Source of the DNA: Sedimentisphaerales bacterium
GTDB lineage: Bacteria > Planctomycetota > Phycisphaerae > Sedimentisphaerales > Anaerobacaceae
NCBI GenBank assembly: GCA_963708075.1
Contig: OY970194.1
Span: forward strand, 3,360,001-3,424,000
Direction of reading: 5' to 3'
Length of the DNA: 64,000 nt
Shown: piece after piece, positions 1 to 64,000 of the stretch
How positions within the stretch are numbered: the stretch's first letter is position 1
Layout of the letters: each line of letters begins with the position of its first letter
Notes under the pieces: model-generated
Told to the model about the DNA's origin: nothing
Databases searched by the model: none
Seen by the model: only the letters and a program-made list of their open reading frames with translations
Program-made: the position numbers and the translations under genes

Positions 1-108
1 TTCTTATGAATGAACGTTGGATGTCGCCGGGGCCGGAGGATAAAATGTGCACGCCGCTTTGGCCTGGTGGATTGATTGTATTGAAGGGATCTGGTCAGGG
101 GACGACTC

Positions 109-1454
109 ATGTGGCTTGTCATTCTGCTTTTGTTGGCAATCGTCTTTATCATTCTGAGCACGACTCGCTTGAAATTGCACCCGTTCTTATCGCTGCTGCT
201 GGCGGCGTTCGGCTATGGAATTTTCAGTGACAAGATGCCGCTGGAGGATGTGGCCAAAGCCATCAATTTCGGATTCGGCGACACGGTGGGCCGCATCGGC
301 ATCGTGATCCTGGCAGGCTCCATCATCGGGACCTTTCTGGAAAAATCCGGCGGCGCCCGCAAGCTGGCCGAGCGGGTCCTCGCCCTGGTCGGCTATAAGA
401 ATGTCCCTCTGGCCATGGGCGCCATCGGCTACATCGTCAGCATCCCGGTGTTCTGCGATTCGGGCTTCGTCATTCTGGCGCCGCTGGCCAAAGCCCTGTC
501 GCGCAAGGCCAAGGTCTCTCTGGCTGCCAGCGCCATCGCGCTGAGCCTTGGCCTGTATGCTACCCATACGATGGTGCCGCCGACGCCCGGGCCCATCGGT
601 GCTGCGGGCATTCTCAATGCGGACCTGGGCCTGGTGATCTTGTGGGGAATGCTGGTGGCGCTGGTTGCCCTGGCCGCCGGATGGTTGTTTGCTGTCCTGA
701 TCGCGGCCAGAACGCCCATTGACCTGGGGTCGGAGCCCAACGTGCCTGATGCTGCAGGATCGACCGCTGAAGGTCCTTCCGCGTTCAAATCACTCATTCC
801 CATCCTGCTGCCCATCATCCTGATCGTGCTCAAGTCGGTCAGCGACCAACTGCCTCACCCGCTGGGTGGTCCGAGTATTGGACGAATCATCAGCTTCGTC
901 GGGCAGCCGGTGGTTGCGCTGCTCCTGGGTGTCTTCTTTGCCTTCCTGCTCCCGAAAAGACTCACCCGCGAGATGCTTTCGACTACTGGCTGGGTGGGCG
1001 AGGGCATTGTCGCCGCCTCCATCATCATTGTGGTCACGGCCTGCGGCGGATCGTTTGGAGAGGTGCTGAAGAAGTCCGGCATCGCCGACGTCGTCACCCA
1101 GTACCTCGGCACAAGCACACATCTCAGCATCTTCCTTCCCTTCGCCATTGCCGCTGCACTCAAGACCGCTCAAGGCTCCTCCACGGTCGCCATGACCGCG
1201 ACGGCGAGCATCATGCTGCCGCTTCTGGAGCCACTCGGGTCTGCAGCGGCGCCACGGCTCGCGCGCTGACCGTAGTCACCATCGGGGCCGGCTCCATGGT
1301 CGTCAGCCACGCGAATGACAGCTACTTCTGGGTCGTCACCGGCTTTTCGAACATGACTGTCAAGCAAGGCTATAAGCTTCAGACTGTGGGCACTCTCGTG
1401 CAAGGCTGTGTCTCTGTCGTCGCCCTGTGGGGCATCAGCCGCATCGTCCTGTGA
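109..1454 (+). CDS. GntP-family gluconate/sugar-acid:H+ permease, reading frame broken near 1240
   Basis: Hydrophobic ORF 109-1269 with the GntP motifs 'KLHPFLSLL', 'IPVFCDSGFVIL', 'PPTPGP' and 'LKTAQGSSTVA'. The C-terminus 'ALTVVTIGAGSMVVSHANDSYFWVV...' continues in another frame to TGA 1452-1454. Confidence 0.85.
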
Positions 1455-1487
1455 CGCTCGCTTAGAAACGCTGGCGCCCGTCGCCGT

Positions 1488-1565
1488 GGGTGCCATGTCC
1501 TCGCTCGCGCGGACATGCTCCATCCATAGCCATCACATGCTTACGCGAGCGTAAGCATGGCGCCC
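1488..1565. repeat. REP-like composite palindrome (GGGTGCCATG ... CATGCTTACGCGAGCGTAAGCATGGCGCCC)
   Basis: Terminal inverted repeat with two internal hairpins, lying between convergent genes. The right half recurs at 34038-34067. Confidence 0.75.
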
Positions 1566-1587
1566 GGTCACCCATTGCCTTGCGTCT

Positions 1588-2946
1588 TTACGACTTCTGC
1601 CGCAGCTCGGCGTTTTGCGAGAGCAGCAGCCTCTGCACGGCGGCGACGTCAAGCTTTCGCGGCGGAACATTGCCTTTGGCTGCCAGGGCGGCTGCACAAC
1701 CGGAGGCGTGTCCGACCGCCATGGCGGGAGCCATGGAGCGCGCGGACTGGAACGGCCCCTGCTCACAGGAGATGCACCGACCGGTCAGGACCAGCCCATC
1801 GACCTTCTGCGGGACCAGCGAGCGATAAGGAATGTCGAAGCCCTCGTGATTGAAGAAGAATCGCTGGCCGTGATAGCTGGGCATCGGATTCGAGCTGATG
1901 GCGATCACGTCGGGGAACCGCGTGCCGTTGATGGCGTCCTGCTCCGTGACCGCATACTCGCCCAGGATGCGCCGCGTCTCGCGAACGCCGATGCCGGTGG
2001 CTATCTGCGATAAGTACACGGACTCGTTGCCCGGCGATTTCTTCAGTTGGCGGATCTGGTCCCACAGCTTCAATCGCGTCTCCACCTCGGCCCGCGTGAG
2101 ATTCTCTGCATCCAGCCCGTCGCCACTGAAGCCGGGTCCCCATTTGACCACGCGGTCGCCAAGCCGGATTCCGCCGGAAGACTCTTTGGCTCCTGGGGCC
2201 AATCCGCCCAGAATGTACATCAGGCTCATGCCCATGCGGTCGCCTTTGTCGGCAGGACTCATGAACGGCGCGCCCGCACGGGCGGCGATATCGCCATCGC
2301 CGGTGGCGTCGATCACGATATCAGCCGCAATCGCCTGTCGGCCCGACTTGGACTCCACGATGACTCCCGTGACGCGCGAGCCATCCTGCATCGGCGCAAC
2401 GACCCAACTGTGAAGACGCAGTGTCACGCCTTCTTTGCGGAGCAGGTTGAGTGAGGCGATTTTGGCAGCCTCCGGGTCGAAGCCGATGCAATAAGGTAGA
2501 TCGCCCGCCGTCACGTCGTGTTTGCTCTTGGGGTACGGATCGTCATCAGCGATGCCGTCGAGCCGGACAAGTTCGGCGATGTACTCGGCCGGGATACCCT
2601 TGACCGTCTGCAGCGCCTCGGGCGGCCGCTGATTGCGAAAGCCGTTGTAGCAGGTCATCAGCCCTGCCGTGCCATTACCGCCGAGGAATGGATACCGCTC
2701 GATCAGCAGGGTGCTCGCGCCGCTGCGTGCGGCGGCGGCCGCGGCAATCACACCGCTCGGCCCGCCTCCCGCTACGACCACTTGGTACCGCCCCACAATC
2801 GGCGTTTCCAGTTGCTCCTTGCACGATTTGGCTCCCGCCTGATCGCCTGCAGCAGAAGTCCCGCTAACGAAAGTTGCCCCCATGCCCAGAGCCGATCCCA
2901 GGAACTCGCGCCGGCCCAGCCCAGAATGACTTGTCGATTCAGACAT
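1588..2946 (-). CDS. FAD-dependent oxidoreductase (FAD_oxidored family) with Tat signal peptide
   Basis: 'GRREFLG' twin-arginine motif, 'VVVAGGGPSG' dinucleotide fold, 'IDATGDGDIA', 'GVRETRRI', 'IPYRSLVP'. Probable start ATG 2946. Confidence 0.85.
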   Translation of the reverse strand: MSESTSHSGLGRREFLGSALGMGATFVSGTSAAGDQAGAKSCKEQLETPIVGRYQVVVAGGGPSGVIAAAAAARSGASTLLIERYPFLGGNGTAGLMTCYNGFRNQRPPEALQTVKGIPAEYIAELVRLDGIADDDPYPKSKHDVTAGDLPYCIGFDPEAAKIASLNLLRKEGVTLRLHSWVVAPMQDGSRVTGVIVESKSGRQAIAADIVIDATGDGDIAARAGAPFMSPADKGDRMGMSLMYILGGLAPGAKESSGGIRLGDRVVKWGPGFSGDGLDAENLTRAEVETRLKLWDQIRQLKKSPGNESVYLSQIATGIGVRETRRILGEYAVTEQDAINGTRFPDVIAISSNPMPSYHGQRFFFNHEGFDIPYRSLVPQKVDGLVLTGRCISCEQGPFQSARSMAPAMAVGHASGCAAALAAKGNVPPRKLDVAAVQRLLLSQNAELRQKS

Positions 2947-3131
2947 GATCTTTCTCCCGGTGAAACAAAACCCTGTACAGAACTTCACGCTCGTGCTCCC
3001 CGAGCGTCCATCTATGGCAGATAGCATACTGGACAACCGCCGCTTTTCAAATATTCCTGCACGTACTTGAAGTACGTGGAGAAAAGACATACAAGAACAG
3101 AGTACTACCGGCAGTTCGAAGGAGAGATCGA

Positions 3132-5432
3132 ATGATGAGCAACAAATGCCTGACAATCGCGTGGGTGGGCAGCGTCCTTCTGGCCGGCGCCGCGCACAGC
3201 GCCGCCGACGTATTGCCCGCGGGCGACACTCGGCCTGCCATCGAGTTCAAGCACTTTCCCGACCGCCTGCACGCATTTGTCTGGCGGAATTGGGAGATGG
3301 TGTCTTTGGAGCGAATGGCCGAAGTGCTCGGCACAACGCCTGAGAAGGTTCGCGAGATCGGGCATTCGATGGGCCTGCCGCCGCATGAGCAGCCCCCCGC
3401 CGAATACCAGCAGCGCGGCTACATCTCGATCATCCGGCGAAACTGGCATCTCCTGCCCTATGAGCAACTGCTGACACTGCTCGGCTGGGACGCCCAAAAG
3501 CTCGCCTTCACGCTCAAGGAAGACGATTTTCTCTGGATCAAGCTCGGCTCGCTCAAGCCCTCGTGTCCAGCGCTTCACTACGTCGAGCCCAACGAGGCCG
3601 TGACGAAGCGATGCGAGGAGATCAAGGCGATTGTCACCTCGCAGTTCGCGGATGAGTTCGCCAAACCCGCACGGCCGCGATTTGACTTCTTCGACGATAC
3701 CGCTGCGACACCGGCGATGCCCCCCGCTGACTCGAAGAAGCAGGTAAGGTTCCTGTACTCCTACTGCGGCGTGTTCGGCGACCCGCTGCTCACGCCGGAA
3801 CTCGACCCTTACCCCGATGAATTGCTTCAGCGGCTGTCCTCGCTCGGCGTCAACGGGGTCTGGCTGCACGTGGTGCTGCACCAGTTGGCCCCGGGCTCGA
3901 TATTCCCCGAATTGGGCGTGGGCCATGAGCGACGAATCGCCAATCTCCGCACGCTGGTAGACCGGGCGGCCAAATACGGGATTGACGTCTATCTGTACAT
4001 GAATGAGCCACGGGCCATGCCGGCGTCCTTCTTCGAGGGCCGGGAGGATATCAAGGGCGTTCAGGAAGGCAACTACTTCACGCTGTGCACCTCGGCTCCG
4101 CCGGTCAGGCGGTGGCTCATGGAGTCCCTCACCTATGTTTTCAAGCAGGTGCCCGGCTTAGGTGGCGTGTTCACAATCACCGCCTCCGAGAACCTGACGA
4201 ACTGCTACAGTCACAGCCGCTCGCCCGGCTGTCCCCGCTGCTCGAAACGCTCGGCGCGGGAGGTGATCGCGGAGGTGAACAAGGCGATTGCCGATGGCGT
4301 GTGGGCGGGCAGCCCGCAGGCAAAGGTGATCGTCTGGGACTGGGGCTGGCCGGATGAGGCCGAGCAGATCATCAAGGCGTTGCCGAATAATGTCTACTTC
4401 ATGAGCGTCAGCGAGTGGGACAAGCCCATCACCCGCGGCGGCGTGGCCACCACGGTCGGCGAGTACTCGCTGTCCGCCGTCGGGCCGGGCCCGCGGGCGA
4501 CGAAGCACTGGGCCATCGCCCGAGAGCGCGGGCTCAAGACAATCGCCAAGGTCCAGGTCAACTGCTCGTGGGAGCTGTCGGCCGTGCCGTACCTGCCTGT
4601 GATGTACCTGGTGGCCCAACATTCCAGTAACCTGGCCCAGGCGGATATTGACGGCCTCATGCTGAGCTGGAGCGTGGGCGGGTACCCGTCGCCGAACCTG
4701 CAATTGGCGAGCGAGTTCCAGTCACAGCCGGCCCCCACCGTGGACGAGGCCGTCGCGAAGGTCGCCCGGCAGCGCTACGGCGAGGCGGCTGCCCCTGATG
4801 TCCTGGCGGCGTGGCGGAAGTTCAGCGACGCCTTCACGGAGTACCCGTTCCATGGAGGCTTCGTCTACAACGGTCCCGTGCAGTGCGGTCCGGCGAACCT
4901 CTTGTACCCCGAGCCGACCGGCTACAAGGCGACGATGGTCGGATTCCCCTACGATGACGTGGACGGCTGGCGGGCGGTATACCCGGCCGAGATCCTCGCG
5001 GAGCAATTCGAGAAGATCGCCGTGGGTTGGCGGGAGGGTCTCCGCAGCTTCCAGACCGCGGACTCCAAGGTGGAGACCGCCGCCCAGCGAGCCAACCTCC
5101 GCGAGGATATGGCTCTCGCTCAAGCCGCCTATGCACATTTCCGGGGCGTCACCAACCAGACTCGATTTGTCCTGGCGAGAAATGCGTTGCTTTCGGGACC
5201 GCTTAAAGACGCCGAGCGAGAGGCACAGATTGACATCATCCGAAAGATTGCCACGGGTGAGATGTATAATGCCAGGGCGCTATTCTCCCGGACACGCGCC
5301 GACCCCCGTATCGGGTTCGAAGCGTCCAACCACTATTACTATCTCCCGCTGGACCTGGTGGAGAAAGTGATCAACTGCCGGTACATAATCGACGCCTGGC
5401 TGCCCCGCATCTCGGCTGGACAAGGACAATGA
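3132..5432 (+). CDS. Secreted hypothetical protein, probable TIM-barrel glycoside-hydrolase-like
   Basis: 766-aa ORF with signal peptide, 'LGVNGVWL', 'YLYMNEP', 'VIVWDWGW' and a Cys cluster 'CYSHSRSPGCPRC'. Family not identifiable by eye. Confidence 0.6.
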   Translation: MMSNKCLTIAWVGSVLLAGAAHSAADVLPAGDTRPAIEFKHFPDRLHAFVWRNWEMVSLERMAEVLGTTPEKVREIGHSMGLPPHEQPPAEYQQRGYISIIRRNWHLLPYEQLLTLLGWDAQKLAFTLKEDDFLWIKLGSLKPSCPALHYVEPNEAVTKRCEEIKAIVTSQFADEFAKPARPRFDFFDDTAATPAMPPADSKKQVRFLYSYCGVFGDPLLTPELDPYPDELLQRLSSLGVNGVWLHVVLHQLAPGSIFPELGVGHERRIANLRTLVDRAAKYGIDVYLYMNEPRAMPASFFEGREDIKGVQEGNYFTLCTSAPPVRRWLMESLTYVFKQVPGLGGVFTITASENLTNCYSHSRSPGCPRCSKRSAREVIAEVNKAIADGVWAGSPQAKVIVWDWGWPDEAEQIIKALPNNVYFMSVSEWDKPITRGGVATTVGEYSLSAVGPGPRATKHWAIARERGLKTIAKVQVNCSWELSAVPYLPVMYLVAQHSSNLAQADIDGLMLSWSVGGYPSPNLQLASEFQSQPAPTVDEAVAKVARQRYGEAAAPDVLAAWRKFSDAFTEYPFHGGFVYNGPVQCGPANLLYPEPTGYKATMVGFPYDDVDGWRAVYPAEILAEQFEKIAVGWREGLRSFQTADSKVETAAQRANLREDMALAQAAYAHFRGVTNQTRFVLARNALLSGPLKDAEREAQIDIIRKIATGEMYNARALFSRTRADPRIGFEASNHYYYLPLDLVEKVINCRYIIDAWLPRISAGQGQ

Positions 5433-5443
5433 AGGGAACGCAC

Positions 5444-7799
5444 ATGAGAGTCATCACGATAATCCTGGCTGCGGCAATGATGTCGTCAGGTCAGGCGCAG
5501 GACGGGAGCGTCATCAAGAAAGCCTTGAGGCTGGACCAAGGGGGCGAGAACCTGCTCAGGGCGAATGCATGGACCGGCTACCAGAAGGGGTTCGTGAAGG
5601 ACGGCGACACGTTCTTCTGCGACAACGGCACGGATGCCCAGGCCCCGCGGGGAATCTCGCAGACAGTGACTTTGAATCAGACAAAACCGGAGCCGATCGT
5701 CGCCACGGCGTGGAGCAAAGCCGAAGGCGTCGGAGGCGGCCGCGATAATGATTACTCTCTGTATCTCGACCTCCTGTACACCGACGGCACGCCTCTCTGG
5801 GGCCAGGTGGACAGCTTCAACGTGGGCACACACGATTGGGAAAAAGCCCAGGTCATCGTGTTTCCGGAGAAGCCGGTAGCGCGGGTTTCGTTTTACATGC
5901 TGCTCCGCAGCCACGCGGGAAAAGCCTGGTTCCGCGATCCGCAACTGAAGACCATCAGCGCCTTCCTGTTCGACGGCGTCCCTGTCCAGCAGGTGAGCCC
6001 CGCACCGGAAGGACTCCAAGTCCGTGACGTTGCCACGGAGTCGGACTTTGTCGCCATCGAGCGAAGTGCCCTGGACCTGAAACTAGATTGCCGGACGCTG
6101 GAGACCGGCGGCGCGACCTTCTTCGATGTGACGCTGCAAGATACCTCCGGCAAAGACCGAGCTGTAACGCTGGTGTATGCGGTACCGCTGCCAGCGGCCG
6201 ACTGGCGGTGGCTTCAAGATCTACGATACAGCACCGCCACGGTAGAGGGGCGGGAGTACATTAGCGCGACGCGGTTCCGTGCCGGCGCTAACGGTCGGCT
6301 GTCGCGATATCCTTTCGGGGCGGTGGCCAGTTCCAGCGAGGGCATGGCACTCGGGATCGATATGGCGCAGCCGGCTTTCTTCCGCGTAGGATACAATGCC
6401 GGGACGCGGGAGCTTTTCCTCGCATACGACATCGGCCTGACACCCGAGAAACCGTCGGCCACCCTGCGATTCTGTAAGTTCCTGTTCGATCCGAGATGGC
6501 AGTTCCGCGGCGCTCTGGCACGGTTCTACGAGTTGTTCCCCGAGCAATTCCGGACGCGCATCGCACGACAGGGCCTGTGGATGCCTTTCGCCAAAATCAG
6601 CGAGGTCAAGGGCTGGGAGGACTTCGACTTCCGGTTCAAGGAAGGCAACAATGAGAACCCGGTGGGACGACGAGCATGATATCATCACCTTCCGCTACAC
6701 GGAGCCGATGACGTGGTGGATGTCCATGCCCACGGACATGCCCCGCACGCTGGAGGCCGCCGTCGCGGAGGCGAAGCGTCTGGCCGCCAGTCGTATCGAT
6801 GCTCAGGCCCTGTTCACCAGCGGCTATCACGACGAGACGGGCCAGTTCGCCGCCCGCCTGCTTGACACGCCCTGGTGCAACGGCGCGGTCTGGAGCATGA
6901 ACTCCATGCCCGAGATCGCCGGCCAGGTCACCGATTTCAAAAACAAGTGGAATCCGGAACTTCGTGGGAAGCTGTACGGGCCGGCAGCCAATGGGGCATT
7001 GGATGGCGAGTACATCGACTCCAGCGAGGGGTATGTCACGGATGAGCTGGATTTCCGGAGGGATCACTTCAGCGCTGCGAGGACGCCGCTGACATTCTCG
7101 CTCGACAGCCGCAAGCCGGCGATCTTCCGCGGCCTGATCGTGTTCGAGTACGTGCGCGCCATCGGCCGGGACATCCACTCGATGGACAAGTACATGATGG
7201 CCAATGGCACACCCTATGGCCTGTGCTGGCTGGCGCCACTGCTGGACGTGCTGGGCACCGAGACGGACTGGAACCCCGGCGGAAAATGGCAGCCGATGTC
7301 GGACAGTGATCTTCTCTATCGCCGTGCCCTGTGCAGGGGCAAACCCTACTGCTTTCTCATGAACACCGAATTCGAGCGGTTCTCGCATGAGGCGGTCGAG
7401 AAGTATATGAAGCGGTCCCTTGCCTACGGCATGTTCCCCGGCTTCTTCAGCGCCAATGCCTCAACGGGCCACTACTTTGCCCGGTCCGAGCTTTACGACC
7501 GTGACCGAGATCTCTTCAAGAAGTACGTGCCGCTGTGCAGACTGGTCGCCGAGGCCGGCTGGGAGCCCGTCACGGGAGCACGCTCGGATAAGGAGGCCGT
7601 CTACGTCGAGCGTTATGGCGACAGATACCTGACAATCTTCAATGACACCGACCGAGTGCAAGAGACACGCATATCGATTGACGCCGGCACGACCGGTCCG
7701 GTATCAGACCTCGTGGCAGGCCGGACCGTCCAGTTCCAGAATGGAAGGGCCACACTCTCGCTCGGCCCCGAGGATGTGGCCGTTCTCCAAATGCACTGA
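5444..7799 (+). CDS. Secreted protein with N-terminal carbohydrate-binding-like module and putative glycoside hydrolase domain; single +1 frameshift at 6653-6659
   Basis: ORFs 5429-6679 and 6651-7799 join seamlessly (FKEGNNE-TRWDDEHDI) if one A is removed from GAGAACC. Signal peptide at 5444. Confidence 0.65.
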
Positions 7800-7880
7800 A
7801 CTGTACTGATTTGGAGAAACCCTCGCGAGGCAGAGACCCTGCCGTGCGACTGCATTTCGTGGCATGCGATGTGCTCCGCC

Positions 7881-7935
7881 ATGTAGGGCGAGCGTCCCCG
7901 CTCGCCCAGGTCGTGCGGGGACGCACAACCTACAT
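7881..7935. repeat. GTAG-type REP doublet (inverted pair)
   Basis: ATGTAGGGCGAGCGTCCCCGCTCGCCC ... GCGGGGACGCACAACCTACAT: two GTAG-capped palindromes in inverted orientation between convergent genes. Confidence 0.7.
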
Positions 7936-7966
7936 AAGACGCCCGTGGCCTTCCGCGGGACCGGCC

Positions 7967-7994
7967 GGGTGGGCAGGAAACCTGCCCATCCTAC
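7967..7994 (-). repeat. GTAG-type REP overlapping a stop codon
   Basis: Minus strand reads GTAGGATGGGCAGGTTTCCTGCCCACCC. The TAG of GTAG is the stop of the 7991-8992 gene. Confidence 0.65.
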
Positions 7995-8992
7995 TTTTTG
8001 AACACGCTTGTGGCGTAGATCAGCGGCTCGAAAGTCGGCAGGTCCTTCATCTTTACGGCTCCCCACGTCGTGTTCAGGTGTCCGAGCATCCGCGGGTTGT
8101 TGATCGTCCTGGAGTAGTCCACGAAAGCTTTGGTTACTTCCGGCTTCTTCCAGCTCGCCGGCCACACGCGGAACCCTTTCTCCACGAACATGGGCACCGA
8201 TTCATACGCCTGGCGAGGCTCGTAGTGCCAGTCACAGATGATGATGTCCTTGCCAATCCGGTCAATGGCCGGTGCGGTGCCGTTCTCGCTGGCCTCCCAT
8301 TTGCCATACTTGATCTTGCCGGCGTCGATCAGGCGGTCGCCCCACATCAACATCTCGATCTTCTTCTCCTCCACGAGATGTTTGTGGTAGTCGTTGACGG
8401 CCTTGGCGAAAAGCTCCGCCTTGTCCTTGCCCTTGCAGCGAGGGCATGCGTCCTCGCCGATCAGAAAGACCTCGTCCAGCCCGACGTGCAGGGCGTCCGC
8501 CTGGAACGCGTCGATCAGCTCGTCCATGAGGCTGAAGATGATGGGATTAACCTCGGGATGCAAGGGACACCAGCTTCGGCAGTAGATGCCTTCGTTATTC
8601 GGGTACAGCCCGGGCGTTTCATCGAACTGCGGGTACTTGGTCAGCAGAGGAGCCGTGCGTTTGCTCCAGGACTGGTGCCCCAGGCACTGGAACTGGGGGA
8701 TGAGCCGGACCTGATGCGCCTTGCACTCCGCCGCCAGTTTTCTGATCTGCTCCTTATTGCTGCCATTGTCCGACCGCAGCTCCGGGTGCGACTGGTACTC
8801 GAAACCGTAGTTGATCTCCGCGACAATGGCATTGATGCCGAGGTCCGCCAGCCTGGCGACTACCTCGGTCAACTGGGCCGTGTTGTCCTTGCCGTTGAGC
8901 CCGACGTGAACGCCCAACCAGGGCTTAGACTCCCCCGCTGTGCAGATCGACGATACAGCGAGGACCGCTACCATCAGAATCGACGTTTTCAT
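7991..8992 (-). CDS. Secreted GH20-like glycoside hydrolase (catalytic barrel only)
   Basis: Signal peptide 'MKTSILMVAVLAVSSIC', 'LIPQFQCLGH', the GH20-type 'LHVGLDEV' motif, 'MLMWGD', 'IICDWHY'. Confidence 0.75.
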   Translation of the reverse strand: MKTSILMVAVLAVSSICTAGESKPWLGVHVGLNGKDNTAQLTEVVARLADLGINAIVAEINYGFEYQSHPELRSDNGSNKEQIRKLAAECKAHQVRLIPQFQCLGHQSWSKRTAPLLTKYPQFDETPGLYPNNEGIYCRSWCPLHPEVNPIIFSLMDELIDAFQADALHVGLDEVFLIGEDACPRCKGKDKAELFAKAVNDYHKHLVEEKKIEMLMWGDRLIDAGKIKYGKWEASENGTAPAIDRIGKDIIICDWHYEPRQAYESVPMFVEKGFRVWPASWKKPEVTKAFVDYSRTINNPRMLGHLNTTWGAVKMKDLPTFEPLIYATSVFKK

Positions 8993-9474
8993 TGGATCAC
9001 CTCCTGATGACTGGCGCCCACAAGGGCGCACACCTTTTCGAGATTCACATTATCTATTTCATCAAAGGCCCGAAGCCGGTCGGAATCTACGTCCAGCACG
9101 GCGATGAGGGCCCCGCTGGGCGCGATCACGGGCACGACGATTTCAGATCGCGTCGAGCCGGAGCAGGCAATGTAGCCGGGGAACTGACGGACATCAGGGA
9201 CAAGCTGCGTCGTTCGCGTCCTCGCGGCCGCCCCGCATACGCCCCTGTCGAACGGGATCTGCAGACAGCCATGCGTGCCTTGATACGGCCCGATCTTGAG
9301 CAGGCCCGGTGACACAACCCGATAGAATCCCGTCCAGTCGAAGTAGTCGAAGCTCTGGTGAAGCTCGCACGCGACCGTCGCCATGACTGTAATTGGATCA
9401 TCTTCGCCCGCGATCAGCTCGCTTATCCGCTGCAGCGTCCGATCGTACAATTCCTGCTTGCTGTCGGTGATCAT
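8989..9474 (-). CDS. msrC: GAF-domain protein, free methionine-(R)-sulfoxide reductase (MsrC/fRMsr) family
   Basis: 'WTGFY', 'GPYQGTHGCLQIPFDRGVCGAAA', 'FPGYIAC', 'SEIVVPV', 'VLDVDS'. Confidence 0.8.
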   Translation of the reverse strand: MITDSKQELYDRTLQRISELIAGEDDPITVMATVACELHQSFDYFDWTGFYRVVSPGLLKIGPYQGTHGCLQIPFDRGVCGAAARTRTTQLVPDVRQFPGYIACSGSTRSEIVVPVIAPSGALIAVLDVDSDRLRAFDEIDNVNLEKVCALVGASHQEVIQ

Positions 9475-9490
9475 CTCCGGCCCCGCCTCA

Positions 9491-11464
9491 TCATTTTGAC
9501 GACTGCTTGGCCTCGTGCTCCAGATCAGCGTACTTCTTCGCCAACTCGGCGACGGCATCATCGCTCTTGTCCACGTACAGCTCAAGCCAGCAACCCTCAA
9601 CGCCTGCCTTGGCGACCCGTAACCCCGCCGCGAGACGGCCGCGGTGATCCCCGCCGGCAGAGTCGCCGGCAATCAAGGCCGCCATCAGCCGATCCGCCAG
9701 ACTGCCTTTCGTAGTCTCGTACGCCTTCGCCATGGCAAGGATGACCTCCTGGCCGGCGAGCGTATTTCCCTGGCAGGCGTAGTATCGTCCCGAGGCGGCG
9801 CCCCACCATGTGCCGGAAGCGTCGGCGTTTGCCGGGTTGCGGTTGGCGGCCCGGCCGGACATGTCGATGATGGCCAGTTGGCGTTTGTCACGCTGGGGAT
9901 CGTCGCGAAGCAACTCCGCCAGGACCTGCTCCGGCAACTCACCCTTGGCCAGAAGGTCCAGGGCGTGCTCGCCCCACGGGGGGTTGTGCCAGTGCTGCGT
10001 GCAGAACGCCCCGACGCCGGCACGGACATACGGAACGACCTTGCCCACAGCCGGGTACTTACTGGCCACAGCGGCGCCGCAAACGCCGGTGTTCGGATCG
10101 ACCGCCACAATCGAGAACGTGCCGGATACCTCGGCGGGTTTGTCCGCGACGTTCTGGCCGATCTGCACGTTGCCCTGGGACTGATTGTCTATCCGCTGCG
10201 TGCCGGTGAAGATGTTCTCGGCAATTATGGCCCGGCTCACATCCTTTCCCAACTGGATTTGAGGCCGGTCCTGCCGGAACTCGCATCCGCGAATGAGAAT
10301 CGTGCCGGACTGGGCCTGGATGGCTGGGCGATTGCCCTCCTTGCCGCCCCATTGAGTGAACGTGCAATCCGAGAATCCGACCGTTCCGGCACCGGCGATG
10401 CGGGCGATCTGGTTGCACGGGCCCCAATAGGCGCAGTTGACGAAGCGCACGCTGCCCTTGTTCGTCTGCGCGACATCGATCATCGTCGGGTCCGGCCCGT
10501 GGAAGGACACGAACTCGCCGTTGGTGATCAGCAGCCCGAACGGCGCGGAATCCTCCACGACCAGGGCCGTGTGGCAGTCATCAGCCCCAATGCCGAGGAA
10601 GTTGCCGTTGCATACGCCGCGATTGCTCTTCACGAACTTGTAGCCGATTTTGTAGCCGAAGCAGAATGTGTTGAACACGTACTGCCAGTCCGAGCGAGCG
10701 AAGATAAACGCCTCGCCGTTGTTCATTTGCCACTGGAACAGCTTGGGCCGATTGCTCCACCACGGATTGAAATGAACGTTTTCAATCCTCCCGATGTCGT
10801 AGATGTCATCCACGAGGATTCCCCGCCGCAGCGGCTGCCCCTGGACGTCGCGGATCAGGTGGCGCTCGTTATGCATGGCGTCGATGCCATTGTAGGGGTT
10901 GAGCATCTCGATGGCGAGCACGGCCGGATTCTTGCCCCGCATGGCGATGGCCCAGGGATACGGTTTGGGCTCCTCGTCTACATTCTGCTCCGGGTAGTAC
11001 AGGACGACCCCTTTGAGCGTGCTGTCCGTGTTCAGGGTGACAAAAGCCGGCCCATCCTCCGTGCCCGCGCCTTCCGTCACCAGGAACGTCGTGCCATCGT
11101 CGGTGGGCTTGGGCAGTCCCCGGTCGCGGATGCCGTTGTGGGCGGGTACGGATTGCCAGACGCCGGCCAGCGTGACAGCGTTAGGCACGTTCAAATGGCC
11201 TGCGAAGAAATAGTTGCCGCGAGGGGCATAGACGACCCCGCCACCGGCTTTCCTGGCAGCATCCAGCGCCTTTTGAAATGCCGCGGTATCATCCGTCTTT
11301 CCATCCCCGGCAGCGCCGAACCGCCGCACATCGTACTGGTCCGAGACAGGCGTTTGTGCGGCATCCTCCGCACAGACTCGCGTTACCCACAACGACAGGC
11401 CGAGGACAACAACCGCAGCCCCACTCAGGACCCACATCCAAGATTTGTCACGCATTCGATTCAC
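9491..11464 (-). CDS. Secreted fusion: pectate-lyase-superfamily beta-helix domain plus C-terminal DUF1028 (Ntn-hydrolase-like) domain
   Basis: N-terminal 'DVRRFGAAGDGKTDDTAAFQKALD...VYAPRGNY'. C-terminal 'TFSIVAVDPNTG...GAAVAS...VPYVRAGVGA...QGNTL...AGGDHRG'. Confidence 0.75.
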   Translation of the reverse strand: MNRMRDKSWMWVLSGAAVVVLGLSLWVTRVCAEDAAQTPVSDQYDVRRFGAAGDGKTDDTAAFQKALDAARKAGGGVVYAPRGNYFFAGHLNVPNAVTLAGVWQSVPAHNGIRDRGLPKPTDDGTTFLVTEGAGTEDGPAFVTLNTDSTLKGVVLYYPEQNVDEEPKPYPWAIAMRGKNPAVLAIEMLNPYNGIDAMHNERHLIRDVQGQPLRRGILVDDIYDIGRIENVHFNPWWSNRPKLFQWQMNNGEAFIFARSDWQYVFNTFCFGYKIGYKFVKSNRGVCNGNFLGIGADDCHTALVVEDSAPFGLLITNGEFVSFHGPDPTMIDVAQTNKGSVRFVNCAYWGPCNQIARIAGAGTVGFSDCTFTQWGGKEGNRPAIQAQSGTILIRGCEFRQDRPQIQLGKDVSRAIIAENIFTGTQRIDNQSQGNVQIGQNVADKPAEVSGTFSIVAVDPNTGVCGAAVASKYPAVGKVVPYVRAGVGAFCTQHWHNPPWGEHALDLLAKGELPEQVLAELLRDDPQRDKRQLAIIDMSGRAANRNPANADASGTWWGAASGRYYACQGNTLAGQEVILAMAKAYETTKGSLADRLMAALIAGDSAGGDHRGRLAAGLRVAKAGVEGCWLELYVDKSDDAVAELAKKYADLEHEAKQSSK

Positions 11465-11609
11465 TCCTTACAGTCAAAACTCTTGGCGGCCTATGGTACC
11501 AGATCGACGATCCGTTTTCATCTATCTACCTCGTTTTCAGGCGGGTACAATCTCGACAGCCGCCCAGTGACGTTGCGGGTGTGCACAAACGAAAAAGGAG
11601 GTCACGACA

Positions 11610-14600
11610 ATGGCTCACAGTCGCACGATCCTTTGTGTGTTGAGCATGGTCCTTTTGAGTTCAGCCACAACCATCGGGCAACCGAAGTTCGATTCCGCCC
11701 AGCCCGTCTGGCCGGCGGGCCGGGAGACGGAGATGAATCTCTTCGTGGGGTTCCGGGCCGTCTTTGAGTGCCCGAAGGAGCAGAATGCGGTCCTTCGCGT
11801 CGCGGCTTCGTCGCTCTACCGCGTCTACCTCAACGGTCGCTTTGTAGGTCACGGTCCCGCACGCGGGCCTCACGGCTTCTTCCGCGTCGATGAATGGCCC
11901 CTCCAGACAGGCGAGCGAAACACGCTGGCTATCGAGATCGTCGGCTACAACGTCAACAGCTACTACCTGCTGGACCAGCCTGCCTTCCTGCAGGCGGAGG
12001 TGGTGTCCAACGGGACGGTCCTGGTTTCCACAGCGGGCAAGGGTGTCAATTTCGATGCGACAATCCTGAAGCACCGCGTGCAGAAAGTGCAGCGATACAG
12101 CTTTCAGCGTCCCTTCATCGAATACTATCGGATGAGCGAGGGTGACGATCGCTGGTGGGATAAACCGTTGGAGGAGTCCGCCAAGGTATCCTGCTCCACG
12201 CTGCCGCCCCGACAGCTACTCGTCCGACGCGTTGCGTACCCTCACTTCGACCGACGCCGGCCCACCGGCCTTGGCTTCCCACGCCGACTCCAGCAGGACG
12301 TGGCCGTGGCCAAACCGTGGAAGGATCGGTCCCTCGTCAATATCGGCCCGCAGTTGAAAGGCTACCGAGAGAGCGAGCTCGAAGTCATCCCCTCCATTGA
12401 GCTGCAGAAGATTCGCTCCAGCCCCGCGAAGCTCGTGGGCGACGTACCTCCCAGGAACATCGTCCTTACCGAGAACGCATTTTGCATCGTCGATCTGGGA
12501 ACGAATCTCACCGGGTTCATCGAGGCCAGCGTTCGGTGCACCAAGCCGACGAAGCTCTACCTTACGTTCGACGAGATCCTCACCGACGGCGATGTCGATT
12601 TCAAGCGGCTTGGGTGTGTCAACGCCGTCGGCTATGAGCTGCAGCCCGGCACGTATCACCTGGAGTCGTTCGAACCTTACACGCTGCGATATCTCGAGGT
12701 GAATGTGCTACAGGGCGATTGCGAAGTGATCGATCTCCATCTGCGGGAATACGCGAATGATGAGAACCGCAACGGCGACATTCCTCTGTAGCGACCCAGC
12801 ACTGAACCGGATCTTCGAGGCTGCGAGGCAGACATTCCGGCAAAATGCCGTCGATATCTTCATGGATTGTCCCTCGCGCGAGCGGGCGGGCTGGCTGTGT
12901 GACAGTTTCTTCACCTCCCGCGTGGCGTTCGACCTCTGCGGCAACACGACCATTGAGAAGAACTTCTTCGAGAACTACCTCCTGCCGCCGAGCTTCGCCC
13001 ACCTGCCGGAAGGGATGCTGCCCATGTGCTACCCGGCCGATCACAATGACGGCGTGTACATCCCGAACTGGGCCCTGTGGTTCGTGATCGAGCTGGAGGA
13101 GTACTTGGCCCGCAGCGGTGATCGCGAGATGGTCGCGGCCCTGAGGCCCCGGCTTGAAGCCCTCTACCGGTACTTCCAGAAGTACAAGAACGGGGACGGG
13201 CTGCTGGAGAAACTCGATAGCTGGGTCTTCATCGAGTGGTCGAAGGCGAATGATTTCGTGCGGGACGTAAGCTATCCGACAAATATGTTGTATGCGGCCG
13301 CGTTAGCCGCGGCGGGAAGAATGTACGGCGAATCAAGCCTGATCGACGAAGCGGAGCAGGTACGCGCAACGATCCGCAAACAGTCATTTGACGGCGAGTT
13401 CTTTGTCGATAACGCCGTGAGAAAAGACGGCAAGCTGCAGGTCACGCGCAACCGCTCCGAGGTCTGTCAGTATTTCGCCTTCTTCTTCGATGTCGCCACG
13501 CCACAAACGCACAAGGAACTCTGGGAGAAGCTGGTTCATCAATTTGGCCCGGACCGCAAGAAGACCAATGCGTTTCCCGAGGTCCATCCTGCCAACGCTT
13601 TCGTCGGCAATTACCTGAGACTGGAGCTGCTCAGCCGCTACGGCTATCCGACCCAGATCAAAAAGGAGCTTGCCGATTACTACCTCTACATGGCCGACCA
13701 GACCGGCACACTCTGGGAGAACATCGGGGCTTATGCGAGTTGCGATCACGGCTTTGCCTCCCATGTGGCCCACAGCTTCTATCGTGACATTCTCGGCGTG
13801 CGACAGGTAGATACGCAGAACAAAGTCGTCCACCTGAAGATCACCGACGTGGGCTTGGACTGGGCTGGAGGGGCGATCGTAACCCCCGACGGCCTCGTCG
13901 ACGTTAAGTGGCAGAAGGAGAACGGCAAGATCACGCGCCAGGTGAATGTGCCGACAGGATACACGGTTCTCGACGACAGTCGTGCAATGAGATACACATC
14001 CCGCCCGGCCGAACAGGCCAAAGCATGGCAAAGTGATGTCCGGGCGAAGCTCTCGGCATTGCTCAAGATCGATGATCTTCGCCAGAACAAGAACAATGTC
14101 CCACTGACGCCGAAGAAACTCTCTTCCGTCAACAAGGACAGCTACACCGTGGAGGAAATCGAAATCAACTCGACGACCAACCGGCGCATTCGAATCATCG
14201 TCACATTGCCCACGAAACAGGATAAGCCCGTTCCTGCCGTCGTTTGCATCGGCGGGCACGGCAGCGACCTGTACAGCCCGTATGACGAGCAGACCGTCTC
14301 CAAAGACGCCGCGAAAGCTCAGGCAGAACGCATCTATCGGGGGTTCGGCACTGCTCTGGCGAACAAGGGTTATGTGACGATCTCCACGACGGTCAGCCAG
14401 CACGAGGTCTATGAGAAAGACCGACTGCTCATGGGCGAGCGGCTATGGGACCTCATGCGGTGCGTCGATTACCTGGAGTCGCTGGCGTGCGTCGATCGTT
14501 CACGAATCGGCTGTGCCGGGCTGTCCCTGGGCGGCGAAATGGCCATGTGGCTGGGCGCCATGGACGAGCGGATCGTCGCCACCGTCAGCGCGGGATTCCT

Positions 14601-15786
14601 CACGACCATGGACCACATGGAGCAGAACCACTGCATGTGCTGGAAATTCGACGGGCTGCGTGAGCTGGTGGATTACGCCGACGTCTATTCGCTGACCGCA
14701 CCCCGGCCCCTGCAATGCCAAAACGGCCTGAAGGAGCCTGTCAGCCAGTTCTACGTCCCGCTGGCCCGCGAGGCGATGGAGGAGGTCGGAATGATCTACA
14801 AGGACATGGGAAAGCCCGAGAACGTCGTTCTCGATGTGCACGAGGAGGGGCACGTGATCAACCTGCCGGCACTAACGTCCTTCTTCTCGCAACACCTTGA
14901 GGCCGCGAAGAAGAAGATCGTCTTCCTGCCCGGGCGGCAAAGCCACGGCTGGAGCGGCCACGCCTACACCGCCGACTGCAAACTGCTCGCTCAGATCCTC
15001 AACGAGAATGTGCCGGCCGTCGAAGCTGTGGTGCTCGAGGGCGGCTGGCCCAGGGATCTCATAGGGGCGGGTTTCAAACCCGCCCGTACAGACGGTGTCG
15101 CTGCCATCGTGATCGCCTGCGACGGCAATGGCCTGCTCGGCCCCGAATCCAACTGGCAGGCCCTTGACGATCTCGCGAAAGAGGGCGTGGGAATCGCCTT
15201 TCTGCATTATGCCCTGGACCCCGGCAAAGAGTACGGCAAGTACCTGCTCGACTGGATCGGCGGTTACTACGAGCAGTTCTGGTCGATCAATCCTTCATGG
15301 CTTGCCGAGTTCGAGTCGCTGCCCCAGCACCCGATCACGCGAGGCGTCCAGCCGTTCAAGGTCGAGGATGAGTGGTACTATCACATGCGTTTCCGGGACA
15401 ACATGAAGGGCGTGACGCCGATCCTGACGGCCGTACCGCCCGACGACACGCGCAAGGGCCCGGACGGTCCCCACAGCGGCAATCCCACGGTCCGCGCCCG
15501 CCTGGGCATGGGCGAGCACGTCGCCTGGGCGTACGAGCGCCCCGACAGCAGCCGGGGCTTCGGCTGCACCGGCGGCCACACCCACTGGGTGTACGCGAAC
15601 AACAATTTCCGCAAGCTGATGCTCAACGCTATGTGCTGGATTGCCAAGGTCGAGGTCCCTTCTGAGGGCGTTCCCACCAGGACGCCCACCGTCGAGCAGA
15701 TGGAGGCCGATCTCGAAGGCGACCGCCCGCAGGACTGGACCCCCGAGCGGACTCGGCAAATCATTGAGGAATTGAATCGGAAATAG
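11610..15786 (+). CDS. Multi-domain secreted enzyme: GH78/alpha-L-rhamnosidase-like, alpha/beta hydrolase and ThuA-like domains; +1 frameshift at 12762-12768
   Basis: 'YRVYLNGRFVGHGPARG', 'VDLGTNLTG', 'MDCPSRERAGW', 'TGTLWE', then 'GLSLGG' nucleophile elbow, then ThuA-like 'HPITRGV...DEWYYH...GGHTHW'. ORFs 11610-12791 and 12757-15786 join on removing one A. Confidence 0.7.
15061..15090 (+). repeat. REP-like palindrome inserted in-frame in a coding sequence
   Basis: ATAGGGGCGGGTTTCAAACCCGCCCGTACA, with a perfect 10-bp inverted repeat at 15065-15074/15076-15085. It encodes IGAGFKPART. Confidence 0.7.
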
Positions 15787-15875
15787 ATGCGGACCAGGAT
15801 GTATAATGAAGGCATATCGCTGCAGAACATGCGGCGATAAAGTCGCGCGTCTCAGTTGGAGACTGTGAGCTATCC

Positions 15876-17159
15876 ATGTGGAAGGCGCTGCACAACTTCA
15901 TTCGCAACCAGAATGGGCCTGACGACTCGCTGATCGAGTTTGAAGACGGCCTGCTGCTCATCGTGGACGCCGAGCAGCTCACGAACAACCTGCGCAGCAA
16001 GCTGCGGCGGTCCATCGGGGCACAAGACGCTATCGTCTACCTGGCCGATATCGGCGAGACATCCAGGGGATTCATTCCGGTTGATTCTGCAGAGACGCAG
16101 AATCCTGCGTCTCCACAACCATGCACGCCGCTGCCGGATATCCCGGCAAACAGCAAAATGGCGGACTGGTTCCGGGCGAATCGCGAAATCCTGCCGCTCG
16201 ATAACAACAATGCGGTAACGGAGTACCTTCGTGACGAGCTCGACCCGTTCGTCAGTCGCGGCATGGAGCTGGTCCTGCCGTTGATCTCCATGGAGCGGCT
16301 GATCGGCCTGGTCTTTTTGTCCCTCGGACAGGCGGCCCTGAGCAAGACACAACTGATGAACCTGCAGTTGCTGAGCAAGCAGGCGGGCCTGGCGTTCGAG
16401 AACGCCCTGCTCTTCAAGGAGCGGCTGCGGCAGAACGAGCGAATGTATCGTGCGGAGCAACTGGCTACGATGGGCCAATTCGCTGCGGGCATCGCGCACG
16501 AGTTGCGTAACCCATTGACCGCGATCCGCAGCACGATCCAGTTCCTCGCCAGCGAGTTCGCGGATGGGTCCGAGCAGCAGAAGCTCTCCGAGATCACGCT
16601 GGAGGAGGTGGATCGGGTGAACGGCATTGTGGGGAATCTCCTGTCGCTGGCACAGCCGGCGGAGAGCAAACCCGTGCCGCTCGATCCGGCCAGGGAGATC
16701 GAGAAGTGCGTCGCTTTCGTCGAAGCGAGGGCCCGAAGTCAGAACGTCGAGCTTCACGTGGCCTGCGAGGACCCCCTGCCCACAATAGCCATCGATCCGG
16801 TGGAGCTGCGGCAAGTGCTGCTGAACATCCTCGTGAACGGCCTGCAGGCGATGCCCGAGGGAGGAACGCTGCGGATCCGAGTGCATCGTTCCCCCGCCGG
16901 AGTCCGGGGCCCGGAGTCCGGAGGCGTCCACAGGGTCCCGGGTGATGGGATATGGATCGAGATTGCGGACCAGGGGCCGGGGATCCCCCGCGAGCTGCGG
17001 GACAAAGCTTTCGAGCCGTTCTTCACCACCAAGGCCGGAGGTACGGGCCTGGGACTGGCCATCTGCAGGAGCATCGTGCGACGCTACGACGGCGAGATAT
17101 GGATTGAAGAGGCCGACGGGGGCGGAACCTGCGTGAAAGTCGCTCTCAGCGCGGAATGA
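15876..17159 (+). CDS. Sensor histidine kinase (GAF-like + HisKA + HATPase), no evident transmembrane segment
   Basis: H-box 'AAGIAHELRNPL', N-box 'QVLLNILVNG', 'DQGPGI', 'FEPFFTTK', 'GTGLGL'. Confidence 0.9.
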   Translation: MWKALHNFIRNQNGPDDSLIEFEDGLLLIVDAEQLTNNLRSKLRRSIGAQDAIVYLADIGETSRGFIPVDSAETQNPASPQPCTPLPDIPANSKMADWFRANREILPLDNNNAVTEYLRDELDPFVSRGMELVLPLISMERLIGLVFLSLGQAALSKTQLMNLQLLSKQAGLAFENALLFKERLRQNERMYRAEQLATMGQFAAGIAHELRNPLTAIRSTIQFLASEFADGSEQQKLSEITLEEVDRVNGIVGNLLSLAQPAESKPVPLDPAREIEKCVAFVEARARSQNVELHVACEDPLPTIAIDPVELRQVLLNILVNGLQAMPEGGTLRIRVHRSPAGVRGPESGGVHRVPGDGIWIEIADQGPGIPRELRDKAFEPFFTTKAGGTGLGLAICRSIVRRYDGEIWIEEADGGGTCVKVALSAE

Positions 17160-17182
17160 GCTTTTCCCGAGGGACGTGCAGC

Positions 17183-18565
17183 ATGAGAAAATCGAGAGTC
17201 CTCATTGTTGATGACGAAGCCAGCATCCGATCCATTCTCTCAGTACTGCTGACAAAGCACGGCTACGAGATCCAGGTCTGCCCATCGGGAGAATCGTGCC
17301 TGGAAATCTATCCGAGGTTCCTGCCGGAGGCGGTGCTGCTCGATTTGCGGATGCCCGGCATCGACGGGCTGAAGGTCATGGAGGAGCTGGCCGGGCAATT
17401 TGGCGCGGACTGCAAGACCATCATCATGACCGCGCATGGGGAGGTCCGCTCCGCCGTCGAGGCCATGAAACGAGGGGCGTTCGACTACCTGGAAAAGCCG
17501 TTCGACAACGACGAGCTGCTGGCGCTCATCGCACGGGCGGTGGAGATGGTGACCTTGTCGCGACGCGTCAGGCAACTGGAGAACCAGCTCGAGGAAACCT
17601 ACGCATTCGACAACATCATCGGTACCTCGGACCGGATGAAGTCCACGTTCGCGCTGATGCGCCGATTCGCCGCCACGGACGGCACGGTCCTGGTGTGCGG
17701 CGAGAGCGGGACCGGCAAGGAGCTGATCGTGCGAGCCATTCACCAGGCGGGCCGGCGCAAATCCGGGCCGTTCATCGTGGTCAACTGCGGCGCCATCCCC
17801 TCCAGTCTGATCGAGAGTGAGTTCTTCGGCCACGAGGCGGGGTCATTCACAGGCGCCACGAAGCTGCGCAGGGGCAAGTTCGAGGAGGCCGACGGCGGCA
17901 CACTGTTTCTCGATGAGGTCGGCGAGCTGACCCTCGACGCCCAGGTCAAGCTGTTGCGGGTGATCGAGGCAGGGACTTTCTGTCGGATTGGCGGCAACGA
18001 GCCGATCCAGGTGGACGTTCGTGTGATGGCCGCGACGAACCGCGACTTGGCGGCGGCAGTCAAGGAAGGAAGATTCCGGGAGGACCTCTTCTGGCGTCTG
18101 CAGGTCCTCAGTCTCACGGTCTGCCCGCTGCGTGAGCGTCGCGAGGACATTCCACTGCTTGTGGACCACTTCGTAGGCAAGTTCGCCGGCTCGTTCGCCG
18201 TACAGCCGCCCGGGGTCCCGTCACAGACGATGGGTCTGCTGACCCGCTACGAGTGGCCCGGGAATGTTCGCGAGCTTCAGAACTGCATCTACAGCGCAAT
18301 GACGGTATCCGAGGGGTCGAGCATCGAGCCGAACGCTCTGCCGGAGCGGATCCACAAAGGCACGGCAGGAGCCGCCCCTGGGCAAGCCCCATCCGGAGAC
18401 ACCTGCCTGGCGCAAGTCGTCACTCATGCCACCGAGAAGGCGGAGAAAGAAGCCATTCAAGAGGCGATTGCCAAGACGGGCGGCAACCGGGAGAAGGCCG
18501 CCGAGTCTCTCGGCATCGGCCGCACGACCCTGTACCGCAAGCTCAAGCAGTATGGCATCGAGTAG
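17183..18565 (+). CDS. Sigma54-dependent response regulator (NtrC/AtoC family)
   Basis: Receiver 'LIVDDE...LLDLRMPG', Walker A 'GESGTGKE', 'GSFTGA' loop, 'LFLDEV', 'WPGNVREL', Fis-type HTH 'LGIGRTTLYRKL'. Confidence 0.92.
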   Translation: MRKSRVLIVDDEASIRSILSVLLTKHGYEIQVCPSGESCLEIYPRFLPEAVLLDLRMPGIDGLKVMEELAGQFGADCKTIIMTAHGEVRSAVEAMKRGAFDYLEKPFDNDELLALIARAVEMVTLSRRVRQLENQLEETYAFDNIIGTSDRMKSTFALMRRFAATDGTVLVCGESGTGKELIVRAIHQAGRRKSGPFIVVNCGAIPSSLIESEFFGHEAGSFTGATKLRRGKFEEADGGTLFLDEVGELTLDAQVKLLRVIEAGTFCRIGGNEPIQVDVRVMAATNRDLAAAVKEGRFREDLFWRLQVLSLTVCPLRERREDIPLLVDHFVGKFAGSFAVQPPGVPSQTMGLLTRYEWPGNVRELQNCIYSAMTVSEGSSIEPNALPERIHKGTAGAAPGQAPSGDTCLAQVVTHATEKAEKEAIQEAIAKTGGNREKAAESLGIGRTTLYRKLKQYGIE

Positions 18566-18630
18566 TGCCAGGGTACCCGTGGGAGGTTCGCACCATCTAA
18601 CACATGTAGCATCGGCGAGCTTCGCCTTCT

Positions 18631-18650
18631 TCCGCTTGTCGCTGCCACCC
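18631..18650 (-). repeat. Partial copy of the GGGTGGCAGCG palindromic repeat family
   Basis: Reverse complement GGGTGGCAGCGACAAGCGGA matches the heads of copies at 47470, 47560, 53502 and 59503. Confidence 0.55.
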
Positions 18651-18731
18651 CCATCGCTCTTCATCTGGAAAGGCCAAGGCGAGGCTGCCAGAGGGCTGCC
18701 ATTTTATTTGCGCAGAGACATGCGAAACCGC

Positions 18732-18769
18732 CGTTTCATTCGTGGTACATGTGTGCCGGTTGCGGCACA
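18732..18769. promoter_or_regulatory. Putative tandem upstream activator sequences for the enhancer-binding protein
   Basis: Perfect palindrome TGTGCCG-N4-CGGCACA at 18752-18769, with an adjacent degenerate CGTTTCA-N4-TGGTACA at 18732-18749, about 100 bp upstream of a sigma54 promoter. Confidence 0.6.
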
Positions 18770-18864
18770 GAAGAGAACGGCCGGAACAGACACCTGCTTG
18801 ACGGTACGCATCATAACTTCTTTCGAGAGATGGTTTTAGGAGATTTGTGGCACAGAGGTCCAGT

Positions 18865-18881
18865 CTGGCACTCGCTTTGCT
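18865..18881 (+). promoter_or_regulatory. Sigma54 (-24/-12) promoter
   Basis: CTGGCACTCGCTTTGCT, with GG at 18867-68 and GC at 18879-80 in canonical spacing. It lies just upstream of the TolC operon and downstream of a sigma54 activator gene. Confidence 0.85.
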
Positions 18882-18927
18882 CATCAGGGGCAACGAGATA
18901 CAGTGATTCAGTTTTCGAGCGGCCAGT

Positions 18928-20532
18928 ATGCTGACAATCGCAAAGTCGTCTGTTCGGTCTGAGAATGCGGCAAGCCTGGGACGTGGAGCCAGATCGGCGT
19001 TCCTGCATCTTTTGCTTATCTGGATCGTGCCGGCGTGCCAGCCGGCAGCGCTCGCGGCACCGGATAAACTCGGCCCCGCTCTTCGCCAGGTGGAGCGACG
19101 GCTCGACGAGGAAGCCGGGAGGGATGCCTTTGAGCCGAATTCCCTCGCGTTTCAGCGGGCCACGGGAGAAACGCCTGCCAGAGAGGTCGCCTCGAAAAAG
19201 CCCGCCGCCGAGTATGTGCTGACGCTGGACGACTGCCTTCGACTGGCGTTCACTCAGAACAACGAGATCAAGCAGACGCGCGAGCAGATCCTTGGCGTCG
19301 GCGGCAGCAAGATCATCGCCAATTCGCGATTCCTGCCCGCCATCGAGTTGATCAACCAGTACGAGCGTCTCAGCGACTTCGATGCGGACGCAAAGGCGGA
19401 AAGCTACTCGTTCGGCGCCAGGATCACACAGCGAATCCTCGAATACGGCAAGGACAACCCCATCGACGTCACGCTGCGGGCGGAGCAGCGTGACGCCTTA
19501 TTCACCTATGAGACGCAGGTGGCGAGGGTGTTCTCACAGGTCCGCCGGAACTTCCTGCTGATCAAGCTGAAAGAGCAGCAGATCGCCACGCGCCAGGAGT
19601 TGCTGGAGCAGTTTGAGAAACAGTACGAGGTGAAACAACAGCGGTTGGAGGCGGGCAATCTCAGCGTCAAGATCGAGGTCCTGACAGCCCGGCTGAACGT
19701 CCTCAACGAGCGGACCCGCATCAACACGCTGAGCCGGGAGAGGTTCAACCGCATCATGGAATTGTTGCGGCTGGTCGGCCTGCCGGTCAGCGCAGACCGG
19801 ATCGTGCTTATCGGCGAGTTGGATGACTTTGGCCTTGGTCCATTCGATGCGGAGCAGATGGTCCGGCTTGCTCTGGCTCAAAGCAGTGGCGTGGCGCTGG
19901 CCCAGGCGATTGTGGGCGAAGGAGAAAGGTCGCTCGACCAGATTCGCTACGAGTACTGGCCGGACTTGCGATTCACCAGCGGCTACCAGGACCGCAACGG
20001 CAGCGCCGGGGCAACGATCTCCAATCAGAATGATACCTGGGGCCTCGACGTGATCGGCCAGCCGCGACTGCCGAGTTCCAGGGATGAAAGGGGACGAGGC
20101 CTGGGCCTCTTTGGAGATGAGGTGACGCTGGGCAGCCCGGACCCGGGCTGGTTTGCCGGGCTGCAACTGCGAATCCCGCTGGCTGATGGCAACATTCGCA
20201 AGGGCGAGAAGATCGAGGCCAGGGCCTTTCTCAACGCCGTCCGGGCGGCTCTTGCCGACCAGAAAGACCTCGTCGAGCTAGGGGTCCGTCAAAGCTACAA
20301 ATTCCTGGCCGAGCAGAATTTTCAGGTCGAAGTGGAACAGGAGAACGTCAAGATCGAGCGGGAGAGATTCCAGATCCAGGAGGAATTGAGGAACGCCGGC
20401 AAGATCACCGACGATCAGTTGGAGACGTTCCGCCGAACATTCTTCGCGGCTCAGGACGACCTGTTTCTCGCCCAGGAGGACCTGATCCAGCGACAGGAAG
20501 ATCTGCGTCTGACGATACGCTATTTCAAGTGA
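18928..20532 (+). CDS. TolC-family outer membrane efflux protein
   Basis: 'LTLDDCLRLAFTQN', two helical repeats with 'RFLPAI' and 'EYWPDL' strands, 'LQLRIPL', 'AGNLS'/'AGKIT' turns. Confidence 0.8.
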   Translation: MLTIAKSSVRSENAASLGRGARSAFLHLLLIWIVPACQPAALAAPDKLGPALRQVERRLDEEAGRDAFEPNSLAFQRATGETPAREVASKKPAAEYVLTLDDCLRLAFTQNNEIKQTREQILGVGGSKIIANSRFLPAIELINQYERLSDFDADAKAESYSFGARITQRILEYGKDNPIDVTLRAEQRDALFTYETQVARVFSQVRRNFLLIKLKEQQIATRQELLEQFEKQYEVKQQRLEAGNLSVKIEVLTARLNVLNERTRINTLSRERFNRIMELLRLVGLPVSADRIVLIGELDDFGLGPFDAEQMVRLALAQSSGVALAQAIVGEGERSLDQIRYEYWPDLRFTSGYQDRNGSAGATISNQNDTWGLDVIGQPRLPSSRDERGRGLGLFGDEVTLGSPDPGWFAGLQLRIPLADGNIRKGEKIEARAFLNAVRAALADQKDLVELGVRQSYKFLAEQNFQVEVEQENVKIERERFQIQEELRNAGKITDDQLETFRRTFFAAQDDLFLAQEDLIQRQEDLRLTIRYFK

Positions 20533-20545
20533 GGTGTGAAGGGAC

Positions 20546-22153
20546 ATGAGCGAGCGCAGCAAAATGGGATCGGCCGCACTGGCCGTACTCGTGCAGATGT
20601 CACTGGCACTGGCGGCCGGCATACAGGGCAATGAACCCAACAATCCACCCTCGGCGGAGGAGGCGACAAAGACCCGTACACAATTGCTCAACGAGCTGAA
20701 CCTCCGCACGGCGCAGGTCGATCTGGAGCACGCCAGGGAGGCCTACGAGCGCTATGAGGCCGAGCACAAGGAGGCGCAGGTCCTGTTCCAGAAAGGGATC
20801 ATGTCCCGCAAGGAGTTGGACGAGGCCGTGTCCGCCTACGCGCGGGCGGCACAGCAACTGAAGCAGGCGGAGATTCTATTGGAGAAGACCCGGCTGAGCT
20901 TCCTGGCCAATGCCACGCACATCACGATCGTGGAAGCCAAGAAGTACTACGACAACGAGGGCAGGCGCAAGCTTGACCTGGTCCTGAAGAACACCTCCAA
21001 TCTGCCCCAGGCCGAGTCAGCCCTCAGCCATCACGACCCCAACCTGCCGTCGCAGCCGACCTGGCAGAATCCCGAGCAGATCCGGGCCCTGCTCAACGTG
21101 GAGAACATCATCGTCTCGGTGGTCAAGGACACCGCCAGCATCAGCAAGCCGTATGAGGAAATCATCCCCGTCCTACCCTACGGCCAGCAGAAGAAGGTTG
21201 TTTTCGAGTTGCTCACCGACGTCGAGCAGGCGGGCGTCAAGCTCCAGTACCTGGACCAGACCGTCACGAACAGCATCTACCTGGAGAAGGAATCCCTGCA
21301 GGAGACTCCCACAGTCGTGGCCTCGCAGTTCTCGCTGGAGGGGGAGCTTGGCCAGGACGTACGTTATGACCTGGGACTGGAGATGCTGGTGACCTCGGAC
21401 CGCAACTTTTCGCTGGCCGTGACGAACATGCCCCCGCAGATCAATTGCTATTTTGTGGATTCAAGCAGCGGGTCGCGCGTCACGAGCGTGCGATTCACGC
21501 AGGAGGTCAGCAAGCACAACCTGAGCCTGCGCGCCTCGATTCCTCGCAAGCTTGACGTCGCCATGATTGATAAGCGGGTCGATTTCCAGGTCTGGGTCAC
21601 GACACCTGCTCAGATCGACCTGATCAATAAGCAGAAACGTCAGCACCCGGATACCGACTTGAGCAGCGAGGAGCTCGACCAGGTCGGCGCCGGCCGGATG
21701 GACCTGTCGCTCATTCCCAGGGGCGCCGGCCGACTCGAGATCCTCATCAACAACCTGTATTCTGAGATCAAGCCGCAGGAGCCCGTGATCATCCAGGCCG
21801 ACCTGCACAACGACGGAACGTTGACCCTGTTCAACATCGTCCCCGAGATCTCGCCGCCCCTGCGATGGGAGGCCGAGGTCGAGCCCAAGATCATCGAGCG
21901 GATGCAGCCGAACGAGCGGCAGAGTCTTCGCATCCGCCTGCAGCCGGGGGCCGATGTCGGCGTGGGCGAGTATGAGGCCCAGATCGAGGCCCGCGGCCAG
22001 TCCGGCAGCGAGACCATCGAAGCTCTCGAAAAGCGAGTGAAAGTCCGGATTAACGCGGAAACGAATATCAAGGCCAACCTGCTGCTGGTGGGTGGCCTGG
22101 TGTCCCTGATCGTCGTTATCATGGTCTTCGGCGTGAAACTCAGTCGCCGATGA
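20546..22153 (+). CDS. Exported, C-terminally membrane-anchored protein with N-terminal adaptor-like coiled-coil hairpin and Ig-like (NEW3-like) domains
   Basis: Signal peptide, hairpin 'AQVLFQKGIMSRKELDEA', beta-rich middle, 'LHNDGTLTLFNI...PPLRWEAEVEP...PGADVGVGEYEAQIEA', final TM helix plus 'KLSRR'. Confidence 0.65.
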   Translation: MSERSKMGSAALAVLVQMSLALAAGIQGNEPNNPPSAEEATKTRTQLLNELNLRTAQVDLEHAREAYERYEAEHKEAQVLFQKGIMSRKELDEAVSAYARAAQQLKQAEILLEKTRLSFLANATHITIVEAKKYYDNEGRRKLDLVLKNTSNLPQAESALSHHDPNLPSQPTWQNPEQIRALLNVENIIVSVVKDTASISKPYEEIIPVLPYGQQKKVVFELLTDVEQAGVKLQYLDQTVTNSIYLEKESLQETPTVVASQFSLEGELGQDVRYDLGLEMLVTSDRNFSLAVTNMPPQINCYFVDSSSGSRVTSVRFTQEVSKHNLSLRASIPRKLDVAMIDKRVDFQVWVTTPAQIDLINKQKRQHPDTDLSSEELDQVGAGRMDLSLIPRGAGRLEILINNLYSEIKPQEPVIIQADLHNDGTLTLFNIVPEISPPLRWEAEVEPKIIERMQPNERQSLRIRLQPGADVGVGEYEAQIEARGQSGSETIEALEKRVKVRINAETNIKANLLLVGGLVSLIVVIMVFGVKLSRR

Positions 22154-22169
22154 AAGCCGGAGAAGTGCG

Positions 22170-22268
22170 GTGTTTCGTACATTGGTTGCCAAGGAAATTC
22201 TTGAGACGGTGCTCGATCTTCGCTTAGCCGTCGCGTCTGTGCAATTCAGCAAATACGACGTTCGGTAA
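22170..22268 (+). pseudogene. 32-codon internally deleted ABC permease remnant
   Basis: GTG-started 'MFRTLVAKEILETVLDLRLAVASVQFSKYDVR*' with GGAG RBS. It is the N-terminus and C-terminus of the neighbouring permease family joined in frame. Confidence 0.8.
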
Positions 22269-22310
22269 CTGGGATTAGCGAATAGGCAATGAGAAACGGG
22301 AGAAACAAAG

Positions 22311-23030
22311 ATGATTGAACTAAGGGAACTGACCAAGCGTTACGAGGATGGCATTTTGGCGCTGGACCACGTCAGCTACACGATCCAGCCGGGCGAGATC
22401 TTCTGCCTGCTCGGCGCCAACGGGGCCGGCAAGACCACCACCGTGAACATCCTGCTGGATTTCATCCAGCCCACGAGCGGCTCGGCCTTTCTCAATGGCC
22501 ACGACTGCAACCGCTTCCCACTCGAGGCCAAGAAGTACGTTTCCTATGTTTCGGAGAACGTGCAGCTCTACGGCATGTTCACCGCACGGCAGAACCTGCG
22601 GTTCTTCGCGGAGCTCGGCGGCAAGAAGGGTCTGAAGAACCAGGAGCTGGACAACGTCATGCGCTCCGTGGGCCTGCCCGAGAAGGCGCTGACCATGCGG
22701 CTGAAGAACTACTCCAAGGGCATGCGCCAGAAGCTCGGCATCGCCATCGCCTTGATCAAGGACCCGCCCGCGATCATCATGGACGAGCCCACTAGCGGCC
22801 TCGACCCGAGAAGCGCCAATGAGTTTCTCGACCAGTTGCGAAAGCTCCGCGAGCGGGGCAAGGCTATCCTGATAACTACGCACGACATCTTCCGGGCCAA
22901 GCAGATTGCCGACCGTGTCGGCATCATGAAGCAGGGCCGCCTCGTCGCCGTGCGCAAGCGCGATGAGTTCAAGCACGCCGACCTGGAACAGATTTACCTG
23001 CGCGAGATGGAAGCGGCCGAAGCGGTCTGA
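22311..23030 (+). CDS. ABC transporter ATP-binding protein (ABC-2/drug-exporter type)
   Basis: Walker A 'GANGAGKTT', signature 'YSKGMRQK', Walker B 'IIMDEP', H-switch 'ITTHD'. Confidence 0.95.
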   Translation: MIELRELTKRYEDGILALDHVSYTIQPGEIFCLLGANGAGKTTTVNILLDFIQPTSGSAFLNGHDCNRFPLEAKKYVSYVSENVQLYGMFTARQNLRFFAELGGKKGLKNQELDNVMRSVGLPEKALTMRLKNYSKGMRQKLGIAIALIKDPPAIIMDEPTSGLDPRSANEFLDQLRKLRERGKAILITTHDIFRAKQIADRVGIMKQGRLVAVRKRDEFKHADLEQIYLREMEAAEAV

Positions 23031-23069
23031 TCGCCGCCAATGGCCGGCTGTCAATGGAGGGACCAAATC

Positions 23070-24602
23070 ATGATCTGGAAAATCGCAGCCAAGGAATTCC
23101 TGCTGAACCTGATGACGTTCAAGTTCGTCGTGGGGACGATCCTGTGCATTGTCCTGGTGACAATCTTCGTGCCGGTGCTGGCGGAGGACTACCGGCAGAG
23201 ACTTCAGCAGTACGATCAACGGGTCGCAGACAACGAGGCCAAGTTGCGGGAGGTTAAAGCCTACCGGGTGCTCACGCCGACCGTGTATCGCCGGCCGCAG
23301 GTGCTTTCGGTCTTCAGCCAAGGCATGGAGAAGCGTCTGGGCGATTCGGCGAGGATCGACTTCGGCGTGATCCCCCAGATCGATGCCGGGCCGGCCGAGG
23401 TGAATCCATACCTGTCCATCTTCCCTGCGTTCGATGTCTTGCTGATCTTCAAGATCGTCATGAGCGCCTTGGCCCTGCTCGTGGCCTACGATGTCATTTC
23501 CCGTGAGAAGGAACAGGGCACGCTGAGTCTAATGCTGGCCCATCCTCTGCGCCGGGGACACGTGCTGCTCGGAAAGCTCGCCGCAGGGTCATTGACGTTG
23601 GCGGCTCCCACGACAGTCGCATTCATCGTCGGCCTGCTGTTGCTCTCGACCTCTCACTCGGCCGCGTTGGATGCGTCCGATTGGGTGAGAATCGCCGCGA
23701 TGTACGTTGTCTCCCTGCTATTCGTGTTAAGCATGTACAACATCGGCCTGCTGTTTTCATGTCTGACCCGAAGCTCGGCACTGGCGCTGGTCTTGGGGCT
23801 GTTCTTCTGGGTACTCGCTGTCGCGGTGGTCCCGGATGGCAGCGTCTACCTCGCCCGGCGTCTCCAACCCGTTCAAGCCGTGGAGACAAGAGATGAGCAG
23901 GTTGCTGCGCTCACAAAACAGTTCAGCGAGGACTTGTACGCAAGACTGGATGGCCTGCCCGACGGTGGGATAGAGCACGATGCGGGGGGCCCATTTGAAC
24001 CCTATGGGCCGCTGGGAGGCACGTTCGCTTACTATGCCACGATATGCACACCTGCAGGGTTAGACGCTTGGACGCGACGCGTTCAGGTCGAGGCGGCCGT
24101 GAAGATGGAGTATGCCGACAAGCTGCAAGACGTCGGCCGGCAATACGCCGACAGCCAACTCAGGCAGGCGGGTCTGGCCAAGTGCATCGGCATGATCTCG
24201 CCGACTTGCCTCTACGACAGTACTATGAGCGCGCTGGCGGGAACAGACGTGACGGCCTTTCAGTCGTGGGCGCAGACCGCCGGCGCATACCGCGAGGCCC
24301 TGATCACCTACATTCGCAATAAGACCGACAACCTGTGCTCCCCATCATATATCACTCAGTCCACTGAGGCGGAACGCATCGCATGGGAGAAAGCTCCCGA
24401 TCCTGAGCGCGACACGTTGAGAGAAGCGGCTGATCGACACACCGTTCCCCTGAACCTCCAAGACCTCCCGGCGTTCAGATACTCTGCCGATGTCATCCAG
24501 AGCCTTCGCGGGGCCGGGATCGATCTGATTCTATTGATAGCTTTCAACGTGCTGTTCTTTGCGTTGTCCTTCGCGGCGTTCCAGAAGTATGACGTGAGAT
24601 GA
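23070..24602 (+). CDS. ABC-2-type permease, paralogue A1
   Basis: 'MIWKIAAKEFLLNL', 'ISREKEQGTLSLML...VLLGK', multiple TM helices, large extracytoplasmic loops, ends 'KYDVR'. GGAGG RBS. Confidence 0.85.
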   Translation: MIWKIAAKEFLLNLMTFKFVVGTILCIVLVTIFVPVLAEDYRQRLQQYDQRVADNEAKLREVKAYRVLTPTVYRRPQVLSVFSQGMEKRLGDSARIDFGVIPQIDAGPAEVNPYLSIFPAFDVLLIFKIVMSALALLVAYDVISREKEQGTLSLMLAHPLRRGHVLLGKLAAGSLTLAAPTTVAFIVGLLLLSTSHSAALDASDWVRIAAMYVVSLLFVLSMYNIGLLFSCLTRSSALALVLGLFFWVLAVAVVPDGSVYLARRLQPVQAVETRDEQVAALTKQFSEDLYARLDGLPDGGIEHDAGGPFEPYGPLGGTFAYYATICTPAGLDAWTRRVQVEAAVKMEYADKLQDVGRQYADSQLRQAGLAKCIGMISPTCLYDSTMSALAGTDVTAFQSWAQTAGAYREALITYIRNKTDNLCSPSYITQSTEAERIAWEKAPDPERDTLREAADRHTVPLNLQDLPAFRYSADVIQSLRGAGIDLILLIAFNVLFFALSFAAFQKYDVR

Positions 24603-24641
24603 ACCGAATGGCGACTTGATCGCTTCGGCGGAGAAACCATC

Positions 24642-26060
24642 ATGTTCTACCGGATTGTACGGAAAGAAATCCTTGAGAACTTGCTGAGCCTGCGATTCAC
24701 GCTTTCGCTGCTGCTGACGGTATCACTCTTCGCGGCCGCCGCCTTCGTGTTTGTCGATGACCACCGGGAGCAACTGGATAACTACTGGCGCAGAACGAAT
24801 GCGAACGTCGCTGGCTTCCGGGAGCAGGCGGATCAACTGAACAAGGTCGCCTTCTATGAGCAGCACGTGTACAGCCGGCCGAAGCTGCTGGCGCTATGCG
24901 ACGGAGGATTCGAGCAGTCGCTTCCCCGACACGTCAGCTTCACCGGGTTCCGCATCGACCTGCCCCGACTCGCGGGCCAGAGCAATTTCGCCCTGCCGCG
25001 CTTCGCCTGCCTGGACTGGTCCTTCATCATCTCGCTGATTTTCAGCTTCATCGCATTTGTCTTCACATACGATTCCGTCTGTGGCGAGCGGGAACGGGGC
25101 ACGCTGCGTCTCATGCTGGCCGGGGCGGTGCCGAGGACCACGGTTCTTCTGGGCAAGTATGCCGGCCTGATGCTTACCCTGGGCATCCCCCTGCTGCTGG
25201 GGCTGCTGGTAAGTCTGATCATCGTGAGCGTATCGCAGATCGATGCATTTCACACCGGCACGTGGGCGAAAGTGCTGAGCATCGTCGCACTCTCTTTCAT
25301 CTACCTGTCTATTTTCGTGTTCATAGGCCTGTTCATATCCGCCCGGGCGTCGCGGCCGGCGAATTGCATGGCCACTCTGTTGTTTCTGTGGGTGACTCTG
25401 GTGATCCTCGTTCCGAGCCTGGGGAGGATCGCTGCGGACAAGCTTGGCCGTGGTTCACCACCCGTGGATCTGTACAAGGCCAAGGCCGAGGCCGTGCGCC
25501 GGGTGGAGGATGACGTTGGGGCCGGCAAATTTGGCGAACGTGCCGGCGCACGCACCCCCAATCCCAAGGAATGCAACCCGTCGGCGAGGGCACGGTACTG
25601 CAACGCCGAGGCGGAAGCGGTCAACCAGGTCATCGAAAGCTACCACAATCAGATGCTGGCCCAGGCCTTCGCCGGCCGCAGGCTCACGCGAATCTCCCCG
25701 GCCGTGGTGTATCGCACCGCCTCGGAGGCCTTTGCCGGCACTGGAATGCGTCGCTGCATCAATCTGTTTCGTCAAGTCCGGCAATACCAGGTGCAGCTTC
25801 GCGAATACGTGATCGGCGAGGACCGGGGTGATCCAGACAGTCTTCACCTGCTCTTCGACGAGGCGCATTCCGTCGCGGAGTGGAATGCGATCTCCAAGAA
25901 GCCTGTGAGTTTCGAAGGCGTGCCAACGTTCCAGGAGCGGGACTTCACGCTGGGTGAATCCCTGAGACTGGCCGTGTGGGACCTCGGCGCGCTGGCCCTG
26001 TTCAATCTGGTCTTCTTTGCGGCCGCTTTTGCTTCTTTTCTCAGGTATGACGTTCGGTGA
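24642..26060 (+). CDS. ABC-2-type permease, paralogue B1
   Basis: 'IVRKEILENLLSLRF', 'CGERERGTLRLML...VLLGKY', ends 'RYDVR'. Confidence 0.85.
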   Translation: MFYRIVRKEILENLLSLRFTLSLLLTVSLFAAAAFVFVDDHREQLDNYWRRTNANVAGFREQADQLNKVAFYEQHVYSRPKLLALCDGGFEQSLPRHVSFTGFRIDLPRLAGQSNFALPRFACLDWSFIISLIFSFIAFVFTYDSVCGERERGTLRLMLAGAVPRTTVLLGKYAGLMLTLGIPLLLGLLVSLIIVSVSQIDAFHTGTWAKVLSIVALSFIYLSIFVFIGLFISARASRPANCMATLLFLWVTLVILVPSLGRIAADKLGRGSPPVDLYKAKAEAVRRVEDDVGAGKFGERAGARTPNPKECNPSARARYCNAEAEAVNQVIESYHNQMLAQAFAGRRLTRISPAVVYRTASEAFAGTGMRRCINLFRQVRQYQVQLREYVIGEDRGDPDSLHLLFDEAHSVAEWNAISKKPVSFEGVPTFQERDFTLGESLRLAVWDLGALALFNLVFFAAAFASFLRYDVR

Positions 26061-26084
26061 CTCAAGGAATGAAGGGAGATACTG

Positions 26085-27144
26085 ATGGCACGAGATGCTG
26101 CTAGATTGATTGCGGTCTCGGTTTTTTCCCTTGGCGTGCTCTTGTCCACGTGCGTCAGTGCGACATCAGCGGGAAACGATTCAAACCAAGCCGTGAGTCG
26201 GACGGCGTCCGCCGACAGCAACCGCCCCGCGGACGTGAACGAGGCTGTGCGTCCGGAGCAGAGAACCGAACAAGCTCGTCGCTTGGTGGAAGCTCGACGA
26301 CAACACCAGCGACAGCGTCGGCGCCATCGCTGGGACCGCAATTGGGAATCTGACCTATGCCTCCGGTAAGTCCGGGCAGGCACTCAGTCTCGACGGCGCC
26401 GGTTGCGTGGACTGCGGGAAACAGGACTCGCTGGATTTCGGCGCGGGCGACTGGGCCATATCCGCCTGGATAAAGACGACGCAGGCGGGCATAGAAAGCA
26501 CCAGCAAAGGAACCATCTTCGCCAATGGGGCGGACGAAGTCGGCGGGATACGGTACGCGCTGACTGTAAACGAAGTGGATTCGGGCAGGATTGCCCTGAC
26601 CACGGATGATGACCGGATGAAGGTACAGGCAACCGGCCGAACCGCCGTGAATGATGGAGCCTGGCACCATATCGTCGGGACAAGAGAAGGCGGGACGTTG
26701 CGCATCTATGTGGATGGCACGTTGGATGGAACGAGCGACCTTCCCGGCAAGCACGATCTCGCCGGCGCCTCCGGGCAAAACGCATATATCGGGGCCATCA
26801 GGGACAACAGGGACGGAAGCCTGTACAAGTACTTCGTCGGCCAGATCGATGAGGTTTGCGTCTTTGCGTGTGCGTTGGGCGACAGCCAAGCCAAGGCTTT
26901 GTACTCGGGCGCAGATCCGATGACGATTGCCGGCAGCGTGGATGACCAGCCAGCCACAACTGTCGATGCCATTGCGGTGGCCCCGGCGCCTGCGAAGAAG
27001 ACAGGCGGTAAGTGGTTTGGCCTGGCCGGGATCCTCGTGGCGGCCGGCCTGATTGCGTGGGCGTTTCGGTCCGTGATGAGACTGCCGATGAGTCGCAGGG
27101 ACATCAGCGGACCGCTGCGGCACCTGGCCCGCGGAGTGCCGGGT
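26085..27144 (+). CDS. Exported LamG/concanavalin-like domain with C-terminal TM helix; +1 frameshift at 26261-26267; reads in frame into the next permease
   Basis: Signal peptide in ORF 26085, then after the shift 'PNKLVAWWKLDDN...GKSGQALSLDG...ISAWIKT...DGAWHHIVG...IYVDG...GQIDEV'. No stop before ATG 27145. Confidence 0.7.
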
Positions 27145-28708
27145 ATGACCTGGAAGATCGCCAGGAAGGAATTCTTGCTGAACCTGATGACATTCAAGTT
27201 CACGGTGGGGACTGTGGTCTGCATCGTTCTGATGGCCGTGTTCATGCCCGGACTCGTGAGCGACTACGAGGAACGGCTGCAAAACTACAATGGGAATGTC
27301 GCCGGCAACGAGGCGGAGTTCCAGAAGGTCAAGGTCTATAACAATCTCACGCCCACCGTATACCGGGCGCCCACTGTCCTCTCGGTGTTCAGCAAAGGAA
27401 TCGTCGACCGTTTGGAGGCTTCGGAGCGGATCGACCTGGACGAGGTGTCTGGAACCGAGAACCGGTGTCGGGGAGGCGAACACGCTGCTCTCTGTCTTTC
27501 CGGCGATGGACGTGACGCTGATTCTCAAAATCGTCATCAGTGTCCTGGCCCTGCTCATGGCGTACGATGTCGTCTCCGGCGAGAGGGAGCAAGGAACGCT
27601 CCGGCTGATCCTGTCCAACACGACGCCCCGGCACCAGGTCCTGCTCGGCAAGCTCGTCGCGGGGTGGATGACCCTGGCGGTGCCGGTGACGGCGGCATTC
27701 ATCGTGGGCCTGTTGATCCTGCTGATGTCGAACGCCGTCAGCCTCGGCGGGGCAGACTGGCTTCGCATCGCGCTGATGTATCTCATCTCCCTGATCTTTG
27801 TCGGATCGATGTTCAACCTCGGACTCCTGCTGTCCTCCGTCAGCAGAAACTCCGCCATTTCCCTGGTTTTTGTGCTTTTTCTCTGGCTGGTCTTCGCGGC
27901 AATCCTTCCAAACGCCAGCGCCAACCTCGCCGCCCAGATCAGGCCGATCGAGTCTCCCGAGCAGTTCGCGGCCAAGCTCAAGGCGATCACGGACCAGCGC
28001 GACCAGGAAATCCGGGAGCTGGCCAGAGATGTCGATAGCAGCGGGGATCAATCGGAGTCCGACGCGGTGGGCGCCTTCGGCAATGGTCTCGTCCTGCTCT
28101 GCAACAAGGGCTACATGGACTACCACAGGCAGATGTATCCAATCACAGAGCCCTGCAAGATCCAGTGCATCGACAAGCTGTTGGACGTGAAGGCACAGTA
28201 CCTGAGCAGCCTGATGCGGCAGAAGCAGCTCGCGGACACCCTTTCCGGCATCACACCCATCCTCCTTTGCGAGCGCCTGATGTCGATGCTGGCGGGGACC
28301 GACTTCGGCAACTTCGGATCGTTTAAGAGTCGCGTGAGGGCGTACCGGCACGAAGTGGCGGACTACGTCCGCGACAAGACCGGGAATTTCTCCTCGGCGT
28401 GCTATTTCACACCCTACCCGGAAGGAGAGCACGAGAGATTGATGGAAGCGTACTTCAAGCCATATGAGGAGGCTCAGGACGAGAAGGCGAAAGCGAAGCT
28501 CTACGAAACCGCCAGGCAGAAGTACGAGCAGTTGGGGAAAGACGCGCCCACGCTTGCCCTGGAGGATTTTCCGAAGTTCACGTATCGGACCCAGCCCATC
28601 GCGGCGACACTGCAACAGGCGATTCCGGCCGCGGGGCTGTTGATCTTCGAAGGCGTCCTCTTCTTCGCATTGTCCTTTGTGGCGTTTCTCAGATATGACG
28701 TCAGATAA
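27145..28708 (+). CDS. ABC-2-type permease, paralogue A2; +1 frameshift at 27457-27463
   Basis: 'MTWKIARKEFLLNLMTFKF' is nearly identical to A1. It continues 'ETGVGEANTLLSVFPAMDV...SGEREQGTLRL' after removing one A, and ends 'RYDVR'. Confidence 0.8.
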
Positions 28709-28755
28709 CCTGCGGCCGTACCGGACAGAGTACTAAGCCTTTGGGAGAAAAACAC

Positions 28756-30174
28756 ATGATCGGCTTGATCGTACGCAAGGAAGTCATGGAGAACCTGCTC
28801 AGTCTGCGTTTTGCACTGTCACTGCTGCTCGTTGTCGCCACCTTTGCCGTCGGTGGATTTGCATTCGTCAGCAAGTACGAGCAGCAGGTGCAGGATTACT
28901 CGGTGGATAGTAACCGGAGCCTGACGAACCTGCGAGACCGAACGACCAGACTTTATCGAGTGGCGTTCCATCAGCAGGAGATCTACCGGGCGCCGAAGCC
29001 TCTGACGCTCTGCGTCGAAGGGTTTGAGAAATCGATCCCGAACTACTATCGGCTCAATGCATTCTCCAGAGACTGCCCCGAGATCAAGGGACGCACCAAC
29101 GCATTGTTGTTCGGGTTCTGCGACGTGGACTGGGTGTTCATCGTTTCGCTATTCCTAAGCTTCGGCGCGCTGGTCTTCTCGCACGACAGTCTCTGCGGGG
29201 AGAAGGAGAAGGGGACTCTGGCCCTGCTGCTGGCGGGCTCTGTGTCTCGCTACAAAATCCTTCTCGGCAAGTACATTGCGGCCATGCTGACCCTCGGCAT
29301 CCCCCTGCTCCTGGGCGTCCTGATGAGTCTGCTCATTGTGACTCATTCCAAAGCCGTGGCGATCCACGCGGGTGAATGGCTGAAGATCCTGACCATCATG
29401 CTCATGTCCTTTCTGTACCTTTCCGTCTTCGTGTTGCTGGGCATGTTTGTCTCGAGCCGGGCAAAACGCTCCGTGATCAGCATGGTGATCCTGCTGTTTG
29501 TCTGGGTTGGCCTGGTTATGGTCGTTCCGAGTTCCGGCCGGACGATTGCCCAGGCATTCCGCACCGTGCCGACCCAGGCGGAGCTACAGAAGGAGATCAA
29601 CGATGCCATGGGTCGATTGTGGAACGATTGCGTGGCGGGCAAGTACGGGGAGAAAGCCGGCACGGCTACGCCCAATGTGAACGAGTGCGATCCCCCGGCG
29701 CGGGCACAGTGGAGAAACGACGCATCGGAGCAGAGGAACCGGATGATCGACGAGCACGTCAATCGGATGATCGCCCAGGTGACCATCGGCCGCCAGTTCA
29801 CACGCGTCTCACCCGCGGAGATATACAGGCAGGCGTGCGAAATCATCGCCGGGACCGGCGTCCAACGCTTCTCGCAATTGTGCCGGCAGAGGGCCCGGTA
29901 CCAGGACGAGCTTAGAGAGTACATTTGCAGCCGGGACAGTGAGGACCCTGCCAGTCTTCACCTGCCGTCCGACGACAACTACGCAGCCGGCGCATGGAAA
30001 ACGATCTCTCATGCGAGGGTCGATTTTGACACGGTGCCGAAATTCCACGAGCGTGACCTGGCGCTGGGCGAATCGCTGAAACTGGCCGTCTGGGACATCG
30101 GACTGCTAGTCCTGTTCAATCTCGCCTTTTTCGCCGCGGCTTTCGTATCGTTCTCACACTACGATGTGCGGTGA
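28756..30174 (+). CDS. ABC-2-type permease, paralogue B2
   Basis: 'IVRKEVMENLLSLRF', 'CGEKEKGTL', shares 'GKYGEKAG..TPN..EC.P.ARA' and 'LGESLKLAVWD' with B1, ends 'HYDVR'. Confidence 0.85.
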   Translation: MIGLIVRKEVMENLLSLRFALSLLLVVATFAVGGFAFVSKYEQQVQDYSVDSNRSLTNLRDRTTRLYRVAFHQQEIYRAPKPLTLCVEGFEKSIPNYYRLNAFSRDCPEIKGRTNALLFGFCDVDWVFIVSLFLSFGALVFSHDSLCGEKEKGTLALLLAGSVSRYKILLGKYIAAMLTLGIPLLLGVLMSLLIVTHSKAVAIHAGEWLKILTIMLMSFLYLSVFVLLGMFVSSRAKRSVISMVILLFVWVGLVMVVPSSGRTIAQAFRTVPTQAELQKEINDAMGRLWNDCVAGKYGEKAGTATPNVNECDPPARAQWRNDASEQRNRMIDEHVNRMIAQVTIGRQFTRVSPAEIYRQACEIIAGTGVQRFSQLCRQRARYQDELREYICSRDSEDPASLHLPSDDNYAAGAWKTISHARVDFDTVPKFHERDLALGESLKLAVWDIGLLVLFNLAFFAAAFVSFSHYDVR

Positions 30175-30196
30175 TAGGTCGGTGTGCCACCGTGGC

Positions 30197-32174
<1,978 letters not shown>

Positions 32175-32320
32175 CCTGGTCCCATCCACGAACGCCTGTC
32201 AACCATTCCCCACGCCTGCCCACACCAGATGGCGATCCTATCGCGCCGACCCGCGAGGATCAAGATGAATCGATGTGGGGAGCCCATCTACGGCTGGCAC
32301 CCGGCCAATGACTCTATCGA

Positions 32321-33943
32321 CTATTCGTAAAGGATGGGATTCGTACGCCAGTCTTTGTCCTTGTCGTGAGCCCAGTTCAGGACGCGGGGGCGACGCTCGC
32401 GCAGGCGGACGGACTCGATGCCGAGATAATAGCCGCTGGAGGAGGCGTTTTTGCCGACGCATTCCAGCCGCAGGGTATACTTGCCGGGGTCGGGCCAGAA
32501 ATCCAGCAAATGGTGCTCGCGCGTGGAGGTCTCACGACCGTAAAGGTCTATGACTCCGCCCAACTTCACGCCGTTGAGGGAAGCCTGGTACTGGCCGTAG
32601 TCGTAGGAGTGCGTCATTACGAGCAGGAGGCGCTTCGGCTCCTTCTTCTCGACCTCGAAGGGGATCTCCACCCATGCGTTCTCCTGCTGCTGCGGCTTAT
32701 AGAACAGATGGCCGCTGGGATAGAGGTCCAGATTCTGCGCGACTGCCTCGCCCGGGCCGTGATATGGGTCGGCCGCGTAGTCACGAGCGCCGATGATCCG
32801 GTCCAGGTTCGGCAGCGTGCGCTCGCGGGCGTGCGGGGCGCGGGCCGTGAACGTGGGCTCGCCCGCCTGGTACCAGAACGCGACGCTCGAAAAATCGTCC
32901 TCGCGCTCGTTCCAACTGTGGGACTTATACTGCGGGTTCTCATCGGGTGACATCCAGCCCCAGTGCTCGAACGTCACCTTGATGCCCTTGTTGAAGACAA
33001 GCGGGTCGTTGACGTGCCAGCGATAGGCGGAGGTGTGCCCACCCACGATGCCCCACTGATCGAAGTACGGCACGCCGAAATAGGGCGTGCTGGTGGTCTT
33101 GAGTCCCCAGGCGGAGAGGAAGTAATCCTCCGTGCCGGTGCCCCATATAGAGGCCCTATCTTCGCCGTCGATGTAGATCTTCTCGTCGCCCTCGCCGAAC
33201 CACGAGGGGCTGCGGGTCCGCACGCTCAGGACCGTGCCGACGTAGTGTCCCTTGCCCCGCGTCTCCAGGAGCACATAGTCCTTGCCCTTCTGAAGGGGGT
33301 ACTCCTGCCGATACTGTGCATAAAAGTACGGCGTGTTCTTGGGGATGCGATCCTTTTTGATCCAGTCGATGTTATAGTAGAGCAGGCTGATCGGCTTTTC
33401 GCTTTCGTTGACGACCTCGATCCGGGCCGACTTGCGGAACGGCATGTGCCAGAAGCAGTTGTAGGAGTCGGCGTCCTCGACGATCACCGGCAGACTGACG
33501 ATCTCGCTGCGTCTGCCGAAGCTGTTGGCGAAGAAGTCACCGACGGGGGCCTCCACGGCAGGCCGGGGATTGCCGTCCCAGTACATGCGAAGCAGCATCT
33601 CCTGGTGATTGGCCGAGCCGTTTTTCGCCCACGGGTGCGGCTCGGGACCGAGGAACGTCATCCAGATGTGCGTGATGACGCCGGGACCTTTGGCATCCAG
33701 GAGGATCTTCCTCCGGCCGGGAGCGACATTGCTGTTGTCGCTATTGCTGTTTGGGTCGGGCACGCCGTTCGGATCGCGCTTGCCGTCCGCCCCGATCTTG
33801 GCTGTCGAGGTCGCCCGCATGCTCCGGCCCTCGTGCGGCCGGGCCAAGTCCGCCAGGAAGTCGGCAAAGCAGACCCCGCAACTCAGAAGGCAGAACACCG
33901 AACCAATCATAAACGATGCGAATCGACTGCTAGTGTGACTCAT
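32321..33943 (-). CDS. Secreted DUF2961 (GH172-like) protein with C-terminal beta-sandwich extension
   Basis: 'GPGVITHIWMT', 'PVGDFF', 'NCFWHMPF', 'GHYVG', 'WFGEGDEKIYIDG', 'GTGTEDYF', 'SSVAFWYQ'. Confidence 0.85.
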   Translation of the reverse strand: MSHTSSRFASFMIGSVFCLLSCGVCFADFLADLARPHEGRSMRATSTAKIGADGKRDPNGVPDPNSNSDNSNVAPGRRKILLDAKGPGVITHIWMTFLGPEPHPWAKNGSANHQEMLLRMYWDGNPRPAVEAPVGDFFANSFGRRSEIVSLPVIVEDADSYNCFWHMPFRKSARIEVVNESEKPISLLYYNIDWIKKDRIPKNTPYFYAQYRQEYPLQKGKDYVLLETRGKGHYVGTVLSVRTRSPSWFGEGDEKIYIDGEDRASIWGTGTEDYFLSAWGLKTTSTPYFGVPYFDQWGIVGGHTSAYRWHVNDPLVFNKGIKVTFEHWGWMSPDENPQYKSHSWNEREDDFSSVAFWYQAGEPTFTARAPHARERTLPNLDRIIGARDYAADPYHGPGEAVAQNLDLYPSGHLFYKPQQQENAWVEIPFEVEKKEPKRLLLVMTHSYDYGQYQASLNGVKLGGVIDLYGRETSTREHHLLDFWPDPGKYTLRLECVGKNASSSGYYLGIESVRLRERRPRVLNWAHDKDKDWRTNPILYE

Positions 33944-34037
33944 ACTCCCACTCCACAAAGGTACTTTCCAAGTATTGTCATCGCAGGAAGACCCTAGGCA
34001 AGCTGCGTTTGCCGCCGCCCCCGGCCGTGGACAAGAA

Positions 34038-34067
34038 CATGCTTACGCAAGCGTAAGTATGGCACCC
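34038..34067. repeat. Second copy of the CATGCTTACGC-A/G-AGCGTAAG palindromic repeat
   Basis: CATGCTTACGCAAGCGTAAGTATGGCACCC versus CATGCTTACGCGAGCGTAAGCATGGCGCCC at 1536-1565 (3 differences in 30). Confidence 0.75.
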
Positions 34068-34086
34068 ATTCCAGTCCTTCGTCAAC

Positions 34087-35547
34087 TCAGTCGTCCGATT
34101 CTTCGCCATCGGGCAGGGCCTCGGTGCCGAGGTCGATCAGGCTCATGCCCTTGATCTCAGGCAGCGAGCGGCCGATGATACCCTGGAGATCGCCGTAAAG
34201 GCCGGAGGTGCTGAAGAGGACGCGGTCGAGCTGCTTTTCTCGCTTCTTCCAGCGGGCAATCAAGACACGCCTCTCGGCCTCAAGATCCTGCCGCATCGTT
34301 ATGAAGGCTTCGACAATGCCAGAGACGCGGTTGTAGAACTCCTGGCCGATCAGGTAGTCGTACACCAGTTCCATCTTCCCGTGCTGTCCTTCGAGGGCCC
34401 GGCGGTTTTTCGCGACGGCGACAAGACCCTCGCGAAGCGCGATTGCCACAGGATGGATACAAGCCCAGCTCACGACCCAGACACCATCGACTTGGCCGAA
34501 GTGCCGCACGTGGTCAGGCAGTTGCTCGCTGACGATCACCGAACGCGAGGCGCCGACCGTCCGCAGATCGTCCCGCAGCTTGGGCAGCCACTGGGGGGAC
34601 CAGTGTCTTGTCCGCTTGGACTCCCACAGAATCAGGCCGCAGTCTGTCCCACTCTCATCAAGCACGCGTTGAATGACATCCGCGCCGTGGACGCCCTTGG
34701 GCACCGGCTCAATGGAGTCGGTCGGGAACAACTCCTTAAGCAATTGCTCCAGTGCCACCTCCATCACCTCACCCTGGGCCTGTTGCGAACCTTGCTCCGC
34801 CTTGCGCTTCATCTCGTCGATCTGCCGAAGGAGCCCTTCGACTTTCTGCTCGTTCTCCAGAAGCTTGAGCCTATATTGCTCGTCCAGCTCCTTGAGGGCT
34901 ACCTGGCGGACCTTCTCCAACTCCTGCCGCAATTTCCTCTCCACCTCCAGATCGGCGTTCCTGAGCTTCTCTTCCAGATCCCGCTTCTCCTTAAGGTAGG
35001 TAAGCTCCTTCTGGCTGGCCTGCTGGACCTTCGCCTGCAACTCGACCAGGGCCGCCGCACGGTCCTTCAACTCGACAGAAAGCTCTTCTTTGGCCTTGTC
35101 GCGGGTCTGCCGGATCAGTTCGGCGCGTTCCGCCTCCAGCTTCCCGCGCAGGTCCTGTTCAAGCTCAAGCCGCTGCTGGTCGAGTTGGGACCTGAGTTGA
35201 TCGACCTCCCGCTCCTTCTTGCGGACTGCCAGTTCTTTCTCCTGGGCGTTTTTGAGCTGCTCCTTCATCTCACTGAGCTGCTCTTCCCGATCCTTGAGCT
35301 CGATGTGCATCTGCTCGCGGATCTTGTGTTCGAGCGACTTGCGCCCCTCGTTGAGCTTTGCCTGGACTTGTTGCTCGATGGCTTCGGCCTGACGACGAAG
35401 CTCCTCCTGCTGGGCCTTGAGCCGCTCCCGGGCCGCGTTCAACTCCGCCTCCAGCTCGTTTCGGATGCTCGCCCGCAGTTGAGCCGACATGACCTCGGTG
35501 ATCTCAATCTGGATCTTGCAGTTCGGGCAAACGATATTGCTGCTCAT
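34087..35547 (-). CDS. DUF2130 domain-containing coiled-coil protein
   Basis: N-terminal 'CPNC', long coiled coil, 'GSQQAQGEVME', 'VPKGVHGADVIQ', 'ILWESKRT..WS..WL.KL'. Confidence 0.85.
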   Translation of the reverse strand: MSSNIVCPNCKIQIEITEVMSAQLRASIRNELEAELNAARERLKAQQEELRRQAEAIEQQVQAKLNEGRKSLEHKIREQMHIELKDREEQLSEMKEQLKNAQEKELAVRKKEREVDQLRSQLDQQRLELEQDLRGKLEAERAELIRQTRDKAKEELSVELKDRAAALVELQAKVQQASQKELTYLKEKRDLEEKLRNADLEVERKLRQELEKVRQVALKELDEQYRLKLLENEQKVEGLLRQIDEMKRKAEQGSQQAQGEVMEVALEQLLKELFPTDSIEPVPKGVHGADVIQRVLDESGTDCGLILWESKRTRHWSPQWLPKLRDDLRTVGASRSVIVSEQLPDHVRHFGQVDGVWVVSWACIHPVAIALREGLVAVAKNRRALEGQHGKMELVYDYLIGQEFYNRVSGIVEAFITMRQDLEAERRVLIARWKKREKQLDRVLFSTSGLYGDLQGIIGRSLPEIKGMSLIDLGTEALPDGEESDD

Positions 35548-35572
35548 GCCACGCCGCCTTCAATAGTTGTCA

Positions 35573-35593
35573 GTGGGGCAAGCCCCACCCTGC
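35573..35593 (-). repeat. REP-like palindrome variant
   Basis: Minus strand GCAGGGTGGGGCTTGCCCCAC: a GTAG-like cap plus GTGGGGC/GCCCCAC stem, intergenic. Confidence 0.5.
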
Positions 35594-35760
35594 CTCTGCC
35601 GACAACCCAGTTTATGCGGACGCATCGGGGGCACTCCCTCCCCAACGATCGCCGCAAAGCCGGCGCTAAAGGTATGTGCCACACCCCCTCGTTGTCAAGG
35701 AAATCCCCAGTTTCCACAGAGATAGCGTGCGGCTGAATTGTGGCACAAGGAAATGAGCCA

Positions 35761-36093
35761 TCAGGCCATGAAGCCACCGATGATGGCGCCGAGGAGCAAT
35801 GGGCCGATGATGGCACCGGCCACGGCTATGAACGTCGCTACTCCGGTGATGGCTCCGATGACAGGAAGGCCGACGACCGCCCCAAAGACCACGACGAAGG
35901 CTGCAACCGCCACAGCAGGCAGAAACGCCGCGAGGATCGCCGCTCCTACACCCCCGGCCCGCCTGCCGCCGACGATCCCGGCGAGCAGCGGTCCAATGAA
36001 GGGCAGCCAGAACAGCAGAAGCGAAATCACGAACATCCAGATGGCGCCCGCCACCACACTGCCTCTATTGCGACCCACACCTCGATTCGCCAT
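35761..36093 (-). CDS. Small Gly-rich integral membrane protein
   Basis: 'LFWLPFIGPLLAGIVGG', several hydrophobic helices, GGGAGG RBS upstream of ATG 36093. Confidence 0.7.
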   Translation of the reverse strand: MANRGVGRNRGSVVAGAIWMFVISLLLFWLPFIGPLLAGIVGGRRAGGVGAAILAAFLPAVAVAAFVVVFGAVVGLPVIGAITGVATFIAVAGAIIGPLLLGAIIGGFMA

Positions 36094-36267
36094 GGCGTTC
36101 CTCCCGTCTGGCACAGCAAGAACACTTCTGTCGCCCGATTGAGATCAGGCGGCTCGGCGGACGACCTGCAGTAACCGCACAGCATCGTACGCCTCTATCT
36201 CTACAGTCGCGATTGGGCAAGGGATACGTCAGGGTTTTCCTGTTTTCGCACCATCGGGAGTGAGGCA

Positions 36268-36609
36268 TCAGGCGGCCGGGCACGGCTTCTCGCCCAGGCG
36301 TCGCAGACGGTTGATGGCCTTGACCATGAGGAAGACCGCCCAGGCGATAATGAGGAACTCGACCACCACCTGGATGAAGTTGCCGTATTTCAACTCTACT
36401 GTGGTGGCCGGGTCCGTCCCCTGCTTGAGCACAATGGCGAGCGCTTTGAAATCGACGCCTCCGATCAGGAGCCCCAGGGGAGGCATGAGCACATCGTTCA
36501 CCAGGGAGTTGACGATCTTGGTGAACGCGGCTCCGATGACGATGCCCACCGCCAGGTCTATGACATTCCCTTTGACAGCAAACTCTCTGAATTCCCTCAG
36601 CATGCTCAT
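36268..36609 (-). CDS. mscL: Large-conductance mechanosensitive channel
   Basis: '[41 protein letters not shown]', 'YGNFIQ...FLIIA'. Confidence 0.95.
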
Positions 36610-36903
36610 TTCGCTATCCCCCTTAAATAGCATTCTGTCCGGGCTTCCTGCCTGCCGGAACCGCCGTGCGGACACCTTGTACCCTCGCGATGCCGCATGG
36701 ACAATTCTAACAGGTTTTGGGGGAGCCGGGACAGATTTGCTTGCCACGCAAAAGGACCGCCAATAGACTGCTGTGAGCTTGGAGGGCAAGGCAGAAGGGC
36801 TCCGGACCTGGGGACCATTTGAAAAGGTAGAAGCGTTTTGTAGACTGCATGTGCCTTAGGGACAGTGCTCGAGGGCAGTGGCAATAGTACGATCAGGAGT
36901 TGC

Positions 36904-39726
36904 ATGATGGCGCGGTGGTGGCATTTGGACGTTGAGCGTATGGCGAAGGAGCTTGAGACCGATCTCTCTTCGGGCTTGAGTTCCGGCGAGGCGGCCGGTC
37001 GCATCGAGAAGTACGGCCGCAACCAGTTGAAGGAGGCCCCGAAACGCGCGGCGTGGGGGATCTTTCTGGATCAGTTCAAAGACTTCGTGATCTGGGTCCT
37101 GATTGGCGCCGCGGTCGTATCGGGCTTTCTGCAGGAGGTCGTCGATGCGATTGCCATCATCGCCATCGTCATTCTCAATGCCGTCCTCGGCTTCATCCAG
37201 GAATACCGGGCCGAGCAATCACTGGCGGCTTTGAAGAAGCTGTCCTCTCCGACGAGTAAGACCATCCGTGACGGCAAGCACCAGATCCTCGGGTCCGAGG
37301 AACTCGTCCCCGGCGATTTGGTCGAGCTGGAGGCGGGCGATAGCGTGCCCGCCGATGGCCGCGTGGCATGGCTGACGTCCAACTTCAGCACACAGGAGGC
37401 CAGCCTGACGGGCGAATCGACGCCGGTGGTCAAGACGGCGGCAGCGCTGGATGAGCGGGACACACCTCTGGCGGACCGGGCCAACATGATCTATCTGGGC
37501 ACATCGATCGCCTCCGGCCGGGCCAGGGCCGTGGTGACCGAGACCGGCATGCAGACCGAGCTCGGCAAGATTGCCGGGATGATCCAGGAGATCGAGGAGG
37601 AGACCACACCGCTCCAGAAGAGGCTCGAGCAATTCGGCAAATGGATCGTGTACTTGTGCTTCGTGCTTGTGGCGATGGTGTTCGCTCTGCAATGGTGGCG
37701 AGGGAGCGAGCTGATGCAATCGTTCCTGACGGCCGTAAGCCTGGCGGTCGCCGCCATACCGGAAGGACTGCCTGCGGTCGTGACCATTGCTTTGGCGCTG
37801 GGCGTGCAGCGGATGGTGAAGCGCCATGTGCTGATCCGCCGGCTGCGGTCGGTCGAGACCCTCGGCAGCGCCACGGTGATCTGCTCGGACAAAACCGGCA
37901 CCCTGACCAAGAACGAGATGACGGTCCAGGCGATGTACGCCGGCGAGCATTTGTTCAAGGTGACGGGAATCGGCTATGCTCCCACGGGCGAGTTTCGCCT
38001 GGACGACAGGAAGATCGCGCCGCAGGACTATCCGGACCTGATGCAGGCCCTGCGCATCGGGGTGCTGTGCAACGGCGCGCAACTGAACGAGGACCGCGGC
38101 ACGTACAAGATCGTGGGCGATCCGACGGAGGCCTCGCTTTTGACGGTCGCCGGCAAGGCCGGCCTGCGGAGGCAGCAGGAGGAACAGAAAGCTTCATTCG
38201 TCGATGAGCTGCCGTTCGACTCGGAGCGCAAGAAGATGACGGTTGTGCGCAAGACCGGCAGTCATCGCGTGGCTTTCATCAAGGGAGCGCCGGACGTGCT
38301 GCTGGGCGATTGCGTGAACATTCAGATCAATGGGGTCGTGCGGCCGTCGACCGCGGAGGACTGCAAACGTATCCTGGCCGTGAACAACAGCCTGACCGAT
38401 CAGGCGATGCGAGTCCTCGGCGTGGCGTACCGGGACCTCGGCGCCGCCACGGCCAGACCCGAGATCGGCACAACCGAGAAGGAGTTGACGTTCGTCGGGC
38501 TGGTCGCGATGATCGATCCGCCGCGAGAAGAGGTCAAACAGGCGATCAAGGAGTGCATAAGCGCCGGCATCAAGACCGTTATGATCACGGGCGACCACAA
38601 AAATACCGCCACGGCCATTGCCAAACAATTGGGTTTCTTCGGGGCCGATTCCATCGCACTATCCGGCGAGGAGCTGGACCGCTGGAGCCAGGAGCAGCTC
38701 GAAAGACAGGTCGACAAGATCCCCGTCTATGCCCGCGTGTCGCCGGAACACAAGCTACGGGTCGTCCGGGCGTGGCGAGCCCGACGCGAGGTCGTGGCCA
38801 TGACGGGCGATGGCGTGAACGACGCCCCGGCGGTGAAAGAGGCTGACATCGGCGTGGCGATGGGCATTACCGGCACGGATGTCACCAAGCAGGTCTCCGA
38901 CATGGTCGTCACCGATGACAACTTCGCATCTATCGTGTCGGCAGTCGAGGAAGGCCGCGGTATCTACGACAATATCCAAAAATTCGTGCACTACCTGCTC
39001 TCGTGCAACGCCGGCGAGATTCTCGTCATGTTCATCAGCTCCCTGGTTGGCCTGCCTGTGCCGCTGCTGCCGATCCAGATCCTATGGATAAACCTGGTGA
39101 CAGATGGCCTGCCGGCGCTGGCCTTGGGCGTGGACCCGGTGGCGAAGGACATCATGAAGAGGCGGCCGCGGAGTCCTGACGAGCCCGTGGTAACGCGAGG
39201 CAGGCTCGGGCTGATCCTGTGGCAGGGCTTCGTCATCTCCCTGTGCAGCCTGACCGCCTTCTGCTACATCTACTACGTGGAAGACCGATGGTCGGTGGGG
39301 CAGGTCTTCGCCGCCCTGGGCACCTTCGACATCGACCGGCTACGGGCGATCTTCACAGTGCCGACTGAAATGCGGGAGGAAATACTCGCTCACGCCCGGT
39401 CGATGGCATTCGTCGTGCTCGCGTTCTCCCAGGATTTCCATTCGTACAACTGCCGAAGCCAGACGACGTCACTCTTCAAGCTCGGCGTGTTCAGCAACAG
39501 AAAGCTGATCGGCGCCACGTCCGTCTCGATCATCCTGAACATGTCGGCCCTGTACCTGCCCTTCTTCCAGGGTGTGTTGAAGACAAAACCGCTGACCGCT
39601 CCAGAGCTTGCCATTGTGCTCTGCGCCGCATCAACGCCGTTCTGGACGATGGAACTGGTCAAACTGATCAGGCGTCTGACCGGTCGAAACGCCGAGCAGT
39701 ACCCGCAGCCGGAACTCGCATCCTGA
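36904..39726 (+). CDS. P-type ATPase, type IIA (Ca2+/cation-transporting)
   Basis: 'LTGES', 'IPEGLP', 'CSDKTGTLT', 'KGAPD', 'MITGDH', 'TGDGVNDAP', 'SCNAGE', 'NLVTDG'. Confidence 0.93.
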
Positions 39727-39849
39727 TATCGGATAAAGCCAGTTGCGTGGGATGAGTCGCACCCGGACATTGAACTGACGGTTCCTTCACGCGTACTTGG
39801 GGGGGTACACGAAAGAGAGACCGGGGTTCAGCAGCAGGAGACAGCGTCT

Positions 39850-42537
39850 ATGGACTCATCGCATAGGGAATCTCCTCCACAGTGGCATACACTATCCGTC
39901 GAGCAGGTACGCTCGCAACTGCACACCACATCGGCGGGCCTGAGCAGCGCGGAAGCCGCCCGCCGCCTGGCCGAGTACGGTCCCAACGAGTTGCAGGCAG
40001 GCCGGCGCACCCCGGCATGGGCCCTGCTCCTCGGGCAGTTCAAGAACGTGCTTATCATCATTCTGCTCATCGCCACGGCGCTTTCGGCTGTTCTCGGGCA
40101 CAGCCTCGAAGCCGTCGCGATCATCATCATTGTGCTGTTCGCCGTGCTGCTCGGATTTTTCCAGGAGTACCGTGCCGAGCGCGCCATCGAGGCATTGCGC
40201 GAGATGGCCGCACCTACGGCGACCGTCCTGCGGGATGGACGCGAGGCAGAGGCGCCTGCCCGGGATCTGGTACGCGGAGACGTCATTCTCCTGGAAGCCG
40301 GTGACAAGGTCCCCGCCGATGTGCGACTGATCGAGGCGGTGAACCTGCAAATGGAGGAAGCAGCCCTGACGGGCGAATCGGTCCCGGTCGAAAAGCATAC
40401 GGATGCATTGAGCGACCCCGGGCTGGCAGTGGGAGACCGCAGGAATATGGGCTACGCCGGCACAGCGGTCACCTATGGCCGCGGCAGGGCCGTGGTCGTC
40501 GCCACCGCCATGGATACCGAGTTTGGCAAGATCGCCAAAATGCTCGAGACGGTGGAAACCAGCCGCACCCCCCTGCAGGAGAACCTGGACAAGGTGGGCC
40601 GTGTCCTGGCTGTTGCCGCGCTCATCATCGTGGCGGTAATCATCGGCCTGGGATTATTCCGCGGTCAGCCGTTCATCGAAATGATCATCTTCGGCGTTGC
40701 TCTGGCGGTGGCCGTGGTCCCCGAGGCCCTGCCTGCTGTCGTGACAATCTCGCTGGCCATCGGCGTGCAGCGGATGGTCAAACGCAACGCCTTGATCCGC
40801 CATCTGCCTGCCGTGGAGACGCTGGGCAGCACCTCGGTCATCTGTTCCGACAAGACCGGCACGTTGACGAAAGACGAGATGACGGCCCGCGAGATCTTCG
40901 TGGCGGGACAAACGATTCAGGTCTCCGGCAGCGGCTACGAGCCGCAAGGGCAATTCCTGCGCGACGGCCAACCCATTGAACCACCCGCCCCGCTGACACG
41001 GCTGCTGCAGGCGGCGGTGCTGGCCTCCGATGTCCGGCTGGTTCAGACCGAAGGCCGCTGGCACATCCAGGGCGATCCGACGGAAGGGGCGCTGGTAGTG
41101 GCTGCGGCCAAAGCCGGGTTGGACAAGCCGGATGTAGACGCACGGTGGCCTCGCGTGAATGAGATCCCGTTCTCGTCGGAAGCCAAGCGTATGACTACGC
41201 TGCACGAGGGGCCGGAGGGCGTGGTCGCCTATGCCAAGGGCGCTCCCGAGGTCATCATCGGCTCCTGCACGCGACAGTTGACGGAACAGGGGGACCAGCC
41301 GCTGGATGAGGCCGGGTGGAAGGCGATCCTGGCCGCCGCTCACCAGATGGCTGACCGGGCGCTGCGCGTGCTGGCCGTCGCGGAGAAATCCGGCGCAACG
41401 ATTGATGAAGCCGAGCGGGAAATGACCTTCCTCGGCCTGGTGGGGATGATCGACCCGCCGCGTCCGGAGGCAAAGGCCGGCATTCAAACCTGCGAGCAGG
41501 CGGGCATCAAGACCGTGATGATTACCGGCGACCACCCCACCACTGCCCAGGCCGTGGCACGCGAGCTGGGCTTGCTCAAGGCGGGACAGGTCATTACGGG
41601 CAACGAGCTGGAGGCGACGAGCCAGAGTGACTTCGAACGAAAGGTCGAGGACATCGAGGTCTATGCCCGCGTGTCGCCGGCGCACAAGCTGCGTGTGGTC
41701 ACGGCCCTTCAGAAGAAAGGCCACGTCGTCGCGATGACCGGCGACGGAGTGAACGACGCGCCGGCCCTCAAGAAGGCGGATATCGGCATTGCGATGGGCA
41801 TCACGGGCACCGACGTGACCAAAGAGGCGGCGGCCATGATGCTCACGGACGACAATTTCGCCTCGATCGTCGCGGCGGTGGAAGAGGGCCGCATCATCTA
41901 CGGCAACATCAAGAAATACCTGATGTACCTGTTGTCGTCGAACCTCGGCGAGATTGGCCTGATGGGCGTTGCATCTCTTCTGGGTTGGCCGTTGCCTCTG
42001 ACGGCCGTGCAGATCCTGTACGTCAACCTGGCCACCGACGGCCTGCCCGCCTTGGCCTTGGCCGTCGATCCGCCGGAGCCCGACCTGATGCGCCGTCCCC
42101 CGCGTCCCAAGGGCCAGGGCATCTTCACCCGTCCGGTCGTCGCGCTCATGAGCGTCGGAGGGATTTGGTCCGCCATCGTCAATCTGAGCCTTTTCGGTTG
42201 GGCGATCAGCACGCAGCGCATCGCCGAAGAAGCACAGACCATGGCCTTTGTCTCGCTCGTGCTGATCCAATTCTTAAAAGCCTACAACTTCCGTTCGGAC
42301 CGTCTCTCGGTCCTGCACAAGCCTTTTGCCAATAAATGGCTGAACCTGGCGATCGCGGCGGAACTGATTCTGCTGGTGCCGATCATTTATCTGCCCGTGC
42401 TGCATGAGCCGTTCGGCACGTTCAGTCTGCCGCTGGTGGACTGGATCATAATCATCGCCCTATCACTGACGATCTCGCCGGTGCTGGAGCTGGCCAAGTG
42501 GATGGAGCGTCGCGGCTGGTTCGGAATCCTGCGGTAA
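39850..42537 (+). CDS. Second P-type ATPase, type IIA-like
   Basis: 'LTGES', 'VPEALP', 'CSDKTGTLT', 'KGAPE', 'TGDGVNDAP', 'SSNLGE', 'NLATDG'. Confidence 0.93.
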
Positions 42538-42612
42538 TGCGTTGACAGGCTCTGCGCCAACGGTACCATCTTGTGCGGCTTGCACAACAATGTGGACCGA
42601 AGGAATCATCCG

Positions 42613-43608
42613 ATGAAGAAGCTATGGGTAAATGCTGTTCCGTACAATAAGCAAGTTGCCATCGCCGCCCTGGAAAGCGGAGCGGAGGCGGTCGTTCTTC
42701 CGGAGGGCCAGAGCGATACCGTCCGACAGTTCGGGAAGATCAAGACGGTCGAGCCCAAGGGCGACATCAAACCCGGCGTGGACGTTGAGTTCATCGACAT
42801 CGCGGGCAAGGCCGATGAGGACCGCGCCTCCACCGTGCCGGGGAACAAGCTCGTTGTGCTGAAGATGCTCGACTGGACGATCATCCCTATCGAGAACCTG
42901 CTGGCCCGCCGGGGCAGGAACATCATGGTCCAGGTGGAGAACAGCGAGCAGGCTCGGCTGATGGTCGAGATCCTCGAGCAAGGCGTCGATGGCGTCGTGC
43001 TCAACACCACCGACATCAACGAGATCAAGAAGACCGCCGAGATCATCCAGGGTGTCAGTGAGAGGATCGAGCTCGTCGAAGCCACGATCAAGACCGCAAA
43101 ACAGCTCGGCATGGGCGACCGCTCCTGCCTCGACACCTGCACCCAGATGGCCGTCGGCGAAGGGATGCTCGTAGGCAATACCGCATCGGGCTTCTTTCTC
43201 GTTCACTCGGAGTCGATTGACAACCCGTACGTCGCGTCGCGTCCCTTCCGCGTCAACGCCGGCGCTGTCCACGCCTACATTCTCACGCCCGGCGGCAAAA
43301 CGAAGTACCTGGCCGACCTCAAGGCCGGCGACGAGGTCATGCTCGTGGACTATCAGGGCCGCACCCAGACCGCCTATCTCGGCCGCAACAAGATCGAGCG
43401 ACGTCCCATGATGCTCATCGAGGCCGAAGCTGAAGGCCAGCCCATCACCCTGGTCCTGCAAAACGCCGAGACAATCCGTCTCATGGATGCGCAAGGCAAA
43501 GCCATCTCCATCACGAACCTGAAGCCCGGCGACAAGGTCCTGGCCCATGTGGAGAAATCCGGCCGGCACTTCGGCATGAAAGTCGAAGAAAGCCTGATCG
43601 AGCGATGA
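42613..43608 (+). CDS. 3-dehydroquinate synthase II (archaeal-type AroB')
   Basis: 'DWTIIPIENLLA', 'GMGDRSCLDTC', 'GEGMLVG', 'HSE...PYVASRPFRVNAGAVHAY', 'KIERRPM', 'LQNAETIRL', 'GRHFG...E...ER'. Confidence 0.9.
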   Translation: MKKLWVNAVPYNKQVAIAALESGAEAVVLPEGQSDTVRQFGKIKTVEPKGDIKPGVDVEFIDIAGKADEDRASTVPGNKLVVLKMLDWTIIPIENLLARRGRNIMVQVENSEQARLMVEILEQGVDGVVLNTTDINEIKKTAEIIQGVSERIELVEATIKTAKQLGMGDRSCLDTCTQMAVGEGMLVGNTASGFFLVHSESIDNPYVASRPFRVNAGAVHAYILTPGGKTKYLADLKAGDEVMLVDYQGRTQTAYLGRNKIERRPMMLIEAEAEGQPITLVLQNAETIRLMDAQGKAISITNLKPGDKVLAHVEKSGRHFGMKVEESLIER

Positions 43609-43662
43609 AGGTGCCCGGGTAGATGCGCTGGTGCCACAGATCAGCGGCGCAGTAATGCAATC

Positions 43663-45370
43663 CTATCTTGACTCCGATTCGGCCCTCGGTGCATCGTACA
43701 GGCTGCGTCGAATCGCTTCCCGCTGTTCGGCCGCTGCACCATAGTCCATGTGGTCGCCGGCGGTCACCGCTTCCGCCAGGGCAACGCCGACCTCGGCTTC
43801 ACCGGCAGCGACGACGCTGGCGCCTGCACGACGTAGCGCGGGGGCGTCGCGAAGATGGGCGCAGCGTGCGAGGACACGCAGATCGGGATTGAGGAGGCGC
43901 GCTTGCCTGATGACCTCAGCGGCGTCCTCGATATCCGCACTCAGGATCAGGCTGCCGGCCGTCGCGATGCCGGCGTCTTCGAGAGTCTCGGGTCGCAGGA
44001 CGTCGCCGTACACTGCCGCCAGACCCTTGGCGCGCAGGCGGCGCACCGTATCGAGGTTGAGATCGATCACCGTGATTGCAGCGCCACGGTCGGTGAGGAG
44101 CCGTTGCACGATCTTGCCAACCGGACCATAGCCTACCAGGATGCAGCGACTGGGATCTATCGCTGGACGCTCGCCTGCGCCGAACCCGAGTGAGCCTGAC
44201 AGGCGTTGACGATAATCGGCGAGCCCAGCGATAAATGGAAGGATTCAACGCGATCGAGATGATGGAGGCGGCCACCAGGGCGTTCCAGCCGGTGTCGTTG
44301 ATCAGCCCCAGGTTGCGAGCGACCGAGCCGAGGATGAAGCTGAACTCGCCTACCTGAGAGAAGGCCGCTCCGACCGGTATGGCCGTCGCCAAGGGTACTC
44401 CGAGAGCTCGCACAGTCAACAGGGCGGCAAGGGGCTTGCCGATGACCACCACCGCCAGCACCACCACGATCGGCAGTGGAGCCTGCACGAGACTTGAGGG
44501 GTTGAACAGCATGCCGACCGAGACGAAGAAGAGCACCGCGAACGCGTCGCGCATCGGCACCGCATCACCGGCTGCTCGGGCCGCAAACTCAGAGCGGCCG
44601 ACGGCCAGTCCGGCCAGAAACGCCCCGAGCGCCATCGACACACCGAACAGCGTGGCGGAACCGACCGCAATCCCCAGAGCAAGGACCAGCACCGCCAGGG
44701 TGAACAGCTCGCGCGAGCGGGTCTTCTCGATCCGCTCCAGTGCCCAGGGGATCACCCACCGGCCAAGCAGCACCACGACGGCGACCAGGCCCACGACCTT
44801 GAGCGCTGCCAGTCCGAGCACGGCCCCGGCGCTCTGGTTTGTACCCCCGCCCGGAGCAAAGATGATCGGCAGCAGCAGCAGCATGGCCACGGTGAGGAGG
44901 TCCTCCACCACGGTCCAGCCGATGGCGATGTAACCGATCTGCGTGTGCAGATCGCGCCGTTCGGCCAGTACCAGGGCCATCACGACCGTGCTGGCAACCG
45001 AAATCGCCATTCCCAGGATGATGCCCGAAATCCAATTCCAGCCCAGCAGGCGCAACAGCAATGCCAACACGGTCGTGGACAGTGTGCTCTGAATCAGCGC
45101 GCCCGGCACGGCCACGCGCCAGACCGCAACCAGCTCGCGCAAGTGAAAGCGTAACCCGATCCCGAAGAGCAACAGAATGACGCCAATCTCGGCGAACTGC
45201 TCCGCGACCGCGCGGTTGGCGACGAAGCCCGGGGTGAAGGGACCTACCGCAATACCAGCCAGCAGGTAGCCAACGATGGGGGACAACTTCAGCCGGTGCG
45301 CGAGATAGCCGAAGACCAAGGCTCCAGCTAAGCCCCCGGCGAAGGTTATCAGCATGCTAAGCTCATCCAT
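43663..45370 (-). CDS. CPA2 cation:proton antiporter with C-terminal TrkA-N domain (YbaL/RosB-like); frameshift near 44170-44200
   Basis: 'SPIVGYLLAG...GPFTPG', 'AEIGVILLLFGIGL', 'LGAFLAG', 'PMRDAFAVLFFVSVG', 'SQVGEFSFIL'. The TrkA-N part 'ILVGYGPVG...VIDLN...VYGD' is one frame over. Confidence 0.85.
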
Positions 45371-45808
45371 CGTCAACTCCCGCAGAGAGCCCGGTCACAT
45401 CAACGACGTGGCTTCGTTGATGTGCCACCTGAATGATGCCTCCAGTACTCGATGTATGCCCGATGGCATTCAGGGCAGACCCAATCGATTACATCTCTCG
45501 TGTACGGGGTGTTGTCGGTTCTCCAAGTTGTACCTGTGGCCCCCATGGTTGGGGAAGTTCTCTCTGGCCACCTCACCATAATCCCGCACATAGACAAGTT
45601 CTCCGGCCACCGATATTCTCTCAGGATGCATTCTGGACGCATGGACAGAGCACATTGGCGCCGATCCCCAATGTCCCTGGGTCAGGTCCAAAGGACGACA
45701 TCCCGTCACCGCCAATATTGAGTACGCCAGAAGCGGGTATGTGAATATAGTTTTCAAAACTGGTGCAAGCCGCCAGACCATGGGCTCTGTCTTCTCCATA
45801 CACTGTAC

Positions 45809-46957
<1,149 letters not shown>

Positions 46958-47126
46958 CTATCGGCAATACAACTCTAAGTCAATCCCCTCGGGCAAAACC
47001 TGATGAGGCAGAATCGTCCTTCTTCTCTGCGATGATTCATACACTCGATGATAACCTGACGTACCATGTGAATCAGGAATGTTGGCCAATCGTCGGGACA
47101 CGCCTCCCAGGGAAACGGAGAACTCC

Positions 47127-47450
47127 TCACTGGCTCAGTTTCAGGCCTACGACGCCGGTGAGGATGAGCAGGAAGGAGAGGATTCGCAGGAGACTTGCGG
47201 GGTCGGCGAAGAAGGCGAGGCCGATAAGGAAGGTGCCGGCGGCGCCGATGCCGGTCCAGACGGCATAGGCCGTGCCGATGGGGATGTCTCGCTGGGCCAG
47301 CCAGAGGAAAAAACCGCTCAGCGCCATCGACAATACCGCCAGGGCGATGAAATGCCACTTAAAGCGCGTCGTTTGGGACAGCTTGAACCCCAGCGGCCAG
47401 CCGATCTCAAACATACTGGCAATCAGAAGGTACAGCCATTCGAGTCTCAT
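47127..47450 (-). CDS. SMR-family transporter (SugE/Gdx-like)
   Basis: 107 aa, four TM helices, conserved Glu in 'FEIGW', 'IPIGTAYAVWTGIGA', 'GVVGLKL'. Confidence 0.88.
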   Translation of the reverse strand: MRLEWLYLLIASMFEIGWPLGFKLSQTTRFKWHFIALAVLSMALSGFFLWLAQRDIPIGTAYAVWTGIGAAGTFLIGLAFFADPASLLRILSFLLILTGVVGLKLSQ

Positions 47451-47469
47451 TCCAGGGCATCGAACATAA

Positions 47470-47560
47470 CGGGTGGCAGCGCCAAGGCCGCAGCCCTTGG
47501 CAATGGCTCCACGGCATCACAAGAAGACCATCGCCAAGCTGCGCTTGACGCTGCCACCCG
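47470..47560. repeat. Inverted doublet of the CGGGTGGCAGCG repeat family
   Basis: CGGGTGGCAGCGCCAAG ... CTTGACGCTGCCACCCG (16/17 complementary), each half with an internal hairpin. Confidence 0.75.
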
Positions 47561-47613
47561 GATGAGGCTAAACACGTACATTTGTGCACAAATTCGTGGG
47601 GGGACCAGGCTGT

Positions 47614-48105
47614 TTACTCCTTTTCCTTTTCAATGATCTTGCCGGTGTCCGTGAGTTTCAGAGTGATCGCGGTCCCGCCCTTCTTGCCTTCGACCTCATA
47701 GTACGTCTTGCCCTTTTCGATCTCCCTGTTTGCCACGAGCCCCTCGCTGGAGCCGAAGTATCGCGCGGCGGCGGTTCGAACTGCGTCCGGCAACGAGGCG
47801 TACGGAACGCTCTCCTCCGTGGAGAGCACCGTGCCGTCGGCGGCGACGTCGTACTCGACGCTCTTACCCTGCGACTTGCCTTCCACATCGTAGATGGCCT
47901 TGTCGCCCTCGCCCTCTTTCTCGATCTTGGCAATCTCGCCTCCGGCCATCAGCTTATCTATGGCCGCTTTAGCCGGCGCGGGGACATCCGACAATGTCAC
48001 CGCCTGGGCGGGCGCCTCCTTCGTCTGACACCAGGGGCACTTGCAGCCAGAAAGCCCCGCAACCAAAACGATCACCACAACAGCCTGAAGAATTCGGTAC
48101 TGCAT
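47614..48105 (-). CDS. Lipoprotein with two PepSY-like repeats
   Basis: Lipobox 'LSGC'. Two repeats of the form 'V.L..vP..vk.A...IEKE.E.....Y.VEG...G'. Confidence 0.7.
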   Translation of the reverse strand: MQYRILQAVVVIVLVAGLSGCKCPWCQTKEAPAQAVTLSDVPAPAKAAIDKLMAGGEIAKIEKEGEGDKAIYDVEGKSQGKSVEYDVAADGTVLSTEESVPYASLPDAVRTAAARYFGSSEGLVANREIEKGKTYYEVEGKKGGTAITLKLTDTGKIIEKEKE

Positions 48106-48347
48106 CGTAGAATCTCCTTTCCATGCGGCATCTCCTGAACATCCTGGTCACCCAAGCGCATGCCGCGGCGCCGACGATGCCTTATCCTGTGACACAAAAC
48201 ATCGAATCCTCCTCCGCTTACGCGGAAACAGTAGCATGGAACATTCGCCGAGTCAATAGGCCATTTCTGTCGACGCCCGGACGGGGTGCGGTCGGCATAC
48301 GGTGGCGGATTCGGATTCCACCTGACACAAGAGCGCAGCCCAGTCTT

Positions 48348-48558
48348 CTTTCGCCCCTACGGGGCTTTGGGATGTGATTGGCTATCGTACCCACCGTTGA
48401 AACGGTGGGCTAGTGTCGATCGCCCCCGTGGGGCGGACGAGCCGACGCAAGAGGACTGAAGCGAAGTCCAAGCCCGCAGGGCGATAGAGAATAGCCCAGC
48501 GATTGATCGCTGGGGAACCGGGGCCGAGGACAAAAGCCAGTCCCGTAAGGGACGAAAG
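48348..48558. repeat. Inverted pair of three-hairpin REP-cluster units
   Basis: CTTTCGCCCCTACGGGGCT..CCCACCGTTGAAACGGTGGGCTA..TCGCCCCCGTGGGGC (48348-48434), with a diverged inverted copy at 48471-48558 that has the same three stems. Confidence 0.7.
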
Positions 48559-48646
48559 AGGCGCTGTCCGCACACGGCGGCTACACGCCGCCACCGAAAT
48601 CAGACCACACCCCCCGGACGAGGCAGGTCTGCTCCCACCGGATGGT

Positions 48647-49546
48647 TCAGCGGTCGATCTCGATGTCCTGGAATGAGAGCGGGTCGTCCACCGGCTCCAA
48701 GTGCGTGAACACCGTGACGCCGGAGAGCACGCCACGAATGTCCTTCTCCACGTCCTCCACCAGATGATGGCCTTTATGGACGCTCCACCTCCCGGGAACC
48801 AGGACGTGAATGGATACAAACCGCCGGCCGGCCGCCTGGCGAGTCCGCAGCGCGTGGAACTCGACCCCCTGTTCCTTGTACTTGTCCAGAGCCTTCAGGA
48901 CCTGCTCGTGTTCCTCCGGAGGCAGCGCTGTGTCCATGAGCCCCGCGACCGAGCGTCGCATGAGATGGTAGCCCGTTCGCACGATGTTGACAGCCACGAC
49001 CATCGCTATGATCGGGTCCAGCGGTTGCCAGCCGGTCAGCACCACGGCCCCGACGCCGGCGATCACGGCCACCGAGGTCCACACATCCGTCATGAGGTGG
49101 TGGGCATCGGCCTCCAGCGTGATGGAGCTGTGCCTCTTTCCGACGTTCAGCAGGATGCGGGCAACGATGAAATTGACGGCCGAGGCAACCATCGAGATGG
49201 CCAACCCGGCGCCGGGCTGCTCGATGGCGCGAGGGACGAGGATGCGATGAATGGCGGCGGCGCCGATACTGATCGCCGCGACGAGGATCAGGGCTCCCTC
49301 GGCGCCGCTGGCGAAATACTCCGCCTTACTGTGCCCGTAGGGGTGCTCCTCATCCGCCGGACGCGCGGCGATAATCAGCATGGACAAAGCGATGATCGCG
49401 GCCACCAGATTGACCAGCGATTCCAGCGCGTCCGAGAGCAGGCCGACTGAGCCCGTCAGGAAATAGGCGAAGCTTTTGAGCGCGATCGTGATGACCGCGG
49501 CGGCAATGGACAGCCACGCATATCGTGTCAATGATGAGCGTTCCAC
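48647..49546 (-). CDS. Cation diffusion facilitator family transporter (FieF-like)
   Basis: '[12 protein letters not shown]', '[15 protein letters not shown]', '[15 protein letters not shown]', 'FTHLEP'. Confidence 0.92.
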
Positions 49547-49832
49547 GTTCCGATCCCATTGTCCTTGGCGCCCCAGTCATGCATCATGCCGTTCCACAGT
49601 GGGGCCTCCACGTGTCTGTGCAAAGCGCCGGCAGGTCACAGCGGGCCTTCCTCGAGGCTGTCGCCTCGGAGCAGCTTGTCAGCCGGACGCCGGCGTCTGA
49701 TGATGCTCTTGACAACAGCAAATAACGATAGCATCACGGGCCAAGCGAATCAAGTGGACAAACGAGATTACCTTCGTTGCTTTGTGCGTTATGTGCGCAA
49801 ACCCACCGCCCCCTGCGGCACAAAGGCCCCCC

Positions 49833-50765
49833 CTACCTGCGTGCGTGCTCCCGCGACGTTCGATGTTTGACGAACGTGCCGTTACTGTAATCCTCGAAAG
49901 CGGTGCGCAGCTCCTCCTCGGTGTTCATCACGATGGGGCCGTACCAGGCGACCGGCTCCCCAATCGGCCGGCCGGACCACAGCAGAAAGCGGACAGGCTC
50001 CTCTTCCGTCGAGACCATAACCTCGTCGCCCGGCTGGAACAAGACGAGCATCCCGTTGCCAACGAACGGCTCTCGCTGCATGTCAAAGTAATTCGCCCCC
50101 TGCATCTCATACGTGAACGGGTCTTTCTCCCTGCAGAAGTAGCCCTTGCCCTCGATCACGTAGGCGAAGGCCGTGTGAGCCGGGTCGGTCGGGTGAAAGT
50201 GCTCGGAACCCGGCGGGACCGTTACATCCAGATAGACCGGGTCGGTCACGATGTCGCGAACGGGTCCCTGCGCGTCGGCAACCCGGCCGCAAATGATCCG
50301 AATCCGGGTGCCGTCATCCAATGCCACCTCGGGGATGTCCGCGGCCTTCACGTCCCGGTAGCGAGGGTCCATCATCTTGTGGCTTGCGGGCAGATTGGCC
50401 CATATCTGGAAACCCAACATCGCCCCGGCGGCATTGCCCTTGGGCATTTCCTGATGAATGATCCCGCTGCCGGCGGTCATCCACTGCACGTCCCCACCCC
50501 GGATGACGCCCTTATTGCCCATGCTGTCGCCGTGCTCGACCGTTCCGTCCAGAACATAGGTGATTGTCTCAATGCCCCGATGCGGATGCCAGGGGAAACC
50601 CTTGATGTAATCGGCAGGCCTGTTCGAGCGGAAATCGTCGAGCAGGAGAAACGGATCGAACAACGGCACCTCGTCAAATCCGAACGCACGCCGCAGGTGC
50701 ACACCTGCCCCTTCAATCGTAGGTGTGCTTCGCCATACCTTGTGAATCTTTCTTGTCTCGGCCAT
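49833..50765 (-). CDS. Pirin family protein
   Basis: 'DPFLLLD', 'GFPWHPHRGIETITY', 'HGDSMG', 'VQWMTAGSGIIHQE', 'GPIVMNT'. Confidence 0.93.
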   Translation of the reverse strand: MAETRKIHKVWRSTPTIEGAGVHLRRAFGFDEVPLFDPFLLLDDFRSNRPADYIKGFPWHPHRGIETITYVLDGTVEHGDSMGNKGVIRGGDVQWMTAGSGIIHQEMPKGNAAGAMLGFQIWANLPASHKMMDPRYRDVKAADIPEVALDDGTRIRIICGRVADAQGPVRDIVTDPVYLDVTVPPGSEHFHPTDPAHTAFAYVIEGKGYFCREKDPFTYEMQGANYFDMQREPFVGNGMLVLFQPGDEVMVSTEEEPVRFLLWSGRPIGEPVAWYGPIVMNTEEELRTAFEDYSNGTFVKHRTSREHARR

Positions 50766-50966
50766 TGTCTCACCTCGGTAGTGGAGTTCTCTCGATTACG
50801 GCGTTAGATCAGGCATCATGCCCTCATTTCCTCCATTTTAGCCGCCGACGGCCACGGGCGGCACAAGGTTTTTCCTGCATACGGCAATGACTTGCCCGAC
50901 GTTGCGCGTTACAATACCTGCCCGATATGGGTCACGATCCAGGATCAACTGATGGAGGTACAACGA

Positions 50967-53468
50967 ATGTCGCACTCGCATGAAAGTCACGATCATCAGC
51001 AGATGCATCTGCACAACGAGCACCCATGCTGTATGCGGGGGAAGACGGTGGGGCAAGCCGCACCCTGGATGCAGCGGCTCAGGCACAGTTGGCTGTGCTG
51101 GCTGCTGCCGGTGGCAGGACTGCTGTCGCTCGCGTGGTTTCTGATTCGCGTGATTCCCAAGCCGTCACGGGCGCTGTACCCGTGCCAGCGCGTGGCCATG
51201 CCGCTGGCGTCGGGCTTTGTCGCCTGGTTGATCGGAGTGGCCGGCTCCATAGTCGCGTTTCGCAAGGCCAAGGGACTGCTGCGGCAATCGCGGCTGCCGC
51301 TGGCCATCGCATGCATCGCGGCGGGAGTTGTCTTTGGCGTAATCGCCGTCAGCAACATGCCGGAAAGCCGATTGACGGCCGCCCAACAACAGGGACATCT
51401 CGCCCTCGGCCAGGCCAAGGGGATTCATCCCGGCCGAGTTGTCTGGGTGCACGATCCCGAGGCCACCAACTGGGCGGGGCCGGGCGATGGACACCTTTGG
51501 CAGAACGAGCACACGAATCAGGCGGCGTGTGACGCGATGATCTCCAAGGCCCTTCGCTCGCTGACGGGCGAGGCGACGGATGCCAAAGCCTGGGATGTCC
51601 TGTTCCGATATCACAACAATGGCCGCGGCAAGGGCGACGTCGCTTACAAGCCGGGCGAGAAAATCACGATCAAAGTGAACTTCGTAGGCTTCATCCGCAC
51701 CCTCGATTCCGTCAATCATGAGACGTACGCCCTGCAGAAGTGGCAGGACTATATGAATACCTCACCGCAGTTGATCGCCGCCCTGCTCAAGCAGCTCACA
51801 CAGACCGCGGGCGTCAGGCAATCGGACATCGCCATCGGTGATAGCCTGTGCTATTTCGCCGAAGAATATTACGACATGCTGCACAAGCAGTTCCCTGATG
51901 TGACATACCTGGACTGCCAGGGCACCTCCGGCCGGACAAAGATGGACCTCTCGACCGTCCCCTTCTACTGGAGCAACCGACCCAAGGACGTTCAACAGGA
52001 CTACGTGCCCAAGGCGTACACCGAGGCTGAGTACTTGATCAACCTCGCCAACCTCAAGGCTCACACGGGGGCAGGCGTGACCCTCTGCGCCAAGAATCAC
52101 TTTGGCTCGTTCTTTCGAGCGCCGCCTGATAAGGGCTACTATGACATGCACAAGAGCAGCTTCAGCAAGGGGAGCAAGGAGTACAGGGATCTTGTGGACA
52201 TGACCGGCCACTCCCACATCGGCGGCAAGACCGTGCTGTACCTGCTCGACGGGCTCTACGGCGGCATTCACTACGCGGAGCGAGTGCCGAGAAAGTTCCA
52301 GTCGGCGCCGTTCAATGGCGACTGGACATCCAGCCTGTTCGCCTCACAGGACCCGGTGGCCATTGACTCCGTCGGCCTCGATTTCCTGCAGGCGGAGCCG
52401 GCCGCCCAGAAGTATTCCTGCATGCCCGGCACAGAGGATTACCTGCACGAGGCGGCGCTCGCGAACGATCCACCCTCCGGCACGTACTACGATCCCGACC
52501 ATGCCACGAATACCGTGCGGCTGGCCAGCCTCGGGGTCCATGAGCACTGGAACAATCCGAGCGACAAGCAGTACTCTCGCAACCTCGGAAAGAATGAAGG
52601 GATCGAACTCATGAAAGCGTCATCGGATGCAACCAAGCCGTCGTCTGTCGTCGCGCCGGGTGAGAAAGTCAGATTGCTCGCCGGCGGCTTCAAGTTCACC
52701 GAAGGCCCGGCCGCAGATGCGGAAGGCAACGTGTTCTTCACCGATCAGCCGAATGACCGGATCTGCAAGTGGTCCGTGGACGGCAAGCTGACGGACTTCA
52801 TGAAACCCTGCGGCCGGTCGAATGGCATGTTCTTCGACAAGGAAGGCAATCTCTGGGCCTGCGCGGATATGAATAACGAGCTGTGGAAGATCGATCCACA
52901 GGGCAAGGTCACGGTCGTTGTCAAGGACTACAACGGAAAGAAGCTCAACGGCCCCAACGACCTCTGGATCGCTCCGAATGGAGCCATCTACTTCACCGAT
53001 CCACTCTACAAGAGAGACTACTGGACCCGCGACCCTGCGATGCAGCAGGATGGCCAGCACGTCTATTACCTGAGTCCCGACCACAAAACCCTCACGCGCG
53101 TCGCCACCGACCTGACCCAGCCCAACGGCATCATCGGCACCCCCGACGGCAAGCTCCTGTACGTGGCCGACATCGGCGCCAGGAAGACGTATCGCTATAC
53201 GATCAACACCGATGGAACACTCGCCGATAAGACGCTGTTCTGCTCGATGGGCTCCGACGGCATGACGATCGACAACGAGGGCAACGTCTATCTGACCGGC
53301 AAAGGCGTCACCGTCTTCAATCCTGAGGGCCAGCAAATCGACCAGATTCCGATCAACAAAGGCTGGACGGCCAACGTCACCTTCGGCGGCAAGGACCGCG
53401 ACGAGCTCTTCATCACCGCCAGCGACGCCATCTTCGCAGCGAAGATGCGAGTCCGGGGCGTATATTGA
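50967..53468 (+). CDS. Membrane-anchored DUF362 domain fused to an SMP-30/gluconolactonase domain
   Basis: GGAGG RBS, His-rich N-terminus, 'PKPSRALYPCQR' TM region, 'ITIKVN', 'LKAHTGAGVTLCAKNHFG', 'DPVAID', then 'FTEGP', 'NGPNDL', 'PNGI', 'SDGMT'. Confidence 0.8.
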   Translation: MSHSHESHDHQQMHLHNEHPCCMRGKTVGQAAPWMQRLRHSWLCWLLPVAGLLSLAWFLIRVIPKPSRALYPCQRVAMPLASGFVAWLIGVAGSIVAFRKAKGLLRQSRLPLAIACIAAGVVFGVIAVSNMPESRLTAAQQQGHLALGQAKGIHPGRVVWVHDPEATNWAGPGDGHLWQNEHTNQAACDAMISKALRSLTGEATDAKAWDVLFRYHNNGRGKGDVAYKPGEKITIKVNFVGFIRTLDSVNHETYALQKWQDYMNTSPQLIAALLKQLTQTAGVRQSDIAIGDSLCYFAEEYYDMLHKQFPDVTYLDCQGTSGRTKMDLSTVPFYWSNRPKDVQQDYVPKAYTEAEYLINLANLKAHTGAGVTLCAKNHFGSFFRAPPDKGYYDMHKSSFSKGSKEYRDLVDMTGHSHIGGKTVLYLLDGLYGGIHYAERVPRKFQSAPFNGDWTSSLFASQDPVAIDSVGLDFLQAEPAAQKYSCMPGTEDYLHEAALANDPPSGTYYDPDHATNTVRLASLGVHEHWNNPSDKQYSRNLGKNEGIELMKASSDATKPSSVVAPGEKVRLLAGGFKFTEGPAADAEGNVFFTDQPNDRICKWSVDGKLTDFMKPCGRSNGMFFDKEGNLWACADMNNELWKIDPQGKVTVVVKDYNGKKLNGPNDLWIAPNGAIYFTDPLYKRDYWTRDPAMQQDGQHVYYLSPDHKTLTRVATDLTQPNGIIGTPDGKLLYVADIGARKTYRYTINTDGTLADKTLFCSMGSDGMTIDNEGNVYLTGKGVTVFNPEGQQIDQIPINKGWTANVTFGGKDRDELFITASDAIFAAKMRVRGVY

Positions 53469-53472
53469 GACA

Positions 53473-53533
53473 GTAACATGGGCATCTTGCCCATGAATCC
53501 TCGGGTGGCATCGTCAGGCGCAGCTTGGCGATG
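53473..53533. repeat. Palindrome CATGGGCA-N3-TGCCCATG followed by a CGGGTGGCA repeat-family copy
   Basis: 53502-53533 CGGGTGGCATCGTCAGGCGCAGCTTGGCGATG differs at 2 of 32 positions from the reverse complement of 47529-47560. Confidence 0.7.
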
Positions 53534-53571
53534 ACCTCGTCTGAATGCGGTAGGAGTAAAGGGGCTGTCAC

Positions 53572-54585
53572 ATGACGACACGACGTATGTTCACCGCATT
53601 CATCGCGCTGCAGGCGGCCGTTGTATCTGCCGGTGCGCCTCTTGAGGTCAAGCTGCTCGATGTGAAGAAGATCTGGGACGCAGCGCCGCACAATGCTTTC
53701 ACCGACCTCGTTCGCTGGAACGAGCAGTTCTACTGCGCCTTCCGCGAGGGCCGAGGCCACGTCTCCGCCGACGGCCGAATCCGCGTCCTGTCTTCGCAGG
53801 ATGCCGGCTCGTGGACTTCGACGGGCCTGATCGAGCTCGCCGGCTACGACTTGCGGGATGCGCATCTGTCAGTGACGCCCGACAACCGGTTGATGCTCCT
53901 CGGCGGTGCCTCCCCGCGCGAGAAGGACGGCCAGAGCGCCCCTACCGGCTCATTCGTGGCGTTCTCCAGAGATGGCAAGGAGTGGACCAAGCCGCAGATT
54001 GTCTCCGAGCCGGGACGATGGCTGTGGTGCGTGACCTGGCACAAGGGCAAAGCCTACGGCGTCTCCTACTCCGCCGGGAAAGGCTCGCCCAGTCTTGAAC
54101 TACTCACGAGCGATGACGGCGTAACCTATCACTCGCTGGTCCCCAAGCTCTACAGCGAGGGCCGGCCGGGCGAAGTGACGCTACGTTTCGACGCCTCGGA
54201 CACCTGCTACGCCCTCGTCCGCCGGGACAAGCTCGGCGACCAGCCGTACAGCGCCATCCTCGGCGTTAGTCATGGCGACTACACACAATGGCAATGGCAC
54301 GACCTCGGCCCCGAATTCAACGGCTTCGGCGGTCCGAACCTGATCCAACTCCCGAGCGGCCACTGGCTCGCCGCCGGCCGCATGCACCAGGACGGCGCCC
54401 ACACCGCCCTGTGCTATCTCGACGTGACCAACCACACGATGACCAAGCTCCTGAAATTCCCCAGCGGCGGCGACACGAGTTACCCGGGCTTAGTCTGGCA
54501 CAACGACCTGCTCTACATGAGCTACTACTCCACCCACGAAGGCAAAACCAGCATCTACCTGGCGAAAATCAAAATCATCAGGTAG
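53572..54585 (+). CDS. Secreted BNR/sialidase-like beta-propeller protein
   Basis: Signal peptide, 'HNAFTDL', Asp-boxes 'SQDAGSW', 'SRDGKEW', 'SDDGVTY', 'GDTSYPG', 'SYYSTHEG'. Confidence 0.75.
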   Translation: MTTRRMFTAFIALQAAVVSAGAPLEVKLLDVKKIWDAAPHNAFTDLVRWNEQFYCAFREGRGHVSADGRIRVLSSQDAGSWTSTGLIELAGYDLRDAHLSVTPDNRLMLLGGASPREKDGQSAPTGSFVAFSRDGKEWTKPQIVSEPGRWLWCVTWHKGKAYGVSYSAGKGSPSLELLTSDDGVTYHSLVPKLYSEGRPGEVTLRFDASDTCYALVRRDKLGDQPYSAILGVSHGDYTQWQWHDLGPEFNGFGGPNLIQLPSGHWLAAGRMHQDGAHTALCYLDVTNHTMTKLLKFPSGGDTSYPGLVWHNDLLYMSYYSTHEGKTSIYLAKIKIIR

Positions 54586-54639
54586 GCTGGCCTCCTCACT
54601 GATTCAACGCATCAGAATCGAGAGGGCCGACGTTGAAGC

Positions 54640-54969
54640 TCAGCGACGGCTCTTCGCCTTTCGATGCGGTGATCTACCGGACGCTCTCTTGCCAGACAAA
54701 CCCCTTTTCGCTTCGTTGAATGCCGCCTCTTCCAGTTGTATCCGCTCCCGAAGGATATGTGTTACCCATTCGTCAAGACCAGATGACCTGTGCAACCGAG
54801 CCAGAAAAGCTGCTCGCGCCGCAAGGTCTGAAGGAATGGCCAATGAAGACATCTTTGGTTTTTTCACATGGACGGCCTTTCCCCAAGCGGAACGGCTGTC
54901 TGCTTGAGCTGTCACAACCTTGTCAATTTCTTCTTCTGTCAAATGTTTCACTGGGTTTTTTGCCGTCAT
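54640..54969 (-). CDS. Putative antitoxin (CopG/RHH-like C-terminus)
   Basis: ATG overlaps the toxin TGA (ATGA at 54966-54969). 'SLAIPSDLAARAAFLAR...DEWVTHILRERI' has an RHH-like pattern. Confidence 0.55.
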   Translation of the reverse strand: MTAKNPVKHLTEEEIDKVVTAQADSRSAWGKAVHVKKPKMSSLAIPSDLAARAAFLARLHRSSGLDEWVTHILRERIQLEEAAFNEAKRGLSGKRASGRSPHRKAKSRR

Positions 54970-55217
54970 GTTGGCCATCCTGTAATGATTCGAACGACAT
55001 TATGTGGTTTCAGTTGGAAAATGATCTTCAGCCGTCTGCCACCCGTGCTCATACCGATCAGTTGGTACCGATCTTTGAATCTCTTGTTCCGGCGGACTTC
55101 ATACTCGGAGAAGAAGCACTCGACTGCTTCCTCGAAAGCAACGCCATGATCGGCAAGCTCGTCGCGCTCAAAATCATACTCGAAGTTGGACGGTTGGAAA
55201 GAATGCCAATTTACCAA
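54966..55217 (-). CDS. BrnT-like type II toxin
   Basis: 83 aa, 'HGVAFEEAVECF', 'RYQLIG.STGGRRLKIIF', 'VRIITG'. GAGGGAG RBS upstream of TTG. Confidence 0.7.
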   Translation of the reverse strand: MVNWHSFQPSNFEYDFERDELADHGVAFEEAVECFFSEYEVRRNKRFKDRYQLIGMSTGGRRLKIIFQLKPHNVVRIITGWPT

Positions 55218-55477
55218 GGTACTCCCTCATCTTCTCGAAGACAGACACGCGTTTCGCACCCTGCGCAGTGGCCGACTATGCTCGTTTCGATGTAGACCCT
55301 GGATTTCATATCTCCCAGCATATCGCAAGCGAGTCGACCTCGTCAAGCAGCGTCTTGCTCCCGCACTCGCCTCAGTATTGACGACGTTCTCTCGCTTGGA
55401 GCAGCCGGCCAACTACGCCAGCAGAATTCCGACCAACAAGAACGCGGTGGATAAGGTGCGCTTCACAATGCACCAGA

Positions 55478-56788
55478 CTATCTCTTCCCTTTTCGGGAAT
55501 TGCAGGAACGGCACATCAAGGCTGCGTTTGACAACGTTGATCTGCCTCCGAGCGCATACGGCTTGATGTGATCAATCGTGAAATTGGACCAGGACAGTGG
55601 TTTTCGGCACTCAGGGCAACGCTTCCGCTCGTCAGAGTGCCACAAGAGCCTGCGTTGTTCGATGGTGAACCCTCGCTGCCGGTCCTTCTTCTCATTTTCA
55701 AATAAGCTACCAAATACCCTCCTGACTATCTCGGACCGCCGTTGTCTTGTAGCAAGGCTGTCTGTGTCACCCTGAACAGTAAGAAGATAGTCGGCAAATA
55801 GTCGTTGGTCCGGACTTGCTCCCTCGGCTTTGCGCTGCTGTTGTCGGACAACGCCCACACCATTCGACAACCACACCAGCAGTCTCTGAGCCTGCCTGTT
55901 TCTCCTCATATCTGTTAAGATGCACCCCTGTCGGTCTATGTCCCAGAGGAACATGAAGAGGGAGTAGAAGTCGGCTGAGTTTGCAAAGCGTGTGGTCCGA
56001 ATATCAGGAAATGTCTTTTTCATGAGGTTGAGTATTCGGATTGTCTCCTGAACGACCCTTCGAAGCGTACGGAGATCGGTTGCCTGCCCCCCAAGGATGC
56101 CGTCGAGTGCTTTCTTCTTGTTGATCAATCCTTTGGCTTGGATTGACGCCATGAGTTCGCAGACCAACTCGACATGCTTCATCCTGCTGATCTGCCCAGC
56201 CGAAAGAACCCGGTTCTCTAGGAAGAAGTGTCGCCGCCTCTCGGCAAGGCGTGCGGCCTGTTTCAGAAAATCACTGCGGAAAAACCGAGCGTGGCGTTTC
56301 TCAGCCCCGGTGAGCCGCTTTCCGGTCGAGTTGATGCGGACAAAAAGATCAATGATGTCCGCCAGATCTCCAGTGATCTCCACGGTCTGGAACTTGTAAC
56401 CCATCAGTCGGTGCTCATGACCACGCTTCTGTATTCGCTTCCAGTCCCATTCCTCGACTGCGTCATCAGGTCCGAACCGTAGCTTGACCCCAAAACGCGA
56501 TCCACGAAAGCGACCCGCTCCCTGGAACATAAGGACGGTTTCCAGCCGCTGCTTCCCGTCGATCACGTCATACCGTAGTCTCCCGTTCTCGTTCTGCCGG
56601 TAGAGAAACACTGACGGAATGGGGTAGTTCTGCAAGAGAGACTCAATCAGTCTCTTTCTGTCTGAGAGCGTCCATACAGAATCACGTTGGAATCCCGGCT
56701 CAAGGTTCAACTGGCTGTTGTTGAAGAGGAGCACGAACTCCTGGATCGTCTTGTCGCCATAATCGAAATCGAGCGAATGTGTGGGCAT
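55478..56788 (-). CDS. DUF262 (ParB-like NTPase) plus C-terminal Zn-HNH endonuclease; GmrSD-related putative restriction protein
   Basis: 'PGFQRDSVW', 'LIESLLQNYPIP', 'VIDGKQRL', 'LFVRINSTG', then 'CPEC...IDHIKPYALGG.S..SN...MCRSCNSRKG'. Confidence 0.85.
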   Translation of the reverse strand: MPTHSLDFDYGDKTIQEFVLLFNNSQLNLEPGFQRDSVWTLSDRKRLIESLLQNYPIPSVFLYRQNENGRLRYDVIDGKQRLETVLMFQGAGRFRGSRFGVKLRFGPDDAVEEWDWKRIQKRGHEHRLMGYKFQTVEITGDLADIIDLFVRINSTGKRLTGAEKRHARFFRSDFLKQAARLAERRRHFFLENRVLSAGQISRMKHVELVCELMASIQAKGLINKKKALDGILGGQATDLRTLRRVVQETIRILNLMKKTFPDIRTTRFANSADFYSLFMFLWDIDRQGCILTDMRRNRQAQRLLVWLSNGVGVVRQQQRKAEGASPDQRLFADYLLTVQGDTDSLATRQRRSEIVRRVFGSLFENEKKDRQRGFTIEQRRLLWHSDERKRCPECRKPLSWSNFTIDHIKPYALGGRSTLSNAALMCRSCNSRKGKR

Positions 56789-56814
56789 TTTGCCGCCTCG
56801 TTCTTTCTATCCTC

Positions 56815-59064
56815 TTACCACACGTTCAGAACGAGTTTCCCCTGGCCCGGGTTCTCGAACGGGCCGGGGGTTGGATTCTTCCTGGATCTCTTCTTGCCGA
56901 AGTAGTCGGTGTCGATCTTCAAGGGCGAGCTATCGGGCTGTTCGTAGGGCAGATCCGGGATCTTCGCTTTCCCAAGCAGTTCGGTCGTGACGAGCTGACG
57001 CGGCGGCTTGCTGAGCCACGCCTTGTCGAGTGTGATATGGAGGTAGACGCCGTCCTTCTCTTCGACCAGTTTGATCGCGGGGTCGAACTCCGGCAGCACA
57101 GTCGGGGCCTGCTCATGCTTGCAGGACGCGGCGCCCTTGAGAAAGACATTGCCGGCCATCTGCATCGGCCGCACTGCCTTGTCGTAGCCAGCCAAACCGG
57201 CCGACTGGATCAGGAGATTGTTGAAGTACCGGTCGTCGCCGCCCTCGATTTTCTGCAGGCCCGCTACCTCCGTGCTGTGGGCTTTGTGGAACGGGGTCTC
57301 GCGCGACAACTCGGGGTGAGGGTCGATGGGACCGGCAAACAAGTTGTGCACGTACGCTCCGCCTTCGGACATGTCCAATATCGCACGACCCGAAAGGAAG
57401 AGATTGTTGTCGACCATGAATGGGCCGTGATCGACCTCCACAAAAAGCCCGGTGCCGTTGTCGTGCAGAAGGTTGCGGGTCACGCGCGTGCCCTGCGCCA
57501 TCCAGTCCAGCCAGATCGCCAGGCACGTGCGGTAGATGTGGTTGTGGCTGATCTCGGTGTCGATCGCGCCGTGAATTTTGATGCCGGCCATCTCGGCGCC
57601 CGAGAACAGTTGCCGGACGTGGATGTCGTGGATGACGTTGCCGGTGATCGTGCAGAACACCGCGCCCATGCTCCCAACGACGCCCGCCTGCTCGCAGTGC
57701 GAGATATGATTGTTCCGCACGATGTGGTGGCCGACATTCTCCTTCGACCAGCCGTTCTTCAGGGCACGATTGATCGTATCGACATAGCCCTCGGCTGTGT
57801 TCTGTGACTTGTTATCCCATTGATCGCCGTACTTGCCGAGCGTGACCCCGACGCACGTCGAATAGTGGATCTCGTTGTCCTCGATGATCCACCCCTTGCT
57901 CCAGTGGGTACCGATCAAGCCGATCTGCTCGGCCGTGGGCGGTGCCCAGGGCGTGGCCGCGTGCACCATCGTGAAGCCTCGCACGGTGATGAAATTGATG
58001 CCCGGCTTGTCCGGGTAGAACACCGCCCGGCGGGCATTGATTTCGACCTCGGTCTCGTTGGGATTGACGCCCTTAAACTGCGCCCAGATCGTAGTGTTCG
58101 TCTCGTCCACCTGGGCAAACCATAATTGGGCATCCGACGGACCCGACTGAGGCCCCTTGAACACCAGGCAGAGCGTCTTGACCCCGCTCATGGGCTTGAT
58201 CTTGACGTTGAACGAAGACCACGTTTGCCAGCTCCCTGTGTTCGGGACCGAGCAAGAGCCTATGAGTTCTCCGTCCGGCGTATCCAGACGAATCTCGATG
58301 ATCCCGCCGGTGCTTTCAGACGCAGCGCGAATCTCGATCTGCCCGGTGCGCTGGCCGAAATCGATCCGCTCATATCGAGCCCAATCGCCATGCTCAATCC
58401 AGCCGATACACTCCCCACCCTCCGAGCAAGGCGCCGTTTGAACGCCCTGCTGAGTCGCAAAGCCCGCCGCCGGAACCCGCCCGGCGTTCCCCGAACCCTT
58501 GCCGGGCCGCAGCCAGGCCACATTCAGCAGATATTGTCCATCCCCCGGGGCATACCCCGATGCTTCCCCAATGGGTTTCAGCACATCCTCCAGCTTGGCC
58601 GCTTCGGTGAGCCAGTGGCCGTTCAGATACACCGCCCCCGTGTGGTGATCCCGTCCCTTGGGACTGAACCAGTCGCCGCGAATCAAGTCGCTGTAGGGAT
58701 TGAAGCCCCCGAAGAAGGTGTTGGGGATGGTGACTTTCCAAGTGTCGTTCTGCACCTTCTGCCAGCCCTTGATGACTTCGGAGCCCTTGATAGCGACCTT
58801 CTCACCACGGGCCGCCCGGTAGATGATGCGTTTCTGATCCGACTCGCCCCCGCGGGGCGGGGTGACTCGTTCGCGATACGTCCCGGCATGCACCGTGATC
58901 GTGTCGCCGGGCTGCGCCTTCTCAGCCGCCGCCGAGATCGTCTTCAACGGCTTGGACGCCGACCCAGCATTCGTATCGCGCCCGTCCACTGAAACATGGT
59001 ACTCCCTGGCAGAAACCGACCGGGCCAGCAACGCCACCAACACGATCAGAGCTACATTCCTCAT
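56815..59064 (-). CDS. Secreted GH120-like beta-helix glycosidase (beta-xylosidase-like) with inserted CBM6-like module
   Basis: 'TISAAAEKAQPGDTITVHAGTYRE', 'WAPPTAEQIG', 'IWLDWMAQGTRV', 'LFVEVDHGP'. Insert 'IGWIEHGDWARY..IDFG...IEIRLD.PDG.LIG...VPNTGSWQTW'. Confidence 0.8.
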   Translation of the reverse strand: MRNVALIVLVALLARSVSAREYHVSVDGRDTNAGSASKPLKTISAAAEKAQPGDTITVHAGTYRERVTPPRGGESDQKRIIYRAARGEKVAIKGSEVIKGWQKVQNDTWKVTIPNTFFGGFNPYSDLIRGDWFSPKGRDHHTGAVYLNGHWLTEAAKLEDVLKPIGEASGYAPGDGQYLLNVAWLRPGKGSGNAGRVPAAGFATQQGVQTAPCSEGGECIGWIEHGDWARYERIDFGQRTGQIEIRAASESTGGIIEIRLDTPDGELIGSCSVPNTGSWQTWSSFNVKIKPMSGVKTLCLVFKGPQSGPSDAQLWFAQVDETNTTIWAQFKGVNPNETEVEINARRAVFYPDKPGINFITVRGFTMVHAATPWAPPTAEQIGLIGTHWSKGWIIEDNEIHYSTCVGVTLGKYGDQWDNKSQNTAEGYVDTINRALKNGWSKENVGHHIVRNNHISHCEQAGVVGSMGAVFCTITGNVIHDIHVRQLFSGAEMAGIKIHGAIDTEISHNHIYRTCLAIWLDWMAQGTRVTRNLLHDNGTGLFVEVDHGPFMVDNNLFLSGRAILDMSEGGAYVHNLFAGPIDPHPELSRETPFHKAHSTEVAGLQKIEGGDDRYFNNLLIQSAGLAGYDKAVRPMQMAGNVFLKGAASCKHEQAPTVLPEFDPAIKLVEEKDGVYLHITLDKAWLSKPPRQLVTTELLGKAKIPDLPYEQPDSSPLKIDTDYFGKKRSRKNPTPGPFENPGQGKLVLNVW

Positions 59065-59285
59065 CTTCGTATTCCTTTCCTGCACTTGCCGAGCTTTTGG
59101 TTCTCCAGCACTCACGTCACGAGCATAGCCCGGCCAGTGACGCAGGTAAAGCGAGCAGATGGAAAAATCCATGTCCAGGGATGCCATGTCTACTTATCTA
59201 TCGTCCTGGCGTGCGGCATCTCATCAGATGGCTGGGCGTTCCGCGCCTCCGGGCGGCGCAAGGTGAATGCAAACCCCGGGTCCGG

Positions 59286-59534
59286 GACATGTCGTGTGCG
59301 ACTACATTTCGTGAGCGAACAGCCCTTGTTTGTCATGCTGAGCGAAGCGAAGCATCTGGCCCACGAATGGAACTGATGCTTGTTCCCATGCTCAGCTCAG
59401 ATCCTTCGCTGCCGCTCAGGATGACAGGATGGATGCTCGCCTCCCCACCAGGATTAGCCGCACCCGACATGTCGCATCTGCACAGATTCTTGAGCATCGT
59501 GCCGGGTGGCAGCGGCAGGCTCCGCTTGCCGCTG
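59286..59534. repeat. Nested palindromic repeats: GTCAT-CTGAGCGAAGCGAAG-type element inside an outer inverted repeat, plus a CGGGTGGCAGCG copy
   Basis: Inner TGTCATGCTGAGCGAAGCGAAGCATCT..AGATCCTTCGCTGCCGCTCAGGATGACA (59331-59426). Outer GACATGTCGTGTGCGACTA / TAGCCGCACCCGACATGTC (17/19). Third repeat at 59503-59534. Confidence 0.7.
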
Positions 59535-59565
59535 CGCCTCGGCGAAAGGTCAATCGCAGCAGAGA

Positions 59566-61296
59566 TCAGCGAAGCCCACGGGGCTTATGAATACGAATGG
59601 ACGGCGAGTCCGTGCTGGCACCATCGTCATCGGTCGCCCGTGCGCGCAGGCCAGGACTGGCGGTCATGTAGTTAAGGGGAGAGCCCGTCCAGTCCAACGC
59701 CCAACCATCGCTGCCGTCTGTGTCCTCGCCGATCTTCTCACCGTCGGCAAAGAACTCCACTTTCAAGACATACCCGTCGCTGTCCGATGCCTGAGCTTCG
59801 ATTCTGACCGTCTCGGGCAAGGGATTGAACGTGGTTCCATCTTCCGGAGTCGTGATAACAACGGTCGGGGGCTGGTTGCCCGTCTGTCCTGTCTCGCCCA
59901 GGCTCGCGTAGGCGGTTCCGCCGTAGGCCCCGAGGTTGATCCGCCCACCGTTGGGCTTTGGCTCCTTCGAGTAGTCGGCCTTCGGGTCGCCGGCGTTGAT
60001 GCAGGGACTGGTGACCTTGTCCAGGACCCATACTTCATGCCTGGCCCAGTAGCGGCCTCGCTCGCTCTGCAGATGGTAATCCTTCGCGTTGGGATCGACG
60101 AACAGCGGGTCGCTGGTGAAGTTGCCCTGGCCCGAGGACCCTCGCTGGATGCAACTATAGCGAGCGTCGCATCCGACCAGGTCGTCACCGGCGTTGTACC
60201 AGAAGATGCAGTTCGAGATATTGGGGTCGGCCCCGGCATAGGCCTCCAGGCCGTACTTGTTCGCAACCACGGTCAGATTCCGGATCGTCGGCGAGCTTTG
60301 CACGAGGAAGACGCCGAGGAAGCTGTCTCGGATAATGAAGTTCTCCAGCACGCTGGCAGGCCCTTCGCCGGTGCAGAACGACACGGCGAACTCGGTCCCC
60401 ACCGTCAGGACGGCGGCATGGCCGGCGCTGCGAACAGTGATGGCCTTGCCCAGGAAGTCAATCGGTTGGCGATAGACGCCCGGGTAGACCAGGATTGTGC
60501 TGCCATCGATGGCGGAGTCGATTCCCTTCTGGATGGTGGCAAACGCCGTCCCGGTAGTCAGGCCATCATTGTTGTCGCTGCCCTTCTTACTATCGACGTA
60601 GTAGACCGGGGTCAGCAGCATTTCGCGCGTCGTGAAGCTCCAAACCGGACCGCGCTTCTTGAAGGGCTTCCCGTGAGAGTCCACCGTTTCGTCGATGCGC
60701 CAGTAGTACGTCGTGCTCAGGCTCAGGGGCCCGGGATCGTATTCAGTGGCTCCCTGCTTGCCCTTGAAGGTCTCGCTTGCGCCTTGGTCGACCATAGCCT
60801 TGTCGACACCAAAATACACATCGTGTGCGACGGCCAACCTGCCGGGTGTCCACGTGAGTTTCACGACTGGGTCCACACCTATGGCGCCGTCGGCCGGTGC
60901 GGGGTTGCTCGCAGTGTACCCCTGCGTCGTAAAGCTCCAGACATCTCCGGTGTGAATCGTGGTCGTGCCGGCTTCGACTTCGTCGATCCGCCAGTAATAA
61001 GTGGTCCCCGGCGTCAAGCCAGCGCTGTAAAAGTACATCGATACGCCGAGAGGTTGCCGACCTTTGAAGTCCGCCGGCCCTGGCTGCGGTTTGGCGCCGA
61101 CGTACACATCATGCCAGACCGCCGTGGCGCCCGGCGTCCATTCCAGCAGCGCCAGGGTCACCCCGGTTGCGCCCTCCGCGGGGCTGGGGTTGGTTGCTTT
61201 GAGTTCGGCCGCCGCACTCCTTGCTGCCGGGGACCATGCCGGCAGAATCAGGGCCGCGATGGCCACAACGATTGCGAACTTCCGTCTGCTCTCCAT
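59566..61296 (-). CDS. Secreted modular protein: two Fn3-like repeats, a beta-helix region and a C-terminal Ig-like domain
   Basis: Signal peptide, two copies of 'NP.PA.GA...HDVY.G...TTYYWRIDE...G.VWSFTT', 'AFATIQKGID', 'DPLFVD...DYHL', 'RINLGAYGGT', 'NQPPTVVITTP...VEFF'. Confidence 0.75.
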   Translation of the reverse strand: MESRRKFAIVVAIAALILPAWSPAARSAAAELKATNPSPAEGATGVTLALLEWTPGATAVWHDVYVGAKPQPGPADFKGRQPLGVSMYFYSAGLTPGTTYYWRIDEVEAGTTTIHTGDVWSFTTQGYTASNPAPADGAIGVDPVVKLTWTPGRLAVAHDVYFGVDKAMVDQGASETFKGKQGATEYDPGPLSLSTTYYWRIDETVDSHGKPFKKRGPVWSFTTREMLLTPVYYVDSKKGSDNNDGLTTGTAFATIQKGIDSAIDGSTILVYPGVYRQPIDFLGKAITVRSAGHAAVLTVGTEFAVSFCTGEGPASVLENFIIRDSFLGVFLVQSSPTIRNLTVVANKYGLEAYAGADPNISNCIFWYNAGDDLVGCDARYSCIQRGSSGQGNFTSDPLFVDPNAKDYHLQSERGRYWARHEVWVLDKVTSPCINAGDPKADYSKEPKPNGGRINLGAYGGTAYASLGETGQTGNQPPTVVITTPEDGTTFNPLPETVRIEAQASDSDGYVLKVEFFADGEKIGEDTDGSDGWALDWTGSPLNYMTASPGLRARATDDDGASTDSPSIRIHKPRGLR

Positions 61297-61605
61297 TGTT
61301 CCGCCCTTTCATATCTCTGTCGCCAGTGAGTAACGCAGACACTGTGCCTGCGCAAAGTTCGCCGTGGACGTGACTGGTGCCGGTTTTCCATGCAGTCTCT
61401 GCGGCCCACAGACGCGCGACATGCAACGTCGTGCCGCACCGGCGCACAAAGATGTACTCACTTCGAAGGCAGGAACGATATGACAGAAAGATGTTGTATA
61501 ATGGCGAAGAGCATATGATGACGACTCTGCCCTGCCTTCGCGCTTTTACCAGACGTCATTCTACCCACGCCAACATCCGCCGTGCAAGAAAATTCCCCAT
61601 CTTTT

Positions 61606-62046
61606 TTACCCAATTCGTGCGCCGGCTTGCTCAAGAATCTCTGAGGCGGCGGCGATATCAGGAAGGTGGACGCGGACCTCAATCTGCCCGCTGGCCTGCG
61701 TGCTCTGTTCGGATGCGTTAAATGCCAACGAGAGGTACGTGGGCCTGACCGCAAATATCATCTTCTTGAACAGTGCATCATCGTAGGCCACGTTGATGTT
61801 GATTTCACTGTAGCGTTTGGCTTTCACGACCATCTTCCGCTCTGACAGAACGAAGTACCCGATGAAGCTGATTCGTCTGTACCCACTTCGAACGCCCTGC
61901 GCCCTATAGTGCCGGAATATGGCCGTCTCCAGGACCCCTTCAGCCAGATACACGATTCGCCCCTCCGACTCGACCTGTGCTCGCACTGCTTCTGGCAGTC
62001 GCCCCAGCCCGAGGCCCGCCGCCAGTCTCTGCACCAATGTGCCCAT
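61606..62046 (-). CDS. Hypothetical protein
   Basis: 146-aa ORF with GGAGG RBS upstream of ATG 62046. No recognisable family. Confidence 0.6.
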   Translation of the reverse strand: MGTLVQRLAAGLGLGRLPEAVRAQVESEGRIVYLAEGVLETAIFRHYRAQGVRSGYRRISFIGYFVLSERKMVVKAKRYSEININVAYDDALFKKMIFAVRPTYLSLAFNASEQSTQASGQIEVRVHLPDIAAASEILEQAGARIG

Positions 62047-62327
62047 CAGCTATCCTCCAAATGCGAACAAAAAGCTGAATCTCGACAGAATACTCAATTG
62101 CCGATACCTATGGTAGTCGCTCGTCGTTACCAATGATCGCCGCAGAGGCCGGATGAATCAAGAGGGCGGGCAGGAAGTCCAGCCTCTCTTGGGGCCCAAA
62201 CACGAAATCACACGGCCAGGGCCAACTGGGGACTCTGAGAGCTTGGCGCCGGGTCAGTACGGGTATAGACTCCTTTGAGAACAAAGGGTGACACACCTAA
62301 CGGCAAAGAGGTTCACATGAGAAAGGG

Positions 62328-63326
62328 ATGGGTATGAAGGCGAAGACATGTTTCATTTCGGTGGTGGTGGTTCTGGTGCTCGGCGTCACGGGCATGGCAA
62401 GGGAAAGGCCTGCGAAGAAAGAGGGAGCCAGAGGCACGGGCCTGGTTGCGGCCGGGGCGGAGGTCAAGAAGCTTGCCGGGGATTTCAAATTCACCGAGGG
62501 TCCGGCGGCGGATGCGAAGGGCGATGTGTACTTCAGTGACATTCCGAACAACCGGATTCTCAAATGGTCCGTCGAGGAGGGCAAGCTCAGCACGTTCTTG
62601 GAGAATTCGGGCGGGGCCAACGGGCTGTACTTCGATAAGGACGGCAATCTCATTGCCTGCCAGGGCGGCGACCGGCGGCTGGTCTCCATCTCGCCCAAGG
62701 GCGAAGTCACTGTGCTCGCGGATAAGTATGAAGGCAAGAAGTTCAACAGTCTCAACGATCTCTGGATCGATCCCAAGGGCGGCATCTATTTCACCGATCC
62801 GCGCTATGGGGGCCGTGAGGGCATGGAACAGGATGGCGAGCACGTATATTACCTGACGCCGGACCGCAAGAGCGTCATTCGCGTGATCAATGACATGGTC
62901 CGCCCGAACGGCGTCATCGGCACACCCAACGGCAGGAGGCTCTTCGTCGCCGATCATGGCGCCGGGAAAACCTTCGTGTACAGCATCAACAAGGACGGCA
63001 CCCTGACCGACAAGCAGCTTCTTGTCGAGCAGGGCTCCGATGGCGTGACCCTCGACAGCCGGGGCGACGTCTATCTGACCGGAAAGGCCGTCACCGTCCA
63101 CAACCGCAAGGGACAGAAGATCCAGGAGATCGCCGTCCCCGAAGGGCCGGCCAACGTCACCTTCGGCGGCAAGGACAATCAGACCCTGTTCATCACGGCC
63201 CGGACGTCTCTCTACTCCATCCCGATGGAAGTCAAGGGCGCGCCAACACCGGTCCGAAAGGGCGAGCAACCCGCTCAAGAAGCCAAGAGGAACAAGACGA
63301 CAAAGAAAGGCAAGCGGCAGAAATAG
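62328..63326 (+). CDS. Secreted SMP-30/gluconolactonase family protein
   Basis: Signal peptide, 'FKFTEGPA', 'GANGL', 'NSLNDL', 'YFTDP', 'PNGV', 'SDGVT', 'PANVTFGG'. Confidence 0.88.
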   Translation: MGMKAKTCFISVVVVLVLGVTGMARERPAKKEGARGTGLVAAGAEVKKLAGDFKFTEGPAADAKGDVYFSDIPNNRILKWSVEEGKLSTFLENSGGANGLYFDKDGNLIACQGGDRRLVSISPKGEVTVLADKYEGKKFNSLNDLWIDPKGGIYFTDPRYGGREGMEQDGEHVYYLTPDRKSVIRVINDMVRPNGVIGTPNGRRLFVADHGAGKTFVYSINKDGTLTDKQLLVEQGSDGVTLDSRGDVYLTGKAVTVHNRKGQKIQEIAVPEGPANVTFGGKDNQTLFITARTSLYSIPMEVKGAPTPVRKGEQPAQEAKRNKTTKKGKRQK

Positions 63327-63333
63327 CCGGCGG

Positions 63334-63999
63334 CTACGTCAAAGTTTGCAGACGCGGGAAGAATTGTTCGAGGAAGCCGCCGACGCCGTGAAGGATCATG
63401 GCGACCGCTTTAGCCGCGAGGAAGATGTAGAGCAGCCGGGCAATCATCATCCCGGCGTACGGGCCGGTCAGACGCATCAACGTGTGGGCATTCCGCGCGA
63501 TCAGGAATACGAAGAAGAACGTCACTACCGCCGTGATAACCATCAGGCCCTGGCCGATGGCCTGTGTCGTGATGATGGTCACCGTGAGCGCGCCGGGACC
63601 GACCATGATGGGAAACGCGATGGGGAACACGGCGACCATCATGCGATCTTTAGGGTGCTGGTACACGTCCCCGTGCGGCATGATGCCATGAAGGGCGATG
63701 ATGAACAGGAGGATGCCGCCGGCAATCTGCAGATCGTCCACGGTCACGTTGAACAGATAGGCCAGACTCCAATCGCCGATCAGGGTGAAAACGATGACGA
63801 CGCCGAGGGCCGTGAGGACGGCCAGGTTCATCACCCGCTTGCGTTCACGCTCCTGCAGGTCCCGTGTGAGATCGGCGTACACCGGGATATTTCCGATGGG
63901 ATTGACCACCGCGAACAGGAGCAGGCCGTGGTGTATCACCAGACCGATCGGCCCCGCCCATTCCTCCACCCCGCCTCTCTGGAGCATTGCCATCGCCAT
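63334..63999 (-). CDS. marC: MarC-family integral membrane protein (start at or just beyond the window edge)
   Basis: 'LFAVVNPIGNIPVY', 'LQIAGGILLF', 'FPIAFPIMVGPGAL'. Confidence 0.85.
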   Translation of the reverse strand: MAMAMLQRGGVEEWAGPIGLVIHHGLLLFAVVNPIGNIPVYADLTRDLQERERKRVMNLAVLTALGVVIVFTLIGDWSLAYLFNVTVDDLQIAGGILLFIIALHGIMPHGDVYQHPKDRMMVAVFPIAFPIMVGPGALTVTIITTQAIGQGLMVITAVVTFFFVFLIARNAHTLMRLTGPYAGMMIARLLYIFLAAKAVAMILHGVGGFLEQFFPRLQTLT

Positions 64000-64000
64000 G

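Follow-up and report, generated by a model that had tools for sequence, protein, structure and literature searches.

A conserved gene cluster predicted to encode a TolC-linked ABC exporter with exchangeable permease pairs

We describe a gene cluster that is conserved in many bacteria, most of them uncultured, and that encodes a TolC-family channel, an adaptor predicted to carry an efflux-pump-type hairpin, a single ABC ATPase and pairs of ABC-2 permeases. These components very probably operate as one machine. For the mechanism as a whole, we lean towards a tripartite exporter with exchangeable permease cassettes, likely taking bulky cargo from the periplasmic side. The cluster was analyzed in the window, a 64,000-nucleotide stretch of a Sedimentisphaerales genome (contig OY970194.1, positions 3,360,001 to 3,424,000), and a literature search found no paper describing such a system.

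Organization of the locus

A preliminary description of this DNA listed a plus-strand locus running from a kinase to a LamG domain, and an ORF and Pfam scan located all of its parts (Table 1).

Table 1. Features of the locus, numbered from the first nucleotide of the window
Feature	Position	Strand	Basis
Sensor kinase, GAF-HisKA-HATPase	15876..17159	+	Pfam; orthologues 50-94% identical in 18 loci
Sigma54 enhancer-binding response regulator, REC-AAA+-Fis HTH	17156..18565	+	Pfam
Tandem enhancer	18732..18769	+	Weak copy at ~18732; perfect palindrome TGTGCCG-N4-CGGCACA at 18752-18769
Sigma54 -24/-12 promoter consensus, TGGCAC-N5-TTGC	18866..18880	+	Motif match
TolC-family outer-membrane factor	18928..20532	+	Pfam OEP, model, Foldseek; extra amphipathic beta-hairpin
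Adaptor, 535 aa	20546..22153	+	Model, profile matches to MFP hairpins, structural matches
Deletion scar of fifth permease, as read from sequence	22170..22268 (about)	+	Start joined to C-terminal YDVR end
Single ABC ATPase, 239 aa	22311..23030	+	Pfam; catalytic motifs intact
Permease A1, ABC-2/NosY type, DUF3526	23040..24602 (likely start 23070)	+	Pfam, identity comparison
Permease B1	24642..26060	+	Pfam, identity comparison
Signal peptide-LamG-TM in frame with permease A2	26085..28708	+	Two single-base assembly errors inside
Permease B2	28741..30174 (likely start 28756)	+	Pfam, identity comparison

The LamG gene and the third permease gene (A2) each appear frameshifted in the window sequence. 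The base at 27460 is absent from short-read contigs of runs X1 and X3, while that at 26264 is listed as a gap in X2 and is skipped in X1 by loose letters at two contig ends; X1 could be the very sample the assembly came from and therefore serves as a check on the assembly and not as independent support. Runs X4 and X5 share few words with the locus and underlie no statement here, and no RNA run was listed as containing it. Both apparent frameshifts are assembly errors. Without the two extra bases the LamG and permease regions form one frame of 873 codons, in which the LamG domain reported earlier is fused to permease A2. Permease A2 retains its own ATG and a ribosome-site-like motif at 27145, inside this frame. 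LamG is a separate gene in all 11 relatives with an intact junction, and the fusion in the window may therefore be a strain accident.

The single permease remnant of the preliminary description was also recovered: it joins the first ~20 codons of a permease to the last ~8, and close relatives carry a whole permease of 488-513 aa at this position. Judged from sequence, the remnant is a real deletion scar. An Rfam scan returned no match. Two further candidates were discarded, namely a 1574-aa LamG-permease ORF in locus L030 (an artefact of an N run) and a 1135-aa 'TolC-adaptor fusion' in L057 (a wrong-frame extension). The flanking GDP-fucose and glycoside hydrolase genes were rejected as parts of the system because neighboring genes differ between loci.

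A hairpin adaptor and a TolC-family channel with extra predicted strands

The adaptor model (pLDDT 91.7) comprises a signal-like N-terminal helix, whose cleavage was judged by eye only, an alpha-hairpin at residues 44-123, three Ig-like domains (126-245, 256-392 and 397-502) and a C-terminal TM helix (508-534); no beta-strand precedes the hairpin. Pfam places an NPCBM_assoc (NEW3) Ig domain within the protein. In profile searches against the PDB, the best matches were MFP hairpins only (TriA/B, 7.9e-7; MacA-MexA chimera, 5e-6; MexJ, MexA and MacA). The AcrA hairpin was also matched, the alignments are in register with the tip, and both profile and structural matches to MFP chains cover the hairpin only. 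The R-L-S tip pattern of MFPs recurs in the family, with Leu in 87, Ser/Thr in 81 and Arg in 30 of 95 members, the Arg position being Glu in the window's adaptor. About 41 of the 95 lack exactly 7 residues from each hairpin arm.

Beyond the hairpin and its tip pattern, the resemblance ends. A lipoyl or HlyD Pfam domain is absent from all 95 members, the lipoyl domain that lies on both sides of an MFP hairpin and the beta-barrel domain that follows it are missing, and in place of an N-terminal anchor without a C-terminal TM helix the family conserves the C-terminal helix with a basic tail; a lipobox-like motif occurs in 2 of 95. The earlier claim that the locus has no standard MFP stands in part: none of its long plus-strand ORFs, all of which were scanned, belongs to the HlyD family, but the adaptor does have one MFP element, a hairpin of that type set on a different scaffold. 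Sequence and model together portray the adaptor as a hairpin of efflux-pump type carried by an unrelated scaffold that is anchored at its tail, with Ig-like domains in place of lipoyl and beta-barrel domains.

The family, labelled 'NEW3 domain-containing protein', comprises 188 clusters at 50% identity (E up to 1e-30), and many homologues carry PF25893, PF25876 or PF25881, which we take to be MFP hairpin families. Two sequences, P0269 and P0405 (90% identical to each other), are permease-adaptor fusions, and the JGI name of P0269 corresponds to the same COG as NosY. Long fused forms (983-2805 aa) were sought and none was found, which is weak evidence; plasmid searches with a distant adaptor and with permease B1 returned no match.

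The channel protein scores 95 bits against Pfam OEP (PF02321; cut-off 22), and Foldseek relates its model to SilC, TolC, CmeC and OprM (E 1e-14). It shares family and fold with TolC, OprM and CmeC but is predicted to depart from them in strand number. According to excerpts of two sources (PMC8277102, PMC13438883), known outer-membrane factors have four strands per subunit and 12 per trimer, whereas our monomer model has six long strands per subunit, including an extra amphipathic beta-hairpin at residues 358-380. The segment between two conserved prolines spans 72 residues, compared with about 35 in CmeC, with two more predicted strands inside, and its alternating hydrophobicity recurs in 60 of 61 aligned members. 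If all strands insert, the trimer could possibly form a wider, 18-strand barrel instead of one with 12. A complex prediction for two channel subunits and the adaptor hairpin, run without controls, scored 0.00 and is evidence in neither direction.

One ATPase and co-diverging permease pairs

The ATPase retains intact Walker A, signature, Walker B and H-loop motifs. All four permeases carry ABC2_membrane_2 and DUF3526, the latter over cut-off in each, and the best solved relative of permease B1 is NosY (E 1.3e-4). Pairwise identities bear out the proposed A1/B1, A2/B2 pattern, being 41-63% between the first and third permeases, 50% between the second and fourth, and 24-32% across types.

The preliminary description further proposed that one ATPase serves alternative permease heterodimers, and two lines of evidence agree with this. 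One ATPase was found in 32 loci, none was in view in 47 and no locus had two, while relatives encode up to nine permeases beside one ATPase, and permease cassettes have been gained and lost between loci. Over 27 adjacent pairs, A and B distances correlate with a rho of 0.88, partners share the same nearest neighbor in 19 pairs, and the observed pairing is the best of 384 within-locus swaps (median 0.55). Relative to the window, the ATPase has a median identity of 83% (30 orthologues) and the permeases of 30%. Most of the divergence lies in the large periplasmic loop, as had been suggested; in A-type permeases conservation is lowest in the DUF3526 loop, at 28% compared with 57% in TM2-5.

Predicted sigma54 control

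The promoter consensus and enhancer palindrome proposed earlier are both real, and the palindrome has a weaker twin (Table 1). The promoter site is the sole exact match to TGGCAC-N5-TTGC in the window; the 7.5-Mb genome has 16 such matches in all. Matches with one mismatch number three in the window, not above chance (mean 5.1), and the weight of the site comes from its conserved position: in 12 of 13 relatives the consensus lies just 3' of the regulator gene, and in the remaining one it precedes TolC. All 12 aligned Phycisphaerae-like promoter regions have the enhancer motif at about -137, about -117 or both, relative to the -24 box. With a -24/-12 consensus, an upstream enhancer, an activator and rpoN all found in the genome, the locus is a predicted sigma54-dependent operon whose control elements are conserved. 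Neither sigma70 promoter nor terminator signals rose above chance. Nearly all close orthologues of the kinase have no predicted TM segment, and the kinase is likely cytoplasmic.

Accessory proteins

We regard LamG as an accessory part resembling a subunit. The arrays contain accessory genes whose products have signal-like or membrane-anchor ends (by eye), and 12 accessory proteins, which are kin and hence not 12 independent cases, have TM tails scoring 15.8-32.5 bits on the adaptor-tail profile, whereas none of 16,500 ORF ends taken from the genome exceeds 14.9. The LamG tail of the window itself did not match this profile. Two small accessory families failed to align with one another in hhalign (probability 0.7%), and neither occurs in the window's genome. 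For the accessory family of the Latescibacterota group, an NTF2-like or YbjP-like fold is a sub-threshold Atlas lead (0.81-0.82). In loci of the same group, a multi-copy family of 270-320 aa bearing signal peptides fills the operon. No cargo gene is conserved across the whole family.

Conservation across genomes

The gene-neighborhood comparison that had been suggested as a check revealed conserved synteny. TolC lies within 400 nt of the adaptor in all 64 Phycisphaerae-like loci that extend far enough to show it (among 79 examined, some redundant and, as kin, not independent) and in 16 of 23 Latescibacterota-group loci. Of 151 genomes from the phylum sampled around a Latescibacterota centre, 67 encode the adaptor. 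This TolC subfamily is present in 55, every one of them among the 67, and the two genes are side by side in 54 of 55 (coordinates read by eye); the co-occurrence is partly circular, as genes next to the adaptor served to build the TolC profile. In a class sample of 301 genomes, TolC and adaptor both occur in the same four. Five of the 12 adaptor-bearing genomes without this TolC subfamily were checked, revealing only other outer-membrane factors, elsewhere in the genome, and adaptors with a short hairpin. In one complete genome, adaptor copies are accompanied by TolC but by no adjacent permease (L048, L052). Relatives differ in gene order, but across two phyla the full set of parts remains together.

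Discussion

The preliminary description did not recognize this architecture as a characterized system, a statement that agrees with our literature search but needs qualification, as TolC with two ABC-2 permeases is known. As described in excerpts of two sources (PMC13585988, PMC9570263), E. coli YbhG-YbhFSR(-TolC) and H. pylori HP1486-HP1489 combine a TolC-type channel, a periplasmic adaptor, two different ABC-2 permeases and a separate ATPase, all of which have counterparts here. Their adaptor is a standard MFP with lipoyl, beta-barrel, hairpin and N-terminal anchor, whereas the present one shares the hairpin only and is anchored C-terminally; they have one permease pair and no cassette array, compared with up to nine permeases per ATPase. 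Relative to MacAB-TolC (type VII) and AcrA/MexA-type adaptors, the hairpin is alike in sequence and shape, and periplasmic pick-up and mechanical coupling would be shared. In contrast, the four permeases lack MacB/FtsX domains (PF12704, PF02687), and Ig-like domains replace the lipoyl, beta-barrel and membrane-proximal domains.

By analogy to AcrA and MacA, about six adaptors might surround an A/B permease dimer on their C-terminal TM helices, with Ig domains caging the variable periplasmic loops and hairpin tips meeting those of TolC. ATP hydrolysis would then move the loops by MacB/NosY-like mechanical coupling, with no protein-sized inner-membrane pore, and bulky cargo would likely be collected at the periplasmic face of the inner membrane and pumped out of the cell. 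The fixed core of channel, adaptor and ATPase likely accepts interchangeable permease pairs, and each cassette, together with an accessory periplasmic domain such as LamG, may set specificity. We counted the signal-like or membrane-anchor ends of accessory proteins for periplasmic pick-up, along with permeases of NosY/ABC-2 rather than protein-threading HlyB type. As cargo we favor molecules already located beyond the inner membrane, most probably peptides, small folded proteins or glycoconjugates. Counted against this model are the poorly kept tip Arg, the 12 of 67 genomes without the TolC subfamily, the complete genome whose adaptor and TolC have no permease beside them, the LamG tail that misses the adaptor-tail profile, the lack of a cargo gene shared by the family, and DUF3526 in Caulobacter, where uptake has been proposed.

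The same parts could instead form a mechanical or assembly device in which ATP moves or loads periplasmic partners (LamG, NTF2-like or TPR accessories), with TolC as the anchor or exit for a surface structure. NosDFY uses ATP to move or load a periplasmic partner protein, and NosY is the closest solved relative of the permease TM region, albeit by weak similarity. This is an unlikely account, although accessory periplasmic proteins with the adaptor's type of anchor occur inside cassettes, and the H. pylori TolC-MFP-two-ABC-2 system affects flagellum stability, with a structural role left open in the excerpt (PMC9570263). A dedicated outer-membrane factor and an MFP-type hairpin are conserved together, a predicted wider barrel suits passage of bulky cargo, and the loci scanned contain no nos genes, NosD included, or conserved surface-structure genes. 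Furthermore, NosY has 276 aa and no DUF3526, and we know of no outer-membrane factor in NosDFY. Uptake, in which a widened TolC admits glycan fragments or a metal complex, LamG or other periplasmic domains capture the solute and permease pairs import it, strikes us as distinctly unlikely. A precedent is Caulobacter znuGHI, likewise one ATPase with two ABC-2 permeases, which is Zur-repressed beside a TonB receptor and proposed for uptake in the source excerpt (PMC4176598). Among 14 control genomes DUF3526 occurs in Caulobacter alone, in a match not equated with znuH/I, and glycoside hydrolase genes flank the window's locus; however, flanking genes vary from locus to locus. The window's locus has TolC, adaptor and predicted sigma54 control in place of a TonB receptor and Zur, and has no solute-binding protein; every outer-membrane factor with a hairpin adaptor that is covered in the excerpt of PMC8277102 works in export.

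One-step, type I-like secretion, with cytoplasmic proteins threaded straight outside, would account for the joint presence of TolC, adaptor and ABC ATPase, and sigma54 two-component control is common for secretion loci. We nonetheless regard it as very improbable: a stand-alone 239-aa ATPase serves ABC2_membrane_2 permeases in place of a fused TM-ATPase (type IV) exporter, no RTX-type or signal-less cargo gene was seen, and accessory genes have signal-like N-termini. It is scarcely credible that the genes are co-regulated without forming one machine, the permease pairs and ATPase being membrane-clearing, LanFEG-like transporters and TolC and the Ig protein having a separate role. An ATPase with two permeases is the lantibiotic-protection layout (the TIGR03740 match is below cut-off), and some loci lack TolC or nearby permeases, but a permease-adaptor fusion exists and the parts remain together across both phyla despite shuffling.

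An extension of the preferred exporter model, which we offer tentatively and with considerable doubt, is a two-step secretion platform in several uncultured phyla. Here a wide 18-strand TolC and a tail-anchored adaptor of independent origin would form a fixed conduit, permease pairs that cells plug in and later drop would each have a periplasmic receptor, folded periplasmic proteins such as the multi-copy 270-320-aa family would be exported, and cassette turnover would reflect an arms race.

If the exporter model is correct, three habits are broken together: the adaptor is a hairpin on an inverted Ig scaffold, TolC gains two strands per subunit, and one motor drives exchangeable permease pairs. 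Such a system would reveal which part of an adaptor is really needed, provide a natural test of partner specificity in ABC heterodimers, and give export engineering a wider TolC along with a modular pump. Overall, it would supply a first hypothesis for uncharacterized DUF3526 permeases and the large 'NEW3 domain-containing protein' family.

Locus content and conservation

ORF and Pfam scanning recovered every part that the preliminary description had listed in the window, and its division of the permeases into types A (P1, P3) and B (P2, P4) was borne out by pairwise identity. The source genome, a single contig of 7.5 Mb on which the window occupies 3360001-3424000 (G000:C1), encodes one copy of the 535-aa adaptor, and no HlyD-family gene was found among the locus proteins scanned. 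Homologous loci were collected from species genomes (33) and metagenomes (44), and a Phycisphaerae-like set comprises 79 loci, some of them redundant. In the proposed synteny check, the distance between TolC and adaptor was at most 400 nt in 64/64 Phycisphaerae-like loci long enough to show it; gene order near this pair is freely shuffled among relatives. Among the 79 loci, 32 have one ATPase, 47 have none in view and none has two, and permeases number up to nine per locus. The operon ends against convergently oriented GDP-fucose synthase-like and GDP-mannose dehydratase-like genes, which are not kept beside related loci.

Source records place close adaptor homologues in Sedimentisphaerales, Phycisphaerae or Planctomycetota. 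Occurrence of the system is patchy (5/41 relatives; 4/301 in the class sample). Within a 151-genome phylum sample centred on the Latescibacterota-group genome G041, the adaptor is present in 67 genomes. The cognate TolC subfamily occurs in 55, all 55 of which carry the adaptor, and is absent from 12 adaptor-bearing genomes; five of these 12 were examined and have other outer-membrane factors (OMFs), located elsewhere. A short-hairpin adaptor characterizes the six inspected loci without cognate TolC, one of which is adjoined by an ordinary-looking OMF. Directly downstream of two loci without cognate TolC, L067 and L077, the genes of another exporter follow, whose adaptors are of the standard HlyD type. 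Distant adaptors, taken as single sequences, bear the source names Bacteroidota, KSB1, Acidobacteriota, Glassbacteria and Gemmatimonadota. With an E-value limit of 0.001 the family comprises 708 clusters, and with a limit of 1e-30 it comprises 188.

Coordinates of locus features, homologous features and model elements
Feature	Position	Strand	Remark
Channel (TolC)	18928-20532	+	
Channel strands in model	138-148, 157-174, 346-355, 358-367, 370-380, 407-415		residues
Adaptor	20546-22153	+	
Adaptor hairpin in model	44-123		residues
ATPase	22311-23030	+	
A1/B1 cassette	23038-26170	+	omitted by one X3 contig
LamG-P3 frame	26085-28708	+	873 codons, two bases removed
GDP-fucose synthase-like and GDP-mannose dehydratase-like genes	30197-32189	-	
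Rhamnosidase-like gene	11610-15786		after the frame change, 1009 aa with abhydrolase and ThuA-like domains
Decayed permease chimera	L010:7986-9484 = G000:C1:1350988-1352483 (~1.35 Mb)	-	front half type A, back half type B
Separate exporters	L067:13312-18826; L077:13815-19597		
Small N-anchored protein	L018:4787-5356		weak DUF4864 match
Signal-peptide family, example	L069:2703-3527		

Adaptor and channel

The preliminary description had called the adaptor non-canonical. This holds for the lipoyl and beta-barrel domains, which it lacks, and for its anchor, which lies at the C-terminus, unlike in the standard periplasmic adaptor (MFP) family; it does not hold for the hairpin, which is of MFP type. 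An AlphaFold model from 95 sequences (pLDDT 91.7) comprises a signal-like helix, the hairpin, three beta-sandwiches and a C-terminal TM segment. Structural search matched the hairpin to AcrA (Z 10.9, rmsd 1.8, 80 residues), EmrA, HlyD, MexA and MacA, and the last domain to Ig/PapD-like folds (best Z 12.1, rmsd 2.0, 108 residues). Where long helices are compared, such Z scores do not settle the matter by themselves, and greater weight falls on sequence: the family profile matches MFP hairpins in the PDB and no other portion of MFP proteins. The MFP hairpin-tip motif is R-L-S, and the tip in the 95 adaptors has Leu in 87, Ser/Thr in 81 and Arg in 30; arm length varies by seven residues, in both arms together. 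On account of this hairpin, the adaptor appears MFP-like in its working.

Several variants were observed. Two sequences, 90% alike, are permease-adaptor fusions. Six loci (L048, L062, L063, L065, L068 and L076) carry two divergent adaptor genes in tandem, which by analogy suggests hetero-oligomeric, TriAB-like adaptor rings. Family members P0127, P0128, P0129, P0154 and P0167 are longer (579-797 aa), with additional repeats of the first Ig-like domain, and could span a wider periplasm.

The channel protein is an OMF by both Pfam and Foldseek. Its model, built from 61 sequences (pLDDT 82.2), contains six strands. The two extra strands show hydrophobic/polar alternation, are present in 60/61 aligned members and have a conserved aromatic at their start, after a two-residue turn. 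Known OMFs contribute four strands per subunit (PMC8277102, PMC13438883), and an 18-strand barrel is therefore predicted from the model; no paper on an 18-stranded TolC/OMF stood among the literature matches listed.

Regulation

The predicted sigma54 promoter proved conserved by position, with a -24/-12 site just after the regulator in 12/13 Phycisphaerae-like loci and before TolC in the 13th. A site with at most one mismatch was also found in 5/6 Latescibacterota-group loci, and rpoN is present in the source genome. The UAS palindrome noted previously belongs to a tandem whose motif lies at about -137 and/or -117 in 12/12 aligned Phycisphaerae-like regions and is essentially missing from the five other promoter regions. 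Promoters of L017-L042 share an A/T-rich motif ~45-60 nt before the -24 box, between enhancer and promoter, which resembles an IHF site. L071, L073 and L075 pair the regulator with a HAMP kinase that sits in the membrane and in two of them has a Cache domain, whereas the window encodes a soluble GAF kinase; the sensor has been swapped.

Permease cassettes and accessory genes

From a tree of 155 permeases we took 27 adjacent pairs in the clades holding the window's proteins, leaving other clades out. Over these pairs the correlation between type A and type B distances is 0.88, and nearest neighbours agree in 19/27. The observed pairing is the best among 384 within-locus swaps, which argues that A/B pairs move as units and not merely with their host. 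Median identity to the window's proteins is 83% for the ATPase and 30% for permeases, and the DUF3526 loop is the most variable portion of type A. The decayed chimera elsewhere in the source genome adjoins an unrelated ABC ATPase and permease and is likely a recombination scar.

The remnant permease after the adaptor is a deletion scar; close relatives have an entire permease there. One contig of short-read run X3, with 58 letters on its shorter flank, passes over the A1/B1 cassette, which hints that a closely related strain may have lost it.

One frame change lies in P3 and another in the LamG gene. Base 27460 is absent from contigs of short-read runs X1 and X3, and base 26264 from those of X2 and, in X1, by the loose letters of two contig ends. 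An X1 contig, from a run that may be the source sample itself, spans the LamG-P3 junction from 26940 to 27174 with one substitution and no gaps. Removing both bases yields a single frame encoding a signal peptide, LamG, a TM segment and the entire P3, with eight hydrophobic segments and coherent topology. P3 retains its own ATG and a ribosome-site-like motif inside this frame, and in 11/11 relatives whose junction is intact LamG has a gene of its own. The frame change near 12760 in the rhamnosidase-like gene is possibly another assembly error.

Accessory genes among the cassettes encode multi-LamG proteins, small N-anchored proteins, TPR/HEAT proteins and a subtilase. In L018 and related loci the small N-anchored proteins precede one short-permease-pair clade. 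Twelve accessory proteins end in an adaptor-like TM-tail (15.8-32.5 bits versus at most 14.9 among 16,500 genome ORF ends); the tail of the window's fused LamG gave no match to that of the adaptor. A multi-copy signal-peptide family of 270-320 aa lies behind a sigma54 site in the Latescibacterota-group loci L050 and L069-L075, which hold all 21 profile matches. It has no Pfam match and no member in the window's genome, and is the best candidate for cargo.

Discussion

The simplest reading is one exporter, in which a fixed core would serve exchangeable permease pairs. Cargo would probably be picked up at the periplasmic side, with export of bulky cargo, because the permeases are of NosY/ABC-2 type, because loops and accessory domains in the periplasm seem to set specificity, and because a wider channel is predicted. 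NosDFY uses ATP to move or load periplasmic partner proteins, and a mechanical or assembly device without pumping is an unlikely reading here. Slightly less likely still is an uptake system, as proposed for Caulobacter znuGHI (PMC4176598). One-step protein secretion is improbable, and parts that are co-regulated but work separately are the least probable of all.

TolC with two ABC-2 permeases is already known from YbhGFSR (PMC13585988) and HP1486-1489 (PMC9570263), but those two use a standard MFP, which the window's locus lacks. The earlier impression that the architecture matches no characterized system stands within the literature covered, outside which most subscription papers fall. Among the matches listed there we found no description under DUF3526, COG1470/COG1277 or NEW3 with ABC transporter (one unrelated match), nor of a non-canonical adaptor with ABC-2 and TolC, nor of TolC or MFP proteins of this kind under the names of the lineages. 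No earlier description of the adaptor architecture, the channel variant or the cassette array was found in that literature; the locus is real and conserved and probably encodes a variant of the tripartite ABC exporter.
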